Of a stretch of DNA of 40,616 nucleotides, positions 1 through 40,616 are shown piece by piece (positions within the stretch are counted from its first letter, which is position 1; every line of letters starts with the position of its first letter). Where the stretch lies: positions 1 to 40,616 of the IMG/VR virus record IMGVR_UViG_3300045988_105999; one strand, given 5' to 3'. Source of the stretch: a virus. A model generated the notes under the pieces. The model was not told the origin of the DNA. It was given only the letters and a program-made list of their open reading frames with translations, and did no database searches. The translations under genes and the position numbers were made by a program.

Positions 1-99
1 ATATTGTCAATGGTTTTTTATTGTATTTGCGATTTTTATGTGAGGGAAATATGAACGAGATATTGCTACGTATAGAAGCTTTGCGAAAAGCAAAAAAGA
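1..99. repeat. Terminal direct repeat, copy 1 (identical to 40518-40616)
   Basis: Direct comparison: bases 1-99 equal 40518-40616 base for base, implying a circular or terminally redundant 40,517-bp unit. Confidence 0.95.
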
Positions 100-248
100 A
101 AAATGTCACACAATTATGCAAGGAAGTTGGAATTGCACAAAGCACATATGCAACATGGTTAAGGGACGACAGGATTCCACGATCTGATAAGATTCAGTTG
201 TTTGCAGAATATTTTGGCGTTGATGCGACAAGAAAACTGTTTTTGTGA
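51..248 (+). CDS. XRE/Cro-CI type HTH regulator, 65 aa, C-terminus looks cut short
   Basis: ATG 51 follows a GAGGGAAAT RBS. NVTQLCKEVGIAQSTYATWLRDDRIPRSDKIQLFAEYFGV is a typical HTH_3 pattern. The usual family ending is replaced by ATRKLFL-stop. Confidence 0.75.
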   Translation: MNEILLRIEALRKAKKKNVTQLCKEVGIAQSTYATWLRDDRIPRSDKIQLFAEYFGVDATRKLFL

Positions 249-264
249 AAGAGAGGAAGAAGTT

Positions 265-1035
265 ATGAAAAAATATCTTGTTGTGGTTGTTATGGCTTTC
301 TCGGTTATTCTTTGCCCCTCCATGGTATTGGCAGAAGAAACATATACATTTACAGAAGATGAACTTTATGATTACGTGTATGAACAGGTTCACGAAGACC
401 CCGCGGCATACATCACAAAGGAACAACACGCTCGCATACTAGCTATCTTCGCCAAGCGCACACGGAGCACCAAGCGAAAAAAAGTATATCTGTTCGCAGG
501 GCTTATCAAATGCCCTGTATGCGGAAGAACTATGGTGAGCTGTACCATGAACAAGAAAACTCTTGGCTACCGATGCAGACACCATTACACATACCATTGC
601 ACATTTATCCACACCATAACCGAAGAACGCATAGAAAGCTTTCTCCTTGAAAATATAGGCTCGATGCTTGAGCAATACCTGATTTCATACAAAGAACAGA
701 ACAAAGCGAAAAAAAAGCCTGACCCCCGGAAGTTGGAGGACAGGCTCTCTCGATTAAACAACATATACATGATGGGCAACATCTCTGACAGTGAGTACAC
801 GAAAAAGGCAAACGAAATAACGGCTCAAATTGCCGCTATAAAGTGTGCAAACAGCAACGACCTTCCAATCCCCGAAGAGTCCATAAAACTCCTGTCAGAC
901 AAGCGATTTGCCACCTTGTACGCTGACTTGCCACGGGAAAGCCGCAAGGCTCTGTGGATGAGTCTCATTGATTCAATCGAGGTTGAGGGGCTTTACCCGA
1001 AGCAAGTCTTTTTTATCGGTCAGGAAAGCCTCTAA
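265..1035 (+). pseudogene. Large serine recombinase C-terminal remnant (zinc ribbon + coiled coil) fused in frame to a signal-peptide-like leader; catalytic resolvase domain absent
   Basis: ATG 265 follows a GAAAGAGAGG RBS. Leader is MKKYLVVVVMAFSVILCPSMVLA. Then come YLFAGLIKCPVCGRTM..GYRCRHH..YHC (recombinase Zn-ribbon pattern) and LSRLNNIYMMGNISDSEY. No N-terminal Ser-catalytic domain is found anywhere in the window. Confidence 0.6.
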
Positions 1036-1070
1036 CGTACATGACAGTTCTGTTACGTAGATTAGAGGCT
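1027..1070. terminator. Long inverted repeat between convergent genes (possible bidirectional terminator or RNA-end hairpin)
   Basis: AGCCTCTAA (1027-1035) pairs with TTAGAGGCT (1062-1070), with inner CGTA/TACG pairs. Both convergent stop codons lie inside the stem. No U-run. Confidence 0.35.
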
Positions 1071-4000
1071 ATGAAGTCCGAGCTGTGGTTTTCTTACGTA
1101 TCTTTGCCGTCTTGCTCTTGAAACTGGAATCAATAGGGGAATCCCAGTCTTTCAGATTGACAGCACTCACTTTGCCACTATTGGACAGTGCGTCCTTTAC
1201 ATAGCTTTCCCATGACGGCATGTTGGTCTTCTTGGTGGAGGTAGAAGCACTTCCAGAACGTCCGGAACGACGACGACCACTTCTACCATAGCCGCCCCTA
1301 CCTCTGCCAGAGCTGACTTTGTCCAGCTTGACGAAGCCAAGGTAGTTCGGGATACGTCCGTAAGGATTCTTTGCAGAAGATCCCTTGAGGTATTCAAACA
1401 GGCAGGCTTTTTCTGCATTGGACGAAAGCCCCAGACTGTTTATGTAATTCACGAGTTCCTTTTTGTTCAGCTTGCCGTTGCCGTCTTCGTCGCACTGGTA
1501 AACAGACATAAACTTATGCTCCGTCAAAGACTTAAAGGTGTATCCGAAATTTTTCAATCCCACTCCCATGTTGGCTTTCTGTTCACTCAACCCAAGTGCA
1601 CGGTATGTACGCTCCTTGATGTTAAAACCTGCGGCGGAAACAGCTTTGTTCGCAGTGGATGTTGAAACTCCCGCCTTGTTTATGCCGGATGCGATATTAC
1701 ATGAGGCATTAGTGAATTCTTTTCTGTTGCCGCCAGAGTTGAGATACTCTTTTGCTGCCTTTACTTTATCTGTATGGATCCCATAAGCTGTAGCCATTTT
1801 ATCGTTTCCGGACAAAGCGACCGCCATTGCCTTGATATAATAATCAGAAGCGTGCGATCTAGCAATCAGTTTCTCCTTCTGAATGTAAAAGTTGACAAAC
1901 TCTTTATCCGTACCGCCAAGCATTTTGTTTGCTCTGCGTGCTTCTTTGTCGTTTTCTTCATTCTTCGCGATACGATTTGCGGCAAACTTCGCTCCGTAAG
2001 TTTTCAGGTCAGCGCAGGTCTGTCCGATCCAATGAGAGCTGTTCACTTCGGACGATTTCATTTCCCACGTCATGTTTTTGTACGATTTAGCATCAATCAT
2101 AGTCTTTATGACACTCGCCTGCTGTCTCCGGCTTTCTTTTCCGAATTTATATGCTTCATCATAGGTCATGCGTTTGCCGTTGCCGAGATCATAGCTTGGA
2201 TTCCCGGTGAAGTTGTAATAGAAATACTTTTTGTCGTCGCCATCCTCCATATGATTGTAGATAGAAATGATTTCCTTGTCCATTTTTGTGAACTTGATTT
2301 CTTTTGTGGTGGACGGGTTTACAAACGAATGCAACGCCCGAACAACAATGTTGTTCCCAGTCTCCACGTCATTTCCGAATCTATCCACTTTCGGGTTGAG
2401 CAACTCATTTCTAAGCACCGGGACACGGTTTATCATTTTTCGCCGCCACGAATCCCACGACCGAATAAGAGGGTCTTCCTTGGTAGAACGTGTATCCCTT
2501 ACCTTACTGTCAAGTGTGCCAGCTAACTGTGAGGATACCTGCGGTACAAAACCATTAAGATACCCCTGCGGTACAGACCCGAAGAGAGCCTGAAAGGCTG
2601 CGCTGCTCCAGTCAGCTTCGCCGTTGCCCTGATGATAGGCTTGGTCCATGAACGTTTCTATTGTGTCTTTCGGGCCGGACATGAACGACATATCCATCAT
2701 CGGTCCCGTCGCTGCCATCAGTCCGTCCCAGATATCCATAGGCTGAAAACCATCGCCGGTCAATGTTTCCCATGTCTGCGCCCCCATAAAGAACGAAGTC
2801 TGCATCGGTGCTAACCAGTCAATGGTCATGGAATACTCCTTGCCATTCCACAAGTGAATGTTCAGTGAGTAGTCCTGATACCCCATATCCCGGTCATAAT
2901 ATTCATCGCCAGAAACATTTCCTACCTTTACGGTAACAAGTCCGCACTCTGCCATTAATGCGCCTAGTCCAAAAATACCTGTTCCCGTAAGCCCGGTAGC
3001 AAGGTCATGAAGTCCCTGCTTGAACAGCTCTGGATCAGTCTGTTTCCATAACTTCGTAGTAGCTATGACAATCGAAGCAGGGGAAAAATCAATACTTCTC
3101 CTGAATACATTTACCGGCGTTTTTACAAACGGAATAGCATATTCTAATACAGTGTTAGCAATTCTGTATCCTGCCGTTCCGATACCAGTTTTGCCCTTTG
3201 CGCCTTCGGTCTTCTGCTTCAATCCGGTAAGCCACGAACTGAACTTTGTCGTGTCTCTAAAAGTTGCGTATTCCGCCTTAGCGAGAGCGTAATTTCTTGC
3301 CTCGTTTTTCTGCTCCGCTGTCAGATTTTTAATATCCCATCCCTTGGATTCACACTTCCGCACGTAGTTCTTTCTGAACTCTGGTTTGAAGACCAGCATA
3401 TCTTCCTTTTCCAGAAGTTTATAGTTGGCATTTACCAGCTTGCGTAATGCTTTCCATTCGACTGCAGTTACACCTTCCGGTCGTGTAGATTCAATATACC
3501 TATTGACACTTCCGGCATTGTCGTACGCTTCTTTAAATTCGCTGTCCAAGAGTTCCTTGTTCTCTTTGATTGCCCTATGGTTCACCTTTACCATGTCAAC
3601 TTTGCCACCCAGTTTTTTGATGTGGCTTTTTGCAATTTTGTTCATGATAATTTCCAACCCATCGGCCGCGCTTCTAACTGCTTTGAAGGCATAGTTTCCA
3701 ACAATATTCCTCTCATGTGTTTTCAGGTTTCCGAGCATGGACAGATGTCTGATTTCATTGAACTTCTCAAACAGTGTTGCTGGTATCTGTTCCCAGATTT
3801 CCCTGCCGATTTCATCCATCACATCCGCGACTTCATCATCGCTCGCATTAAGGATGCGCTGCACTTGGTCTTCTGTCAGCTTCAGTTTACCGTCTTTCAT
3901 CCTGCCGCCGTACCTGCTGTTCAGTCGGTCGATGTCTTTCAGAGCCATCCGTATTTTTCCTTCTGGCGTAGTTTTAACCAGCAGCTTTGCCGCGTTGAGT

Positions 4001-7000
4001 GCACGACCGCTGAAAGATGCCAGCTCGTTAGCTTTCTCCAGTACGTTCATCATCTGTTCTGCGGCAGCCTTATCCCCAGCCTCAAAACGTCTGGAAAGTT
4101 CTTCTGACAGTGCCCGGGCTCTTGCGAAAGCAACATGAGCATCTTTATCCGGCAGTCCATTCAGCATATCAGTGTCAAGGAAGTTTTTGTAGCACCGCAT
4201 GAAATCGTCCGTGATTTCTCTTTCTACGTATGCTTTGGCATCTGCCTGTGTGTATCCTTTTGCCTTGTTGAACACGCCATCCGCAGCCTTTTCATCAAAG
4301 ATGGTTTCCAGCTCCTCTTTTCCTTCAACGAAAAGTTTTCTGGCCTTAGTGGCATTACGTCCCATCTCACCATCAGAAGCTACTTTGCGAACGTCTTTCA
4401 TAATATCAGATACCGGCGGATTTTCTTTCTTTATCTGTTCCCCGGCAGTCTTTGCCATAACGACTTTGTCAGCATTGTCGTAAGCTGCCTTAGACTCTGC
4501 CATCCAGTTTTCCTGTGCTTTTGGATCTTTTTCGATTTTAGCTATGGTCTCTCTCTGCACCTTGGATACAGGCGTGTTCTCTACCATATCCATAGCCTTC
4601 TGCGGGCTTGTTCCCATCTTCTGCAGCTGATCCAGAATATCATCATCTGTGAAGCCGTTTTTCCGCATGGAGTCAATGTGACGCACGATTGCTTCATCGT
4701 TGGCTTTCACCATCTGCCTTGCTTCTTCGGATTTTGCAATCGGTTCAGCAGATTTTACATTATATGCCCCTGCGTCGATTGCTTCATTGAAGTTTTTAAC
4801 AGTGGCATCTGATACTTCTTTACCCACACGTTTGCTGATATACGCTTCGTTTGCCGGAACTTTTTCTCCGAGAATATCTGTATACCCATTACGCAGCCGT
4901 TCATCAAGAAGCAGCTCGATTCTCTTTGAAACAGCATTGTCAGCCTTAGAACCGCCTTCTATAATGTCATTTAGCCCTTTTTCAATCTGCTTATAACTAT
5001 ACTTGTACTCGTCACGCAGGAATGCTATATCGTCGGTAGTCATTCTGGAAGTACCAAAATATCCGCCGGAGTATCCGTTGTTCTCATTTACAACAGGTGA
5101 AAAAGTCTTTTCGCCTTTCACACTCTCATTAAGGTCTCTAAGCATTATCCTTGCTTCGTCCTGAATGTGTTCCTTTAATTCCGGGTTTTCATTCGCGATA
5201 GCTTTAACATTCCTTTTCGAAACATCCTTCATGGTTCTCTTAGGTGCAGGAGCACTCGCTCCGGAACGTTCCTTTACTGCATTATAGTTATCCAGAAGCT
5301 GTACCGCTTCATCAAACTGTGCCGGTGTTAAATCATCAAATGACTTCGCATTAAAGTAATTCAGAATGTCTTCCTGCGAAACGGCTCTCGTTGTAGCCGG
5401 AACGTCTTCTGCTTTCAAGTTTGCAATACGTTCCGCATTGTTTGCGTCACGCTTTGCTACGTCTGCCGCTGTGAGAGACTTCACTTCTGGCAGGGCTGTA
5501 AACGGTTTTTCCTGCTTTGCCCGAAGTTCGTCTACCGCTCTCTGTCCGGCTCTTTCAGCTACCGTGTTTCTTGCCTGTGCTACAGCTCTTTGCAGAAACT
5601 TTGACTCTGCTGGAGTCAGCTCAATTCCAGATTTCTGTTTTGCCAGAATTTTGACGGTCTTCTGCATATCCTTGGATGCCAGCTTGCTTACAGCTTTTGT
5701 TCCAATATCCAATCCGCCGCCGACCACGAGGTCCATCCCTGTATTCATTCCAAAAGTCTTTGCAGCTTCGCCCCAGTGCACCTTGCCGTTATCATCCGTC
5801 GCTGTTTTGATTGCATCGGAAGCGTTGAGCGGGGACGATATAGTCGCATCCGCCACACGACCCGCCACAAACCGTTTAAACGCCGTTGTGCCGTTCTTTT
5901 CTGCGGTTTTGGCAGCATTCTTCGATGCGGTGGAAATCATCGCTCTAGTCGCATCGTCAAGCTCTCCACGTACAAGCTTCTTTGCCGTGCCCTTACCAGT
6001 TACTTTCAGTCCGGTCTTTGCACCGTTCTTTACCAATGCCTTTGAAGTCTGCTTTGCTCCCATCTTTTTCAGCACTGCTTTTGCTACGCCAGATTCTCCG
6101 GCACCCAGTCCGCCGCCGATGAAGAATGAGCCAACCTGTCCGCCCATATACCCGGCTTTATACGCCTTGGAATTTTTCGACTTCTGGTTCTGGTACTTTT
6201 CTGCATTCGTGTATGTTCCTGAGCCCATTCTATCAAGCTCGATCGGAAGTAGATTCATACCCTCCATAGCACCATGTGCAGCTTTTCCTTTGTGCAACGC
6301 CGCAGTATTCAAACTACCTACTGTCTTGGCAAGATACTTTCCTAGTGCCGCATTCTTCGCTTTAGTACTAGGCATACGCTCAGCGTTCTGCAGGCGCAGA
6401 TACTCGTCACTGGTAAGATTGCGGTATTTCAACCTATTCGGCAGTGCCTTGTCGATTTTCTTGTCGATGCTCTTCTTTGCATACGGCATGACCTGCTTGA
6501 TAACCTGTTTTTTCTGTGCTTCCGAAAGATTGCCGTATTTATCCTTTTTGCTCAGCTCCTTATTGATTTCGCTGTATGTTGCTGCATAGGCGGCGGCTTT
6601 TGTCAATCCCCTCTGCATGCCGTTATTCGTCTTGTAGGATTTGGTCTTGACCTTTGCACCGAGAGCGTCTATCTTTTTCGCCTTTGCTACAGCTTGCTTA
6701 CCGTCAGCACGCAATTTATCACGCCAAGTAGACACCTTCTTTTTCTGCGCTGCAACCTGCGTCTTCTTATTTCGCATCTTGGTAAGCTGTAAAGATGCCT
6801 GCGCCACTTTCTGTGCCGCCTGACGCTTTCTTTTTTTTTCCTCTGCAGCTTTTGCTGCTGCATTCTGCAAAGCTCTTACTGTAGCCTGTGCAGCCTTGGC
6901 AGCATCAGCAGACGCAGAAGTTTTCTTCTTCGTGTTCTTTGGGTTTACCCGCTTCGCTGCTTTCTTGGTCTGTTTTGCAACACGCCGGACAAGAGAGCCG

Positions 7001-7035
7001 ATAGAAGCAAACGACGTTTTCTTTTTCTTAGCCAT
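1069..7035 (-). CDS. Giant 1,988-aa protein of unknown function (candidate packaged ejection/pilot or polyvalent protein)
   Basis: Uninterrupted 5,967-nt ORF. ATG 7035 follows a GAGAGGGG RBS. Lys/Ala-rich N-terminus, Gly-rich hydrophobic segments, EF-hand loop, RGG tail. Last gene of the late block. Confidence 0.85.
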   Translation of the reverse strand: MAKKKKTSFASIGSLVRRVAKQTKKAAKRVNPKNTKKKTSASADAAKAAQATVRALQNAAAKAAEEKKRKRQAAQKVAQASLQLTKMRNKKTQVAAQKKKVSTWRDKLRADGKQAVAKAKKIDALGAKVKTKSYKTNNGMQRGLTKAAAYAATYSEINKELSKKDKYGNLSEAQKKQVIKQVMPYAKKSIDKKIDKALPNRLKYRNLTSDEYLRLQNAERMPSTKAKNAALGKYLAKTVGSLNTAALHKGKAAHGAMEGMNLLPIELDRMGSGTYTNAEKYQNQKSKNSKAYKAGYMGGQVGSFFIGGGLGAGESGVAKAVLKKMGAKQTSKALVKNGAKTGLKVTGKGTAKKLVRGELDDATRAMISTASKNAAKTAEKNGTTAFKRFVAGRVADATISSPLNASDAIKTATDDNGKVHWGEAAKTFGMNTGMDLVVGGGLDIGTKAVSKLASKDMQKTVKILAKQKSGIELTPAESKFLQRAVAQARNTVAERAGQRAVDELRAKQEKPFTALPEVKSLTAADVAKRDANNAERIANLKAEDVPATTRAVSQEDILNYFNAKSFDDLTPAQFDEAVQLLDNYNAVKERSGASAPAPKRTMKDVSKRNVKAIANENPELKEHIQDEARIMLRDLNESVKGEKTFSPVVNENNGYSGGYFGTSRMTTDDIAFLRDEYKYSYKQIEKGLNDIIEGGSKADNAVSKRIELLLDERLRNGYTDILGEKVPANEAYISKRVGKEVSDATVKNFNEAIDAGAYNVKSAEPIAKSEEARQMVKANDEAIVRHIDSMRKNGFTDDDILDQLQKMGTSPQKAMDMVENTPVSKVQRETIAKIEKDPKAQENWMAESKAAYDNADKVVMAKTAGEQIKKENPPVSDIMKDVRKVASDGEMGRNATKARKLFVEGKEELETIFDEKAADGVFNKAKGYTQADAKAYVEREITDDFMRCYKNFLDTDMLNGLPDKDAHVAFARARALSEELSRRFEAGDKAAAEQMMNVLEKANELASFSGRALNAAKLLVKTTPEGKIRMALKDIDRLNSRYGGRMKDGKLKLTEDQVQRILNASDDEVADVMDEIGREIWEQIPATLFEKFNEIRHLSMLGNLKTHERNIVGNYAFKAVRSAADGLEIIMNKIAKSHIKKLGGKVDMVKVNHRAIKENKELLDSEFKEAYDNAGSVNRYIESTRPEGVTAVEWKALRKLVNANYKLLEKEDMLVFKPEFRKNYVRKCESKGWDIKNLTAEQKNEARNYALAKAEYATFRDTTKFSSWLTGLKQKTEGAKGKTGIGTAGYRIANTVLEYAIPFVKTPVNVFRRSIDFSPASIVIATTKLWKQTDPELFKQGLHDLATGLTGTGIFGLGALMAECGLVTVKVGNVSGDEYYDRDMGYQDYSLNIHLWNGKEYSMTIDWLAPMQTSFFMGAQTWETLTGDGFQPMDIWDGLMAATGPMMDMSFMSGPKDTIETFMDQAYHQGNGEADWSSAAFQALFGSVPQGYLNGFVPQVSSQLAGTLDSKVRDTRSTKEDPLIRSWDSWRRKMINRVPVLRNELLNPKVDRFGNDVETGNNIVVRALHSFVNPSTTKEIKFTKMDKEIISIYNHMEDGDDKKYFYYNFTGNPSYDLGNGKRMTYDEAYKFGKESRRQQASVIKTMIDAKSYKNMTWEMKSSEVNSSHWIGQTCADLKTYGAKFAANRIAKNEENDKEARRANKMLGGTDKEFVNFYIQKEKLIARSHASDYYIKAMAVALSGNDKMATAYGIHTDKVKAAKEYLNSGGNRKEFTNASCNIASGINKAGVSTSTANKAVSAAGFNIKERTYRALGLSEQKANMGVGLKNFGYTFKSLTEHKFMSVYQCDEDGNGKLNKKELVNYINSLGLSSNAEKACLFEYLKGSSAKNPYGRIPNYLGFVKLDKVSSGRGRGGYGRSGRRRSGRSGSASTSTKKTNMPSWESYVKDALSNSGKVSAVNLKDWDSPIDSSFKSKTAKIRKKTTARTS
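1456..1491 (-). other. Canonical EF-hand type Ca-binding loop within the giant ORF
   Basis: GAC GAA GAC GGC AAC GGC AAG CTG AAC AAA AAG GAA encodes DEDGNGKLNKKE, which fits D-x-[DNS]-x-[DNS]-G-x-[ILV]-x-x-x-E. Confidence 0.5.
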
Positions 7036-7048
7036 GATTTACCCCTCT

Positions 7049-7618
7049 CTAATAGCCTTTTGCATATGTGGTAAGGTAATTGATTCGAGCCTGAATGATT
7101 GCCCTTTCCTGGTCTGTTGTTGCAGAACTGTAAGCTCTCTGCAAAGAGCCTGTGTCATAATAAGCACCATACTTCGCCTGCAAAAGGTCAAGAGCAGCAG
7201 CTTTATTGTCCGCCTGCTGGTTCTGTGCGAGCTGTCTATCCTCGGCTTCTCTCTGTTCAATGTAATTGATTTTCGCCTGATCCGTTGTCTGCTTATAGTT
7301 GAAAAGGTTATCCGCCGCCTGTGCATCAATGTCCTGCAGTGCTCTGGACTTTTCCTTGTTCATGTCGTTTCTGTTGTTCTCGTAGTTTGTTGCAAGCTTT
7401 AAATGAGACGTCTCTGTTGCCCCGCCTCGGATACCGGATTTCTTGAGATTCTCATTCAGATTTTTCTCATTCTGCATCCGGGAAATGTACGCTTCTTTCA
7501 GCTTTGAATTATAATCTTCCGTGGTCTGCTGTTTCTTTTTCGCAGTATCCTCTTCATTCTTTTTCCTGTACTCATCGTACAGATTGTCATATCTTTTTAA
7601 CTCGGTTTCGTATGCCAT
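7049..7618 (-). CDS. Hypothetical coiled-coil protein, 189 aa
   Basis: ATG 7618 has a GGAGGATAAC RBS; the track ORF extends to 7708 without an RBS. Asn/Gln/Lys-rich. Only 13 nt upstream of the giant ORF. Confidence 0.75.
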   Translation of the reverse strand: MAYETELKRYDNLYDEYRKKNEEDTAKKKQQTTEDYNSKLKEAYISRMQNEKNLNENLKKSGIRGGATETSHLKLATNYENNRNDMNKEKSRALQDIDAQAADNLFNYKQTTDQAKINYIEQREAEDRQLAQNQQADNKAAALDLLQAKYGAYYDTGSLQRAYSSATTDQERAIIQARINYLTTYAKGY

Positions 7619-7628
7619 GTTATCCTCC

Positions 7629-7662
7629 AAAAAAAGAAAATCCCCGGAGTTTCCCCCCGGGG
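7629..7662 (-). terminator. Intrinsic terminator after the lysis block
   Basis: Minus-strand RNA reads CCCCGG-GGGGAAACU-CCGGGG followed by AUUUUCUUUUUUU. It lies between the 97-aa gene (ends 7674) and the RBS of the 189-aa gene. Confidence 0.7.
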
Positions 7663-7673
7663 CGTATTCTGTT

Positions 7674-7967
7674 TTATTGAGAAGCTCGCTTCCTCTCATA
7701 GGTTTCAATTTTATGTTTTACGTCCTGCTTATACTTGTACGCATCTGCAAGTTCTCCGTTTGGTTTCTTCCCGTAAAGGGTACAGTCAACAAGCTCCTTT
7801 GTGACGCAGAACACGGCGTTGAGTGCCTCAAGGGTAAGTTCCTCCCTTTCTTCTGTTGCCGCGTGTCTCTGCTCTACTTTCTTCTGCTGATGTGTGACTA
7901 CAAGCATTGTCAGACCGGAGAGAATCGACGGGACCGCGGCTATGATGATTGCCTGAATAGTTGTCAT
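7674..7967 (-). CDS. Membrane-anchored protein, 97 aa (lysis-associated by position)
   Basis: AGGAGGAATC RBS. N-terminal TM helix IIIAAVPSILSGLTMLVV followed by a charged helical region. Directly downstream of the endolysin. Confidence 0.7.
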   Translation of the reverse strand: MTTIQAIIIAAVPSILSGLTMLVVTHQQKKVEQRHAATEEREELTLEALNAVFCVTKELVDCTLYGKKPNGELADAYKYKQDVKHKIETYERKRASQ

Positions 7968-7979
7968 GATTCCTCCTGT

Positions 7980-8654
7980 CTACACGTTGATATGTACGGA
8001 TGTACCCATCTGACGGGTATTGGCATAGGCATATTTTGCTCCACATTTATATGCGTAGGATACTACCTGTTTACGCCCTGCGGCGGTATCACAAATGCCT
8101 TTGATATAAATATCTGCCGCCTTGCCCTTCTTGTGGGAAGAGTTCTTATTGCCACCCACCTGTGCGTTATGCCGATTGCACCGCTGCCCGGATCTGATAT
8201 TGACCGGCCGGCCGTAATGCGCCCGGATCTTTTCCAGAATGTTCAGCAGCTTTGCGGACGTATTGCCCGCCGGGTAGCCGTTGCAATATCTGCCGCCGCA
8301 TTTACACTTAAACTCGCTCTTCTTAAAATGTGCGGATGCTCCACCGGATGGCGTTGATACCGTTGTTCTGCCAGGCGACGTACCGCCGCCAATGTATGCC
8401 GTGCTGCCGATCTGTGCGCAGATCCATCCGGACGGGATCTGCACCCACACCTGATTGCCTACGGTCTTGACCGCCTTCGCCGTCACCCGTGTGCCGTTTT
8501 TCAAAACGGCGTAGGTGCCGACCTTTGCGGCTTTTTTGCCGCCCGCCGTCAGCTCCGACCGCTTTTTCTGGCGGTAGTTTGTTCCCGGACCCGTCCGTAC
8601 TTTCAGTCCGGAACTCGCTTTGATCGTATATGTTTTCCCAGTACTAAATGCCAT
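7980..8654 (-). CDS. Endolysin: N-terminal SH3-like wall-binding domain + C-terminal peptidase M15 (D-Ala-D-Ala carboxypeptidase-type)
   Basis: RSGQRCNRHNAQVGGNKNSSHKKGKAADI matches the M15 Zn-peptidase pattern SG.R....N..VGG...S.H..G.A.D. The N-terminus has an SH3-like pattern (GLKVRTGPGTNY...VWVQI). Adjacent to the holin. Confidence 0.8.
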   Translation of the reverse strand: MAFSTGKTYTIKASSGLKVRTGPGTNYRQKKRSELTAGGKKAAKVGTYAVLKNGTRVTAKAVKTVGNQVWVQIPSGWICAQIGSTAYIGGGTSPGRTTVSTPSGGASAHFKKSEFKCKCGGRYCNGYPAGNTSAKLLNILEKIRAHYGRPVNIRSGQRCNRHNAQVGGNKNSSHKKGKAADIYIKGICDTAAGRKQVVSYAYKCGAKYAYANTRQMGTSVHINV

Positions 8655-8656
8655 GA

Positions 8657-8929
8657 TTACACCTCCTCTTCCAGACAGTCAGATCCATCACCGTCTTCCT
8701 GGAGAGCCTTCTTATACCCCTGCGCCTCCTTGGCGGTTCTGGTGATGTTGTTGTTCTTCCACCACACCCAAATAACTGACAGCCCTGTTGCGATCTGTAA
8801 CGCGATGTCAGAAAATGCCGATTCATCAAACGGGATAGGATTCAGCCCCTTCGCTGTCAGCACCGTGTTAAACGCCAAGATCGCCGCTACCAGCAGCCGT
8901 ATGAACGCTTTTAGTGTTTCATTTTTCAT
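8657..8929 (-). CDS. Holin, 90 aa, two TM helices and a charged C-terminus
   Basis: TM1 is AFIRLLVAAILAFNTVL and TM2 is IALQIATGLSVIWVWW. A WWKNNNITRTAKEAQ motif is typical of Gram-positive phage holins. Acidic tail. Immediately upstream of the endolysin. Confidence 0.8.
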   Translation of the reverse strand: MKNETLKAFIRLLVAAILAFNTVLTAKGLNPIPFDESAFSDIALQIATGLSVIWVWWKNNNITRTAKEAQGYKKALQEDGDGSDCLEEEV

Positions 8930-8932
8930 GAT

Positions 8933-9079
8933 TTACACCTCCTGTTTTTTCAGTAACCCGATCAGTTCATTGTACTGATCTTCCGTGATTTTTCCGGCTG
9001 CAAAGAATACGTCGATTCGTTCTTCCGGCCCTTCCGTTTTCCCCAACTCAATCAGTCTTTTCAACACTCTGTATAGCAT
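8933..9079 (-). CDS. XkdX-like small protein, 48 aa (not in ORF track)
   Basis: ATG 9079 follows an AAGGAG RBS. MLYRVLKRLIELGKTEGPEERIDVFFAAGKITEDQYNELIGLLKKQEV has the ..G.IT.E.Y.E.. ending typical of XkdX family proteins that precede holins. Confidence 0.6.
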   Translation of the reverse strand: MLYRVLKRLIELGKTEGPEERIDVFFAAGKITEDQYNELIGLLKKQEV

Positions 9080-9092
9080 TTCATGCTCCTTT

Positions 9093-9362
9093 CTACTCGG
9101 TCAGTCCGAGTTCTAAATTGATAATTCTTTCTTCGTGATCTACCAGCATAGAGAGCGTATCCTCTTCCGCCGTAGGCTCTGGTTCTGGCGGATCAGGCTT
9201 CGGCAATGGGTCGTGGATGAATTGCCCGTTTTCGTAACGGTATTCTGTTACATCCCCGTCTGGGAACGAGTCGACCACATTATCGTATGTCTGCCCGTCA
9301 ATGCAGGGGCAGACGGACATGATGCGTCCGTTTTCACCTAAATTTAACGAATATTTTTCCAT
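9093..9362 (-). CDS. Hypothetical protein, 89 aa (XkdW-like position, fibre-associated)
   Basis: Clean ORF between the fibre gene and the XkdX-like gene, with a Pro/Glu-rich linker PLPKPDPPEPEPTAEE. Function assigned by position only. Confidence 0.5.
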   Translation of the reverse strand: MEKYSLNLGENGRIMSVCPCIDGQTYDNVVDSFPDGDVTEYRYENGQFIHDPLPKPDPPEPEPTAEEDTLSMLVDHEERIINLELGLTE

Positions 9363-9366
9363 ACGC

Positions 9367-10191
9367 TTAAATCACTCCTTTCACAGCAAATATTTTTACT
9401 GGAATAACAAATGATGGTCGCTCAACTGGATTTTTGTCCGTATGGTCTTTTGAGTATCCTTTACCAAATTGAATCCCATCGCTTCGGCATACTACTCCCC
9501 TAAATGCTGTTCCTATGACTGTACCACTGCTTGAATAATCTGTATTATATGGTGCATCCATGATGTATGCATTGCCATCACACGTTAGTATCGCCACTTT
9601 CCACAAATTTGAAGTTGTTGTTATCTTAAACACCACAAGAATAAAAGATGCGTCCGTAGCATTCAGCTGAATCGTTTGTTCAGGAAAATAGCTTTCTGGA
9701 CTTGCATTCGTCCACAGTTTCTTAATGCCAACTCCACCTAGTGCTTTCAACGCTTCGGTCGCAGTTGTCTTGCCAGTGCCGCCTTCTGTGATACTTAGCG
9801 CTTTGTTTTCCAAAATCGCGGCTCTTGCCGTAGTCGCTGTAATAGCCCCTGTACCACCTTTATCGATTGGTTGTACTTTGGATTCTTCTGCGGTCATGCG
9901 AGATTTTAGGTCTGTAACATCGCTTAATGCTCCGTCTACCTTGTCTCCTATAGCGTAAATACCGTAGATTTCCTCCCACACACCTTCACATACAGGTACT
10001 GTGTACTGGATAGTTCCATCTGTGAGAGTAACTTTTGACCGCATCCACAAGTACTTATTGTTTCCCAGTGTAGGCGGAGTTGCCGACCAAGAACCGCCAT
10101 CAAGAACAGCGGAACTGGAAGACAGGTAATACTCCCACGAAAAGTCACTGACTCCCACGCCCTTGACATTTCCGATAAATCGTTTTGCCAT
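9367..10191 (-). CDS. Tail fibre / receptor-binding protein, 274 aa
   Basis: Two GGTG(A/K)xTAxxA motifs (IDKGGTGAITATTARAAIL and TEGGTGKTTATEALKALG) are common in phage fibre proteins. GGAGGAATAAAAA RBS. Follows the collagen-like gene. Confidence 0.65.
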   Translation of the reverse strand: MAKRFIGNVKGVGVSDFSWEYYLSSSSAVLDGGSWSATPPTLGNNKYLWMRSKVTLTDGTIQYTVPVCEGVWEEIYGIYAIGDKVDGALSDVTDLKSRMTAEESKVQPIDKGGTGAITATTARAAILENKALSITEGGTGKTTATEALKALGGVGIKKLWTNASPESYFPEQTIQLNATDASFILVVFKITTTSNLWKVAILTCDGNAYIMDAPYNTDYSSSGTVIGTAFRGVVCRSDGIQFGKGYSKDHTDKNPVERPSFVIPVKIFAVKGVI

Positions 10192-10194
10192 TTT

Positions 10195-10617
10195 TTATTC
10201 CTCCGGTTCTATGTAATAAAGATTTCCTGTTGTTGCATCGTATTCAAAAGTACCGACTTTCCCTGACGGTCCTTGCGGTCCGGCAGGTCCTTGTATTCCC
10301 TGCACGCCTTGCTCTCCCTGTGGACCGGTTGCTCCTGTGTCACCCTTTTCTCCCTGAATGCCTTGTATCCCTTGGATGCCCTGTTCGCCTTGGATTCCTT
10401 GTTTGCCTTCGTCTCCCTTGTCACCCTTTGCGCCTTTCAGTGATGCAAGCCACGCTTCTTCGTCTCCGACAAAGCCGTTTCTCACAGCAACTTCATACGC
10501 AGATGCTCCGTCGATACCAGGCGGTCCCTGCTTACCCTGCGAAGACTCTTTCAGTTTGTCGATAGCCTTTGCCAGTTCCGGTATGGATGCGTTATAGTCT
10601 TTTCTGTTTAGCTTCAT
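10195..10617 (-). CDS. Collagen-like (G-X-Y repeat) fibre protein, 140 aa
   Basis: ATG 10617 follows a GAGGAGTG RBS (the track start 10659 overlaps the upstream gene). 19 uninterrupted G-X-Y triplets plus a shorter GKQGPPGIDG run. Confidence 0.8.
   Translation of the reverse strand: MKLNRKDYNASIPELAKAIDKLKESSQGKQGPPGIDGASAYEVAVRNGFVGDEEAWLASLKGAKGDKGDEGKQGIQGEQGIQGIQGIQGEKGDTGATGPQGEQGVQGIQGPAGPQGPSGKVGTFEYDATTGNLYYIEPEE
10261..10434 (-). repeat. Coding G-X-Y triplet repeat (19 units)
   Basis: GAKGDKGDEGKQGIQGEQGIQGIQGIQGEKGDTGATGPQGEQGVQGIQGPAGPQGPSG. Confidence 0.9.
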
Positions 10618-10621
10618 ACCA

Positions 10622-12640
10622 TCACTCCTCATAGAACAGGAAGCCTGTGTCCGACTCATAGATCAGATTCAGCGAGTTAACATCATGTCCGGAAACATAC
10701 AGATTGCTGTCTCTATCCATGAGAAGCGTGTACGTTTCAACCTCATTATTGATACGATTCTTAGAGTAGTTCCCGATAGTGTACAACTTGACCACTTCCT
10801 GAACACCAAAGCTTTCATTGAGCAGGTCATTTTTGATGATGAACTGCAGCCGCTTATACTTCTTGAATTTCTTCTTGATGTAGAAGTCCTGCGGCAGGTC
10901 CGTATTCGTACCGGCAATCGCACCGATATATACAGGCTTGTTTTCGTCCGCTCGGATATAAACCTCTGCCGAGGTGTTCGCAATGCTTCTGTCAATTGAC
11001 TGTATCGTCACCAGACAGCCTTTTTTCTGCATATTCTTAAAGTAGTGCGTCACGCCATCATTGTCCAAGATAGTTGTCCAGTGAGATTCTATCGGCATTC
11101 CATCATCATTGAACGCTTCGCTTCCGAACTCTGCGATGGACTTGAATCGGCAGAGTTTCCCGTCAGCTGTACCGAACCACAGCTCTTCGTTATGCACGCA
11201 AAATGCCGTTGCCGGTACATTCTCCCAGTAGTAACACTCATACTGCAAATTGGAACGCTGTGTTTCCCACGAGTTCTTCTGCGTGCCGTCCATGATGTAG
11301 CAATGGTCATTCACGCATAAAATATAAAAGCGATCCCATACTACCGACACGGAGTCTTTCAGGTTCGCTTCTTCTAAAAGTTTCTTATTGATATAGTAGC
11401 TTCGGTTCTGGACCGTAGCTGTTGCAAAGTAGTTTCCGCTCTCCGAAGACATCACCGCCGATATGCCGTATAATCCGTCCTCTGACAGGAAAATCTGCTC
11501 CCCATTGAGTGAGTTAAAGGACTTCTTAGAAATCGCTCCTACGCCCGTTATAGACTGTCTCACAGCATATGTGGAGTTTTCATCAAATGTCAGCGAGTAC
11601 GCCAGAAATACTGTACTGCTTTCCGGGTTCGATTCTTTGATAATACCGAGGTACTCTCCAAGGTCAATCAGTCCCATAACTGACGTAAAATCGTCTCCGA
11701 CTACAAAATAGCTTAAGTCCGGGAAATACGATGCGTCTTCATACGCAGAGTACCAAACATAGGACTTATACGTCCCCGATGCTCCAGACAGGAAAATCCG
11801 GCTGTTGTAAACCGATGCTACCGTACACTGTCGGAGCTGTTCTGCAGCAGGGCTTGTTCCCGTAGCGGTATACTCTATGATGATATTGTCTTCCCCGGTC
11901 ACTACAGGTGGCTTAGCCGCAGAAAATGTGATTTTCCCAGTCGCATAATCCACGGTGTACCCAGATCCCTTTGTCAGCGTCTCATAATCGCCGGAGCTAT
12001 TTTTTACCTTTACGGTCTCCGTACCGCTGACAATCGGCGTAGATGTGTAAAACTCCTTGGATTCTGCGTCTCCCAGAAACATTTCTTTTCGTTTCCGGGT
12101 AAGAAGATTCACATTTTCATACACTGTACCGCCGCCGGATGATGTTCTACCGATCAGTGTTGTTGGCACATACGGCTGCACTTCCTTGAAGTAAAACTGC
12201 TTTGCACCATCCACAGTCTTAAACGTGTACTCACGGAGAACATTGTCAGCCAGAATGTAGAACGCACCGCCAGATATAGCATTAAAGAAAAATCCCACAA
12301 CATCCGAAGCTGGATCACTCAATGTAATAAGTGCCGCTGTGTTATCTGCGAGCCCATTGTAGATGCCGTTTCCCTTTGCATACAGAATGTGAGATTGTCC
12401 GCCATAGTCAAACGACCACATTTCACGGATCTTCGCCTTCTGTTCTGCGTCTAAAGGATTGTATTCAACCTTCCATCCGGTACGCTTGTACGGTACTCCG
12501 CCATCATCCGGGAGCATGTTCAGTGCGTCAGGGCTCCTTCTCTTGAAAACCTTTGTTGGATCAGTGGTGAAATCTATGCCCTTAAAGTTCGAGTATACCG
12601 ATGTATAAACTTTCGGCTCGCTCGGTGTCTGTATTGGCAT
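10622..12640 (-). CDS. Large tail structural protein, 672 aa (nozzle/tail body, by position)
   Basis: 2-kb ORF between the putative adaptor and the fibre genes. GGGGGG RBS. No enzymatic motif seen. Confidence 0.5.
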   Translation of the reverse strand: MPIQTPSEPKVYTSVYSNFKGIDFTTDPTKVFKRRSPDALNMLPDDGGVPYKRTGWKVEYNPLDAEQKAKIREMWSFDYGGQSHILYAKGNGIYNGLADNTAALITLSDPASDVVGFFFNAISGGAFYILADNVLREYTFKTVDGAKQFYFKEVQPYVPTTLIGRTSSGGGTVYENVNLLTRKRKEMFLGDAESKEFYTSTPIVSGTETVKVKNSSGDYETLTKGSGYTVDYATGKITFSAAKPPVVTGEDNIIIEYTATGTSPAAEQLRQCTVASVYNSRIFLSGASGTYKSYVWYSAYEDASYFPDLSYFVVGDDFTSVMGLIDLGEYLGIIKESNPESSTVFLAYSLTFDENSTYAVRQSITGVGAISKKSFNSLNGEQIFLSEDGLYGISAVMSSESGNYFATATVQNRSYYINKKLLEEANLKDSVSVVWDRFYILCVNDHCYIMDGTQKNSWETQRSNLQYECYYWENVPATAFCVHNEELWFGTADGKLCRFKSIAEFGSEAFNDDGMPIESHWTTILDNDGVTHYFKNMQKKGCLVTIQSIDRSIANTSAEVYIRADENKPVYIGAIAGTNTDLPQDFYIKKKFKKYKRLQFIIKNDLLNESFGVQEVVKLYTIGNYSKNRINNEVETYTLLMDRDSNLYVSGHDVNSLNLIYESDTGFLFYEE

Positions 12641-13231
12641 CTAAATCCCCCCTGACATGATCCTTGCTCTCGGCTTTTCTGCACCCATCTTTATTTCCTG
12701 TACCAGTCTTTCATACTGGTTGTAGTACGACACCGCCTTGGCGTTTTCATCTTCCATCCAGATATAATAGCTGGCCAGAAGCGGCACAAGGTGATGGACT
12801 TTCAGAGGAAGTTCTATCGGTGCAGAATCTTCCGAATCCAATGTGAACGGTGTGTGCGCCCTCTTATAGAACACTTTGAACGACCCCTTCACACTGCCGT
12901 CCATAATCAGCACCTTGTCGTTTTCGATTTCAAAGTCGTTATACTGCTTATATACGGTAGGACCCACCATGACTGGCGTATCTGCAAACTCAAGGAATCT
13001 CACAGTGCCGTCTTCATCAGCAGTCAGTTCTTCCATGTCGTAGTACAGCAGGTCGCTTTCTGTACCGTCCTGTTCAAATTTATACGTTCCAACATTCGGC
13101 GTTACTATGAGGTTGATTTCCGTGATTGCTCTGTTTATCGCATTCGGCACTACTTCGTCAAATTCGTCGATTTCTGCATCTTCTGCAAAACCGAGGTCTC
13201 TGATTTGTGCTTTCAGTTCTCCATAGTTCAT
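12641..13231 (-). CDS. Putative head-tail adaptor/connector, 196 aa (position only)
   Basis: AGGAGTTACTTA RBS. Abuts the 672-aa gene (stop at 12641, next start at 12640). CDS is confident; function is inferred. Confidence 0.45.
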   Translation of the reverse strand: MNYGELKAQIRDLGFAEDAEIDEFDEVVPNAINRAITEINLIVTPNVGTYKFEQDGTESDLLYYDMEELTADEDGTVRFLEFADTPVMVGPTVYKQYNDFEIENDKVLIMDGSVKGSFKVFYKRAHTPFTLDSEDSAPIELPLKVHHLVPLLASYYIWMEDENAKAVSYYNQYERLVQEIKMGAEKPRARIMSGGI

Positions 13232-13240
13232 AAGTAACTC

Positions 13241-13387
13241 CTATTTCTTACTTCTTTTCGCCGGTGTGCCTCTCTTTCTTGGCTTCTTAGGCTCTTCACT
13301 GCCATTCGCGTTCTCGGCTTTCTGTCGTTCCTTTTCGACCGCCTCCATGAACGCCCACCGTCTTTCACGCTGTCTTCTCGTAGACAT
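13241..13387 (-). CDS. Small highly basic protein, 48 aa (not in ORF track)
   Basis: ATG 13387 follows an AGGAGGATACC RBS. MSTRRQRERRWAFMEAVEKERQKAENANGSEEPKKPRKRGTPAKRSKK. Confidence 0.55.
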   Translation of the reverse strand: MSTRRQRERRWAFMEAVEKERQKAENANGSEEPKKPRKRGTPAKRSKK

Positions 13388-13398
13388 GGTATCCTCCT

Positions 13399-13425
13399 AA
13401 AAAAATATGGGGGCTATGCGCCCCC
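13399..13425 (-). terminator. Intrinsic terminator after the capsid-decoration gene
   Basis: Minus RNA reads GGGGGC-GCAUA-GCCCCC then AUAUUUUUUU, 7 nt after the stop at 13432. Confidence 0.7.
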
Positions 13426-13431
13426 GTATCT

Positions 13432-13788
13432 CTATACTTTAGCTTCTACCACAGCGATAGAAACCGCTTTGTCGGACGTAATGCGGATTTTACCTGCATC
13501 TGCACCGGATACGTTCTTGAAGATCGTAGAATCCAGAGTGAACGCAGCTTCTGTACTCTTCGCAACAATAGCGGTAACATCATTTACCCCGCCATAGGCG
13601 TTGCCGTGATGCAGAGTCAGAGTCGCATCATCAGACGAAGATGCATTCTGAACCAGAATTAAAGTTCTCTGGTCATTGTAATCCGCTGTAATCACGGCAG
13701 TATCACCAGCCCCAATAGAGGTTCTAGTGAACTTCGTTACCGTATTCGGTTTTGTTGTGGTCTGCTTTTTTACTGCTACATCTGCCAT
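13432..13788 (-). CDS. Putative capsid decoration / head fibre protein, 118 aa
   Basis: Immediately downstream of the MCP gene and followed by a terminator (highly expressed pair). Ser/Thr/Ala/Val-rich, beta-type composition. Function by position. Confidence 0.45.
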   Translation of the reverse strand: MADVAVKKQTTTKPNTVTKFTRTSIGAGDTAVITADYNDQRTLILVQNASSSDDATLTLHHGNAYGGVNDVTAIVAKSTEAAFTLDSTIFKNVSGADAGKIRITSDKAVSIAVVEAKV

Positions 13789-13806
13789 TTTCTATTTCTC
13801 CTTTCT

Positions 13807-14649
13807 CTACGCAATCTTCATACGCAGGTTTACGATTTCCTTTGGAGCAGTGACTCTTCCGTCAAACAGGGAGAATCCCTTGACACGATCCTGGAAGTAA
13901 TCTCCCGGTCTGTCTGCTTCCAGATGCAGGTAAGCATCAATAAAGGAAATGGCGTTATTAGTCTTTACCTGAATGTCACATACTCCTGTAGAGGAGAAAT
14001 GCACGTTGTTGGAAGCTTTGATGATAGCACCGCCGTACATTCCTACTCTGCCGTTTCTCAGCATTTCAGAGTTGTTGGTATCGAGGTCAACATATGCCTT
14101 TTTCAGCAGCGTTACGACTTTGTGCGGTACAGTGATAGTAACTTCGGTATCTCTATCTACATCGTTCTCCCACAGGATTTCCAGTGCCTCATCAAAGTAA
14201 TCTAAGATGTTGGTGTATGTAACCAGCGCAGATGATTTATCGACGATCTTCACCTGCGGATCAGTAACCAGTCCGGCAATGAACTTGTCCTGCGCATTCG
14301 CAACCTTATCCTTTGCCTTTGCGGCGTACTTTCCGATAAGTCCATCTCCGCCTTCTGCCTGTCTCTTGTCGAGATCGTCAACAAAGAAGTTGAAGTCTCT
14401 GTACTCCATGATCGGGATTGTCATGGATGTACCCTGTACTTCCTGTGGAGCATCCAGCTTATGGGTTTTACCATCGTTAAAGGACCGCAGGTCAACATCT
14501 CCCAGTCCCAAAACCTTTACAGTATCGCCTGCATGTCTTGCGATACCTTCGTATTCGCGGTTTGTGTTTTCTGCGAATACCAGCTTTCTTTTGAGATCAT
14601 CTTTGAATTTCTTCGCCCAGACCTCAGGAATAAAAGTTTCTACAGACAT
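13807..14649 (-). CDS. Major capsid protein, 280 aa
   Basis: Follows the scaffold gene. N-terminus FIPEVWAKKF...NREYEGIARHAGDTVKV matches the common MCP opening pattern (iPE.W...l......v.r.yeg.i...GdtV.i). AAAGGAG RBS. Confidence 0.75.
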   Translation of the reverse strand: MSVETFIPEVWAKKFKDDLKRKLVFAENTNREYEGIARHAGDTVKVLGLGDVDLRSFNDGKTHKLDAPQEVQGTSMTIPIMEYRDFNFFVDDLDKRQAEGGDGLIGKYAAKAKDKVANAQDKFIAGLVTDPQVKIVDKSSALVTYTNILDYFDEALEILWENDVDRDTEVTITVPHKVVTLLKKAYVDLDTNNSEMLRNGRVGMYGGAIIKASNNVHFSSTGVCDIQVKTNNAISFIDAYLHLEADRPGDYFQDRVKGFSLFDGRVTAPKEIVNLRMKIA

Positions 14650-14663
14650 TTAAGTCTCCTTTC

Positions 14664-15383
14664 CTACTTGCGTTTCCACTTTGAGAATGACGCAAGTATC
14701 TTATCAGCATTTTTGTAACGTTGTTCGGATGTCATAGCATCCACCTCTTCCTTCGTAAAGAAGTCCTTTTCAGGTGGTTCGCTATTCACTTTGCCGATTT
14801 CCTTTGGAGCAGACGGAGTTGTCGCCGCCTCTTTGCTCTTTACGGCAAAGTACGCATCAGTGGCGGAAAGCCCCGCCTTGATGTAACTTACATAGGATTC
14901 TCCAAGCTGTTCACAGCTCGTGATAGAAGGGTCAATCTTCTGGATTTCTGCAAGGTCTTCTTTCATCTGGATTTCAGCCTTTGCAGATGCGACTTCACCT
15001 CTCAGTCTCTGGATCTCATTGTCCTTTTCTGCATTATCCTGTTCAGCAGAAATCAGAGCCGCTAAATCACTTGGATCTAAATCCATGCTTTCTGCAAGAA
15101 TCTCGATATCTCCGTTTTCTCTGCCCGTCAGCCGAGAAATGGTACTTGCTCTTGCGTTCTCTCTTGCCTGCAATTCTGCAAGCTGTCTTTCGGCTTCTTC
15201 CGCTCTACGTGCATTATCAGCAGATTCTCTGCGGATTCTTGCCCACGCTTCGGATGCGGAATGACCATCGTCGGGTGGTGTCCCCTGACCTTCTGTCTGT
15301 TCGGCTACCCCAGACTCGTTTACGCCTTCTGTTACCGGCTCGGCTACTTCCGGTTCGTTTACGCCTAAATTTTCAATATCCAT
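14664..15383 (-). CDS. Scaffolding protein, 239 aa
   Basis: Acidic, Ala/Glu-rich coiled-coil composition. Located between portal and MCP. AAGGAG RBS. Confidence 0.7.
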   Translation of the reverse strand: MDIENLGVNEPEVAEPVTEGVNESGVAEQTEGQGTPPDDGHSASEAWARIRRESADNARRAEEAERQLAELQARENARASTISRLTGRENGDIEILAESMDLDPSDLAALISAEQDNAEKDNEIQRLRGEVASAKAEIQMKEDLAEIQKIDPSITSCEQLGESYVSYIKAGLSATDAYFAVKSKEAATTPSAPKEIGKVNSEPPEKDFFTKEEVDAMTSEQRYKNADKILASFSKWKRK

Positions 15384-15406
15384 AATTTTCTCCTTGGATT
15401 TTTTGT

Positions 15407-15432
15407 ATTAAAAAAGCGGGCTTATTCCCGCT
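15407..15432 (-). terminator. Hairpin + U-run between the portal block and the scaffold gene
   Basis: Minus RNA reads AGCGGG-AAUAAG-CCCGCU-UUUU. The stem overlaps the stop codon of the Zn-ribbon ORF. Confidence 0.55.
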
Positions 15433-15604
15433 CTTTTATCGTTGATTCAGTTTCTTCTCCGGTAGGTGAGTATGCTGTGCCGCACTCTTTGCATTCCGGA
15501 TTCACGCAGGCATAGAAAAATGTCTCCACGCCGTCTTTTCTTGAAATTTTATCTAACAGCATTTCGCTGTTGCACTCACTGCACCGCCTGTTCACTGTTA
15601 CCAT
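15422..15604 (-). CDS. Zinc-ribbon protein, 60 aa
   Basis: ATG 15604 lies 6 nt after a GGGAGG RBS. Two CxxC pairs (CSEC ... CKEC). Overlaps the portal 3' end by 29 nt. Confidence 0.5.
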   Translation of the reverse strand: MVTVNRRCSECNSEMLLDKISRKDGVETFFYACVNPECKECGTAYSPTGEETESTIKERE

Positions 15605-17291
15605 CTTGCGCCTCCCATGCTTTCTGTGCCGCCTGCATATCAGCTCCATACGTCGCCTGCAATCCTGCGGCTTCCTGCTTCATTTGCTCCTGCTGCTCGA
15701 GTTTTCGTTTCCGGAAAACCTCCATCAGTTTATTTTTCGGGACAACGCTGTTATCCGGTGCAAGCTCGACGTACTCCTTGAACGTGATGTGCTGTTTTTC
15801 AAGCATACTGTCAAGTGCAGTCTGCTCCGCTTCCTTTGTCCACGGGTTATCCTGCGATACGTCGATTCGGATGTCCGGTTTCATGTTGTCCAGTTCTTCT
15901 GTAGTGACTCTCTCTACAGTCCTGTGAGATTCTCCTATATCATCCGTAGTATCAACGGCAACATCGAAGCCTTCCGGGTGATACACTGCCCAGATTTCAA
16001 CCCATAACTTGGCGAGATCCTCAACAAATGTTTTCATCTTCGCCACCTGCTCATTCAGCGGGAGTGCCGCCTGGTCACGGATAGCGATGATTGCGGATGC
16101 CGCAACTCTGTTCGGGTTGATGTTACCCATGGCAGTTTCACCAGAACCAGACAGTTCCTGCGAGTTTGAAAGCAGGTCGTCTGCATAGTTCTTCGGGTCA
16201 GAGTTACTCTGCGCCGGATTCAGGTATGAAATTATCTGGTTGATGCTCTGCACGCCCCCAGACTGCATCTCAATAGGTGCTCCCACTTCTCCGAGTGCCT
16301 CTGGGTTGGTGATAGCGTTACCGTCGTATGCGATTCTCGGGAACGCCGTAAGCTTAATAATCATGCTCCGGCGTGCTAGGGTCTTGTTGATTTCAAGCTG
16401 ATTTGGGATAAGCTGTGTTACCTCGGAGATCCCTCTTGCACTGTTCGGGTAATCTTCCCATGAAATTTTAACAAGCGGATAGAGAGTAAGTCCTCTGCCC
16501 GGTTCGCCATTTGCCAGAGTTACTTGTATTGGATGCTCCGGCTCGAAAATCACGCTTCTTGTGCACTGCGTTACATGAACAATGCCCCCTTTTTTCTCCA
16601 TATGGATAATACACGTCACCTTGGACTCGTTACTGGATGAGTCGTTTGTGACTTCGTCCCGGTTTCCAACAAGGTTTTCCGTGTCATTGTCTGCTGTGAT
16701 CCTCTTTATCTCGCTCTCCGGTATGTTGTTCAGTCTTGCTCGCTCCCTGACAGCTCCTACGGTAAGCCTCTGAACTATGATGATATACGGCTGCTGCTGT
16801 ATGTTCTGATTAGACTCGTCGCCATAAAGCACCGAGGTATTAGGCAACCGCTGCATATCTTCGACATTTCCGGTCCCGTAATACTGAATACCGTCTCCGG
16901 TGACCGCTGAATCCTTTGTGGTTGCCCAAAGCTCCATGTCCATGTTGGATTTTTCCCAGCATCTAGCAAACATAGCATTGAGTTTGCTGTAAATCGCCAT
17001 GGTTTCTTCTTCCTCCCTGCCTTCTGCGTCGGAATACTTCGCTACCATGTTGTTCTGTGATACCGTAGAGACTTTGTGCTTGATGGTAGGCTTGATGAAA
17101 TTTAAAAACGGCAGTTCTTCACCGCCGCTCTTCATGCCTTCCCATTGATTTCCGGAATAGAAATTCCATGCCTTGTTTGTTTTGGGTATAAGTTGTTTAT
17201 TTGTCAGATATTCCATGCCTTTTTCGTACCGTTTCCAGTACTTTTCCGGTGTCTGCGGAATATCAATGTTTTTCTTTACAGGGTTTGTCAC
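15576..17291 (-). CDS. Portal protein, 571 aa
   Basis: GTG start with an AGGAGG RBS, overlapping the upstream stop (GTGA). Size and position (after terL, before scaffold/MCP) are typical for a portal. Confidence 0.7.
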   Translation of the reverse strand: MTNPVKKNIDIPQTPEKYWKRYEKGMEYLTNKQLIPKTNKAWNFYSGNQWEGMKSGGEELPFLNFIKPTIKHKVSTVSQNNMVAKYSDAEGREEEETMAIYSKLNAMFARCWEKSNMDMELWATTKDSAVTGDGIQYYGTGNVEDMQRLPNTSVLYGDESNQNIQQQPYIIIVQRLTVGAVRERARLNNIPESEIKRITADNDTENLVGNRDEVTNDSSSNESKVTCIIHMEKKGGIVHVTQCTRSVIFEPEHPIQVTLANGEPGRGLTLYPLVKISWEDYPNSARGISEVTQLIPNQLEINKTLARRSMIIKLTAFPRIAYDGNAITNPEALGEVGAPIEMQSGGVQSINQIISYLNPAQSNSDPKNYADDLLSNSQELSGSGETAMGNINPNRVAASAIIAIRDQAALPLNEQVAKMKTFVEDLAKLWVEIWAVYHPEGFDVAVDTTDDIGESHRTVERVTTEELDNMKPDIRIDVSQDNPWTKEAEQTALDSMLEKQHITFKEYVELAPDNSVVPKNKLMEVFRKRKLEQQEQMKQEAAGLQATYGADMQAAQKAWEAQDGNSEQAVQ

Positions 17292-17566
17292 TTGATTTCC
17301 TCCTGTCCATTGTCTGTGCCGTCATATCGGTCTATATTGGCTAAAACAGAGTTGATTTTTCTAATTTCTGCTTCCTGTTCGGTCCTCTGCTTCTTCTCTG
17401 CCTTAGTCTCCCTGTGCTTTATCTTGGGAGCATCTACAAAAGCAGGCACTTCCTCTTTTTCCTCAACTAATGCCAGTTTCACGCCGTATGCGATGAATTT
17501 AACCACAAAAAACGGTAAAATCATCAGATACACAACGCAAATTGTCAGCAAAATATCAAATAACAT
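17288..17566 (-). CDS. Small membrane protein, 92 aa
   Basis: N-terminal hydrophobic segment ILLTICVVYLMILPFFVVKFIAYGV followed by a Lys/Glu-rich tail. Wedged between terL and portal, overlapping both. Confidence 0.55.
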   Translation of the reverse strand: MLFDILLTICVVYLMILPFFVVKFIAYGVKLALVEEKEEVPAFVDAPKIKHRETKAEKKQRTEQEAEIRKINSVLANIDRYDGTDNGQEEIK

Positions 17567-19055
17567 GGATCTTATCTCCTTTTCCTATAGATTTTGCCTT
17601 GTTTATCCTTTTCGGGATGTTGAAATCACCCCTCCGTGCCTGCCTCATGGTCTGCCGGAAGGTACGTTTATGAATGAGCCTTGCGAGTGCCTGCGACATA
17701 CTGTCAACCATATCGTCATGTGCTCCGCTAGGAAATGAGGCGCACTGGTCCATAAACTCCCATGTGAACTTCTTATCCCTCGGCAGATACACGCATCCGG
17801 CTTCGATCGCGAAGGAAACATGATTAACACGAGCCTCCTTACTCGCATCCGGCTGAACCGCTATAATTCCGGTCAACTGGTCCCTAAGAGTTTGTATAAT
17901 TCCGGTACCGTTTGCCTTATCTTCTATCAAAATGGCTGTAATCTGCGGATATTTCGCCTTTACAAGCTTGATTTTTCTTACGGTGTTCGGGAAATCCAGA
18001 TGCACATTGTAGCAATCTATGAGGTAATACCGGTTTGCCTTCTTCCCCCAGACTTCGATCGCTACATAGTCGTTTTTCGCCTGATCCTTAAAGGCAGCAT
18101 CCACGGACATTATCATATTGTCCATTTTTAGCGTGCCGTTCTCAAAGTCGCTGTAGTCGTAATACTGCCACCACTCACGCTTGAGCATATTACCTTCTTT
18201 TGCGGTAGGTCTGCCCTGATACAGTGCATTCCACGACCGGATACCCTCCTCCGTCATGTGAGCCTTCTTGAAATCTGCCAGCCAAGCGTTATCCTTGCCG
18301 ATTTCCGGGCAAAGCGCATCCCCCGGTTTTCTGCCTAAAGGATCGTCTTCTTCTGCCTCGCACGGCAGGTTGATAACCGTTGTTCTATCGGCGTACCTGT
18401 CCATGAGTCGCCCTGCAAGATCGTCTTCATGCCACCTAGTCATGATCAGAATGACTTTCCCGCCGGCAGAAATACGGGACTCGATAGAGTCGATATAATC
18501 GCTCCACTTCTTGTTTCTGTCCGTCTCGGAGTCGGCTTCGACTCTGTTCTTGACCGGGTCGTCTATGATTATCAGGTCAGCCGGGTTACCAGTAAGACCG
18601 GATCCATAGCCTGCACTTATCATCACGCCGCTATGGTTCGCAATTCTAAACTCCTGTGCATTGGCTTTCTTTGGGTCCAGTTTGACACCGAAGACTTTCC
18701 CATAAGTCTTCACCTTGTCCAGATTCTGCTTGCCGAATCTCTGTGCAAGGCTATCTCCGTAGGAAACCGCAATGACTTTCTTGTCTGGGTTCCGCATCAG
18801 ATACCACGAAGGAAGCGTCGCCGTTATGGTTGTCGATTTACCATGCTGCGGCGGAGTATTGAGAATCAGTATCTCATATGCCTTCTCCGTTGGCTTTTCG
18901 ATGAACTCCTGCGCTTTTTCACACAGGAATTTATGAAATTTACTCGGGACCCATAAAAGCTCATTTTCGCTCCTGCCGTCGTTATGAACGTGGTAGCAAT
19001 AGAACTTGTAATTCGCCTGCACGTTTTGTAAATACACATCCTGTGCTGTCAACAT
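17556..19055 (-). CDS. terL: Terminase large subunit, 499 aa
   Basis: Walker A-like PPQHGKST, Walker B LIIIDDP, coupling motif MTRWHEDDL, and a C-terminal nuclease region (VDAAFKD, HDDMVDS). ATG 19055 chosen because the longer track ORF overlaps the upstream gene. Confidence 0.9.
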   Translation of the reverse strand: MLTAQDVYLQNVQANYKFYCYHVHNDGRSENELLWVPSKFHKFLCEKAQEFIEKPTEKAYEILILNTPPQHGKSTTITATLPSWYLMRNPDKKVIAVSYGDSLAQRFGKQNLDKVKTYGKVFGVKLDPKKANAQEFRIANHSGVMISAGYGSGLTGNPADLIIIDDPVKNRVEADSETDRNKKWSDYIDSIESRISAGGKVILIMTRWHEDDLAGRLMDRYADRTTVINLPCEAEEDDPLGRKPGDALCPEIGKDNAWLADFKKAHMTEEGIRSWNALYQGRPTAKEGNMLKREWWQYYDYSDFENGTLKMDNMIMSVDAAFKDQAKNDYVAIEVWGKKANRYYLIDCYNVHLDFPNTVRKIKLVKAKYPQITAILIEDKANGTGIIQTLRDQLTGIIAVQPDASKEARVNHVSFAIEAGCVYLPRDKKFTWEFMDQCASFPSGAHDDMVDSMSQALARLIHKRTFRQTMRQARRGDFNIPKRINKAKSIGKGDKIHVI

Positions 19056-19059
19056 GATT

Positions 19060-19416
19060 TTACATACACCCCGCTTTTTCAAAAGCAGTGAAAATCTTTG
19101 GTAGCTGAATTGCCAGCCAGTCAACCATTTCTTCGTGTCTTGCCCATCCACAGGAAGGAACGCTTGAAGAATCGGACAAGCCGCTTTCATTCAGGAAAGC
19201 ATGTATCAACTCATGTCTCAACGTTTTCTTCCTGTATGTCTCCTGTTCGTTTTTATCCATATGCCTAAAGTATTTTTCCTCTGACATATCAGCAACTACG
19301 ATCAGTTTACCTTCTTCCGCGCAGTAGCCAGCGAGTCGTCCTTCTTCCAACGCGGAATCCTCTGATACCTTGTGCGTTTCAATCGTATATTCTGTTCCCA
19401 AGACATCCACTTTCAT
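19060..19416 (-). CDS. Small HExxH zinc metallopeptidase, ImmA/IrrE (DUF955)-like, 118 aa
   Basis: GGAGGTTATGAC RBS. GYCAEEGKLIVVADMSEE...RKKTLRHELIHAFLNESG fits the ImmA/IrrE pattern (G....k.I.in......r.TL.HEL.H). Confidence 0.55.
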   Translation of the reverse strand: MKVDVLGTEYTIETHKVSEDSALEEGRLAGYCAEEGKLIVVADMSEEKYFRHMDKNEQETYRKKTLRHELIHAFLNESGLSDSSSVPSCGWARHEEMVDWLAIQLPKIFTAFEKAGCM

Positions 19417-19441
19417 GTCATAACCTCCGTTTTTCGCCCTT

Positions 19442-19517
19442 TGGAGCTCCGCACGGGATTTGAACCCATATCTCCAGATTACAAAACTGGCATTCTCCCT
19501 GATTGAACTAGCAGAGC
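19442..19517 (-). tRNA. tRNA-Thr (anticodon UGU), CCA encoded
   Basis: Hand fold of the minus strand: GCUCUGC-UA-GUUC-AAUCAGGGA-GAAU-G-CCAGU-UUUGUAA-UCUGG-AGAU-AUGGG-UUCAAAU-CCCGU-GCGGAGC-U-CCA. 76 nt. One U-U at 31:39. Confidence 0.8.
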
Positions 19518-19575
19518 AAATTACAGGGATGGCAACTAGTATTCAGCGGCTGTCCGCCACTGGCTATCCCCGATC

Positions 19576-19649
19576 AGGTGACGGGTGGACTCGAACCACC
19601 GCCCTGATGAGTTTTCACTCATCCTCTCTTCCAACTGAGCTACGCCACC
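19576..19649 (-). tRNA. Atypical tRNA, GAA (Phe-like) anticodon context, 8-nt (or 6-nt) anticodon loop, no encoded CCA
   Basis: GGUGGCG-UA-GCUC-AGUUGGAA-GAGA-G-GAUGA-GUGAAAAC-UCAUC-AGGGC-GGUGG-UUCGAGU-CCACC-CGUCACC-U. All arms are canonical except the anticodon loop length. Confidence 0.65.
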
Positions 19650-19866
19650 ATATTGCCTCGGTTTCGAGGTAATTAAAAAAGAGCCCTTGCTGGACCCTTT
19701 TTATATTTTGAAAAATTTTTTCCGTGCGTCAGAATTTGATGCACCTTTTTCTGGGGGTTACTTACGTGTGTGGTGCCCCCCACACCAATATTCCACTGAT
19801 AGCCCGGTCGCTCTGGGACACCGCCTTCCATTATATATAGTAAGAAGTGGTAGGCGGATCAAACCG

Positions 19867-19933
19867 CCTTCCTTCCTTTTCTTTTTTTTCTTCCTGCTCC
19901 CTCTCTGTATGTGGCGGGGTGGGGTGGGGTGGG
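19867..19933 (+). other. 40-nt polypyrimidine tract followed by a G-quadruplex-type motif
   Basis: 19867-19906 is C/T with one purine. 19916-19933 reads GGGG-T-GGGG-T-GGGG-T-GGG. Lies in the ORF-free gap between terS and the tRNAs. Confidence 0.7.
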
Positions 19934-20175
19934 TACCAGTTCTCGCCCCTGCGTGTTGTATGATTATGCAGTGGGTTAGGTGAAAACCCCGGGTTTTAAC
20001 CTATATTTCATACATCCCATTGTATAACTATGCGTGCATCATACCCGCTTCATCGGCTGTCCCCGTTGCAATCACTGCGTTTGAAGCGGTTCGAGTCATT
20101 TTCCCTTTAGAATATCTCAACTATGCCGATAATTTACATTAAGGGAATAGTTGCCCTCTTTCCTACATTATAAGG

Positions 20176-20835
20176 CTATTTCAGTAAGTCTATAGCCCTC
20201 TTTGCCTGTTCTGCACTGGCTATGACTAGGTTGTTAGTGACCTGCTGCGGTTGGCTGTCCTCCTGCCATCCGTGGACGGCTTTCAGAGAGAAGATGTCCC
20301 CCACTCGACCTTTGGAGTATAGCCGTTCCTCGGTCTGTTCCTCCACCCGCAAGACGGCTTTTTGCAACGCCTCCGAAAACATGATAAGCAGTATTTTCCG
20401 CCCTTCGTCGTCTGTAACTGTAGGAATGGCGCCGCCGTTGGCGTCGTCTAGCAGTTCATTAGGTATACTGTGTAGGTCTATGTATTGGAAGAGTAGGTGG
20501 TCATAGTCCCCGCCGATCATTTCGTACCAGGTGGATTTGCTGACCCCTGCCGCCCGGATCATTCCCGCGATTGTCAGCGGCTTGCTTTCTGCTGTCTGTT
20601 CGTCTATGTAGTCGTTTAGTCGCTGCATGATCCCGGTCAGGTCTTCCTGCTTGTACTTCCTCCCTTTGCGTCTCTTTTCTGCGATCTCTTTGTAACGCGC
20701 TACGTTCTCCGACTCTCTCCGGCTGATTTCTGCCAATTCTGCGCCGTTCCTGGGCTGTCCTGGTGTCCTGTTCCCTTTTTTGTGGGCGTTCGGCCCGTTG
20801 TCTTTGCTGCCCCTGTCCCATTGATTGATCGCCAC
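20176..20835 (-). CDS. terS: Terminase small subunit, 219 aa
   Basis: GTG start after GGAAAGGGGG. Central PLTIAGMIRAAGVSKSTWYEM HTH is typical of P27-type small terminases. First gene of the late block. Confidence 0.7.
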   Translation of the reverse strand: MAINQWDRGSKDNGPNAHKKGNRTPGQPRNGAELAEISRRESENVARYKEIAEKRRKGRKYKQEDLTGIMQRLNDYIDEQTAESKPLTIAGMIRAAGVSKSTWYEMIGGDYDHLLFQYIDLHSIPNELLDDANGGAIPTVTDDEGRKILLIMFSEALQKAVLRVEEQTEERLYSKGRVGDIFSLKAVHGWQEDSQPQQVTNNLVIASAEQAKRAIDLLK

Positions 20836-20861
20836 GGCTTCCGCCCCCTTTCCTACATCTA

Positions 20862-20917
20862 TATGAAAAAAAGACGATTTCCCCGGGCTGGACTGGTTGC
20901 CCGGTTCTTTTCGTCTT
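20862..20917 (-). terminator. Promoter-proximal intrinsic terminator in the terS leader
   Basis: Minus RNA: AAGACGA (20917-20911) ... UCGUCUU (20877-20871) outer stem, inner stem CCGGGC/GCCCGG, then a run of U (7 including the stem end), about 30 nt before the terS start. Confidence 0.65.
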
Positions 20918-20930
20918 ATTTCACATTACC

Positions 20931-20941
20931 ATTGTACCACA
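20931..20941 (-). promoter_or_regulatory. Late-operon promoter, extended -10 TGTGGTACAAT
   Basis: Reverse complement of attgtaccaca. A/T-rich upstream. Same 11-mer family as the promoters at 39246 and 40028. The hairpin starts about 14 nt downstream. Confidence 0.55.
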
Positions 20942-21033
20942 TTTTTATTGCTTCAATTTGAAGAAAACCGTTGAATTTTCAATGCTTTGCAGATTGTACG
21001 AAAAAAAATACAAGATTAAATTACAAAAATGTG

Positions 21034-21062
21034 TTGACACTCAAGGGTGTAAGAGTTAAGAT
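21034..21062 (+). promoter_or_regulatory. Sigma-70-type promoter of the plus-strand island
   Basis: TTGACA (21034-21039), 17-nt spacer, TAAGAT (21057-21062). About 120-nt leader before the first island gene. Confidence 0.6.
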
Positions 21063-21186
21063 ATAGTCACAGCAAAGGAAAAAGCGAATACAGAGATCAC
21101 CGGATGCGAGGAAATGGCATTAAATCCGGCGGGCAGATAAGACCCGACAAAACGATAAACGAATCAGACAACTAGGAGGTGATTCA

Positions 21187-21375
21187 ATGGGAAAAAGAGA
21201 ATACACCCCAGCAAGAGCCGAAGCAAACGCAAAGTATGACGCAAAGACATACAAAAAGATAAACATTGCCTTGCGGATCAAGGAAGACGCGGACATTATC
21301 GCAAGCCTTGAGGAAGCCAAGCAAAAGGATATAAGCAATCGTGAATGGCTCCGGGAGATTTTCGAGGGTAAATAA
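21187..21375 (+). CDS. Small Arc/CopG-like (RHH) protein, 62 aa
   Basis: AGGAGGTGATTCA RBS. AKYDAKTYKKINIALRIKEDADIIASLEEAKQKDISNREWLREIF fits the beta-strand + two-helix RHH pattern. Confidence 0.5.
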   Translation: MGKREYTPARAEANAKYDAKTYKKINIALRIKEDADIIASLEEAKQKDISNREWLREIFEGK

Positions 21376-21436
21376 GCCCTCTTTTCTCTTTAGTGTACCC
21401 AATAGTACACACGGAGCAAGGAAGGGAGAAAAAACA

Positions 21437-21883
21437 ATGAAGAAACATGAAATCACAATGAAAAAGATAACAAAAAGAATGTTTGGGCTGGTTCCCAAAA
21501 CAGAGATTTTCAACAATGACGCCGGAACGTGCACAATCAAATGCAACAACGGAGGCAGATACACTATAGAGGCGGAAAACGGAGATATCGCAACCCTGAC
21601 CGCCGGGGATCTGGTCAATAATTGGCATATCGTGTCCCGCCCCCGTTTCGTGGCGGAGTATTCCAACGACCACGGGGAAACATGGTTTACCGTTGCAGAA
21701 ACCATGACATACGACCCACAGGAAACAGTCTGGGCAATCATGGACTGGTTAGAGTGGGACGACCAGTCCGACGTCTGGGTGGCAATTCTGGACTATGACA
21801 CCCGGAAAAGAATAACTGAGGTCCTGGATCATGATGATCTGGACGGCCTCAATCATGGAGAAGACTTAGAGATTTTGGGGTAG
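21437..21883 (+). CDS. Hypothetical protein, 148 aa
   Basis: ATG 21437 follows GGGAGAAAAAACA (the longer track ORF overlaps the upstream gene). Acidic Trp-rich C-terminal half. Confidence 0.7.
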   Translation: MKKHEITMKKITKRMFGLVPKTEIFNNDAGTCTIKCNNGGRYTIEAENGDIATLTAGDLVNNWHIVSRPRFVAEYSNDHGETWFTVAETMTYDPQETVWAIMDWLEWDDQSDVWVAILDYDTRKRITEVLDHDDLDGLNHGEDLEILG

Positions 21884-21897
21884 AAAGGAGAAAAACC

Positions 21898-22626
21898 ATG
21901 ACATACGAAATTAGAGAAAACAGACAGTACAATTCACATGAAGTATACTTTGATGCTATCCCGCCGTTTGAAGTGCGGGATGCACTCAAAGGGTTAAAAA
22001 TGAAATGGAACAGAAAAAAAGCCTGCTGGTATGGGTTCGCCAGCGAGTCCGAGTTGATCGCAGCCATTCAGGGACACGATGAAGCCACGGTTATAACCGA
22101 TGGATACATGGGCGGCGGTGCTATTTACGGCAGCAAGTCAAATAAACCGCTGTACGGCTCAGACTTATCTAAAGCGATCCGGCAAGACATCAAGGCCGCA
22201 GGGATCAAGGGAGCGACAGTCTCTTGCAAGTCCTATTCTGGCGGGCAGTCAATCCTCGTTAAGGTCAAAGTGCATGATGAAGACATGGCAGACCTTGCAG
22301 AGTTCGCAGAGGATTACAAGGTAAAGGGTTCATGGTTCTACACCGGAACAGAACAGATCTTTGCGGACGACTACTACACAATGGATGCAGCGCAGCAGAA
22401 GGAAGTCCGGGAAGCCGCTGCAAAGTATGAGTGGGAACGCTCCCGGGATGGCATACAGATAAACAATTATCATTGCAGCAACTACCCGGTATACTCGCAG
22501 GAGTTTCTGGCAAAGCTCGAAGCGATCAATAGCATCGTTGCAGCGTACAGATACGACGAAAGCAACGGCATGGTTGACTACTACAGCACAAATTTCTATT
22601 ACACAATCGAAACAGTGGGGGCATAA
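21898..22626 (+). CDS. Hypothetical protein, 242 aa; N-terminal module resembles one seen on plasmid/ICE proteins
   Basis: AAAGGAGAAAAACC RBS. YNSHEVYFDAIPPFEVRDALKGLKMKWNRKKACWYGF pattern recognised from memory only (unverified). Confidence 0.65.
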   Translation: MTYEIRENRQYNSHEVYFDAIPPFEVRDALKGLKMKWNRKKACWYGFASESELIAAIQGHDEATVITDGYMGGGAIYGSKSNKPLYGSDLSKAIRQDIKAAGIKGATVSCKSYSGGQSILVKVKVHDEDMADLAEFAEDYKVKGSWFYTGTEQIFADDYYTMDAAQQKEVREAAAKYEWERSRDGIQINNYHCSNYPVYSQEFLAKLEAINSIVAAYRYDESNGMVDYYSTNFYYTIETVGA

Positions 22627-22647
22627 AGCCCCCGGAAAGGATACAAC

Positions 22648-22881
22648 ATGATAGTTTATATACCAACATACACCGGGCACGGGTGGGAAATCGTAAAAGC
22701 TGACACCGAAAAGACACTTGACGGGAAAAAGCAGTTTAGGCGGTTAGGCAACACGGAAGAAATCATTTACTGCGGGACAATCTACCACAGAGCTTACCGC
22801 ACCGAAGCAGAAGCCTATAAATACATTCATAAGGAATACGCAGAGCCGCTGACGTGGGATGAAATGGAGGGAGAACAATGA
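22648..22881 (+). CDS. Hypothetical protein, 77 aa
   Basis: GGAAAGGA RBS. Stop overlaps the next start (ATGA). Confidence 0.65.
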   Translation: MIVYIPTYTGHGWEIVKADTEKTLDGKKQFRRLGNTEEIIYCGTIYHRAYRTEAEAYKYIHKEYAEPLTWDEMEGEQ

Positions 22882-23015
22882 AGAAGATTATAATCACAGT
22901 AGTCTTCACGGCGGTATTTACCGCCCTGCTGACTGCAGGGGTTATGGTCAGAACCGCCCAGCCTGACCGGATGGTTGACATCACATGGGCGGGCAGTACA
23001 TGGCACTATGAATAG
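22878..23015 (+). CDS. Small secreted/membrane peptide, 45 aa (not in ORF track)
   Basis: GGAGGGAGAACA RBS. MKKIIITVVFTAVFTALLTAGVMVRTAQPDRMVDITWAGSTWHYE has a KK n-region, a hydrophobic core and a 24-aa polar tail. Confidence 0.55.
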   Translation: MKKIIITVVFTAVFTALLTAGVMVRTAQPDRMVDITWAGSTWHYE

Positions 23016-23026
23016 GAGGGAATACA

Positions 23027-23233
23027 ATGTCATTAGTAAGCAAAATCAAGAACGAGATACAGGAAGCAGAGAAGAAAATAATTCTCTGCAACGCCCAACT
23101 ATTGGACGCCGTGGAGCGAGAAGACGAGCCGTCTTGCTGCTACTGGAAAGCCAAGGCGGCTAACGCACAGGGGGAAATAACAGCACTTAATGATGTGCTG
23201 GACTGGATAGAATGGAACATTATCAAAGAATAG
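23027..23233 (+). CDS. Hypothetical protein, 68 aa
   Basis: AGGAGGGAATACA RBS. Helical composition. Confidence 0.65.
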   Translation: MSLVSKIKNEIQEAEKKIILCNAQLLDAVEREDEPSCCYWKAKAANAQGEITALNDVLDWIEWNIIKE

Positions 23234-23236
23234 CAC

Positions 23237-23281
23237 TTGACTTTACCGTTTGTATGGTATAATATATAAATATACCATACA
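23237..23281 (+). promoter_or_regulatory. Internal island promoter with overlapping 11-bp perfect inverted-repeat operator
   Basis: TTGACT (23237-42), 15-nt spacer, TGG-TATAAT extended -10 (23255-63). TGTATGGTATA (23251-61) and TATACCATACA (23271-81) are exact reverse complements, 9 bp apart. Confidence 0.6.
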
Positions 23282-23307
23282 AGCAGTATACCAAGGAGGG
23301 AAATATA

Positions 23308-23784
23308 ATGTATAACAAAGAGATGCTTTATAAATTGGGACAAATTTATACGTCCTTATTACATGTATTAAACGAGGCGGGAAAAGATCCCTATCCCACC
23401 TCAAGTATAGTGCCTTTAAAGTGCTTTATGATGGTGCACTTAAAGGCATCATATATAGGTATTCCCAGATGGTTAGAAAAAGAAATCGGGGAATTTATGG
23501 ATACCCTGGATGTGGACATAATGGACGAGTTGGAAACACCCGTTCCAATGAATCTGCGAGGGGCATGGGAAATCGGATGTTTCCACTATAAGGAGTTGGG
23601 GAAAATCCACCCGATCCGCACTATGCGGAAAAAACGGGGTCTAACCCAACAAGAACTAGCCGACAAGATTGGTGCAGAACAAAAGGATATTTCCAGGTGG
23701 GAAACATTTTCATGCAAACCATCCTCTGATAGCTTGAAAAAGTTATCAGAAGCTCTTGAATGCAGCATAGACGATATAGTATAG
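23308..23784 (+). CDS. Regulator with unknown N-terminal domain and C-terminal XRE-type HTH, 158 aa
   Basis: AAGGAGGGAAATATA RBS. C-terminal IRTMRKKRGLTQQELADKIGAEQKDISRWETFSCKPSSDSLKKLSEALECSIDDIV is a complete HTH_3 pattern. Confidence 0.7.
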   Translation: MYNKEMLYKLGQIYTSLLHVLNEAGKDPYPTSSIVPLKCFMMVHLKASYIGIPRWLEKEIGEFMDTLDVDIMDELETPVPMNLRGAWEIGCFHYKELGKIHPIRTMRKKRGLTQQELADKIGAEQKDISRWETFSCKPSSDSLKKLSEALECSIDDIV

Positions 23785-23796
23785 GAGGACAGATCA

Positions 23797-23976
23797 ATGA
23801 CAATCTACAAAGAGTGCATGGAGAGGCTCAACTCTCCAGAAGTAAAAGCGTACCGGGAGTTCATGGACAACCCGGACAACATCATGGAGTGCGACGATTG
23901 CCCAGAGAATACGGGCAATTCTCCGCTTCCATGTGGGCAACAGAACTGTTGGGTTGCCTGTCACTGCATAAAATAG
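23797..23976 (+). CDS. Cys-rich small protein, 59 aa (not in ORF track)
   Basis: AGGAGG RBS 8 nt upstream. MTIYKECMERLNSPEVKAYREFMDNPDNIMECDDCPENTGNSPLPCGQQNCWVACHCIK has 8 Cys. The 76-aa track ORF in another frame has no RBS. Confidence 0.6.
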   Translation: MTIYKECMERLNSPEVKAYREFMDNPDNIMECDDCPENTGNSPLPCGQQNCWVACHCIK

Positions 23977-23993
23977 CCCCGAAATGGTGAGAA

Positions 23994-24019
23994 GCCCCGG
24001 AGAATATCCGGGGCTTTTT
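23994..24019 (+). terminator. Intrinsic terminator closing the plus-strand island
   Basis: GCCCCGG-AGAATAT-CCGGGGC followed by TTTTTCTTTTTC. Confidence 0.8.
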
Positions 24020-24092
24020 CTTTTTCTCTGCTTAAATCGCCTTCATTTTTTTGCAGAAACACAACAAAATATCATATATTGGATTCACTTAT

Positions 24093-24121
24093 ATTATACC
24101 GCTAAACGGCAGTAATTGCAA
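24093..24121 (-). promoter_or_regulatory. Orphan near-consensus promoter pointing into the island's 3' end
   Basis: Minus strand: TTGCAA (24121-24116), exactly 17 nt, TATAAT (24098-24093). No ORF with an RBS downstream before the 23994-24014 hairpin. Confidence 0.5.
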
Positions 24122-24132
24122 GGGTTTTCCCT

Positions 24133-24570
24133 CTATTCGAAGTAGGTCTCTGTGATGATGCGCCGCAGACTGTCGATTGCTTCACGCCGCATAGTGTAGA
24201 TACTCCGAGGGGTCACATTGTACTTGTAGGACAGAACATCCACGTTGTGGGATATGTACCCGCCATCGAAGAAAAAAGCGTCCAAAACGGCGTTTTGTTC
24301 CTCTGACAGGGTGCTCCGTCCGTAGGCTAGTGCCTCTTCGTACTGTTCGATACGTCTTATCTGGGATTCCAGCTTTATGCGTTCGGCTGCCACGTTTGCT
24401 GTGGTGTCGCTGATTTTCCCGGAATGCCCCGGGGAATCATCCGACCGTGCCTTGATCTCGGTGATAGCATCCAGTTCCGCCTGCAGCCGTTTCTTCCGTG
24501 ACTCCCAGTGCTTGGAATCCTGCAGAAATTTTACGGTGTTAAATTCAACGAATTTATTCAATGCTATCAC
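24133..24570 (-). CDS. ArpU/RinA-like late transcription regulator (sigma-70 region-4-like C-terminus), 145 aa
   Basis: LSEEQNAVLDAFFFDGGY...SYKYNVTPRSIYTMRREAIDSLRRI fits the ArpU-family C-terminal HTH. Last gene of the early operon. GTG start is uncertain. Confidence 0.55.
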   Translation of the reverse strand: MIALNKFVEFNTVKFLQDSKHWESRKKRLQAELDAITEIKARSDDSPGHSGKISDTTANVAAERIKLESQIRRIEQYEEALAYGRSTLSEEQNAVLDAFFFDGGYISHNVDVLSYKYNVTPRSIYTMRREAIDSLRRIITETYFE

Positions 24571-24727
24571 CTGCCTTTACACGCTGACCGAATCTTACAC
24601 CCGGCTTTTTCTTCAATCCTATGTATCGAACAACCCTCTTTTTCGCTACTCGGACATGGACTTCCCACAGCCCGGTATCTACACTCTTGCAAATTTTTTC
24701 AACGACTCCGTCTGCTTGAAAATTCAT
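24554..24727 (-). CDS. Hypothetical small protein, 57 aa (not in ORF track)
   Basis: ATG 24727 follows AAAGGATGG. MNFQADGVVEKICKSVDTGLWEVHVRVAKKRVVRYIGLKKKPGVRFGQRVKAGDSIE fills an otherwise empty gap. Confidence 0.5.
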   Translation of the reverse strand: MNFQADGVVEKICKSVDTGLWEVHVRVAKKRVVRYIGLKKKPGVRFGQRVKAGDSIE

Positions 24728-24728
24728 G

Positions 24729-25013
24729 CTACCATCCTTTCATAGAAACTCCGGTTCCTCTTTCGATTGCTTTTCTCACATCGTCCCAGCTTGCAACACC
24801 GTTCGATATGTGATCAGCATAGCGGTTAGTTCTCTTGATGATCCCGCCCAGTTGCTCATCATCCAGCCCGACTTCGTCCATGACTGCAGCAATGATGAGC
24901 AGCCCCATACGTCCAAGAAGCTGGTTACTAACCTCACGTTTCATTTTTTCTACCTCGGACTTCCCTAGTACCATCTTCTGCTTCATGGGCTTTTTCTTCT
25001 TCACTCTTTGCAT
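24729..25013 (-). CDS. Hypothetical protein, 94 aa
   Basis: AAGGAG RBS. Basic N-terminus. Confidence 0.65.
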   Translation of the reverse strand: MQRVKKKKPMKQKMVLGKSEVEKMKREVSNQLLGRMGLLIIAAVMDEVGLDDEQLGGIIKRTNRYADHISNGVASWDDVRKAIERGTGVSMKGW

Positions 25014-25015
25014 GG

Positions 25016-25564
25016 CTATTTCTCCTTTACCATTCTGACAGCCGAGCTTTCGCCCTCACGGCGATTCATCGCCAGCTCACACAAAGACTTGTAGCAATCT
25101 CTTTCTGCTGTCAAAACGGCGATTTTTTGCGTTATATTATCATCTTCGGTTTTTGCAGGGGTGGTATGCTCCGGTTCATCATCATCCAGAAATGACCCGA
25201 AAACCTCCCTCACTGCCTTTCTCATTGCCTCTTGTTCTGCAATACCGATTTTTCGGCAAAACGATACCAATTTACGATTGAACGCATAAGAAATCATACT
25301 GATAGACGTATATCTTACACCGTGCCAGATTACCCGTATCGTGCCTTCTGCTTCACTGGGCTTTTCGCTCAAATAAAGTACCGATGAATGATTGTTAAAA
25401 GACTGCAATACCAGCACGTCCTTATCGTCTGCTGTAGTCCAGATTTCCCCGGACTCCGGCTTGTTTCTGTCCATAGCATACCCTCCTTCTATGTGTGTGA
25501 TTGCCTTATACGCGGTCAGATCCAGACACCCGGACCCGTTCCGCATCAGTTCCTTGTTGTTCAT
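25016..25564 (-). CDS. PemK/MazF-like (tentative) domain protein with extra N- and C-terminal regions, 182 aa
   Basis: ATG 25564 follows ATAGGAGAAAAA. SGEIWTTADDKDVLVLQSFNNHSSVLYLS...IRVIWHG...SISMISYAFNRKL loosely follows the MazF pattern G.IW....RP.vVlS.....v.vvP.T......v.......v...Q...i. Preceded by an RHH gene. Confidence 0.4.
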   Translation of the reverse strand: MNNKELMRNGSGCLDLTAYKAITHIEGGYAMDRNKPESGEIWTTADDKDVLVLQSFNNHSSVLYLSEKPSEAEGTIRVIWHGVRYTSISMISYAFNRKLVSFCRKIGIAEQEAMRKAVREVFGSFLDDDEPEHTTPAKTEDDNITQKIAVLTAERDCYKSLCELAMNRREGESSAVRMVKEK

Positions 25565-25568
25565 TTTT
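25535..25568. repeat. 34-bp exact repeat, copy A (partner at 28437-28470)
   Basis: cccgttccgcatcagttccttgttgttcattttt is present at both sites. It covers the start codon plus the first 10 codons (MNNKELMRNGS). Confidence 0.95.
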
Positions 25569-25569
25569 T

Positions 25570-25586
25570 CTCCTATTTCATAACTT
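25570..25586. repeat. 17-bp exact repeat in the 5' UTR (partner at 26561-26577)
   Basis: ctcctatttcataactt occurs upstream of both the 25564 start and the 26554 start (minus-strand AAGTTATGAAATAGGAG, containing the RBS). Confidence 0.85.
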
Positions 25587-25704
25587 CTTTTGATATAAGC
25601 ATACAAATTACTGCCGATGCAGACATTTGATACATTTGTTTGAGCGTGTTCAACTGCTCCCGTGTTTCTGCGCTGATACGCATTTGAAATTTTTGTGTTT
25701 TCAT
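25573..25704 (-). CDS. RHH (CopG/MazE-like) small protein, 43 aa (not in ORF track)
   Basis: GGAGGTAAG RBS. MKTQKFQMRISAETREQLNTLKQMYQMSASAVICMLISKEVMK has a beta-strand (QMRIS) plus helix pattern. Stop lies 8 nt before the next start. Confidence 0.5.
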   Translation of the reverse strand: MKTQKFQMRISAETREQLNTLKQMYQMSASAVICMLISKEVMK

Positions 25705-25759
25705 CTTACCTCCTTTATTTTGTGGGCGGCTTTTCTGGCGTATATTTGGCGGTAGTTCA

Positions 25760-26554
25760 TTATTTCACCGCCTCAATTTTTGCAAGCCTATTTTCAGCAA
25801 AAATGCACTGATTTTTTGATATTTCAGAACCAATCCAATTCAACCCAAGTTTTTTACAAGCAACAGCGGTAGTGCCGCTACCCATAAACGGGTCGTAAAC
25901 AACGCCATTAGGTGGGCAATATAATTTCAACAGCTTTTCACAAAGTTCAGAAGAAAAAGTAGCTTTGTTGTATGGGCAAGAGCCATCATTATTTTTTGCT
26001 TCGATAAAATTATAAACATTTTCATAGGATTTTTGACCCGTTTTTCGAAGTCTTTTAACCATTTTGTTGCAATAAAATGTTTTAATTTCATTTTTTCTGC
26101 AAAGCACAAAAACAAATTCCCATATTCTTGTCAGTCTATTGGGCGAACAATTATTTGGCATTGCTGTTGATTTTTTCCAACAAATAACATCTGCGACAGT
26201 AAAATTTGTATCCGAAATAATTGTGTTTATTGCCTTAAAAATACCCTCTGTGTTTTCCGCATCGTAATTTATGTTATATAGTACACAACCATTTATGTTT
26301 AGAACTCTATCAAAATCCAAAAACAATTTTCTGGTAAATTCGCAATATTCGTCATCGGTCATATCATCAATATGTGTGTCATATCGAACATAATCGTATT
26401 GACCATCTTTAGCAGATGTGTTTTGGAGCGTGCGTGTTTTACCTGCTTTTTTGTTTGTATTGTAAAACGGAGAAGTTAAAATAACATTGCATTGACCGAT
26501 TGGCATTTCTGACATCGTAACGAAACAATCTTCGTTGTATATTTTGTTTTCCAT
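25760..26554 (-). CDS. DNA methyltransferase, beta-class N4/N6 (N6_N4_Mtase type), 264 aa
   Basis: Motif IV-like ILTSPFYN near the N-terminus and motif I VYDPFMGSGTTAVACKKLG near the C-terminus (beta-class order). No cognate nuclease nearby. Confidence 0.8.
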   Translation of the reverse strand: MENKIYNEDCFVTMSEMPIGQCNVILTSPFYNTNKKAGKTRTLQNTSAKDGQYDYVRYDTHIDDMTDDEYCEFTRKLFLDFDRVLNINGCVLYNINYDAENTEGIFKAINTIISDTNFTVADVICWKKSTAMPNNCSPNRLTRIWEFVFVLCRKNEIKTFYCNKMVKRLRKTGQKSYENVYNFIEAKNNDGSCPYNKATFSSELCEKLLKLYCPPNGVVYDPFMGSGTTAVACKKLGLNWIGSEISKNQCIFAENRLAKIEAVK

Positions 26555-26560
26555 TTTTGC

Positions 26561-26577
26561 CTCCTATTTCATAACTT
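26561..26577. repeat. 17-bp exact repeat (partner at 25570-25586)
   Basis: See the partner entry. Confidence 0.85.
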
Positions 26578-26635
26578 AACCGCCCCACCCCACAATGGAG
26601 CAGGGCATAAAACTATAACTTATTTGTTAGTAACT

Positions 26636-26926
26636 CTACAATCCTCCGCCCCGTTGAGCGTTTATCACAAAACAGCACTTCGATATTGTACGAGATATGC
26701 AACCGATACAGTCCTCGCAATCATCACAGTGACTCGCTCTTTTCGGGAGCTCCTCTATCGGCACTGTGTCTATTCGCTGTCTTATTTCGTTGTTTACAGC
26801 CTCTTCACTGCGCATCCTGTTAATCTCATCTATAACTCTCTGGTAAGCTGCCGGCTCTTTTAATCCTGCCGGCTTGCCCTCCGCTGCGTCTTTCCACTTT
26901 TGTAGTGTCTCAATTAACCTGTTCAT
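26636..26926 (-). CDS. Cys-rich hypothetical protein, 96 aa
   Basis: ATG 26926 lies 8 nt after AAGGAG. C-terminal HCDDCEDCIGC...KCC cluster. Confidence 0.65.
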   Translation of the reverse strand: MNRLIETLQKWKDAAEGKPAGLKEPAAYQRVIDEINRMRSEEAVNNEIRQRIDTVPIEELPKRASHCDDCEDCIGCISRTISKCCFVINAQRGGGL

Positions 26927-26939
26927 TTCCACATCTCCT

Positions 26940-27431
26940 TTAATCTTTCATAAAACATATCCAGTGCGTATTGCTTCTTTTCCCACTTTTATGGCCAAAC
27001 ACTGGTTTTTCTTTTGTTAATGATAACACTTCGCTGACTTTAATGTCAGTTTCGTTCCATTTAAAAATCAAAAAACCGCCTTGTTTTAACACTCTAAAAC
27101 ATTCTTCAAACCCTTTAGCGATAGTCTCTTTCCAGTTAGACCGCAAACAGCCATATTTAATCATCTGATATCCTGTCGGCTCTGTATCTTTGTTTTTTAT
27201 CAGATGTGGAGGGTCAAATACAACCATAGAAAAAGAATCATTTTCAAATGGCAAATCCGTAAAATCTGAAATTATATCAGGATTTATTTCAAAATATCGG
27301 CCATCGCAAAGATGCGTTTCAATTTTTCTTATGTCGCAAAAAGTAACTCTTTTGTCTTTTTTATCGAAGTAAAACATTTTACCGCCACAGCACACGTCTA
27401 ATATCGGAGTTTTAGCTTTTATCATTTCCAT
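26940..27431 (-). CDS. Small SAM-dependent methyltransferase, probable DNA amino-methyltransferase, 163 aa
   Basis: Motif I ILDVCCGG followed by motif IV-like VVFDPPH (D-P-P-[YFWH]). Order I then IV. Confidence 0.6.
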   Translation of the reverse strand: MEMIKAKTPILDVCCGGKMFYFDKKDKRVTFCDIRKIETHLCDGRYFEINPDIISDFTDLPFENDSFSMVVFDPPHLIKNKDTEPTGYQMIKYGCLRSNWKETIAKGFEECFRVLKQGGFLIFKWNETDIKVSEVLSLTKEKPVFGHKSGKRSNTHWICFMKD

Positions 27432-28138
27432 AACTGTTTAATCCTTTCAATTTCATCGGGCGTTTCTGTTTCTATCCCCTGCAGCTTGCAGTCCTCAACT
27501 ATCATATCTATTAAATGGCTCATTTCTTTGCTGTCGTAGACGGACGACCCGTAATAGCTTTTGATATTGTGATAGCCTTTTGTATTCCTGCACTCTCCCA
27601 GGTCCTCACAAATCCAGCCCACACCGTGACTGCCCCAGATACGCTCCCAATGCTCAATCTTGTCTTCTTTGACTGGTACAATCTCAAACGCTGATGTTTC
27701 TTTAATGTATTCTCGGTATATGTCGGTGTTTTTCTTGCCTAATACTGCGGCAAGCTTGCCGATAAGAAGCCAGCAAAAACTATTGGCATCGAGAGAGCGT
27801 TTATTTTTCGTTTTACCGATGTTTAGCTCGTATTTAGGTATATCGCTATCACTTAAAGACAAAAACGGCTCTAAACTGCGATATTCGCTCTTGGGAAGGG
27901 TGATTTCTAGTAGCGGAAACCCCTCCCATGTTTTATTTATTTTCAACGTTCTGATTCTGTAAATTAAATTTTCCTCATTCCAGTTTGTATACTGGCTTTT
28001 CAAATAACCCCGTATCATATCGCCTATAGCCTTCCAGTCGTAGCCTTCTGCTCTCAGCGCTCCTAAATCTTCAATCATATCGTCAGTCCGCGTCCTGTTC
28101 TTCTTGGGGTTGTCTAGCAGTTCATTCTTCTTCACCAT
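27422..28138 (-). CDS. NinB/Orf-like protein, paralogue 1, with N-terminal extension, 238 aa
   Basis: KRSLDANSFCWLLIGKLA resembles lambda NinB RSLDQNRKLWACLGDV. C-terminal YGSSVYDSKEMSHLIDMIVEDCKLQGIETETPDEIERIKQLW is shared with the 35538-36083 product. Confidence 0.5.
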   Translation of the reverse strand: MVKKNELLDNPKKNRTRTDDMIEDLGALRAEGYDWKAIGDMIRGYLKSQYTNWNEENLIYRIRTLKINKTWEGFPLLEITLPKSEYRSLEPFLSLSDSDIPKYELNIGKTKNKRSLDANSFCWLLIGKLAAVLGKKNTDIYREYIKETSAFEIVPVKEDKIEHWERIWGSHGVGWICEDLGECRNTKGYHNIKSYYGSSVYDSKEMSHLIDMIVEDCKLQGIETETPDEIERIKQLWK

Positions 28139-28421
28139 CCTTGTAAGACTCTCTTAACTTCTCAAAATCGCACATTTTGAGAACTTCATGCATTGTTTCA
28201 ACCGACATCTTATTAATTTCATGCATATTTTTACCTAACTTCACACCAGATGGCATTACTGTTGAGTTTCTTATGGCTGCAAAGAGCGCCAGTTTATACT
28301 GTTCTGCTTCCGTCAGTGCTTCAATCGCCGTTTCAAACGCAACCGCATAGTCCATTGGAAAATTCCACTCAACCTCTGCAATGGCTATTTTGATAGTTTC
28401 TATTGCTTCTTTATTTGTCAT
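28122..28421 (-). CDS. Hypothetical protein, 99 aa
   Basis: Clean ORF with helical composition. Confidence 0.6.
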   Translation of the reverse strand: MTNKEAIETIKIAIAEVEWNFPMDYAVAFETAIEALTEAEQYKLALFAAIRNSTVMPSGVKLGKNMHEINKMSVETMHEVLKMCDFEKLRESYKDGEEE

Positions 28422-28427
28422 TCCTGC

Positions 28428-28466
28428 TCACCTGCTCCCGTTCCGCATCAGTTCCTTGTTGTTCAT
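28428..28466 (-). pseudogene. 12-codon ghost of a gene homologous to 25016-25564
   Basis: ATG overlaps the XRE stop (ATGA) and encodes MNNKELMRNGSR-stop. The first 11 codons are nucleotide-identical to the start of the 25564 gene. Confidence 0.7.
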
Positions 28467-28470
28467 TTTT
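28437..28470. repeat. 34-bp exact repeat, copy B (partner at 25535-25568)
   Basis: See the partner entry. Confidence 0.95.
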
Positions 28471-28669
28471 CCTCTCCAAATAGTAGCCAGTCAGCGGAAA
28501 CACCCAGCGTCCGGCAGATTGCCGGAAGGTACTTTGCAGACATCCAGTTCCCATGATTGCACCAGTAACTTACGGTTGCCTGATTTACGCCTATGTGCTT
28601 AGCCAGCTCCCTTTGACTCATTCCGCTTTTATAGATAGCCTGTCCCAGTCTGATTGCTACGTCATTCAT
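28463..28669 (-). CDS. XRE-type HTH protein, 68 aa
   Basis: GMSQRELAKHIGVNQATVSYWCNHGNWMSAKYLPAICRTLGVSADWLLFG is a complete HTH_3 pattern. Confidence 0.8.
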   Translation of the reverse strand: MNDVAIRLGQAIYKSGMSQRELAKHIGVNQATVSYWCNHGNWMSAKYLPAICRTLGVSADWLLFGEEK

Positions 28670-28937
28670 TGCTGTTTCTCCCGGCTATTTCAGCCCCACA
28701 AGCGGCGTATCCTGCAAGGTCGACGTAGTTATCATCTTTAGGCAGCCCCGTCTTGATACGAGCTATTTTTAAGAGACACATCATCAAAGCCACGTCCTTT
28801 GCAGTAATGCCTTTTCCGAGGTATGTTCCCCAAAGAGAAGCGATCAATGCAAAATTGTCTTCCGGTTTGCCATATGCGTCCTGACGGTCAATACATACCG
28901 TCTTTGCCGCCGCCTCCAAAATCTCTTTTCTGTTCAT
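28662..28937 (-). CDS. Conserved phage protein (recalled as DUF6378-like), 91 aa
   Basis: RQDAYGKPEDNFALIASLWGTYLG...DVALMMCLLKIARIKTG...DNYVDLAGYAACGAEI pattern recognised from memory (unverified). Confidence 0.5.
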   Translation of the reverse strand: MNRKEILEAAAKTVCIDRQDAYGKPEDNFALIASLWGTYLGKGITAKDVALMMCLLKIARIKTGLPKDDNYVDLAGYAACGAEIAGRNSNE

Positions 28938-29119
28938 TATGCATCCTCCTTTAGGATTTTTTCTATAGCCTCTGCGAACTCCTCAACAGCAGAATCGTTA
29001 CTGAAACATCCAATGTATTTTATCGTGTTGCCTTTCTGGATCACGAGTGCCGGACGTTTCTTTTCCGGCACGCTCATAGCTCCTATGAAGGTATCACCTT
29101 TTTTTATGCCAACTCTCAT
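28937..29119 (-). CDS. Hypothetical protein, 60 aa
   Basis: Start overlaps the upstream stop (TAATG) and the stop overlaps the next start. Confidence 0.55.
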   Translation of the reverse strand: MRVGIKKGDTFIGAMSVPEKKRPALVIQKGNTIKYIGCFSNDSAVEEFAEAIEKILKEDA

Positions 29120-29454
29120 TAGATGTCTCCTTCCTCCCGGTGCAAGGAACGCTCCGCGGTGAACCCTTCCGGGTATCGTGATTTCAGTTTGTTAATGTTG
29201 GTCTGCATCACATCATCCAGACTAATGCCAAAAGCCGTACATGCTTCTGCGATCATCCACATGCAGTCTCCCAGTTCTTTCCTGACGTGCTCCCGGTCAA
29301 CTTCATGCCCTTGGTACTCCTTCTGCAGGATTCCCGCAACCTCTCCAGCTTCGGATGCCAGCCCGAAGACTGCGTGACGTGCCATTTCTTTTTTCTGATC
29401 GTATGGTATGCTGCAAGTTCTCATTGCCAATACCTGATATTCATTTCCTGTCAT
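29119..29454 (-). CDS. MazG-like nucleoside triphosphate pyrophosphohydrolase, 111 aa
   Basis: ATG 29454 follows AAGGAG. YQVLAMRT...GLASEAGEVAGILQK......ELGDCMWMIAEAC...DVMQTNINKL has the EXXE..E..D four-helix MazG pattern. Confidence 0.8.
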   Translation of the reverse strand: MTGNEYQVLAMRTCSIPYDQKKEMARHAVFGLASEAGEVAGILQKEYQGHEVDREHVRKELGDCMWMIAEACTAFGISLDDVMQTNINKLKSRYPEGFTAERSLHREEGDI

Positions 29455-29674
29455 TTTTCTTTTTCTCCTTTTCTCTTTCGTCACTTGATTTTGGAGCTCC
29501 AATTTCCTCAATACACCTATAATATCTTGTCATTTTCTTTCCCCCGGCTTCTTTTATCATCTCCGCCGCATCTTCGTAAGCTTTCGCCATCCATATAGCT
29601 TTTTCGCCATAATATTTAGAATTGGCTCTGCAGTTTTCAGCTTTCCTTAAAAGCTGCGCTTCAATGTTCTTCAT
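29441..29674 (-). CDS. Hypothetical protein, 77 aa
   Basis: ATGA start/stop overlap with the upstream gene. Lys/Glu-rich tail. Confidence 0.6.
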   Translation of the reverse strand: MKNIEAQLLRKAENCRANSKYYGEKAIWMAKAYEDAAEMIKEAGGKKMTRYYRCIEEIGAPKSSDEREKEKKKNDRK

Positions 29675-29690
29675 TCTGCACCGCCTTTCA
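29671..29690. repeat. 20-bp exact junction repeat (partner at 30304-30323)
   Basis: tcattctgcaccgcctttca at both sites. On the minus strand this is TGAAAGGCGGTGCAGAATGA, i.e. a ..KGGAE-stop overlapping the next ATG. Confidence 0.9.
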
Positions 29691-30144
29691 ATTCATCCCA
29701 CTTTTTATAAAGTTCCTCGTCGGATATTTTGCCCACCCATCGCAGCACTTTTAGCCGCTCCTGCTCTAAAACATTCTGCGTGTGTTCAATACCATATCCA
29801 TGCTCACATCCAGCCATAAACGCATGCATTGAATGCATTTCATGTTCTTCTGCTGTCTTCGGCAGTGGTCTCTGCCTTTCATCATGTGCCTCCTGCCTTT
29901 CAAAATAGAAAACAACTTCTTTTTCGTTGGATTCAAAAAATCCGTAATCAACTCCAACCTTGAAAATATAGGAATCTCGTTGCAGCTTCTGTGGAATCTT
30001 TTCAACCATTTCCCGGAACGCTTTCATGGAGCTACCCCGCTTATAATGGTTGCATCGCCTGCAGGCCGGCAGCTCAATGACTATAATTCCTTTAGGTTTG
30101 CTTATCTTCATTCTCCTCAACCATCTTTCTAACCATCCGCACAA
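29671..30144 (-). CDS. Hypothetical protein (up to 157 aa; start uncertain) with a partial HNH-like motif
   Basis: LPACRRCNHYKRG resembles only the distal half of an HNH motif. No upstream His-containing half. Confidence 0.5.
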   Translation of the reverse strand: MCGWLERWLRRMKISKPKGIIVIELPACRRCNHYKRGSSMKAFREMVEKIPQKLQRDSYIFKVGVDYGFFESNEKEVVFYFERQEAHDERQRPLPKTAEEHEMHSMHAFMAGCEHGYGIEHTQNVLEQERLKVLRWVGKISDEELYKKWDELKGGAE

Positions 30145-30307
30145 CTTCCTCGGCAGCCCACTCGTTATAAGCTTCGTTCATCACGCCGTACGCCCGGTCA
30201 GTGCATACGATAACATGATATTCTCCCATGTTTGCACTAACTTTTCCCGCGTTATAATCTTGTAATGCTTGTACCATCTGGGCTATTAAATCTACTGTCG
30301 CACTCAT
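30092..30307 (-). CDS. Hypothetical protein, 71 aa
   Basis: ATGA overlap with the upstream stop. Confidence 0.55.
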   Translation of the reverse strand: MSATVDLIAQMVQALQDYNAGKVSANMGEYHVIVCTDRAYGVMNEAYNEWAAEEVVRMVRKMVEENEDKQT

Positions 30308-30323
30308 TCTGCACCGCCTTTCA
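30304..30323. repeat. 20-bp exact junction repeat (partner at 29671-29690)
   Basis: See the partner entry. Confidence 0.9.
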
Positions 30324-30567
30324 CAATGTTGATTGCCTTGTCGTAGGCTTTATAGCTTGCTCCTCCGTCGCATTTATCATATGCCAAAAGTCTTTCTTCT
30401 CTCAGCCGCTCCAACACCTCCTCCAGATCGTATGCGGTGGGCTGCTTCCCCACCTCATAAAGCGCATCGCTAACTTCGCCAAGATCTTCAAAGCGTCCTT
30501 CAAGCGTTGTGTCCGCCGCCAATCTCTTCAAAGCTTTTGTCAATTTATCTGCATCAATCAGTCTCAT
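30304..30567 (-). CDS. Hypothetical protein, 87 aa
   Basis: ATG 30567 (MRLIDADKL) follows GGGAGTGAGAAG. Confidence 0.6.
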   Translation of the reverse strand: MRLIDADKLTKALKRLAADTTLEGRFEDLGEVSDALYEVGKQPTAYDLEEVLERLREERLLAYDKCDGGASYKAYDKAINIVKGGAE

Positions 30568-30571
30568 CTTC

Positions 30572-30676
30572 TCACTCCCATTCACTTTTCAACGCATCCG
30601 CTTTAATCAGTTCGTAGATTATATCTAGTGCCGTTCTCCCATCTCTGTACCGGCAGTTCGCTTTTGGCTTCAACAT
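30572..30676 (-). CDS. Possible small protein, 34 aa (not in ORF track)
   Basis: AAGGAGG RBS 7 nt upstream. MLKPKANCRYRDGRTALDIIYELIKADALKSEWE fills the gap between flanking genes. Confidence 0.4.
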   Translation of the reverse strand: MLKPKANCRYRDGRTALDIIYELIKADALKSEWE

Positions 30677-31026
30677 CCTGTAGCCTCCTTCCAAGGTAGC
30701 TCGGCGATCTTGCGGGCAAGCTCGGTTCGTCTTTCTGGTGATTTAATACTTCGCCATTTTTGATACCAATTTTGTTTATAATGACCTGTTGGACCAAAAC
30801 ACCCCATTACGTCTAAGCCACCGAGAGGGCAAAGTTCGCATGGATCAAATACTACTGACGTAGAATCCACAAGACGCTCTTGCGCCTCATCGCAGGCAAA
30901 GCACATACCGATAGGTATACATTCTTCTGGCCAACCCTCAAAATAATCATCTTTCCTCTTCTCTGGATGTTCCGCAAGCCAGTTCCAGAGCTTACGGTGC
31001 TCCTTTTCGTAGTTAATCATTTTCAT
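30670..31026 (-). CDS. Cys-rich hypothetical protein, 118 aa
   Basis: AAGGAGTACGTT RBS. Confidence 0.65.
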   Translation of the reverse strand: MKMINYEKEHRKLWNWLAEHPEKRKDDYFEGWPEECIPIGMCFACDEAQERLVDSTSVVFDPCELCPLGGLDVMGCFGPTGHYKQNWYQKWRSIKSPERRTELARKIAELPWKEATGC

Positions 31027-31258
31027 AACGTACTCCTTTTACCATCAAATAACCGTCCATTTCCTGCACCGCATCCACCGTAGTACGGATGGTGACTTCT
31101 CCGGTATCTTCGTTGATTTCAACCCGGCGGTCAGTGCCGGACGGGTTGGCACATTTTTCATCTGCCATAACCGTCCCGACACTGAATCCTACCAACATCC
31201 CTCCAAACCAGATTGCACACAGTGAGATAATGATTATGGCTCGTTTAACGGCGGTCAT
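31013..31258 (-). CDS. Small membrane protein, 81 aa
   Basis: ATG 31258 (TAATG overlap, GGAGGG RBS). TM helix AIIIISLCAIWFGGMLVGFSVG. Confidence 0.6.
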   Translation of the reverse strand: MTAVKRAIIIISLCAIWFGGMLVGFSVGTVMADEKCANPSGTDRRVEINEDTGEVTIRTTVDAVQEMDGYLMVKGVRYEND

Positions 31259-31584
31259 TAGTCTGCCCTCCGGTTCCATGCCTTAACGGCTCCCTCTGCT
31301 GTCGTATGCTCCACTGATGCGGCATGACATTGTTTGCATATCACCCACCAATTATGAAAACCCGGCGATTCCCTTCTCTCTGCTTCGCCACCGCAGAACG
31401 GACACGGTTTTAATTCTGTTTTAGGCTTAAATTTCAGCGTGTACCGTTCCTTGCATTCTACGCAAGGATACTCGTCTTCCCCCTTATGCTCAAAGTCGCA
31501 GTTTTCACAACTCTTCTCATCGTTATACAGACTTCTTTGATTCTCTGTTATAACTTCGCCATGCTCCACTTTATTTACCTGCAT
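31258..31584 (-). CDS. Lar-family (restriction alleviation)-like zinc-finger protein, 108 aa
   Basis: LKPCPFCGGEAE.....WWVICKQCHA......TAEGAVKAWNRRA matches the Lar pattern (PCPFCGG...v.C..C.a.....t.eeAi.aWNrR), plus an extra N-terminal CxxC..CxxC. Confidence 0.6.
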   Translation of the reverse strand: MQVNKVEHGEVITENQRSLYNDEKSCENCDFEHKGEDEYPCVECKERYTLKFKPKTELKPCPFCGGEAERRESPGFHNWWVICKQCHAASVEHTTAEGAVKAWNRRAD

Positions 31585-31596
31585 TTTTCACACCTC

Positions 31597-32010
31597 CTAA
31601 AATGGACAATCTTCCTCGGACATTGCCATGAACTCGCCCATGGTCTCTTCATTACGTGATCTTGTGCGACTCTGTGGTTGTCTCTCGTTGTTTTTCTCGC
31701 CCCATTCGAGGAATTCTACTCTATCTGCGATAACATCCGTCGTATAGACTGTTTCGCCGTTCCTATTGGTGAAGCTTCCTGTCTGGATCCTGCCCTGTAT
31801 TCCTATCAGTCTACCCTTTGCCAGATACTTTTCGCAGTTTTCCGCCTGCCTGCCGAATACTGTTACTCGTGGGAAATCCGCTTTTTTTTCTTGGCCCTGT
31901 TTTGTCGGGCGGTCGATAGCCACCGTAAAGGTAGCCACCGCCATTTCTCCTGACCATCTGATTTCTGGGTCTTTTGTTAATCTGCCGATTAAATTTACTG
32001 AATTCATCAT
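31597..32010 (-). CDS. ssb: Single-stranded DNA-binding protein, 137 aa
   Basis: MMNSVNLIGRLTKDPEIRWSGEMAVATFTVAIDR...FPRVTVFGRQAENCEKYLAKGRLIGIQGRIQTGSF is an OB-fold SSB pattern. Acidic tail ends EEDCPF. Confidence 0.9.
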   Translation of the reverse strand: MMNSVNLIGRLTKDPEIRWSGEMAVATFTVAIDRPTKQGQEKKADFPRVTVFGRQAENCEKYLAKGRLIGIQGRIQTGSFTNRNGETVYTTDVIADRVEFLEWGEKNNERQPQSRTRSRNEETMGEFMAMSEEDCPF

Positions 32011-32195
32011 TTCACCCCCGGGAAAAATACACACAGCATAAACAGAATTACCAATGCGGCTGGTATCCATGACGGTGCGAGAACCCATACCCAGCTCCAC
32101 GAAATAATTTTGCAGAGTTTCAGGACAATAAACACAATCGTCAATAATCCACAAAACCCGATACCACCACTTACACTTCTCTTTTCTTCTTTCAT
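32007..32195 (-). CDS. Small membrane protein, 62 aa
   Basis: GGAGGTACAT RBS. Two hydrophobic helices. Confidence 0.6.
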   Translation of the reverse strand: MKEEKRSVSGGIGFCGLLTIVFIVLKLCKIISWSWVWVLAPSWIPAALVILFMLCVFFPGVK

Positions 32196-32204
32196 ATGTA
32201 CCTC

Positions 32205-32468
32205 CTAAACATCTAATATTTTCCCGATCCGAGTTCTTTCATTTCTTCCCTCAGATACCCTGCCAACTATCAGTCCTTCGGCATAGCCTTTGCTATATCC
32301 TTTTAATTCCGAGAACTTATCCACGCCATCCACTAACTGTGAGAGACTGTCCAGCCCTCGCTGGTCAATGATGAAAGAATTTGGTCCTTTGGTTTTGTAC
32401 CAAACCTTTTCATCAAACATAATCACCTCGTCGATTTCCATTACAAACTTATCACCTTTTTTATACAT
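32205..32468 (-). CDS. Hypothetical protein, 87 aa
   Basis: GGAGGTGGAGTA RBS with TAATG overlap. Confidence 0.65.
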   Translation of the reverse strand: MYKKGDKFVMEIDEVIMFDEKVWYKTKGPNSFIIDQRGLDSLSQLVDGVDKFSELKGYSKGYAEGLIVGRVSEGRNERTRIGKILDV

Positions 32469-33118
32469 TACTCCACCTCCACAAATTCACCGTTCTTTAA
32501 CGTATAGAACGTATCTGCCTTGATTTTTTCGCCGTCAACTTTGGCGGATTCTACATGTTTAATGTGCCAATCATGCGCTTCATCCTGATACCATTCAGCC
32601 AAAACAATATAGCACCCAAGGGATCCTTTAGCTCTGCTCTCAACGCCTGTTGCGATTGCAACAGATTCTTTTCCCTCAACCACAGCCGCACTCTGGTATC
32701 CGGTGTTGGTAGCCGCACTCCGGTGTCCGGTGTTGGTAGCCGCGCTCCGGTCTCCGGTGTTGGTAGCCGCGCTCTGGTGTCCGGTGTTGGTCTCTTTTGC
32801 ATTTGCCCAGTCAATTTTGTCCATAATGAACTTCACGCCCGCTTCGACGATCCCTTTGATTCCGATTTCCACACCAATGCGAATCTTTTTGCTGCACCGT
32901 TTGCTATCATCCCTTAATTCCGGGCTCACTTCATCCATTTCCACCTCGCAATAGCGGCTGCTCGCTGGTTCGTAGTAATTAAACACGTCCAACGGGTTTA
33001 CGCAAGCATGAAACCCACAGCTACACAAATCCGCTTTCGTCTCTTCATACTCCTTGCCTACTTCATACTGAAAATCTCTGCATTTCAACTCTTTGTCGAA
33101 TCCTTTATATGCTTTCAT
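32468..33118 (-). CDS. Conserved phage protein (recalled as DUF7666-like) with an internal 9-aa tandem repeat, 216 aa
   Basis: N-terminus MKAYKGFDKELKCRDFQYEVGKEYEE...LCSCGFHACVNPLDVFNYY. Centre TNTGHQSAA-TNTGDRSAA-TNTGHRSAA-TNTGYQSAA. Confidence 0.6.
   Translation of the reverse strand: MKAYKGFDKELKCRDFQYEVGKEYEETKADLCSCGFHACVNPLDVFNYYEPASSRYCEVEMDEVSPELRDDSKRCSKKIRIGVEIGIKGIVEAGVKFIMDKIDWANAKETNTGHQSAATNTGDRSAATNTGHRSAATNTGYQSAAVVEGKESVAIATGVESRAKGSLGCYIVLAEWYQDEAHDWHIKHVESAKVDGEKIKADTFYTLKNGEFVEVE
32684..32791. repeat. 4 x 27-bp tandem repeat (coding)
   Basis: Units at 32684, 32711, 32738 and 32765, consensus agccgcRctcYggtNtccggtgttggt, with 1-3 differences between units. Confidence 0.9.
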
Positions 33119-33437
33119 TGTTTTCTCCTTTAAAAATTTTCATCCAGTCTTCCAGCGTCATAGTCACCAGCCACGGCTTCCCGTTTTTCCGATGAAACAC
33201 CGCCGGAAGTTCATTTTCCCTTGCGTCACTTTTCGCTTGCTCCATTGCCTTGTGGATGTTCAGCGACTCCACACGCTTGCACTCGATATGTACCCCAGGA
33301 AGTCCCACAACATCCGCATCGCCATTTGCTCCGCAGTATTGCTGTCCCCTTCTGCACTCGAATCCGTGCTCCCGGAGCACCGCTGCAAGTTCTCTCTCGC
33401 CCCGTGCTCCCTTCTGCCTGCTGTTTGTCATACTCAA
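33105..33437 (-). CDS. Holliday-junction resolvase-type PD-(D/E)xK nuclease, 110 aa
   Basis: KGARGERELAAVLREHGF...GDADVVGLPGVHIECK fits the G.E.E....L...G......D....G..iE.K resolvase pattern. Sits next to the helicase. Confidence 0.6.
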   Translation of the reverse strand: MSMTNSRQKGARGERELAAVLREHGFECRRGQQYCGANGDADVVGLPGVHIECKRVESLNIHKAMEQAKSDARENELPAVFHRKNGKPWLVTMTLEDWMKIFKGENNESI

Positions 33438-34621
33438 TCCTCCACTCCGTAAAACGTGAATTTGCTCGCTATGAAGATGCTGTTGACTTCTCCGGTAGAT
33501 CCGTCCCGCTGTTTCGCCAAATCCAGAAGCATTGGTCTCCTGTCAGAATCCCATCCGCCAGACATCATCTCCTCTTCCGGGATCCAGTGAAGCAGTATCA
33601 CGTTATCGGAATCTTCTTCGATGCTCCCAGACTCTTTCAGGTTGTCCAGTTTCGGTTTTCCCGTGCCGTTTCGGTTCACCTGACAACACAGGAGCACCGC
33701 CACATCCTCGACCATGGAAAGACGTTTCAAGTGGTTTGTCATGTATGAGAATCTACTCCGTTTATCTACAAACCTCTCGCCGGAGCACCGCATCTGCTCT
33801 AACTGGTCAACTACGATCGCATATGGTTTGTGCTTTCTGACGAGTGCTGCTATCACGTTGTAATCGTTCACCGATTCAAATATCAGGAAATTGCCCGATT
33901 TCTCTAACTGGTGCACCTTTTCGCTCTGCAAATTCAGTTCTGCCCAGTCAACGTCACCCCTACGCAGCCTCGACCTCGGAGTGTTTATGTATCGCAGGAA
34001 CATCCGCTCCACCGTAGCTTCGGTGCTCATTTCGAGTGGGAAGTAAAGCACCTTTTTCCCTTGCTTGGCAATTTCCATCGCCACCTGCAAAGCGAATGCC
34101 GATTTACCTACCGCAGGTCTTGCTCCTATCGCTGTCAGTTCCTTCTTGCGGATACCACATAGCAGATAATCAAGGTCTCGTATTCCGGTATTCACGATTT
34201 CTTCCGTGGCTCTTCGGTCAAGTGCCGCAAAGTAGTTCGCACAAAAATCTTTTGCCGCCTCCGGCAGTGTGATGATCTCCGCCTCCTCAAACTTTGACAG
34301 TGTATCCTTGACTTCCGAAATCGGCACGTCCGAGGTGATGTTTGCCAGATACGAGCGAGCCTTATAGTCCATGACTTCCCCGACGGCTCTCTGGTAGTAG
34401 TAGTCGGTGTACTCTCCTGTCATGGTCATGAGCTCTGTTATCGGCAATCCAGATTCTTGAGATACCTTGTACGGTTCAGCTCCACACTTCCTGATAGCCG
34501 CAGCCACATGAGCCAGTTCTTGAAAATCCGCATCCTGTATCCGATCCATGTCTTTTAAATTTTTCCCGAGCACCCATCCGGCGATAATCTGTGACTCAAT
34601 CTGTTTTCGCTGAGAACTCAT
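33434..34621 (-). CDS. DnaB-type replicative helicase, 395 aa
   Basis: ATG 34621 follows AAGGAGGATGT. Walker A GARPAVGKSAF, Walker B-like YAIVVDQLEQM, and an N-terminal DnaB-like helical domain. Confidence 0.85.
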   Translation of the reverse strand: MSSQRKQIESQIIAGWVLGKNLKDMDRIQDADFQELAHVAAAIRKCGAEPYKVSQESGLPITELMTMTGEYTDYYYQRAVGEVMDYKARSYLANITSDVPISEVKDTLSKFEEAEIITLPEAAKDFCANYFAALDRRATEEIVNTGIRDLDYLLCGIRKKELTAIGARPAVGKSAFALQVAMEIAKQGKKVLYFPLEMSTEATVERMFLRYINTPRSRLRRGDVDWAELNLQSEKVHQLEKSGNFLIFESVNDYNVIAALVRKHKPYAIVVDQLEQMRCSGERFVDKRSRFSYMTNHLKRLSMVEDVAVLLCCQVNRNGTGKPKLDNLKESGSIEEDSDNVILLHWIPEEEMMSGGWDSDRRPMLLDLAKQRDGSTGEVNSIFIASKFTFYGVED

Positions 34622-34835
34622 ACATCCTCCTTCCCGGCTCACGCAAATCCGCAATAGTCGGCAGATACCGGCTTGATTTCACGTGACGCATCAGAGCCTC
34701 TTTGCACTGGTCGAACGGAATGTCGTTCATCGCTTCGTACCAAGCATCAAATGCACTCTGCTCCCGTAGGAACTCTGGTCTGCTGTAAAGTTCTCTTGTC
34801 AGTCTTGCTATCTCCAAAAATTCAATTTTTTCCAT
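34596..34835 (-). CDS. G39P-like helicase loader, 79 aa
   Basis: ATG 34835 follows GGAGGGTGCAA. FDAWYEAMNDIPFDQCKEALMRHVKSSRYLPTIADL matches the G39P-family pattern (..W...L.d......A.......s...Pt.a.i). Upstream of the helicase. Confidence 0.55.
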   Translation of the reverse strand: MEKIEFLEIARLTRELYSRPEFLREQSAFDAWYEAMNDIPFDQCKEALMRHVKSSRYLPTIADLREPGRRMYEFSAKTD

Positions 34836-35559
34836 TTGCACCCTCCATAAGTTCCTGCTCCCAGTCTGGCACGCTCTGACTGCTTGTCCTTGGCGATACC
34901 GCCGTTTCATTCAGGTATCCCTCGAACTTGTTCCCAAACAGTGTTTCCGGTCGGAGATATTTTGACATCTTCGGGTCGTCTCTCCACTGGGCTGCTTTTT
35001 TATCGATCACAGCTATGAAGTCGTCGAGTTTAAAGCCCTCGTTCAATCGTGCGTCGATTTTGCTTTTAGTAGCTGTCGTTGTGGATTTAAAGTCTCTTCC
35101 GGTCGCCTCGTTTAGGTGGTCAATCACGGCAGTATATATATATATATTATTTATATTCTTTACATTCTTGTTCTTTGCATTTGCCCTTTGATTGCCCGTT
35201 TTCTTGCCCGTTTGCTCGCCGTTTTGTTTGCCCTCTTCTTGTTCTCCGCACTGGTACATCCCCCATTTTTCAATGGTTATGACGGAAAACCTGTTTGCCC
35301 TTTCGCTTGCCACTTCGCCTGACCATTTCAAATTGTCTAAAGCACCTCTTACCTGCTTTATGGTCAGCCCGGTTTCTTCCGAAATCCTACGCACACTAGT
35401 TGCAACTTGACCGGGCTTTAACGTGACTTTTCGGTATGTCGTCTCTTTGTGCGTGGCGGATAACAGCAGGTGTATGAAAACGATTTTTGTTTTGGTGTCT
35501 GAATACCATTGCCACTCCATCATCCGGCGATGCAATTTTATATATCCTTCTGTCCCCAT
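34822..35559 (-). CDS. Replisome organiser / replication initiation protein, 245 aa
   Basis: N-terminal winged-helix (YIKLHRRMMEWQWYSD...VATSVRRISEETGLTIKQVRGAL). C-terminal conserved phage domain (VIDHLNEATGRDFKSTT..TKSKIDARLNEGFKLDDFIAVIDKKAAQW......YLRPETLFG.KFEGYLNE). Confidence 0.75.
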   Translation of the reverse strand: MGTEGYIKLHRRMMEWQWYSDTKTKIVFIHLLLSATHKETTYRKVTLKPGQVATSVRRISEETGLTIKQVRGALDNLKWSGEVASERANRFSVITIEKWGMYQCGEQEEGKQNGEQTGKKTGNQRANAKNKNVKNINNIYIYTAVIDHLNEATGRDFKSTTTATKSKIDARLNEGFKLDDFIAVIDKKAAQWRDDPKMSKYLRPETLFGNKFEGYLNETAVSPRTSSQSVPDWEQELMEGANGKN

Positions 35560-36083
35560 AACTGCTTCAACCTCTCCAATTCATCCGGTGTCATTGTCTC
35601 TATCCCGAGGTCGTGTGCCTCGTCTACGATGTAGTCAATGAGCCGGGACATTTCCTTGCTGTCATAAACGCTTGAACCCTTGTAGAGTCTCATGCTCACA
35701 ACACTTTCAGCCCCTGCTCTGTAGTGGTGCTCGCAGAACCATCCGATCCCGTTACTGCCCCATGATGCCATCACCGCAGGAACATCTCGTGCAGAAAACA
35801 CACCGTCAATCCATGCTCCGCATTCTCTTACCGCCTTCCGGTAAACGTCCTCTTTCGTTGCTCGGATTTTATCGGCGATTTTTCCGCAAAGAACCCACAT
35901 ATAGGCGTTTGCATCTAACGACCGTCTATTTTTCTTTTTAAGCGTCAAAGTATATCCGTCGATGGATTTATCCTTGAGCTTATTAAAATCGTTTACAGCT
36001 TCACTACGGGGCATTCTGAACGCTATCCAGACGGACATACCCTTGTCTTGTATCGCTAAGCGATCAACTTTTGTTTCGATCAT
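35538..36083 (-). CDS. NinB/Orf-like protein, paralogue 2, 181 aa
   Basis: ATG 36083 (ATGA overlap, GGGAGGAA RBS). NRRSLDANAYMWVLCGKIA and YKGSSVYDSKEMSRLIDYIVDEAHDLGIETMTPDELERLKQLW. Confidence 0.5.
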   Translation of the reverse strand: MIETKVDRLAIQDKGMSVWIAFRMPRSEAVNDFNKLKDKSIDGYTLTLKKKNRRSLDANAYMWVLCGKIADKIRATKEDVYRKAVRECGAWIDGVFSARDVPAVMASWGSNGIGWFCEHHYRAGAESVVSMRLYKGSSVYDSKEMSRLIDYIVDEAHDLGIETMTPDELERLKQLWGQKDI

Positions 36084-36367
36084 AAATAATTCCTCCCGAA
36101 TTCCTCTATGAAATCCTCTCTGGTCCCGTGGTTTTTTTCGAAGTCTTTCTGGCACTCCTGCTTGAGGTAGGTGTCTATCTCTTTCCAGTTTTCTCCGGCA
36201 GAAACTCCGTTAGGATGAAACTGCGGTGCAAGCGGAGCAATGTATCCGTACTTCTCACACTTCGCACGATTGAAGCCTGGGAAGCAATGATGGCGTTCGA
36301 CTCTGTCAGAACCGCTGAACATGCAGTGTTCCATATCATCTGTGAAGATGCTCCATAACTTTTTCAT
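36080..36367 (-). CDS. Cys/His-rich small protein, 95 aa (HNH/NinG-like? unverified)
   Basis: MEHCMFSGSDRVERHHCFPGFNRAKCEKYGYIAPLAPQFHPNG. ATGA overlaps on both sides within the recombination module. Confidence 0.4.
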   Translation of the reverse strand: MKKLWSIFTDDMEHCMFSGSDRVERHHCFPGFNRAKCEKYGYIAPLAPQFHPNGVSAGENWKEIDTYLKQECQKDFEKNHGTREDFIEEFGRNYL

Positions 36368-36948
36368 TCCGGCAACCTCCCCTTGTCCAAACACCTTGCA
36401 AGGTACTTTACCGCTGGTATATATTCACCCTTGATGAAGTGTTTGTCATATTTTATCGGTGTGAATTTTATCCGGTTCGGATCAATGACAACTTCGTCCG
36501 TGCCGTCCTCCGAGTAGTACTCATCAGGATAAAGTGGATACGATACTATGTAGAGCTGTTTGAAATCTTCAAAGTGCTTCTGGTATACGTACATTTCCAC
36601 CTGTGCCTGCCGCCAGTAAGCGGTGGAGACCTCGAAGTCCTTTTCCCCTTTATGCGTCTTGACCTCGTAGATAGTACCTCTGAGGTCTCCATCGTAGTTT
36701 ACGCGGATTTTCTTATCCTCAATGAGTAACTGCCTGTCAAGGTTCATTTCCTCGCTGATAGAGCGTAAAATGGGATGCTCGTACCTGTTTCCGGCCTCGG
36801 TGAATATCGAGCCGTGAAAGTCAGGCTCCTGCTCTCCCATCTTGACCGCCCACCACTGACGGAAAGTCTTGGTGGTACGGTTCTTCGCTACTACCATGCT
36901 CGTATCGGATGCGCCGAACCAGAGCGCACGATCCATGTTGTGAATCAT
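36364..36948 (-). CDS. YqaJ-type (lambda-exonuclease-like) recombination exonuclease, 194 aa
   Basis: WFGASDTSMV...FRQWWAVKMG......GNRYEHPIL...DGDLRGTIYEVKT has the PD-(D/E)xK pattern of YqaJ viral recombinase exonucleases. Paired with the annealase. Confidence 0.7.
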   Translation of the reverse strand: MIHNMDRALWFGASDTSMVVAKNRTTKTFRQWWAVKMGEQEPDFHGSIFTEAGNRYEHPILRSISEEMNLDRQLLIEDKKIRVNYDGDLRGTIYEVKTHKGEKDFEVSTAYWRQAQVEMYVYQKHFEDFKQLYIVSYPLYPDEYYSEDGTDEVVIDPNRIKFTPIKYDKHFIKGEYIPAVKYLARCLDKGRLPE

Positions 36949-37271
36949 TTTACCGTGATCCTCACATATGCCTTTTTCTTTGTACGCTTGTTGTACTTAT
37001 TCATAACTTCGTTGTAGAGATCTGGATCATCCTGCCGGAAAGCCTTTGTGTCCAGTGCCACCGACTCCGTTTCTGCGATATGAGAGATTCTCACGTAGTC
37101 GTTGTCTATAGATGCGATTCCGCTTAGTTCCATTGCAAAAATCAGGTCGTCCTTGATTTTTTTCTCCTGCTCTTCTAAAGATTTCTTAGCGGCTGTCAGC
37201 TCTCGAAGCCGTTCAAATACCGCAAGGTTTTTCTGCTCAAACGCAGTCATTTCCGTTGTTTTGGTTGCCAT
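36945..37271 (-). CDS. Hypothetical coiled-coil protein, 108 aa
   Basis: GGAGGTTATT RBS. Lies between the annealase and the exonuclease. Confidence 0.6.
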   Translation of the reverse strand: MATKTTEMTAFEQKNLAVFERLRELTAAKKSLEEQEKKIKDDLIFAMELSGIASIDNDYVRISHIAETESVALDTKAFRQDDPDLYNEVMNKYNKRTKKKAYVRITVK

Positions 37272-37280
37272 AATAACCTC

Positions 37281-37910
37281 CTATAAACTCTGCACATACT
37301 CCAAGCACTTCTGGAGTCTATCGTCTGTCAGTTCTTCCAAAGAGCCGACCTTCACCTTCTTGCATATTTCAGCAACATCCACTCTCTTTGCATCGCATAA
37401 AGCTACGATTTTAGTTTCAAGTTCTTCTCTGCTGAACTTCGGTGCGGACCGTTTCGTATTATCCGTTTGAGTATTTTTCTTCTGCTTTACTCGCTCGTCA
37501 ACACTTCCATCTGTCTTGTCCGGCAAATCTTCTCCGGCGTATATGTAAAGACCTAGTCCGTGCCTTGCTACCGCTTTTGTCAATGAACGCTGAATTGCCT
37601 TGTTTACATCGAATGAAGTGACTATATCAACCGGAATCGACTTGTTTTTATAGTCCATCACCGGAAGATACTCGATGTGCTCAATTTCATATTCATCCGT
37701 AACAACTGTCACTCCGGTTTTTACCCAGCAATATCTACCATCGGTAAAATAGTTCCACTCCAGCTCATTTTGATAAACTGTATAATAGCTTTTCGGATAG
37801 ATTTTTTTCAGTTCTTTCCAAGCATTTGCCCACGCCAAATATGTGAGTCCGTTTTTCTTTTCTGTCATGGCGTTGCAATCTATTCCATTTAACTGTTCAA
37901 AGTAATTCAT
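37281..37910 (-). CDS. Rad52/Sak-type (DUF1071-like) single-strand annealing protein, 209 aa
   Basis: GLTYLAWANAWKELKKIYP...YLPVMDYKNKSI....FDVNKAIQRSLTKAVARHGLGLYIYAGEDLP matches the Sak/DUF1071 pattern. Confidence 0.75.
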   Translation of the reverse strand: MNYFEQLNGIDCNAMTEKKNGLTYLAWANAWKELKKIYPKSYYTVYQNELEWNYFTDGRYCWVKTGVTVVTDEYEIEHIEYLPVMDYKNKSIPVDIVTSFDVNKAIQRSLTKAVARHGLGLYIYAGEDLPDKTDGSVDERVKQKKNTQTDNTKRSAPKFSREELETKIVALCDAKRVDVAEICKKVKVGSLEELTDDRLQKCLEYVQSL

Positions 37911-38213
37911 TTAATCCTCCGTTTCCGTGAAAGCCACGATTTCGCTCATGGCTTCCCATTCACCCATCCCTGCGTCCACGAGAGCTTGTCTAAACTCTCG
38001 TAGTGGTTCTGTTACAATGCTCTCCCGGCATTCTTTGCAAAGCGATCCCGGAAAGTCTGATGCTTCGTTTCCGCACACCGGACAAGCGTAGACTTCCTCA
38101 AAGTCGTCACCTCCGCAGTACGGGCAGGTCTGTTCCACATATCCGGTGTCCTGTTCCATCGGGCTTCTGGATGGGTTTTCGAACACCCCTCCGCAATCTG
38201 AACACTTATACAT
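37911..38213 (-). CDS. Multi-zinc-ribbon protein, 100 aa
   Basis: ATG 38213 (MYKCSDCGG). Four CxxC pairs. Confidence 0.6.
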   Translation of the reverse strand: MYKCSDCGGVFENPSRSPMEQDTGYVEQTCPYCGGDDFEEVYACPVCGNEASDFPGSLCKECRESIVTEPLREFRQALVDAGMGEWEAMSEIVAFTETED

Positions 38214-38460
38214 TGACCTTGCTCCAATCCGGATGGTACGCCCACGCAATCACATCTTGGAACGCATACATCTCTGCTTCTTCCTTTGTGTTCCGGTCAT
38301 ACGCATTGAACTCATTATGTTTTTTCGAGTAATGCAGTGCGGTCATGTGGCAAATTTTTTTCGACTCGTATTCATGTGACCAGATCGCAATTACGTCGCC
38401 GCTTTCTCTCGGCAGTTTCTCGTCCACCGAGAAAAATTCAAGTTCTATTTTAGTTGACAT
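38206..38460 (-). CDS. Hypothetical protein, 84 aa
   Basis: AAAGGAAATAAT RBS. Confidence 0.6.
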   Translation of the reverse strand: MSTKIELEFFSVDEKLPRESGDVIAIWSHEYESKKICHMTALHYSKKHNEFNAYDRNTKEEAEMYAFQDVIAWAYHPDWSKVNV

Positions 38461-38515
38461 ATTATTTCCTTTCTGATACCCTAATTATAGGTTTTTGTGA
38501 GATGCGCCTGCGGAA

Positions 38516-38782
38516 TTAGTCCAAAGGTGCATTTTCTTTTCCTTTGAAAAGTTCCCGTGTTTTCTTTTCAAGCTCCGCTCCTAACATGAGGGAGTGAAGC
38601 ATAAATTGGAATTTTCCCATCTTCCCGTATTTATACATGAGACGCACGGATTGGTCTTGGATGAACTTGTCAATCTCCTTTGCGTCCACGCCCCTTAAAA
38701 GTTCTTCTCCACGTCTGGCAAACATGATTTCGTCCAGCATCTGGATTATATACGTTTTGCCTTCTTTGCTTAATTCTGCCAT
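38516..38782 (-). CDS. Hypothetical protein, 88 aa
   Basis: TAATG overlap with the upstream micro-ORF. Helical composition. Confidence 0.6.
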   Translation of the reverse strand: MAELSKEGKTYIIQMLDEIMFARRGEELLRGVDAKEIDKFIQDQSVRLMYKYGKMGKFQFMLHSLMLGAELEKKTRELFKGKENAPLD

Positions 38783-38868
38783 TATTCATCCTCCTTCAAC
38801 ATTTCTCTGCACCATACCCCTACGCTGACCAGAAACGCCAGCGTCAGTACGCTATAAGCTATATCCAT
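38782..38868 (-). CDS. Possible 28-aa TM micro-protein (not in ORF track)
   Basis: ATGA overlap upstream and TAATG overlap downstream. MDIAYSVLTLAFLVSVGVWCREMLKEDE. Weak RBS. Confidence 0.3.
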   Translation of the reverse strand: MDIAYSVLTLAFLVSVGVWCREMLKEDE

Positions 38869-39089
38869 CACTGCTTTTCACCTCCGCATATCCGGCTGTT
38901 CCACAGCCTGTCAGTTATATCTTTTATGAGATACCGCTTCTTTTTCCCGAACGTGATGTAATCCAGACCGGAAACGACATCCCCCAGAGTGTCATTCCCG
39001 CACCCCAGAGCCTTTTTTATCTGGGACTGGGTGATGAACACTCCGCCGGAAACCTGTTCAAGTTCCCTTTGTATCGCTGTTTTTTCCAT
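38868..39089 (-). CDS. First early gene; small DNA-binding-like protein (Xis/Cro analogue?), 73 aa
   Basis: FITQSQIKKALGCGNDTL....FGKKKRYLIKDI resembles excisionase/AlpA-type winged helix. Position is analogous to cro. Confidence 0.35.
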   Translation of the reverse strand: MEKTAIQRELEQVSGGVFITQSQIKKALGCGNDTLGDVVSGLDYITFGKKKRYLIKDITDRLWNSRICGGEKQ

Positions 39090-39124
39090 TTTGTCTTCCC
39101 GTTACGCCCTCTACCGGGCACCCT

Positions 39125-39154
39125 GTAATAAAAACACATTCGCTATGCAAGCAA
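39125..39154 (-). promoter_or_regulatory. Candidate early leftward promoter
   Basis: Minus strand: TTGCTT, 18 nt, TATTAC, about 35 nt upstream of the 39089 start. Weak match. Confidence 0.3.
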
Positions 39155-39245
39155 TTTTCGCAATGACCAATTAAAACTAACAATGTAACTCTGTATATTC
39201 AGAAAGGAGGTCAGGATGCCCGACAGGGGGCGCAACTTATTAAAT

Positions 39246-39286
39246 TGTGGTATAATCTCTTTACCCGCAAAGGGTAGAAAGAGAGG
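39246..39286 (+). promoter_or_regulatory. Promoter / 5' hairpin / RBS cassette, copy 1
   Basis: TGTGGTATAAT (39246-56), hairpin TACCC-GCAAA-GGGTA (39262-76), GAAAGAGAGG (39277-86), ATG at 39292. Confidence 0.6.
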
Positions 39287-39291
39287 TCTCC

Positions 39292-39651
39292 ATGTTTTAC
39301 TTACGACTTTTGCAATTACTCCACATCCTCAACGTCAGAAACCGTAACCGTGCATACGACGGCAATCTGGGTGACTTTGCCAATATCGTCTACGACAACG
39401 TCGATAGATTCTGTTTTAACAAGCGTTTTCGTACAGAGGTTGAATCTCTGATACAGGCACTTGCTGACTACAGATGCGTTAAATATGGTGTTGAGGACGG
39501 ACGAATCAAGAAAGTGATTCTTACTCACGTTGGAGCACATTATCCGTCATACATATTTCTTGCGATTTGCAAAAGTGTTGTGTTGCCGATAATCGTTTCC
39601 GCTATTACAGCACTTGTCACGTCACTTATCACCGTGCTGGCCACTACATAA
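39292..39651 (+). CDS. Tail-anchored membrane protein, 119 aa
   Basis: RBS GAGAGG 5 nt upstream. C-terminal hydrophobic region YIFLAICKSVVLPIIVSAITALVTSLITVLATT. Confidence 0.65.
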   Translation: MFYLRLLQLLHILNVRNRNRAYDGNLGDFANIVYDNVDRFCFNKRFRTEVESLIQALADYRCVKYGVEDGRIKKVILTHVGAHYPSYIFLAICKSVVLPIIVSAITALVTSLITVLATT

Positions 39652-39802
39652 GGAACAGCCACAGAAACAGTGCGTAAAAAATTGCACCTATCGTTATCTG
39701 GCAAGGCAGAAGCAGTCTTTTCGCTATTCGCTTATGCCTTGCTATCCACTCATGGAGTTCCTCGGCGTTCATCTCATATGGACTCTTTCGCTTCCTTTTC
39801 AT
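39644..39802 (-). CDS. Small tail-anchored membrane protein, 52 aa (not in ORF track)
   Basis: AGGAGTAGGTGAAAGT RBS directly after the XRE gene. MKRKRKSPYEMNAEELHEWIARHKRIAKRLLLPCQITIGAIFYALFLWLFLM. Its 3' end overlaps the convergent 119-aa gene by 8 nt. Confidence 0.55.
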   Translation of the reverse strand: MKRKRKSPYEMNAEELHEWIARHKRIAKRLLLPCQITIGAIFYALFLWLFLM

Positions 39803-39810
39803 ACTTTCAC

Positions 39811-40005
39811 CTACTCCTTACTATCCAGAAAATACTCAATGGGTACATCGAAGTAATCTGAAAGGATTTTCAGCTTGTCCAGTTTTGGGTTGCTTCTTCC
39901 TGTCTTCCAGTCGGAAAGACAACTTTGCGGAATGCCTGTCTCTTTCGCAAGCGCGTACTGGGTCAGCTTTTTCTTCTTCATTAACTTTTCTATCTTTTTG
40001 TACAT
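39811..40005 (-). CDS. XRE/Cro-CI type HTH regulator, 64 aa
   Basis: AAAGGAGAGCGA RBS. KLTQYALAKETGIPQSCLSDWKTGRSNPKLDKLKILSDYFDVPIEYFL is a complete HTH_3 pattern. Confidence 0.85.
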   Translation of the reverse strand: MYKKIEKLMKKKKLTQYALAKETGIPQSCLSDWKTGRSNPKLDKLKILSDYFDVPIEYFLDSKE

Positions 40006-40027
40006 TCGCTCTCCTTTCTACCGTTTT

Positions 40028-40069
40028 TGTGGTATAATGTTTTTTGCCCGAAACGGGCGGAAAGAGAGG
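40028..40069 (+). promoter_or_regulatory. Promoter / 5' hairpin / RBS-like cassette, copy 2
   Basis: TGTGGTATAAT (40028-38), hairpin GCCCG-AAA-CGGGC (40046-58), GAAAGAGAGG (40060-69). Divergent from the XRE gene. Confidence 0.6.
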
Positions 40070-40372
40070 TGGTTGTTTTTGACAAACATTTTGAGTCCGC
40101 CCCGCACCATTAGCAGAGTATGCTCTGTCAAAATGTGGCGTAACGAGATAGGGTTAGCCCTCCTATCAACATCGCTGGGAATCGCGCAAAAATCCACGAC
40201 ACCATACTCTCGTTGCACTTGCTACGGGGCTTAAAAACCACGTGTCCACCATACGTAAAAAAGTGCAGTCGCAGAGGTGTGCGGTGCTATACGTATACAC
40301 TCTGCATTTCGACCTATGGTTATAAAGTTGGTGGCAAGTAGCACAATGTGATAGCACGCATTGTGCTTTTTT
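40045..40372 (+). ncRNA. Candidate ~330-nt structured transcript (or a 51-codon TTG-start ORF 40079-40234 with a long 3' UTR)
   Basis: Bounded by the promoter at 40028-38 and the terminator at 40340-72. Several long-range stems (ACATTTTGA/TCAAAATGT, CAGAG/CTCTG, GCAGAGGTGT/ACACTCTGC). No ATG ORF with an RBS. Confidence 0.4.
40340..40372 (+). terminator. Intrinsic terminator
   Basis: AGCACAATG-tgatagcacg-CATTGTGCT followed by TTTTT. Confidence 0.8.
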
Positions 40373-40402
40373 GTTCTCTTTCCATTCAAAACGCATTTAC
40401 GA

Positions 40403-40431
40403 TTGACACTATATCGCATTTGTGGTGCTAT
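40403..40431 (+). promoter_or_regulatory. Promoter of the XRE / recombinase-remnant operon
   Basis: TTGACA (40403-08), 17 nt, TGCTAT (40426-31) preceded by TGTGG (extended -10 family). Confidence 0.5.
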
Positions 40432-40517
40432 GAGCTTGTTTAACGAGTAAATTAAATACGATGCTACTGTTTTATCGCTTTCGCGTTTTTGTATTCTCAT
40501 TATAAATCACATTTGCG

Positions 40518-40616
40518 ATATTGTCAATGGTTTTTTATTGTATTTGCGATTTTTATGTGAGGGAAATATGAACGAGATATTGCTACGTATAGAAGCTTTG
40601 CGAAAAGCAAAAAAGA
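40518..40616. repeat. Terminal direct repeat, copy 2 (identical to 1-99)
   Basis: See copy 1. Confidence 0.95.

Follow-up and report, generated by a model that had tools for sequence, protein, structure and literature searches.

We propose that a giant gene placed at the end of the late operon of this virus probably encodes an internal virion (ejection or 'pilot') protein of a gut-Clostridia podovirus, with a modular polyvalent plan and a role as membrane-inserting DNA conduit. By sequence comparison, residues ~966-1738 of its product are homologous to the internal core proteins found in the gp16 position of T7-like podoviruses, and thousands of related proteins join this core to effector domains that can be swapped. 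The protein most likely adds a new member to a known and very large class, although databases still label this one "hypothetical".

The gene occupies 1069..7035 on the minus strand of the window (the whole stretch of DNA analysed, 40,616 nt), with the start ATG at 7035, the stop codon at 1069-1071 and a ribosome-binding site, GAGGGG, upstream. It encodes 1,988 aa plus the stop codon and takes 5,967 of the 40,616 nt (14.7%), in agreement with the share of about 15% reported in the first-pass annotation. IMG annotates it as a 'hypothetical protein', and direct scans with the protein against Pfam, PHROGs, NCBIfam, PDB sequences and cultured-phage genomes gave no named match. The motif scan found no HExxH, Walker A or DxDGD, as had been judged by eye, and neither a signal peptide nor a cell-wall anchor was found. 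Globally, the protein can be divided as follows.

6646..7035, minus strand: Lys/Ala-rich, very basic N-terminus (aa 1-130), predicted as one long low-confidence helix (H44-124, pLDDT 30-50)
5461..6645, minus strand: N-module (aa 131-525), in which aa 130-260 form a folded island and the Gly-rich hydrophobic stretches at 307-316 and 437-445 are conserved
4711..5460, minus strand: recombination cassette (aa 526-775), with an unnamed alpha/beta domain at aa ~600-735
4141..4710, minus strand: helical linker module (aa 776-965), conserved in close relatives
1822..4140, minus strand: conserved all-helical core (aa 966-1738, ~700 aa), homologous by sequence to gp16-position internal virion proteins of the phrog_6651 type
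2914..2994, minus strand: Gly-zipper-like hydrophobic helix within the core (aa 1348-1374; Kyte-Doolittle 1.56), with an invariant G1351 and conserved flanks
1072..1821, minus strand: C-terminal module (aa 1739-1988), a helical domain to ~aa 1900 (pLDDT 85-94) followed by a disordered basic tail (pLDDT <50)
1456..1491, minus strand: EF-hand-type loop DEDGNGKLNKKE (aa 1849-1860), an exact match to PROSITE PS00018 with predicted Ca2+ binding
1252..1311, minus strand: basic tail SGRGRGGYGRSGRRRSGRSG (aa 1909-1928), rich in Arg, Gly and Ser and conserved among relatives with either type of core

The Gly-rich stretches, the EF-hand loop and the RGG tail listed in the first-pass annotation were all found where it had placed them: GGGLGAGESG at aa 307-316, VVGGGLDIG at aa 437-445 and LTGTGIFGLGALMAECGLVTV at aa 1349-1369, with the nucleotide and residue positions of the EF-hand loop and the tail recomputed as given above. 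Its description of a Lys/Ala-rich N-terminus was also borne out, with 23.8% Lys and 23.1% Ala in residues 1-130 against 11.7% and 11.4% in the whole protein. The first 100 residues hold 31 Lys and Arg for 3 Asp and Glu, and this basic segment would bind packaged DNA non-specifically.

The evidence for the proposed identity comes mainly from the core. Profile-profile comparison (hhalign) with a set formed by Syn5 gp45, P-SSP7 gp16, ProddE IVP-D, CRP-403 gp34 and jiawei gp515 aligned 515 columns with a probability of 99.7% and an E-value of 5.9e-26, and hmmsearch with the core recovered the same five proteins at 73, 70, 43, 30.5 and 24.5 bits. A tblastn search with the core consensus finds genes labelled 'internal virion protein D' that occupy the T7 gp16 slot. 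These reference proteins belong to phrog_6651, a relationship that the direct PHROG scan of the giant protein misses, and no Pfam model in our scans covers the ~700-aa core. In Syn5, the capsid core has been described as formed by gp43/44/45, with gp45 an established capsid-core protein (PMC5850374).

The predicted structures point the same way. The AlphaFold model (pLDDT 75, pTM 0.64) matches BFVD models named 'internal virion protein', at 6e-12 for pelagiphage EXVC018P and at about 1e-8 (E to 2e-8) for the cyanophages S-CBP2, S-RIP1 and S-CBP3, these being matches between predicted structures on both sides rather than to a solved reference. Foldseek, which had been suggested earlier as a check, returned no PDB fold match for the N-module; the N-terminal half models poorly (pLDDT 51). 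The first-pass annotation had proposed a packaged ejection or pilot protein, and the core homology supports it, presence in the virion being what we infer from that homology. Its statement that nothing identifies the activity still holds for residues 1-965.

The giant protein shares with the group of Syn5 gp45, P-SSP7 gp16, IVP-D of Desulfovibrio phage ProddE and gp34 of Roseobacter phage CRP-403, from marine and other T7-like podoviruses, a homologous helical region of ~600 aa, a similar predicted fold and a podovirus origin. The core carries the motifs MLGNxKTHxRNxxGN, LExED, ATFRD, PFVKTPxN, GLTGTG and QDYS...TIDWxxP, and those held in common with the group are MLGxxxTHxxN, DExF, PFxxTPxN, the hydrophobic Gly-rich helix and a YSIxIG...P hairpin. 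The group members, on the other hand, are 1,200-1,400 aa long, while the giant protein has 1,988 aa with ~965 extra N-terminal residues, as well as a 250-aa EF-hand/RGG C-module. Their genes come after IVP-B and IVP-C in the interval from the nozzle to the fibre genes, whereas the giant gene follows the lysis cassette and the window has no IVP-B/C/D (gp14-15-16-type) operon between nozzle and fibre genes that includes it. The group infects Gram-negative or cyanobacterial hosts (one is a mycobacteriophage) and is lytic, in contrast to a Clostridia phage with prophage relatives.

With T7 gp16 itself (IVP-D, with an N-terminal lytic transglycosylase; phrog_342) the likeness would lie in the role: a large, helical protein ejected before the DNA, which inserts in the membrane and binds DNA. 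Both proteins have a positively charged C-terminal end, a feature already described for gp16 (PMC8954989). Nevertheless, neither T7 gp16 nor gp15 shows similarity to the giant protein by hmmsearch/phmmer or by Foldseek against PDB, and the Pfam scan finds no muralytic or SLT domain in the latter. One relative of the giant protein carries Peptidase_M23.

The segment that would insert in the membrane is the Gly-zipper-like helix at aa 1348-1374, the sole strongly hydrophobic segment of the protein, which aligns with the equivalent helix of internal virion proteins in the profile-profile alignment. That there is a single such segment speaks against our proposal and suits an alternative, namely that the protein is packaged purely as injected effector cargo for host takeover or anti-defence, with the core acting as a handle for encapsidation and export and not as a membrane conduit. 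In line with this idea, the core co-occurs with nucleases, ADP-ribosyltransferases and ddrB-ParB domains, and polyvalent proteins have been read as early-conflict effectors (PMC5512222). We consider it unlikely, though it deserves some weight: the core homologues are gp16-position core proteins of T7-like phages, the full core is kept even though the giant protein has no recognisable effector domain, and the phage has no alternative candidate for a large ejection protein.

The modular plan is seen in the wider family. The core profile matches 21,738 protein clusters in public data, where it forms the C-terminal chassis of phage "polyvalent proteins" of 850-4,000 aa, and core-sharing relatives carry PBECR3, MuF_C, ART-PolyVal, LPD1/3/23, PBECR5, ddrB-ParB, RadC and M23 domains, which agrees with the polyvalent effector architecture suggested at first sight. 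Among proteins 85-89% identical over aa ~776-1986 (BLAST), the cassette at aa 522-775 is swapped. Close relatives have PBECR3 in its place (P0005) and more distant ones MuF_C (P0015). The alpha/beta domain of the cassette recurs at aa 870-1005 of the giant protein of a relative, L014 (75.6 bits).

The core itself is also exchanged. BLAST finds no match to the middle of the protein (aa ~834-1735) in P0012 and P0024-27, which have there an LPD38-type block, matching Thalassomonas BA3_0002 and Bacillus podophage Page gp20, set between N- and C-modules shared with the giant protein. Relatives with either core share the N-module (aa 131-525) at 72-83% identity, and the C-module is likewise kept with either core (residues 1736-1986 match LPD38-type relatives at 41-51% identity). 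Since hmmsearch finds nothing between the two cores and hhalign gives a probability of 0.5%, we take the core of the window as an alternative to the LPD38-type block and not as the same core.

As for the polyvalent proteins of Iyer et al. 2017, the likeness is that of giant multi-module proteins with shuffled modules, encoded beside the virion genes of a portal-terminase phage. The difference is that the giant protein has no catalogued domain: no polyvalent effector or LPD domain matched it in Pfam, even at E up to 1. Because such domains are present in core-sharing homologues and not in the protein itself, we file the protein as built on a polyvalent chassis rather than as a certified member. 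A term search of that paper, which reads polyvalent proteins as early-conflict effectors, finds no mention of gp16, internal virion or ejection proteins (PMC5512222). Elsewhere, BA3_0002 is listed as an IVP-D homologue, and IVP-D homologues are reported to carry cytoplasm-destined domains (PMC4819975). Moreover, proteomics of phi24B virions detected a 2,811-aa LPD38-type polyvalent protein, proposed as the ejection protein (bioRxiv 10.64898/2026.04.10.717836); this gp47 (LPD5/LPD1/LPD38/MuF-C) resembles ours as a giant podovirus protein, and a block of the LPD38 type is present in P0012 and P0024-27 too. It is conceivable, as a tentative generalisation that we hold doubtful, that phage 'polyvalent proteins' at large could be ejectosome proteins carrying effector cassettes on a conduit core of the IVP-D class, with two cores without detectable homology (phrog_6651-like and LPD38/BA3_0002-like) interchangeable in one N/C frame in this gut-Clostridia podovirus lineage, and the EF-hand as a Ca2+ refolding switch. 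If this wider reading holds, the giant protein would deliver DNA into monoderm hosts as a single polypeptide; for such hosts a recent review found no ejection proteins, at least among the phi29-like phages (PMC8954989).

The genomic setting bears on two further alternatives. On the minus strand, the genes run TerS, TerL, portal, MCP, SU10-type adaptor, a 672-aa virion protein and fibres, followed by a holin (8657-8929), an M15 endolysin (7980-8654), a 97-aa ORF (7674-7967), a terminator, a 189-aa ORF and the giant ORF, the final gene ahead of a recombinase remnant and host DNA. Two features precede the giant gene.

7642..7662, minus strand: intrinsic terminator, a hairpin with an 8-bp stem (7 GC pairs) and then a T-run
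7049..7618, minus strand: partner gene for a coiled-coil-like protein of 189 aa, adjoining the giant gene on its upstream side, with its true start ATG at 7618

The gene order thus confirms that the giant gene comes last in the late operon, after holin and endolysin. The first-pass annotation also had it behind a terminator; the terminator is there and strong (7662-7642), but what it directly precedes is the 189-aa gene. From this position we treat the 189-aa and giant genes as one unit. Family searches with the 189-aa protein return no match; six relatives, a distant one included, have a homologue of its gene just ahead of the giant gene, and homologues were noted in L001-L006 and, at E 4e-10, in L015. 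The place of the giant gene speaks against our proposal: morons typically sit like this, past the lysis genes with a terminator before them and a recombinase remnant alongside.

A moron or lysogenic-conversion gene acting outside the virion, encoding a cell-surface, toxin or exclusion protein from the prophage end, would fit the place of the gene as the last before the recombinase remnant and host DNA, with the lysis cassette and terminator before it. We regard this as very improbable. Homology to internal virion proteins speaks against it, as does the lack of a signal peptide or cell-wall anchor. The GC content of the gene is that of the remaining genome and its strand that of the late operon, and on the former basis it is not a foreign island. 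In addition, the gene is kept in every related phage; it ends the late operon in L001-L004, L014 and L015, while in the distant relative L016 it lies within the structural module, adjoining the adaptor gene. The terminator, kept in L001, is missing in L004.

The size, helical content and Gly-rich hydrophobic stretches of the protein are also similar to those of a tape-measure or tail-length protein, which would make this an unrecognised long-tailed phage. The structural module, however, gave no match to tube, sheath or tape-measure genes, in agreement with the first reading of the sequence, and the window contains no chaperone-frameshift or baseplate genes. The absence of tube and tape-measure genes together with the SU10-type adaptor gives a podovirus context. 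This podovirus infects gut Clostridia (Oscillospiraceae/Clostridiales), and its relatives occur as integrated prophages. The full-length tape-measure homology with tube and chaperone genes that the first-pass annotation had named as counter-evidence was not found: PHROGs and Pfam gave no tape-measure match, and the sole 'minor tail protein' matches in Foldseek were non-significant (E >= 0.07). We give this explanation hardly any credence.

Equally remote is an N4 vRNAP-type enzyme packaged in the virion, for early transcription or another catalytic step. A podovirus encodes the giant protein, and in N4 the vRNAP reportedly sits within an IVP-D homologue (PMC4819975). Still, the protein has no polymerase motifs and no Pfam match, neither core profile matches N4 gp50, and Foldseek against PDB gives no polymerase for either half.

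For the ejection protein, the evidence suggests a mechanism along the following lines. A few copies would be built into the procapsid, with the basic N-terminus and the RGG tail against the packaged DNA. At adsorption, the protein would exit through the portal-nozzle channel, largely unfolded and before the DNA, and would refold at the envelope, where the Gly-zipper helix and the surrounding core may insert into the cytoplasmic membrane. The short tail would thereby be lengthened to form a conduit for the DNA, with the N-terminal modules entering the cytoplasm as cargo. The terminator ahead of the 189-aa/giant pair may attenuate expression, suiting a low-copy virion component, and through its conserved EF-hand loop the protein may sense, as it refolds, the fall in Ca2+ from the cell exterior to the cytoplasm. 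The parts assigned here to the terminator, the EF-hand and the basic ends in ejection are ones that we only infer.

Finally, the EF-hand loop described as canonical in the first-pass annotation is so by its pattern. It is a single loop without a second one or a paired domain in the giant protein, and Pfam EF-hand_6 scores 14.2 bits on it, under the cut-off of 25. Across 11 relatives its residues D1849, K1858 and E1860 do not vary, and a loop of this type lies near the C-terminus in 16/63 and 9/141 family members, compared with a chance expectation of 1-1.5%.

The giant gene exists as the first-pass annotation had described it. It lies on the minus strand, with a GAGGGG ribosome-binding site upstream of its start codon (ATG 7035) and a stop codon at 1069-1071; it encodes 1,988 aa and occupies 14.7% of the 40,616-nt window. 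The five sequence motifs quoted there were placed correctly on recomputation, residues 1-130 are indeed lysine- and alanine-rich (24% Lys, 23% Ala), and the protein contains no HExxH, Walker A or DxDGD motif, in agreement with the earlier inspection by eye. The IMG entry for the identical protein reads "hypothetical protein". Since the GC content of the gene (0.45-0.48) is the same as that of the remaining genome, its reading as a foreign island was dropped.

Direct searches with the giant protein were uninformative. Neither megablast nor tblastn gave a match in 50,697 phage records, phmmer and a profile of alignment A1 found nothing among PDB sequences, PHROGs and NCBIfam returned nothing, and Pfam reported a sub-threshold EF-hand only. 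Foldseek comparison of both half-models with the PDB yielded nothing significant (best E 0.044 and 0.74, TM about 0.1). The readings as a tape measure, a vRNAP or a glycosidase were dropped, as neither motifs nor family matches for them were found.

The protein is modular. Boundaries were set by BLAST against 63 relatives from a large protein collection, each of 1,450-3,440 aa.

Modules of the giant protein (encoded on the minus strand)
aa 1-525, basic N-terminus and N-module
aa ~526-775, cassette
aa 776-965, helical linker
aa ~966-1738, core, conserved in all distant relatives down to 22-28% identity
aa 1739-1988, C-terminal module

Even between proteins with 85-89% identity across aa 776-1986, the cassette differs. 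At this position a PBECR3 RNase domain is found in the relative P0005, and MuF_C in P0015, which is more distant. Remoter relatives add ART-PolyVal, LPD1/3/23, PBECR5, RadC, nucleotidyltransferase or Peptidase_M23. The cassette domain of the window protein is also present in the giant protein of the related locus L014, at another position; a homologue search with aa 590-840 alone recovered a single 149-aa fragment, though full-length relatives exist. ART-PolyVal, the LPDs and similar domains are signatures of "polyvalent proteins", and those encoded by phages were predicted to be packaged in the capsid and then injected (Iyer et al. 2017, PMC5512222). The giant protein has the architecture of these phage proteins. 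The model of its N-terminal half is poor (pLDDT 51); it shows folded islands at aa 130-260, 600-735 and 780-820 and has no neighbour in the PDB. We suggest that the cassette (aa 526-775) is an insertion site for injected effectors in such phages; it could be mined for new anti-defence or host-takeover domains and used to engineer phages as carriers of protein cargo.

The core points to the internal virion proteins (IVPs) of T7-like podoviruses. The AlphaFold2 model of aa 940-1988 is almost wholly helical (pLDDT 75, pTM 0.64) and has no PDB neighbour. Its BFVD matches include giant proteins of gut viromes, and also entries under the name "internal virion protein": one in Pelagibacter phage EXVC018P (E 6e-12) and others in Synechococcus phages S-CBP2, S-RIP1 and S-CBP3 (about 1e-8). 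[quoted passage not shown] The gene order in ProddE is tail tubular protein B, IVP-B, IVP-C, IVP-D and tail fibre; the CRP-403 IVP-D occupies the same slot, with tail tubular protein B and then three unnamed ORFs ahead of it and the fibre behind. ProddE IVP-D links in turn to 69 records, nearly all from marine T7-like cyano-, pelagi- and roseophages, Syn5 gp45 and P-SSP7 gp16 among them. Reference proteins were scored with a core HMM built from 44 sequences.

Core HMM scores of reference proteins
ProddE IVP-D, 73 bits
CRP-403 gp34, 70 bits
Mycobacterium phage jiawei gp515, 43 bits
Syn5 gp45, 30.5 bits
P-SSP7 gp16, 24.5 bits

Profile-profile comparison of the core with these internal virion proteins gave a probability of 99.7% (E 5.9e-26, 515 columns), the alignment including MLGxxxTHxxN, DExF, PFxxTPxN, the hydrophobic Gly-rich helix and the beta-hairpin that comes next. 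The reference proteins belong to phrog_6651, "internal virion protein", whereas T7 gp16 falls in a different PHROG (phrog_342) and its similarity to the window core is not detectable; T7 gp15, T7 gp16 and N4 vRNAP matched neither core profile. The N-terminal modules and the 189-aa product of the neighbouring gene had no matches to IVP-A, -B or -C of T7-like phages. Syn5 gp43/44/45 form a capsid core equivalent to T7 gp14/15/16 (PMC5850374), and the T7 proteins are ejected ahead of the DNA and build a trans-envelope conduit (PMC8954989). The core of the giant protein is homologous to the internal core proteins at the gp16 position of T7-like phages, and from this relationship in sequence we infer that the giant protein works like them.

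The core family is large. A core profile built from 12 sequences and searched against 1.84 billion representative proteins matched 21,738 clusters at E <=1e-3 and 9,106 at <=1e-30; the proteins in the best 150 matches are 850-4,000 aa long and have the core toward their C-terminus. Among 14 long members, Pfam recognised MuF_C (6), ART-PolyVal (5), LPD3 (4), PBECR5 (3), ddrB-ParB (2) and others, and no Pfam model covered the core itself. Neither in the window protein nor in the scanned members of the family did Pfam, NCBIfam or PHROG name the core. Naming it an IVP-D-like ejection core would label a gene that ranks among the largest "hypothetical" ones of gut podoviruses.

Two local features deserve attention. 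Residues 1348-1374 (GLTGTGIFGLGALMAECGLVTVKVGNV), the sole strongly hydrophobic stretch of the giant protein, are kept across the core family and contain the invariant G1351. The EF-hand loop near the C-terminus matches PS00018 exactly, and D1849, K1858 and E1860 are invariant in 11 relatives. With varied sequence, such a loop recurs near the C-terminus in 16/63 and 9/141 family members, against 1-1.5% by chance. There is one loop only, below the Pfam threshold, and it is probably a real Ca2+ site.

A second type of core is found within the same frame. The five relatives P0012 and P0024-27 keep the N- and C-terminal modules, with aa 834-1735 replaced by a block containing Pfam LPD38; even here the RGG/RS tail is retained, as are the last ~60 residues. 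Tests of whether the block is a diverged copy of the window core gave no homology signal. The P0012 block instead matches Thalassomonas phage BA3_0002 (111 bits; locus L018) and, with 88 bits, gp20 of Page, a podophage of Bacillus megaterium (locus L019); gp20 is a 1,679-aa protein whose gene directly precedes the lysis cassette. Matches to 118 Vibrio phage records also came from tblastn with P0012, and a few of these carry a methyltransferase annotation. Hardies et al. 2016 (PMC4819975) count BA3_0002 among the IVP-D homologues. They concluded that IVPs carry domains bound for the cytoplasm, such as the N4 vRNAP, which sits inside an IVP-D homologue, and the methylase in H66 gp60. In addition, a 2026 preprint (10.64898/2026.04.10.717836) reports that phi24B gp47, an LPD38-type polyvalent protein of 2,811 aa, was detected in virions by proteomics, and proposes it as the ejection protein. 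The presence of two core types in one frame, in kindred gut phages, argues that the whole frame is an ejection protein. Whole ejection cores have evidently been exchanged inside fixed N- and C-terminal modules.

The genomic setting is that of a podovirus.

Late operon of the window, upstream of the giant gene
20176-20835, minus, TerS
17556-19190, minus, TerL
15576-17291, minus, portal
13807-14649, minus, MCP
12641-13231, minus, SU10-type adaptor
10622-12640, minus, gene for a 672-aa virion protein, after the adaptor
10195-10659, minus, collagen-like tail-fibre ORF (154 aa) with many tail-fibre PHROG matches
8657-8929, minus, holin
7980-8654, minus, M15 endolysin
7674-7967, minus, 97-aa ORF between endolysin and terminator, with an N-terminal hydrophobic helix
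7662-7642, minus, strong intrinsic terminator, upstream of the 189-aa ORF
7049-7618, minus, 189-aa ORF (true start ATG 7618) between terminator and giant gene

More fibre-like ORFs follow the collagen-like one. The window showed no gene for a tube, sheath, chaperone or tape measure, and the phage is therefore taken as a podovirus. Because a DnaB helicase, a Sak annealing protein, a replication protein and two methyltransferases are also encoded, the window looks like a whole phage genome. Relatives of the giant gene occur in assemblies labelled Oscillospiraceae and Clostridiales, some at prophage ends adjoining host genes. The giant gene is the last of the late operon in six related loci (L001-L004, L014, L015), followed by an integrase in L015; in the distant L016 it lies within the structural module, directly upstream of the SU10-type adaptor. 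A related-locus search with a closer core alignment recovered only three genomes. The terminator is present in L001 and missing in L004.

The 189-aa protein is coiled-coil-like and gave no match in family scans. In L001-L006 a homologue immediately precedes the giant gene, and in L015 a 352-aa protein upstream of an only 24%-identical giant gene has a region homologous to it (E 4e-10). It is a conserved partner of the giant gene and may act as a chaperone or be co-ejected. In the ORF list this gene appears as a 219-aa TTG ORF (7049-7708) reading across the terminator, but it really starts at ATG 7618.

Beyond the homology, modularity and podovirus setting shown above, a mechanism is proposed: a few copies of the giant protein would be packaged in the capsid and leave through the portal and nozzle before the DNA. 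The core would then enter the membrane by its Gly-zipper helix, forming a conduit, while the N-terminal modules would reach the cytoplasm. The basic ends of the protein could bind DNA, and the EF-hand might act as a Ca2+-dependent switch for refolding. The terminator would limit the dosage of the giant gene; comparably, the T7 T-phi terminator reduces expression of genes 11-19.

Polyvalent proteins, T7-like internal core proteins and IVP-D homologues with cytoplasmic cargo are all already known, and current understanding is not overturned. Less familiar are the gut Clostridia hosts, the position after the lysis cassette, the lack of any effector domain that can be recognised, two interchangeable cores without detectable homology, the conserved EF-hand, and a core found in about 22,000 clusters for which the scans gave no curated family model. 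The giant protein ties polyvalent conflict proteins to podovirus ejectosomes, and may indicate how short-tailed phages of Gram-positive-type gut anaerobes cross the envelope.

Several smaller features of the window were also recorded.

Further features of the window
51-248, plus, small ORF (MNEILLRIEALRKAKKKNVTQLCKEVGIAQSTYATWLRDD...) at the extreme left end, adjoining the recombinase remnant
202-1035, plus, apparent remnant of a large serine recombinase (Zn_ribbon_recom and C-terminal coiled region only)
21341-23990, plus, gene block breaking the otherwise minus-strand genome, with GC and AT skew inverted
25760-28138, minus, low-GC island (GC 0.37-0.38 vs ~0.46 for the genome)
25760-26554, minus, N6/N4 DNA methylase in the island
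26940-27431, minus, class-I methyltransferase-like protein in the island

Within the late operon, the collagen-like fibre ORF runs 38 nt into the end of the 672-aa virion protein gene, which may reflect a wrongly called fibre start codon or translational coupling. The 97-aa protein has a strongly hydrophobic helix (Kyte-Doolittle 2.4) at its N-terminus and a charged helical tail behind it. It is kept in L001-L003 and could be a membrane protein or an accessory in lysis.

At the left end, the remnant at 202-1035 matches positions 335-557 of the phrog_95 integrase profile and is missing the resolvase catalytic domain; its N-terminus (MKKYLVVVVMAFSVILCPSMVLAEE) has the look of a signal peptide. 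This integrase ORF may be degenerate or mis-assembled; an intact tyrosine integrase stands at its position in L015. The adjoining ORF 51-248 reads, by eye, like an XRE-type helix-turn-helix regulator.

The low-GC island, which also encodes a 238-aa protein with no name assigned, was probably acquired as a module for anti-restriction or epigenetic functions. The plus-strand block includes a 242-aa protein with a weak phrog_10415 match and may act as a switch region for lysogeny or regulation.

Follow-up and report, generated by a model that had tools for sequence, protein, structure and literature searches.

A tRNA-Phe-derived element with a predicted sealed anticodon arm, upstream of a phage terminase gene, is a candidate non-decoding tRNA mimic

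We describe a 74-nt tRNA-like gene in a 40,616-nucleotide stretch of viral DNA, IMG/VR record IMGVR_UViG_3300045988_105999, which is referred to here as the window. By alignment, the element is a derivative of phage tRNA-Phe(GAA) in which C32 has become G and a C has been added, so that two closing pairs can form across the anticodon loop. The anticodon arm is predicted to be closed, with the loop sealed by these two changes. On balance, its predicted fold and a comparison with its relatives lead us to think that the element is a selected tRNA mimic that does not decode. A preliminary description of the same DNA had put forward a quadruplet-decoding, +1 frameshift-suppressing tRNA as its lead idea, with a decoy or processing element and a decaying pseudogene as its other options. 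Among these, the decoy or processing element fits the evidence best.

RESULTS

The element is a tRNA cloverleaf with an enlarged anticodon loop

The cloverleaf is the minimum free energy (MFE) fold of the element as computed with RNAfold. Rfam model RF00005 scored the element at 47.8 bits (E = 2.5e-07 over the whole window), which is above the gathering score of 29, and the alignment to this model requires an insertion in the anticodon loop. ARAGORN, run on the minus strand, returned the call "tRNA-??? anticodon (gaaa)," a 4-base anticodon. The acceptor stem is GGUGGCG/CGUCACC and includes one G-U pair, the D loop contains GG, the anticodon stem is GAUGA/UCAUC with the 8-nt loop GUGAAAAC, the variable loop is AGGGC, and the T arm is GGUGG-UUCGAGU-CCACC. 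The discriminator is U and is followed by GAUC, so CCA is not encoded. On reading the sequence, we found the bases that make tertiary contacts in tRNAs, namely, U8, A14, G15-C48, G18G19, and U54U55C56/A58. The features that define a tRNA cloverleaf are thus present, with a 7-bp acceptor, G18G19 in the D loop, UUCRANY in the T loop, and the Levitt pair. What characterizes a decoding tRNA, a 7-nt loop held open with a non-Watson-Crick combination at 32-38 together with U33 and R37, was not found. The preliminary description of the acceptor stem, the GG of the D loop, the 5-nt variable loop, and the T arm is matched by the sequence, ARAGORN, and Rfam, and its claim of an 8-nt anticodon loop agrees with both the 4-base anticodon and our reading of the loop. 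It also holds that the neighboring tRNA-Thr(UGU) is canonical and carries CCA whereas the element does not (ARAGORN, Rfam, and sequence). The A-run placed there at 19610-19613 was located by pattern search at 19612-19615. The D stem has a G10-A25 mismatch, which went unmentioned in that description.

Table 1. Features of the element and its surroundings (positions are those of the window)
Feature	Positions	Strand	Description	Basis
Putative small terminase gene (terS)	20176..20835	minus	Upstream anchor of the slot	PHROG 606 terminase small subunit, E=2.6e-06; weak Pfam GP3_package match
Conserved noncoding region between terS and element	19650..20175	minus	C-rich tract, purine-rich tract, block GTGGAATATTGG	
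Conserved A/T-rich promoter-like motif	19696..19721	minus	AAAAAATTTTTCAAAATATAAAAAGG	Multilocus alignment
Terminator- or attenuator-like hairpin	19675..19697	minus	GGGUCCAGCAAGGGCUC then U6; between motif and tRNA-like gene, in W-type loci only	Sequence and consensus structure
Small hairpin in 5' leader	19656..19669	minus	CCUCG-AAAC-CGAGG, 6 nt before G1	Sequence and alignment consensus structure
tRNA-like gene (element), W-type, allele W1	19576..19649	minus	74 nt, tRNA-Phe(GAA)-derived, no encoded CCA	ARAGORN, Rfam, MFE fold
Anticodon arm	19606..19623	minus	18 nt, GAUGAGU-GAAA-ACUCAUC; 5 bp and 8-nt loop, or perfect 7 bp and GNRA tetraloop	RNAfold
8-nt "loop"	19611..19618	minus	GUGAAAAC; relative to the tRNA-Phe loop CUGAAAA, C32 to G and one added C	Alignment with pW2 and L093 tRNA-Phe genes
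tRNA-Thr(UGU)	19442..19517	minus	Canonical, encoded CCA; second gene of the cassette	ARAGORN; Rfam 58.3 bits
118-aa ORF with HExxH motif	19060..19416	minus	First protein gene after the tRNAs	PHROG 1233, a family without annotated function
Large terminase gene (terL)	17556..19055	minus	Downstream anchor of the slot	ORF translation; homologues with Pfam Terminase_6N and Terminase_6C

The anticodon arm is predicted to be closed

Two closing pairs, G32-C and U33-A, can form across the 8-nt loop and would give a 7-bp stem capped by a GAAA tetraloop. When the arm was folded in isolation with RNAfold, this structure had a free energy of -8.2 kcal/mol and made up 92% of the ensemble, and the arm took the same conformation in the MFE structure of the whole molecule. 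The cost of opening the loop was compared with that in a set of 116 different canonical tRNAs taken from the fetched loci. Opening costs 5.2 kcal/mol in the element; in the canonical set, the median cost is 0 and the 90th percentile is 2.1, and a G32-C38 pair was seen in 0 of these 116 tRNAs. In vivo, modifications and the ribosome also influence the shape of anticodon loops.

The element is related to phage tRNA-Phe

The anticodon stem of the element is identical to that of tRNA-Phe from Bacillus phage pW2, whose loop is CUGAACA. When the element was aligned with a metagenomic tRNA-Phe(GAA) whose loop is CUGAAAA, the T arms were identical and the acceptor stems differed by 1 base. In the element, the acceptor stem, the D arm, and the T arm have all remained intact. 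These matches support the Phe-like character that the preliminary description had assigned to the anticodon context. The window allele has U73, and the tRNA-Phe relatives have A73. PheRS may be able to recognize the 74-nt alleles of the element, since GAA is retained in all four of them and A73 in three.

The extra base is real and is shared by relatives

Loci were collected by pattern scans of IMG/VR and metagenomes and by contig look-ups via terS homologues. A tRNA-like gene lies at this position in 34 loci, the window included, and a W-type body is found in 16 of them, again counting the window, as five alleles (Table 2). The 8-nt loop was present in all 14 loci with a 74-nt W-type gene, that is, in the window and in 13 others from IMG/VR, ENA, JGI, and Logan assemblies, with the sequence GUGAAAAC, GCGAAAAC, or GUGAAGAC. 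No copy with a 7-nt loop was found among the W-type loci. The preliminary description had raised the doubts that relatives might carry a 7-nt loop and that the A-run might be a miscall. These doubts are removed by the 13 further independent assemblies, and a sequencing or homopolymer error is ruled out by the recurrence of the extra base in four assembly sources. Across the W-type body, the 4-base anticodon is GAAA in 10 loci and GAAG in 4, and a long hairpin takes its place in 2. In L002, U33 is changed to C and the U-A closing pair is broken, and in the L107-type allele the change of GAAA to GAAG gives a non-GNRA loop. As these two alleles indicate, the tetraloop itself is not strictly conserved.

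Table 2. Alleles of the tRNA-like gene
Allele	Anticodon arm	Loci	Remarks
W1	GAUGA-GUGAAAAC-UCAUC	Window, L087, L091, L108	
W2	Like W1, with 3' strand UUAUC	L001, L094, L111	
W3	Loop GCGAAAAC	L002	
W4	GGUGA-GUGAAGAC-UCAUC	L107, L109, L110, L112	
W-long	Long hairpin	L090, L147	94 nt
B-type	7 bp and UGUA	L003, L096, L113-L119	
B-short	3 bp and GGAA	L123-L132	Rfam 36 bits
C-type	9-nt loop	L139, L140	Followed by normal tRNA-Gln, tRNA-Trp, and tRNA-Ser genes

Sister alleles at the same position have other anticodon arms

Over 7 kb, the two loci with the W-long allele share about 93% identity with the window. The leader, acceptor stem, T arm, and trailer of W-long are identical to those of the window allele, the D arm is different, and a hairpin with about 15 bp and an AGAA cap stands in place of the anticodon arm. 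This allele was missed by ARAGORN and scored 43 bits with the Rfam tRNA model; the terS protein linked to it was read on five contigs. No source of the W-long hairpin was found elsewhere in the fetched loci.

In more distant relatives, the position of the window element is occupied by B-type, B-short, or C-type genes. The C-type loop is open, with a ddG of 0, and B-short has a decay-like G1-A72 mismatch. The whole set thus contains five arm architectures (W, W-long, B, B-short, and C), and four of the five form a closed, stable hairpin. A custom scan for the tRNA "top half" across all fetched loci recovered W-long and B-short again. The same scan of 80 terL-related IMG/VR loci gave nothing besides L003, which indicates that the trait is confined to a sub-lineage. 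No further C- or B-type alleles were found in IMG/VR, and the B-type anchor matched a normal tRNA-Asn there. To judge from their sequences, the tRNA-like genes of this set have common traits: each is the first gene after the promoter-like motif upstream of terL, and each keeps an intact top half, has a remodeled arm, and lacks CCA. The sister alleles also indicate that the anticodon is not what matters.

The element is the first gene in a variable slot upstream of terL

The window comes from metagenomes and is the genome of a temperate, tailed gut phage. A serine-recombinase fragment at 202-1035 is the evidence for a temperate lifestyle, and the replication genes include Sak, YqaJ, DnaB, and SSB. 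No cultured relatives were found among GenBank phages, in which the only matches were generic tRNA similarity of 78 to 81%. On the minus strand, terS is followed by about 520 nt of conserved noncoding DNA, the element, tRNA-Thr, the 118-aa HExxH ORF, terL, and a portal gene (Table 1). The commonest Thr codon in the window is ACA (250 of 689). Whether the 118-aa ORF is present or absent is independent of the tRNA-like gene, and searches of the neighboring proteins with Pfam, PHROGs, and PADLOC found none related to defense or to tRNAs. The noncoding blocks are kept in L003, L097, L123, and L133 even though terS in these loci is only 54 to 66% identical.

The A/T-rich motif includes AAATTTTTCAAAATATAAAAAGG. 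In every aligned relative, it stands directly before whatever comes first upstream of terL, be it a tRNA, a tRNA-like gene, or an ORF; in the window, the element is the first product-coding feature after it and shares its strand with terL. In tRNA-free phages (L097-L106, L133-L135, L142, and L143), the motif abuts the ribosome-binding site (RBS) of the first ORF, and in L144-L146 it abuts ordinary tRNAs, Ser-GCU and Tyr-GUA. It precedes the tRNA-like gene alone in some loci and the tRNA-like gene plus tRNA-Thr in the window, L091, L108, L090, and L147. By position, leaving the motif aside, an ordinary tRNA for Gln or Leu is found immediately upstream of terL in L007, L008, L027, and L031. Between relatives, homology stops precisely where the element ends on its 3' side, and for this reason the tRNA-like gene appears to behave like a cassette. 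We infer that the A/T-rich motif belongs to a promoter and that accessory RNA cargo is expressed from the slot.

The body of the element is invariant among W alleles

Five sites vary among the four 74-nt W alleles: arm positions 28, 33, 37, and 41 and the discriminator. Of the 55 body positions, none varies, and the chance that five random changes over the 74 nt would all fall within the other 19 positions, the arm and the discriminator, is about 0.001. Both stem substitutions produce G-U pairs. A comparison of the window with L107 shows differences at 17 of 201 sites in the upstream 200 nt, at 0 of 55 positions in the body, and about 77% identity in terS. Covariation was seen in the acceptor and T stems when the W, B, and C lineages were compared, with 99.1% of cells paired and five pairs changed on both sides; this covariation score was reached by 0 of 500 shuffles. 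The 200 nt upstream of the element are themselves 91 to 96% conserved, so recent exchange of the whole block may account for part of the conservation of the element. CCA is encoded by none of the 9 tRNA-like alleles. Among 20 different canonical tRNAs from related phage loci, 15 encode it, including all of those found in the element's own slot.

DISCUSSION

Proposed role

If the element is a non-decoding mimic, it would be transcribed first in the packaging, or late, unit. Host RNase P and RNase Z would then excise it, and CCA would possibly be added afterwards. The product would act through the surface formed by the acceptor, T arm, and elbow, without reading codons. As to what it does, we tentatively prefer a trans-acting decoy or effector, although we hold this with less confidence than the mimic reading itself. 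The role that we favor is that of a decoy or sponge for some host factor that binds tRNAs, for example, a defense nuclease directed at tRNAs, a toxin, or a tRNA-processing enzyme, and its inability to decode would make such a decoy harmless to translation. We favor action in trans because the element is accessory and mosaic, because the arm diversifies while the body is frozen, and because relatives that do not have the element evidently need no processing signal.

Phage tRNAs are now coming to be seen as a means of countering host systems that cut tRNAs. A broader proposal, which we offer as speculation and would not expect to hold, is that phages practice RNA counter-defense with anticodon-disabled tRNA decoys made from real tRNAs (Phe and possibly Asn). 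The recognized acceptor, T arm, and elbow would be kept, the sealed or replaced arms would block entry into translation or cleavage, and the diversity of arms would reflect an arms race. Such a class would be new, and our literature searches found no account of a phage tRNA-like gene with a disabled anticodon. If the proposal is true, a recurring set of selected phage tRNA bodies with a disabled anticodon would add a new mode to this repertoire, mimicry as opposed to replacement, and would provide a compact natural scaffold for studying the tRNA top half alone.

A role purely in cis

The main alternative to a trans-acting decoy is nested within the same non-decoding reading. The element could serve purely in cis, in processing or stability, with its tRNA shape guiding RNase P and RNase Z cuts in the leader of the terL transcript or protecting the 5' end and with decoding disabled so as to be harmless; we think this unlikely, but it deserves to be taken seriously. 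The element is always first after the promoter-like motif and is on the strand of terL, and downstream of a lone element come a structured spacer and, just ahead of the terL RBS, a hairpin with a U-run. The invariant features, the acceptor, T arm, and elbow, are only those that RNase P and RNase Z recognize, and the lack of CCA is as in RNase Z substrates. However, nothing lies between the motif and the RBS in L097, L133, and L142. Because these close relatives have the same operon with the motif next to the RBS, processing appears not to be required. Ordinary tRNAs fill the slot in L144 with no tRNA-like gene ahead of them, and a pure processing signal would leave unexplained why the arm has been remodeled repeatedly and elaborately, with the 15-bp hairpin as an example.

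A working tRNA-Phe

We regard it as improbable that the element is a working tRNA-Phe that reads UUY triplets with an enlarged loop, in the manner of the yeast mitochondrial tRNA-Thr with its 8-nt loop, and was selected for escape from a host anticodon nuclease. In 2023, van den Berg reportedly showed that phage tRNAs with altered anticodon loops evade tRNA-cleaving defenses. Evasion of this kind is documented (PMC11555353), and the origin from tRNA-Phe, the G34-A35-A36 found in all 74-nt alleles, the A73 found in three, and the intact and constrained body are what a working tRNA would show. The predicted structure is hard to reconcile with decoding, since G32 pairs with C and U33 with A and the open loop is 5.2 kcal/mol less stable than the closed form. 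The change of U33 to C in L002 argues in the same direction, as does the W-long allele, which comes from near-identical phages and has no anticodon at the right distance. In addition, the element does not encode CCA, unlike the true tRNAs of these phages, and has U73 in the window rather than the A73 of its tRNA-Phe relatives. An anti-defense spare tRNA with a decoding-competent 7-nt loop was rejected as a candidate, since the loop is 8 nt and predicted to be closed and W-long has no anticodon loop.

A relic

That the element is a disabled tRNA relic, or pseudogene, carried as a passenger on a recently exchanged DNA block is likewise improbable in our estimate. In favor of a passenger, conservation of the flanking 200 nt comes close to that of the element itself; the terminal acceptor pair of B-short is broken, and many relatives do not have the element. 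The distribution of lesions points away from decay. The pattern expected of a pseudogene is scattered lesions that accumulate at the rate of the flanks, but in five independent cases the lesions fell in the anticodon arm, a part that makes up about 22% of the tRNA, with G1-A72 of B-short as a partial exception, and four of the five arms keep a stable closed hairpin. No tRNA decayed outside the anticodon arm was found in the slots examined. The invariance of the body, set against the upstream differences between the window and L107, and the covariation of the stems likewise argue against a relic and disfavor the decaying-pseudogene option of the preliminary description.

A frameshift suppressor

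The lead idea of the preliminary description, in which the element would be a natural +1 frameshift suppressor whose anticodon GAAA reads UUUC as Phe, now appears very improbable. The 8-nt loop with its U33-GAA-A context, the 4-base anticodon called by ARAGORN, and the conservation of the extra base speak for it. In laboratory suppressors such as sufJ, an insertion is present at the 3' side of the anticodon loop. We scanned 60 curated genes, comprising 11,791 codons, for in-frame UUU-C sites, which the preliminary description had named as possible sites of +1 shifts. UUU was followed by C at 24 of 210 UUU codons (11.4%), compared to 15.0% C overall, and this shortfall is slight and too small to indicate avoidance. 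None of the 24 sites opens a useful +1 frame; the longest +1 frame at UUU-C sites in the window is 49 codons, and none bridges two genes.

Two arrangements that resembled +1 frameshifts were found to be separate genes. In the tail-chaperone-like +1 pair at 7674-7708, a terminator comes after the first ORF, and the next gene starts from an RBS of its own and an ATG at 7618. The +1/+1 ORF chain at 35559-33434 consists of three ordinary genes (DnaD-like, helicase loader, and DnaB-like), each with an internal Met start. The suppressor reading is further weakened by the predicted closure of the loop and by the 4-base anticodon, which is GAAG in four loci and absent in W-long. According to a review, the few natural tRNAs with nonstandard loop sizes, phage tRNAs included, are not known to mediate frameshifting (PMC5009743). 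This null result removes a tempting claim of natural quadruplet decoding, and "tRNA-???" calls with 4- or 2-base anticodons in phages should be compared with relatives before a verdict of quadruplet decoder or error is given.

Other identities

Several further identities were tried and rejected. An antisense regulator like P1 C4 was dismissed, as the complement of the arm was no more frequent than chance. A phage attachment site (attP) or copy of a host tRNA was dismissed on the grounds that the 24-nt 3' half had no tRNA match in 185,579 species genomes and that the serine-recombinase fragment is 18.5 kb from the element. Other Rfam noncoding RNAs, including Y RNA (YrlA), were dismissed because only RF00005 passed its gathering score; a weak cow-rumen-3 match, at 25.7 bits against a gathering score of 86.7, did not recur in relatives. 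By its loop, the element does not match a canonical tRNA; by its lack of targets and of a conserved anticodon, it does not match a suppressor; and by the distribution of its lesions, it does not match a pseudogene. Nor does it match an attP site or a non-tRNA Rfam RNA.

Comparison with known systems

To our knowledge, no closing pairs exist across the enlarged loop of yeast mitochondrial tRNA-Thr(UAG). This tRNA is like the element in having a natural, conserved 8-nt anticodon loop (PMC3113583). It decodes triplets, whereas the element has strong predicted closing pairs and sister alleles without an anticodon. The suppressors sufD, sufA6, and sufJ and engineered quadruplet decoders (PMC9094753) resemble the element in that a full tRNA body carries an anticodon loop longer by one nucleotide. 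The element differs from them in that its extra base makes the sealing G-C and U-A pairs, and it also has an unconserved 4-base anticodon, no targets in the window, and a sister allele with a hairpin arm.

The C4 RNAs of P1 and P7 and the CI RNA of P4 are RNase P-processed phage regulatory RNAs that act by antisense pairing. These RNAs and YrlA (PMC4201824) share with the element that they are small, noncoding, tRNA-like or RNase P-processed, and non-decoding. The element has no complementary target beyond chance, in contrast to the antisense action of C4 and CI. YrlA ends in the equivalent of an anticodon stem and binds Ro (PMC4201824), whereas the element ends at a normal acceptor stem. tRNA-Other of Bacillus cereus, which has no translation function and is thought to be a regulatory RNA (PMC3399842), is like the element in being tRNA-shaped and associated with a mobile element. 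It is chromosomal and flanks a genomic island, whereas the element is phage borne, heads a terminase operon, and exists with several remodeled arms, and there is no sequence relationship between the two.

The T5 tRNA-Tyr and tRNA-Lys that act against retron PtuAB and PARIS (PMC11555353) are, like the element, accessory phage tRNA cargo with changes in the anticodon stem-loop. These T5 tRNAs have a 7-nt loop, still decode, and replace the cleaved host tRNA, whereas the element probably cannot decode and for that reason would act as a decoy rather than as a spare part. In shape, then, the element is analogous to non-decoding tRNA mimics, namely, tRNA-Other (PMC3399842), YrlA (PMC4201824), and the RNase P-processed phage RNAs, and in context it is analogous to the anti-defense tRNAs of phages (PMC11555353).

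Noncoding DNA flanking the tRNA-like gene

The interval between the small terminase gene (terS) and the tRNA-Phe(GAA)-derived tRNA-like gene contains a C-rich tract, CCACCCCACCCCACCCCGCC, which by its sequence is capable of forming a G-quadruplex on the plus strand, together with a purine-rich tract and a hairpin, GGCGGUUUGAUCCGCC. The blocks GGUGUCCCAG...GUGGAAUAUUGGUGUGGGGGG also lie here, and they persist even in phages in which terS identity is only 54 to 66% and the tRNA-like gene is missing. The region could be a packaging site or the leader RNA of the late operon.

On the other side of the slot, relatives in which the large terminase gene (terL) directly follows the tRNA-like gene or tRNAs have a structured spacer of ~130 to 150 nt. 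Its 3' end is a GC hairpin plus a U-run placed immediately before the terL ribosome-binding site (for example, CACCACCAAAAGGUGGUUUUUUAAUAGGAG). This arrangement could serve as a terminator, attenuator, or 5' stabilizer. The window lacks the structured spacer found in the four loci listed in the table. Positions 19514 to 19603 (minus strand), which take in the 3' portion of the tRNA-like gene plus the spacer next to it, gave a weak Rfam match to cow-rumen-3 RNA (25.7 bits versus a gathering score of 86.7; E = 0.0037). Since this match was absent from five related loci, it is probably spurious.

Features of the window and of loci fetched for comparison
Feature	Location	Strand	Remarks
ORF with recombinase zinc-ribbon domain (Zn_ribbon_recom)	window 202-1035	+	
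1988-aa ORF, very large	window 1069-7035	-	just downstream of lysis genes
154-aa protein	window 10195-10659	-	collagen-like G-X-Y repeats; adjoins tail-fiber genes
118-aa ORF	window 19060-19416	-	HExxH motif (LRHELIHAF)
Noncoding DNA, ~520 nt	window 19650-20175	-	between terS and tRNA-like gene
DUF7666 protein	window 32468-33118	-	four tandem repeats, type TNTGxxSAA
Structured pre-terL spacer	L001 3446-3585; L003 901-1053; L123 3673-3817; L144 3744-3890		
Nonstandard tRNA-like gene	L139 3607-3682; L140 1199-1274		ARAGORN: tRNA-Arg(tcg)
Non-7-nt-loop calls	L088 5821-5912 and about 6900-7000; L038		unrelated metagenomic tRNA arrays
Canonical phage tRNA-Asn(GUU)	L150 2240-2311	-	

Protein-coding genes of the window

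The ORF with the zinc-ribbon domain resembles the C-terminal portion of a large serine recombinase and does not include the N terminus. This resemblance suggests that the phage is temperate and that the window starts near or within the integrase gene. The very large ORF encodes a protein with a Lys/Ala-rich N terminus and an Arg/Gly/Ser-rich C terminus. Its function could be that of an internal virion protein or of a tape-measure-like one. The HExxH ORF matched PHROG 1233 (unknown function) and no Pfam family, and among relatives its presence or absence is independent of the tRNA-like gene.

Other tRNA-like genes

Despite its ARAGORN label, the tRNA-like gene shared by L139 and L140 folds with a 5-bp stem and a 9-nt loop, AUAUCGGAG, and it lacks a real CCA. 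It is the first of four genes in an array, followed by normal tRNA-Gln, tRNA-Trp, and tRNA-Ser; no copy of it was found in IMG/VR. Because two unrelated metagenomic arrays also yielded calls with non-7-nt loops, odd-loop tRNA-like genes may be more common across phage tRNA arrays. In L088 there is a 'tRNA-??? (catc)' call as well as a candidate of 82 nt whose loop, CAUUAGCA, has 8 nt; the L038 array includes a 95-nt candidate.

More distant relatives carry a different, B-type tRNA-like gene in the same slot. Its D arm matches that of the canonical tRNA-Asn(GUU) of L150, as does the beginning of its anticodon stem, and this shared sequence hints that a tRNA-Asn was its source. The anticodon arm is ACACG-CUGUUAA-CGUGU in the tRNA-Asn versus ACACA-UGUGUACA-UGUGU in the B-type gene.

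What the first reader, a model, noticed from the sequence alone, without database searches (positions are those of the whole stretch)
40045..40372. Promoter-to-terminator unit of ~330 nt with no convincing ORF, divergent from the XRE repressor gene
Between the copy-2 promoter (40028-38) and a strong terminator (9-bp stem, T-run, 40340-72) there is no ATG-initiated ORF with an RBS. The only candidate is a TTG-start 51-codon frame (40079-40234), 9 nt after GAGAGG, with an unremarkable composition and ~135 nt of 3' UTR. The RNA is rich in long-range pairings: ACATTTTGA 40086-94 with TCAAAATGT 40129-37, enclosing CAGAG-tatg-CTCTG; GATAGGG..CCCTCCTATC near 40146-40168; and GCAGAGGTGT with ACACTCTGC near 40271-40305, enclosing the palindrome ATACGTAT. 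Its promoter overlaps, back to back, the likely promoter of the XRE gene at 40005. Expression of the two should therefore be mutually exclusive, as in a cI/cro switch. Here one arm of the switch may be a non-coding RNA or micro-protein rather than a Cro.
Basis: partly seen in the sequence, partly recalled or inferred. Interest (0 to 1): 0.65.

Follow-up and report, generated by a model that had tools for sequence, protein, structure and literature searches.

The report
Divergent FuFi-1 RNA gene in phage switch
The ~330-nt promoter-to-terminator unit is a real non-coding RNA gene: a divergent copy of FuFi-1, a known structured RNA of unknown function that sits beside the repressor gene in many uncultured gut phages, and it does not replace Cro.

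Summary
An extended -10 promoter (40028-38) is followed by a 5' hairpin, a strong Shine-Dalgarno sequence, no ATG ORF and an intrinsic terminator (40340-73). The RNA folds better than shuffles (z = -4.1).

The unit is not an orphan. Relatives L139, L057 and L138 match Rfam FuFi-1 (RF02986) just below threshold. A covariance model built without the window hits 40195-40375 (E ~6e-7). A profile of canonical 5' leaders hits 40032-40101 (E 6e-4). The window keeps the family's covarying hairpin-loop/terminator-loop kissing pair (GUGCUAU/AUAGCAC). It has lost the conserved three-way junction, so Rfam's own model misses it.

The TTG frame is the homologue of a short family leader ORF (MTxLLxLPxP, 12-36 codons, start ATG/GTG/TTG). 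The 51-codon product is not conserved.

Across about 90 viral contigs the unit lies between a small divergent gene (HTH cro/xis-type where recognisable) and a co-oriented cI-like repressor gene. It faces a strong convergent promoter, so it is nested antisense in the early-operon leader. The window has its own cI-like gene at 40569, truncated here, and close relatives carry protein cassettes in the same slot. The RNA is therefore an accessory part of the immunity region, not a switch arm. Its mechanism is inferred, not shown.

The parts
40028..40038 (+). Extended -10 promoter TGTGGTATAAT of the RNA unit (no -35)
   Evidence: Read from the sequence. The same module precedes the 119-aa ORF at 39247-57. 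An identical 21-mer precedes the L057 unit. Canonical relatives have TGn-extended -10 promoters at the same place.
40046..40058 (+). 5'-terminal hairpin GCCC-GAAAC-GGGC
   Evidence: Present in all family members with a varying stem. Helix 1 of alignment A5 shows GC 13, CG 11, GU 2 at its outer pair.
40060..40072 (+). Shine-Dalgarno-like GAAAGAGAGGTGG
   Evidence: Conserved as (A/G)AAGGAG in all relatives, 7-10 nt before a start codon. It lies inside the nhmmer match to the canonical leader profile (E 5.8e-4).
40079..40234 (+). TTG-start frame of 51 codons. Only the first ~10 codons (MTNILSPP..) are homologous to the family's short leader ORF.
   Evidence: Relatives have MT(x)(L/F)L(x)(L/M)P(x)P, 12-36 codons, with start ATG, GTG or TTG. 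The 51-aa product has no real homologues.
40101..40213 (+). Middle domain: hairpin GAUAGG/CCUAUC (40147-52/40162-67) and motif CGCUGGGAAUCGCGCAAAAAUCC (40173-95)
   Evidence: nhmmer match between the window unit and L139, E 1.9e-8, with two compensatory pairs in the hairpin. The motif is shared with L057, L138 and L139.
40214..40267 (+). FuFi-1 P1 stem (40214-20 with 40261-67) enclosing hairpin ACGU-GUCCACCAU-ACGU (40240-56), followed by the AAG junction
   Evidence: Custom covariance model alignment. Two compensatory changes relative to L139 P1.
40268..40313 (+). P3 (GUCG 40268-71 with CGAC 40310-13) and long hairpin 1 (GCAGAGGUGU 40271-80 with ACACUCUGC 40297-305). The family's second hairpin and AUAGAA junction are missing.
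   Evidence: The v-marked non-pairs in the model alignment show the collapsed junction.
40284..40290 (+). Kissing sequence GUGCUAU in the hairpin-1 loop
   Evidence: Seven Watson-Crick pairs with 40351-57, p ~0.002 by loop shuffling. The same pseudoknot covaries in the family: 7 of 9 pairs with changes on both sides, self 7.4 bp versus cross 4.0 bp.
40314..40334 (+). Linker CUAUGGUUAUAAAGUUGGUGG, a diverged version of the near-invariant AUAGGGUAAACAAAUUUGG
   Evidence: Alignments.
40340..40373 (+). Intrinsic terminator with loop GAUAGCAC (kissing partner AUAGCAC 40351-57) and a T-run
   Evidence: The loop matches the Rfam FuFi-1 consensus loop AuagcaC.
40499..40527 (-). Perfect sigma-70 promoter (TTGACA-17-TATAAT) firing leftwards into the unit. 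Probable early promoter for the XRE gene.
   Evidence: A convergent strong promoter is present in 17 of 22 family representatives, against a 10% background. No antisense promoter lies inside the units in 23 of 25.
40399..40431 (+). Rightward promoter and operator arm (TTGACA 40403-08, -10 TGCTAT 40426-31), facing the leftward promoter. Inverted repeats: 40408-24 with 40508-24 and 40399-412 with 40518-31 (together about 26 nt).
   Evidence: The -10 is TACTAT in L055.
39811..40005 (-). XRE/Cro-like HTH gene (64 aa), divergent from the unit
40569..40616 (+). Start of the cI-like HTH gene. It continues at window 99-248 because the contig is circular. Truncated to 65 aa in this phage.
   Evidence: Full-length cI of 122-139 aa in relatives.

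Best explanation
The unit is a stand-alone gene for a structured RNA of about 330 nt. It belongs, as a divergent variant, to the FuFi-1 class (Rfam RF02986).

Shown here:
- It has its own extended -10 promoter, a 5' hairpin, a Shine-Dalgarno sequence with a short leader ORF, a middle domain and a FuFi-1-type 3' domain. In that domain the hairpin loop base-pairs with the loop of the terminating hairpin.
- The whole unit, not just the 175-nt Rfam motif, is conserved in about 90 uncultured phage contigs.
- In those contigs it lies between a small divergent gene (HTH cro/xis-type where recognisable) and a co-oriented cI-like repressor gene.
- It faces a strong convergent promoter, and the divergent upstream gene has no other recognisable promoter.

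Inferred:
- The RNA is made from the immunity region and is exactly antisense to the long 5' leader of the early (cro) transcript.
- It most likely acts as a stable countertranscript that, together with convergent transcription, damps early-operon expression and favours or stabilises the lysogenic or immune state.
- The SD and leader ORF load ribosomes at the 5' end. This may stabilise the RNA or couple its folding to translation.

It is an accessory module of the switch, not a replacement for Cro or cI.
For: Identity:
- Relatives L139, L057 and L138 hit RF02986 at 51-56 bits, E 1e-8 to 1e-9.
- The window unit aligns to L139 with E 1.9e-8.
- Model R1, built from 19 canonical FuFi-1 sequences plus L139 without the window, hits 40195-40375 full-length at 27.4 bits, E ~6e-7. 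The next best hit has E 0.52.
- The canonical leader profile hits 40032-40101, E 5.8e-4.
- The kissing loops are present, p ~0.002, and covary in the family.
- Family structure: 94.8% of cells paired, 35 pairs with changes on both sides, 0/500 shuffles as good.

RNA rather than protein:
- The 51-aa product has no real homologues.
- ORF length varies from 12 to 36 codons, and indels shift the frame in L138 and L189.

Context:
- 84 of 93 loci have a co-oriented ORF within 500 nt downstream. 18 of 28 distinct products are HTH_3/XRE.
- A convergent promoter scoring at least 10/12 is present in 17 of 22 representatives, against a 10% background.
- No antisense promoter lies inside 23 of 25 units.

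Conservation:
- 1 difference in 373 nt versus 28 in 593 nt of flank between the window and L055.
Against: - Rfam's own model gives no hit on the window even at E <= 10.
- The conserved AUAGAA junction and the second hairpin are missing.
- E-values from the custom model are rough.
- Close relatives (L001, L045-L054) do without the RNA and carry protein cassettes in the slot. The RNA is therefore dispensable for the switch. Any cargo transcribed from this promoter would also be antisense to the early leader, so antisense action does not explain the conserved fold.
- Nothing here shows transcription, stability or any regulatory effect.
- The near-identity to L055 could reflect recent cassette transfer rather than selection.
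Confidence: 0.55

Rival explanations
1. Translation-coupled attenuator, or a P_RE-like leader for the repressor. The unit is the 5' leader of a transcript that can read through its terminator into the co-oriented cI-like gene. The conserved, Leu-rich leader ORF and the hairpin-loop/terminator-loop pairing set the termination efficiency. This would link cI synthesis to translation or nutritional state.
For: - A co-oriented cI-like gene lies downstream in most loci.
- The SD, a start codon (ATG, GTG or TTG) and the first ~10 codons are conserved. L265 lost the usual start but has an in-frame ATG one codon upstream.
- The leader ORF region and the linker before the terminator are the most invariant parts (0.09 bits per column) and are predicted to pair.
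- Only 12 of 22 representatives show a good co-oriented promoter between the terminator and cI.
- The kissing helix includes the top of the terminator stem.
Against: - The leader-linker pairing has no covariation, and it is not better than shuffles in the window, L057 or L138.
- No antiterminator alternative was seen by inspection of the linker and terminator strands. This was not searched for systematically.
- In the window a strong opposing promoter lies between the terminator and cI.
- The terminator is strong: 11 pairs plus a T-run.
- Weinberg et al. 2017 judged the class an improbable riboswitch because it is rarely in 5' UTRs (PMC5737381).
- Relatives without the unit still have cI.
Confidence: 0.18
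2. Trans-acting accessory ('moron') RNA. The fold binds a protein or other RNAs, or self-assembles through its loops. It would give the lysogen or the phage an accessory function such as superinfection exclusion, defence or counter-defence, or host modulation. Its position in the switch region only reflects a cargo hot-spot.
For: - The slot is a swappable cassette site that otherwise holds small membrane proteins with their own promoter, typical of moron cargo.
- L057 carries both a protein cassette and the RNA.
- The fold is complex, with near-invariant single-stranded stretches.
- Weinberg et al. list FuFi-1 among motifs suggestive of a sophisticated biochemical function.
Against: - Across about 90 loci the unit has one fixed position and orientation relative to cI and the divergent upstream gene, unlike freely moving morons.
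- No partner protein or target was identified.
- No significant complementarity to the rest of the genome was found.
Confidence: 0.2
3. Micro-protein gene, or a type I toxin-antitoxin-like module. The TTG frame encodes a functional small protein, and the rest is its structured UTR, controlled by an antisense transcript from the convergent promoter.
For: - Good SD at 9 nt. Start-codon class and N-terminal motif are conserved.
- L057 encodes a 30-aa hydrophobic peptide at this place.
- A convergent promoter is present.
Against: - The 51-aa product has no real homologues and no transmembrane-type hydrophobic segment.
- Peptide length and sequence beyond ~10 residues are not conserved. The L138 homologue of the L057 peptide is disrupted by a deletion.
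- Gene callers called nothing here.
- Conservation is strongest in the non-coding 3' domain.
Confidence: 0.04
4. Decayed remnant of a protein cassette, or otherwise non-functional spacer, in a lysogeny-defective phage.
For: This phage has a truncated cI and a truncated serine recombinase, so gene decay does occur in this region.
Against: - No translated similarity to any cassette protein.
- The unit is intact and 99.7% identical in L055, which has a full lysogeny module.
- Significant homology to a covarying RNA family.
Confidence: 0.02

Closest known systems
FuFi-1 RNA motif (Rfam RF02986; Weinberg et al. 2017, PMC5737381)
   Same: - P1 stem enclosing a hairpin with a CCA-containing loop, followed by AAG.
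- P3, and a hairpin whose loop pairs with the terminator loop (consensus GugcuaU/AuagcaC; window GUGCUAU/AUAGCAC).
- CUGCA and a GGUnAnnAAnUUGG-type linker.
- 3' intrinsic terminator.
- Significant hit to a family covariance model built without the window.
- Same genomic setting as about 90 canonical copies.
   Different: - No hit to Rfam's model.
- The conserved three-way junction (AUAGAA, second hairpin) has collapsed into one long hairpin.
- The linker and the leader invariant blocks have diverged.
- The window has a middle domain with the motif CGCUGGGAAUnGCGnAAAAAUCC, shared only with L139, L057 and L138.
- The Rfam model covers only the 3' 175 nt. The 5' hairpin, SD, leader ORF and middle domain described here lie outside it.
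Phage antisense and immunity RNAs: lambda OOP, P22 sar, P1/P7 c4, P4 CI RNA (from established knowledge, not tested here)
   Same: A small, terminator-ended RNA from the immunity region, transcribed against a lytic or early transcript. The c4 and CI RNAs rely on short complementary elements that covary between heteroimmune phages.
   Different: No sequence or structure relationship; Rfam found none of them. The RNA here is 3-5 times larger with a multi-domain fold. Its covarying complementary elements lie within the same RNA. No target site or processing was shown.
Convergent-promoter switches: coliphage 186/P2 pR-pL, and enterococcal pCF10 prgQ/prgX with Anti-Q (from established knowledge)
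   Same: Two promoters fire towards each other over a shared stretch, so transcriptional interference and sense-antisense pairing are expected. The window also has face-to-face promoters at 40403-31 and 40527-499.
   Different: The overlap here is about 450 nt and contains a complete conserved structured RNA gene with its own terminator. No experimental evidence of interference exists.
Type I toxin-antitoxin modules of Firmicutes prophages (bsrG/SR4, txpA/RatA; from established knowledge)
   Same: A short ORF with an SD in a highly structured ~300-nt RNA, ending in a terminator, with a convergent promoter beyond the 3' end and a prophage location.
   Different: The peptide is not a conserved hydrophobic toxin. 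The convergent promoter heads a whole operon, not a short antitoxin RNA. Conservation lies in the non-coding domain.
5' stabilisers of Firmicutes mRNAs (5' hairpins; STAB-SD of cryIIIA; from established knowledge)
   Same: A 5'-terminal hairpin followed closely by a strong SD at the very start of the transcript. The same module is shared by the protein cassettes of related phages.
   Different: In the FuFi-1 units the SD is followed by a conserved start codon and short ORF. A stabilising role was not tested.

Membership tests
FuFi-1 RNA (Rfam RF02986) | Score at or above Rfam's gathering threshold (59.6 bits) with the curated model | tested here: not met
   No match on the window at gathering threshold, or at E <= 10 even on a 371-nt slice. 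Relatives L139, L057 and L138 reach 51-56 bits, also below threshold.
FuFi-1 RNA (Rfam RF02986) | Significant sequence-plus-structure similarity to family members, using a model that excludes the window | tested here: met
   R1 hits 40195-40375 (+), model positions 1-186 of 186, 27.4 bits, E ~6e-7 (rough calibration). The next hit has E 0.52.
FuFi-1 RNA (Rfam RF02986) | P1 stem enclosing a small hairpin (loop AACCAAAA type) followed by AAG | tested here: met
   40214-20 pairs with 40261-67 (7 bp). Inner hairpin ACGU-GUCCACCAU-ACGU. AAAAAAG precedes the 3' strand. Two compensatory changes relative to L139.
FuFi-1 RNA (Rfam RF02986) | Multistem junction with conserved AUAGAA, two hairpins and UGCA | tested here: not met
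   Only AGAGG and CUGCA remain. The second hairpin is absent and hairpin-1 stem positions are marked non-canonical in the model alignment.
FuFi-1 RNA (Rfam RF02986) | Complementarity between the hairpin-1 loop and the terminator loop (pseudoknot). Inferred here from covariation; whether Rfam annotates it was not checked. | tested here: met
   GUGCUAU (40284-90) pairs with AUAGCAC (40351-57), 7 bp, p ~0.002. In the family, 7 of 9 pairs have changes on both sides and 90% of cells pair.
FuFi-1 RNA (Rfam RF02986) | Rho-independent terminator as the 3' element, preceded by the conserved linker GGGUAAACAAAUUUGG | tested here: inconclusive
   The terminator is present. The linker is recognisable but diverged: UGGUUAUAAAGUUGG.
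Full FuFi-1 transcription unit as defined here (promoter, 5' hairpin, SD, leader ORF, body, terminator; between a divergent small, often HTH, gene and a co-oriented cI-like gene) | Homologous 5' leader and the same gene neighbourhood | tested here: met
   The leader profile hits 40032-40101, E 5.8e-4. The XRE gene is divergent at 40005 and the cI-like gene co-oriented at 40569. Family context.
Type I toxin-antitoxin | Conserved small hydrophobic toxin ORF | tested here: not met
   The window peptide has no transmembrane-type segment and no real homologues. The peptide is not conserved among relatives.
   A cI-like gene at 40569 has operators and its own promoter. No sigma-70-like leftward promoter lies at 40006-40378. 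Relatives lack the RNA.
Antisense regulator of the early operon (functional class, not a sequence family) | The RNA and the target transcript overlap on opposite strands and both are made | not testable with these tools
   The overlap is predicted from promoter positions. Transcription data are needed.

The most novel reading that the evidence does not exclude
The FuFi-1 unit is a previously unrecognised third component of the lysis-lysogeny switch in a large group of gut Firmicutes phages. It is a ribosome-loaded, pseudoknotted RNA nested antisense in the early leader and upstream of cI. It would set the cro/cI balance at the RNA level, by countertranscript action and/or translation-sensitive termination. 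The window then shows a natural variant that keeps the kissing loops but has lost the three-way junction.
Probability: 0.2. Interest if true: 0.8.

Novelty: new variant of a known kind. Interest (0 to 1): 0.5.

Why it matters
FuFi-1 is one of the orphan bacterial RNA motifs singled out in 2017 as likely to have a sophisticated function. The only paper in the searchable library that mentions it gives no role or gene association and found no self-cleavage.

Placing the class in phage immunity regions turns that orphan into a testable hypothesis about RNA-level control of lysogeny in gut phages. Three findings support the placement:
- The unit lies between a small divergent gene (often an HTH regulator) and a cI-like gene.
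- It faces the early promoter.
- It carries a conserved 5' ribosome-binding leader that the Rfam model does not cover.

The window's variant shows which parts are kept (P1, kissing loops, terminator, leader) when the junction is lost. For the scan itself, the finding is real, but it belongs to a known class and is not a new kind of switch.

Tried and rejected
1. Exact k-mer scans with five different 22-35-mers of the unit found nothing in viral, genome or metagenome contigs. Purine/pyrimidine-coded patterns are not accepted.
2. 80 metagenome and 43 viral loci anchored on XRE relatives held no copy. Only look-ups of near-identical XRE proteins in Logan/ENA found L055.
3. Decayed protein cassette: tblastn of all cassette proteins against the unit gave nothing significant.
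4. Micro-protein: a search of 1.84 billion representatives gave only two weak multi-stretch hits to 540-684-aa proteins.
5. Trans-target search inside the phage genome: the best hit was 15/16 nt, E 0.66.
6. Kissing loops as hypervariable specificity determinants: rejected. Their column entropy (1.13 bits) is like that of neighbouring stems (1.0-1.3).
7. Leader-linker closing helix: predicted in canonical members but invariant, so without covariation. It is not better than shuffles in the window, L057 or L138. Left open.
8. Cultured phages: blastn of two canonical units against 50,697 phage records found nothing. The window region matched only XRE genes.
9. Literature: only one paper mentions FuFi-1. 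A broader search found nothing on its function.
Full report
**1. The observation**

The window is a circular phage contig: bases 1-98 repeat 40519-40616. Nearly all its genes lie on the minus strand.

At the finding, TGTGGTATAAT (40028-38) is an extended -10 promoter. It is followed by these elements:
- a 5' hairpin GCCC-GAAAC-GGGC (40046-58);
- the purine run GAAAGAGAGGTGG (40060-72);
- no ATG ORF with an RBS;
- a TTG frame at 40079-40234;
- an intrinsic terminator at 40340-67 plus a T-run, with 11 pairs.

The + strand folds to -113.9 kcal/mol (z = -4.1, 0/100 shuffles as good). The - strand gives z = -2.5.

**2. The unit sits in a cassette slot**

Phages whose XRE protein is 83-98% identical share the promoter and hairpin (window up to about 40063) and the region right of about 40376. 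These are L001, L045-L054 and L057.

In between they carry a 105-121-aa ORF with a C-terminal membrane segment, plus a convergent 59-65-aa membrane ORF. One of these cassettes is the window's own 119-aa gene at 39292-39651 (91% identical), which lies behind the "copy-1" promoter.

The unit shows no translated similarity to any cassette protein. It is therefore not a decayed copy.

L055 is a contig with an intact cI (139 aa), an ImmA-like peptidase and a tyrosine integrase. It carries the unit with 1 difference in 373 nt, against 28 differences in 593 nt of flank.

**3. Finding relatives**

Exact k-mer scans failed.

L057 carries a second copy of the promoter 21-mer. It drives a ~385-nt unit that shares CGCTGGGAATnGCGnAAAAATCC with window 40173-95. 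That motif then retrieved L138 and L139.

All three hit Rfam RF02986, FuFi-1, at 51-56 bits against a gathering score of 59.6, with E from 1e-8 to 1e-9. The window itself gives no Rfam hit.

A pattern taken from the FuFi-1 consensus retrieved at least 120 viral loci. 93 of them carry the GAACCAAA hallmark sequence, which was my filter for true FuFi-1 copies. 87 have full flanks, and these fall into 17 clusters at 90% identity.

**4. Homology of the window unit to the family**

- The window unit aligns to L139 with E 1.9e-8. The alignment runs into L139's Rfam-matched region.
- A profile of canonical units, built without the window, hits the 5' leader at 40032-40101 with E 5.8e-4.
- A covariance model built from 19 canonical 3' domains plus L139 hits 40195-40375 over its whole length. 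The score is 27.4 bits, E ~6e-7, and the next best hit has E 0.52.
- The window keeps P1 (40214-20 with 40261-67), the inner hairpin, P3, CUGCA, a diverged linker and the terminator with loop GAUAGCAC.
- The window lacks the AUAGAA junction and the second hairpin. Hairpin 1 has become a single long stem.

**5. Family structure**

On 30 non-redundant full units (alignment A5), 94.8% of cells pair and 35 pairs change on both sides. No shuffle out of 500 reaches these values, and slid controls drop to about 40% paired.

A pseudoknot between the hairpin-1 loop and the terminator loop covaries at 7 of 9 pairs. Complementarity averages 7.4 bp within an RNA and 4.0 bp between different RNAs, with 21 distinct sequences among 34 RNAs.

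The window has this pseudoknot: GUGCUAU at 40284-90 pairs with AUAGCAC at 40351-57, p ~0.002. L139 has GUGCUAC/GUAGCAC, and L057 and L138 have CUCGCA/UGCGAG.

These loops are no more variable than the adjacent stems. I therefore do not claim diversifying selection.

**6. The leader and the TTG frame**

All family members have a 5' hairpin, (A/G)AAGGAG, a small hairpin at the start codon, and a short ORF beginning MT(x)(L/F)L(x)(L/M)P(x)P. The start is ATG, GTG or TTG and the length is 12-36 codons.

The window's TTG at 40079 (MTNILSPP...) is the homologue of this ORF.

For translation: L265 has lost the usual start but has an in-frame ATG one codon upstream.

Against a conserved peptide:
- Stop positions vary.
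- L189 and L138 carry frame-shifting indels.
- The 51-aa product has no real homologues among 1.84 billion representatives.

So ribosome loading or a short leader peptide is plausibly functional. The 51-codon frame is not a protein gene.

The leader block UUUUGAAUUUGCCU and the linker GGGUAAACAAA are almost invariant and are predicted to pair. There is no covariation for this helix, and the pairing is not recovered in the window.

**7. Context**

- In 84 of 93 loci a co-oriented ORF starts within 500 nt downstream. 18 of 28 distinct products are HTH_3/XRE cI-type.
- A small divergent ORF lies upstream. 5 of 16 distinct products are XRE-type HTH proteins and one more is HTH_17 (Xis-like).
- A strong promoter on the opposite strand lies within about 330 nt beyond the terminator in 17 of 22 representatives, against a background of 10%. 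The window has TTGACA-17-TATAAT at 40527-40499.
- 23 of 25 units contain no promoter-like site on their antisense strand.

The divergent upstream gene (the XRE gene in the window) is therefore most likely transcribed from beyond the unit. Its leader of 350-550 nt would be fully antisense to the RNA.

In the window the real operator region is 40376-40568. It has inverted repeats at 40408-24/40508-24 and 40399-412/40518-31 (together about 26 nt), repeated ATTTGCGAT motifs and face-to-face promoters. It lies upstream of a cI-like gene at 40569. In this phage that gene is cut to 65 aa.

**8. Interpretation**

Shown: the unit is a divergent, full-length member of the FuFi-1 transcription unit, a covarying structured RNA with a fixed place in phage immunity regions.

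Inferred: it acts as RNA, most likely as a stable countertranscript to the early leader, helped by convergent transcription. This would favour the repressed state.

Two rivals remain live:
- a translation-sensitive attenuator that feeds cI;
- a trans-acting accessory RNA.

The cassette swap in close relatives shows that the RNA is not essential to the switch.

Its call that this is a non-coding RNA unit is supported.

**9. Known versus new**

FuFi-1 was described by Weinberg et al. 2017 as a highly conserved motif with a 3' terminator. They found no self-cleavage, thought it unlikely to be a riboswitch, and reported no gene association (PMC5737381). I found no later work on it and no cultured phage carrying it at blastn level.

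As far as I could check, the new points are:
- the window's junction-less variant;
- the conserved 5' leader and ORF outside the Rfam model;
- the fixed position upstream of a cI-like gene, divergent from a small (often HTH) gene;
- the convergent-promoter architecture.

Noticed in passing
window 1-98 and 40519-40616: The two ends of the window are identical, so the contig is a circular, probably complete, phage genome of about 40.5 kb.
   Followed up: yes
window 40569-40616 + 99-248; window 265-1035: The cI-like repressor is cut to 65 aa (HTH only) by a deletion of roughly 350-400 nt relative to L045 and L055. The large serine recombinase has lost its Resolvase domain and gained a signal-peptide-like N-terminus (256 aa versus 446 aa in relatives). 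This phage looks like a lysogeny-defective derivative, yet its FuFi-1-like unit is intact.
   Followed up: partly
window 39247-39651: A second copy of the promoter, 5' hairpin and SD module drives a 119-aa protein with a C-terminal membrane segment, embedded antisense in the leftward early operon. The same gene (91% identical) occupies the RNA's slot in L045-L048 and L052. Cassettes therefore move between two slots with this module as the boundary.
   Followed up: partly
window 19576-19649 (-): ARAGORN calls a tRNA of unknown identity with a four-base anticodon (gaaa). Rfam tRNA scores it at 47.8 bits. It lies next to a tRNA-Thr(UGU) at 19442-19517. It could be a frameshift-suppressor-like or otherwise unusual phage tRNA.
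   Followed up: no
window 40399-40531: The rightward (cI-side) and leftward (early) promoters are face to face, with about 55 nt of overlap. They sit in two overlapping inverted repeats (40408-24/40508-24 and 40399-412/40518-31, together about 26 nt) that each include a TTGACA. This is a P2/186-like layout, unlike the back-to-back layout in L175.
   Followed up: partly
window 40421-40431 versus 40280-40290: The -10 region of the rightward promoter reads TGTGGTGCTAT in the window and TGTGATACTAT in L055. The two changes weaken the -10. They also create a 10/11 match to the hairpin-1 loop TGCGGTGCTAT, so the site is complementary to the terminator loop. This may be chance.
   Followed up: no
L255 4604-4987: A natural chimera has a hairpin-1 loop (GCGCUAU) from one FuFi-1 lineage and a terminator loop (GACAGCC) from another. 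The kissing pairing is broken (4 bp). The apparent recombination breakpoint lies inside the RNA gene.
   Followed up: no
L057 1528-2434: One prophage carries both a 121-aa membrane-protein cassette with its convergent 59-aa partner and, behind a second promoter copy, a FuFi-1-like unit. The leader ORF of that unit encodes a 30-aa hydrophobic peptide (MTDALISALIGSFLILVCLCGVMHRLTASG). In the L138 homologue this ORF is disrupted.
   Followed up: partly
L157 262-290 and 664-680: The 16-nt sequence TTGACTGCGGCGGGGA at the -35 of the FuFi-1 promoter recurs as an inverted copy just after the terminator. It is a possible shared operator flanking the RNA gene.
   Followed up: no
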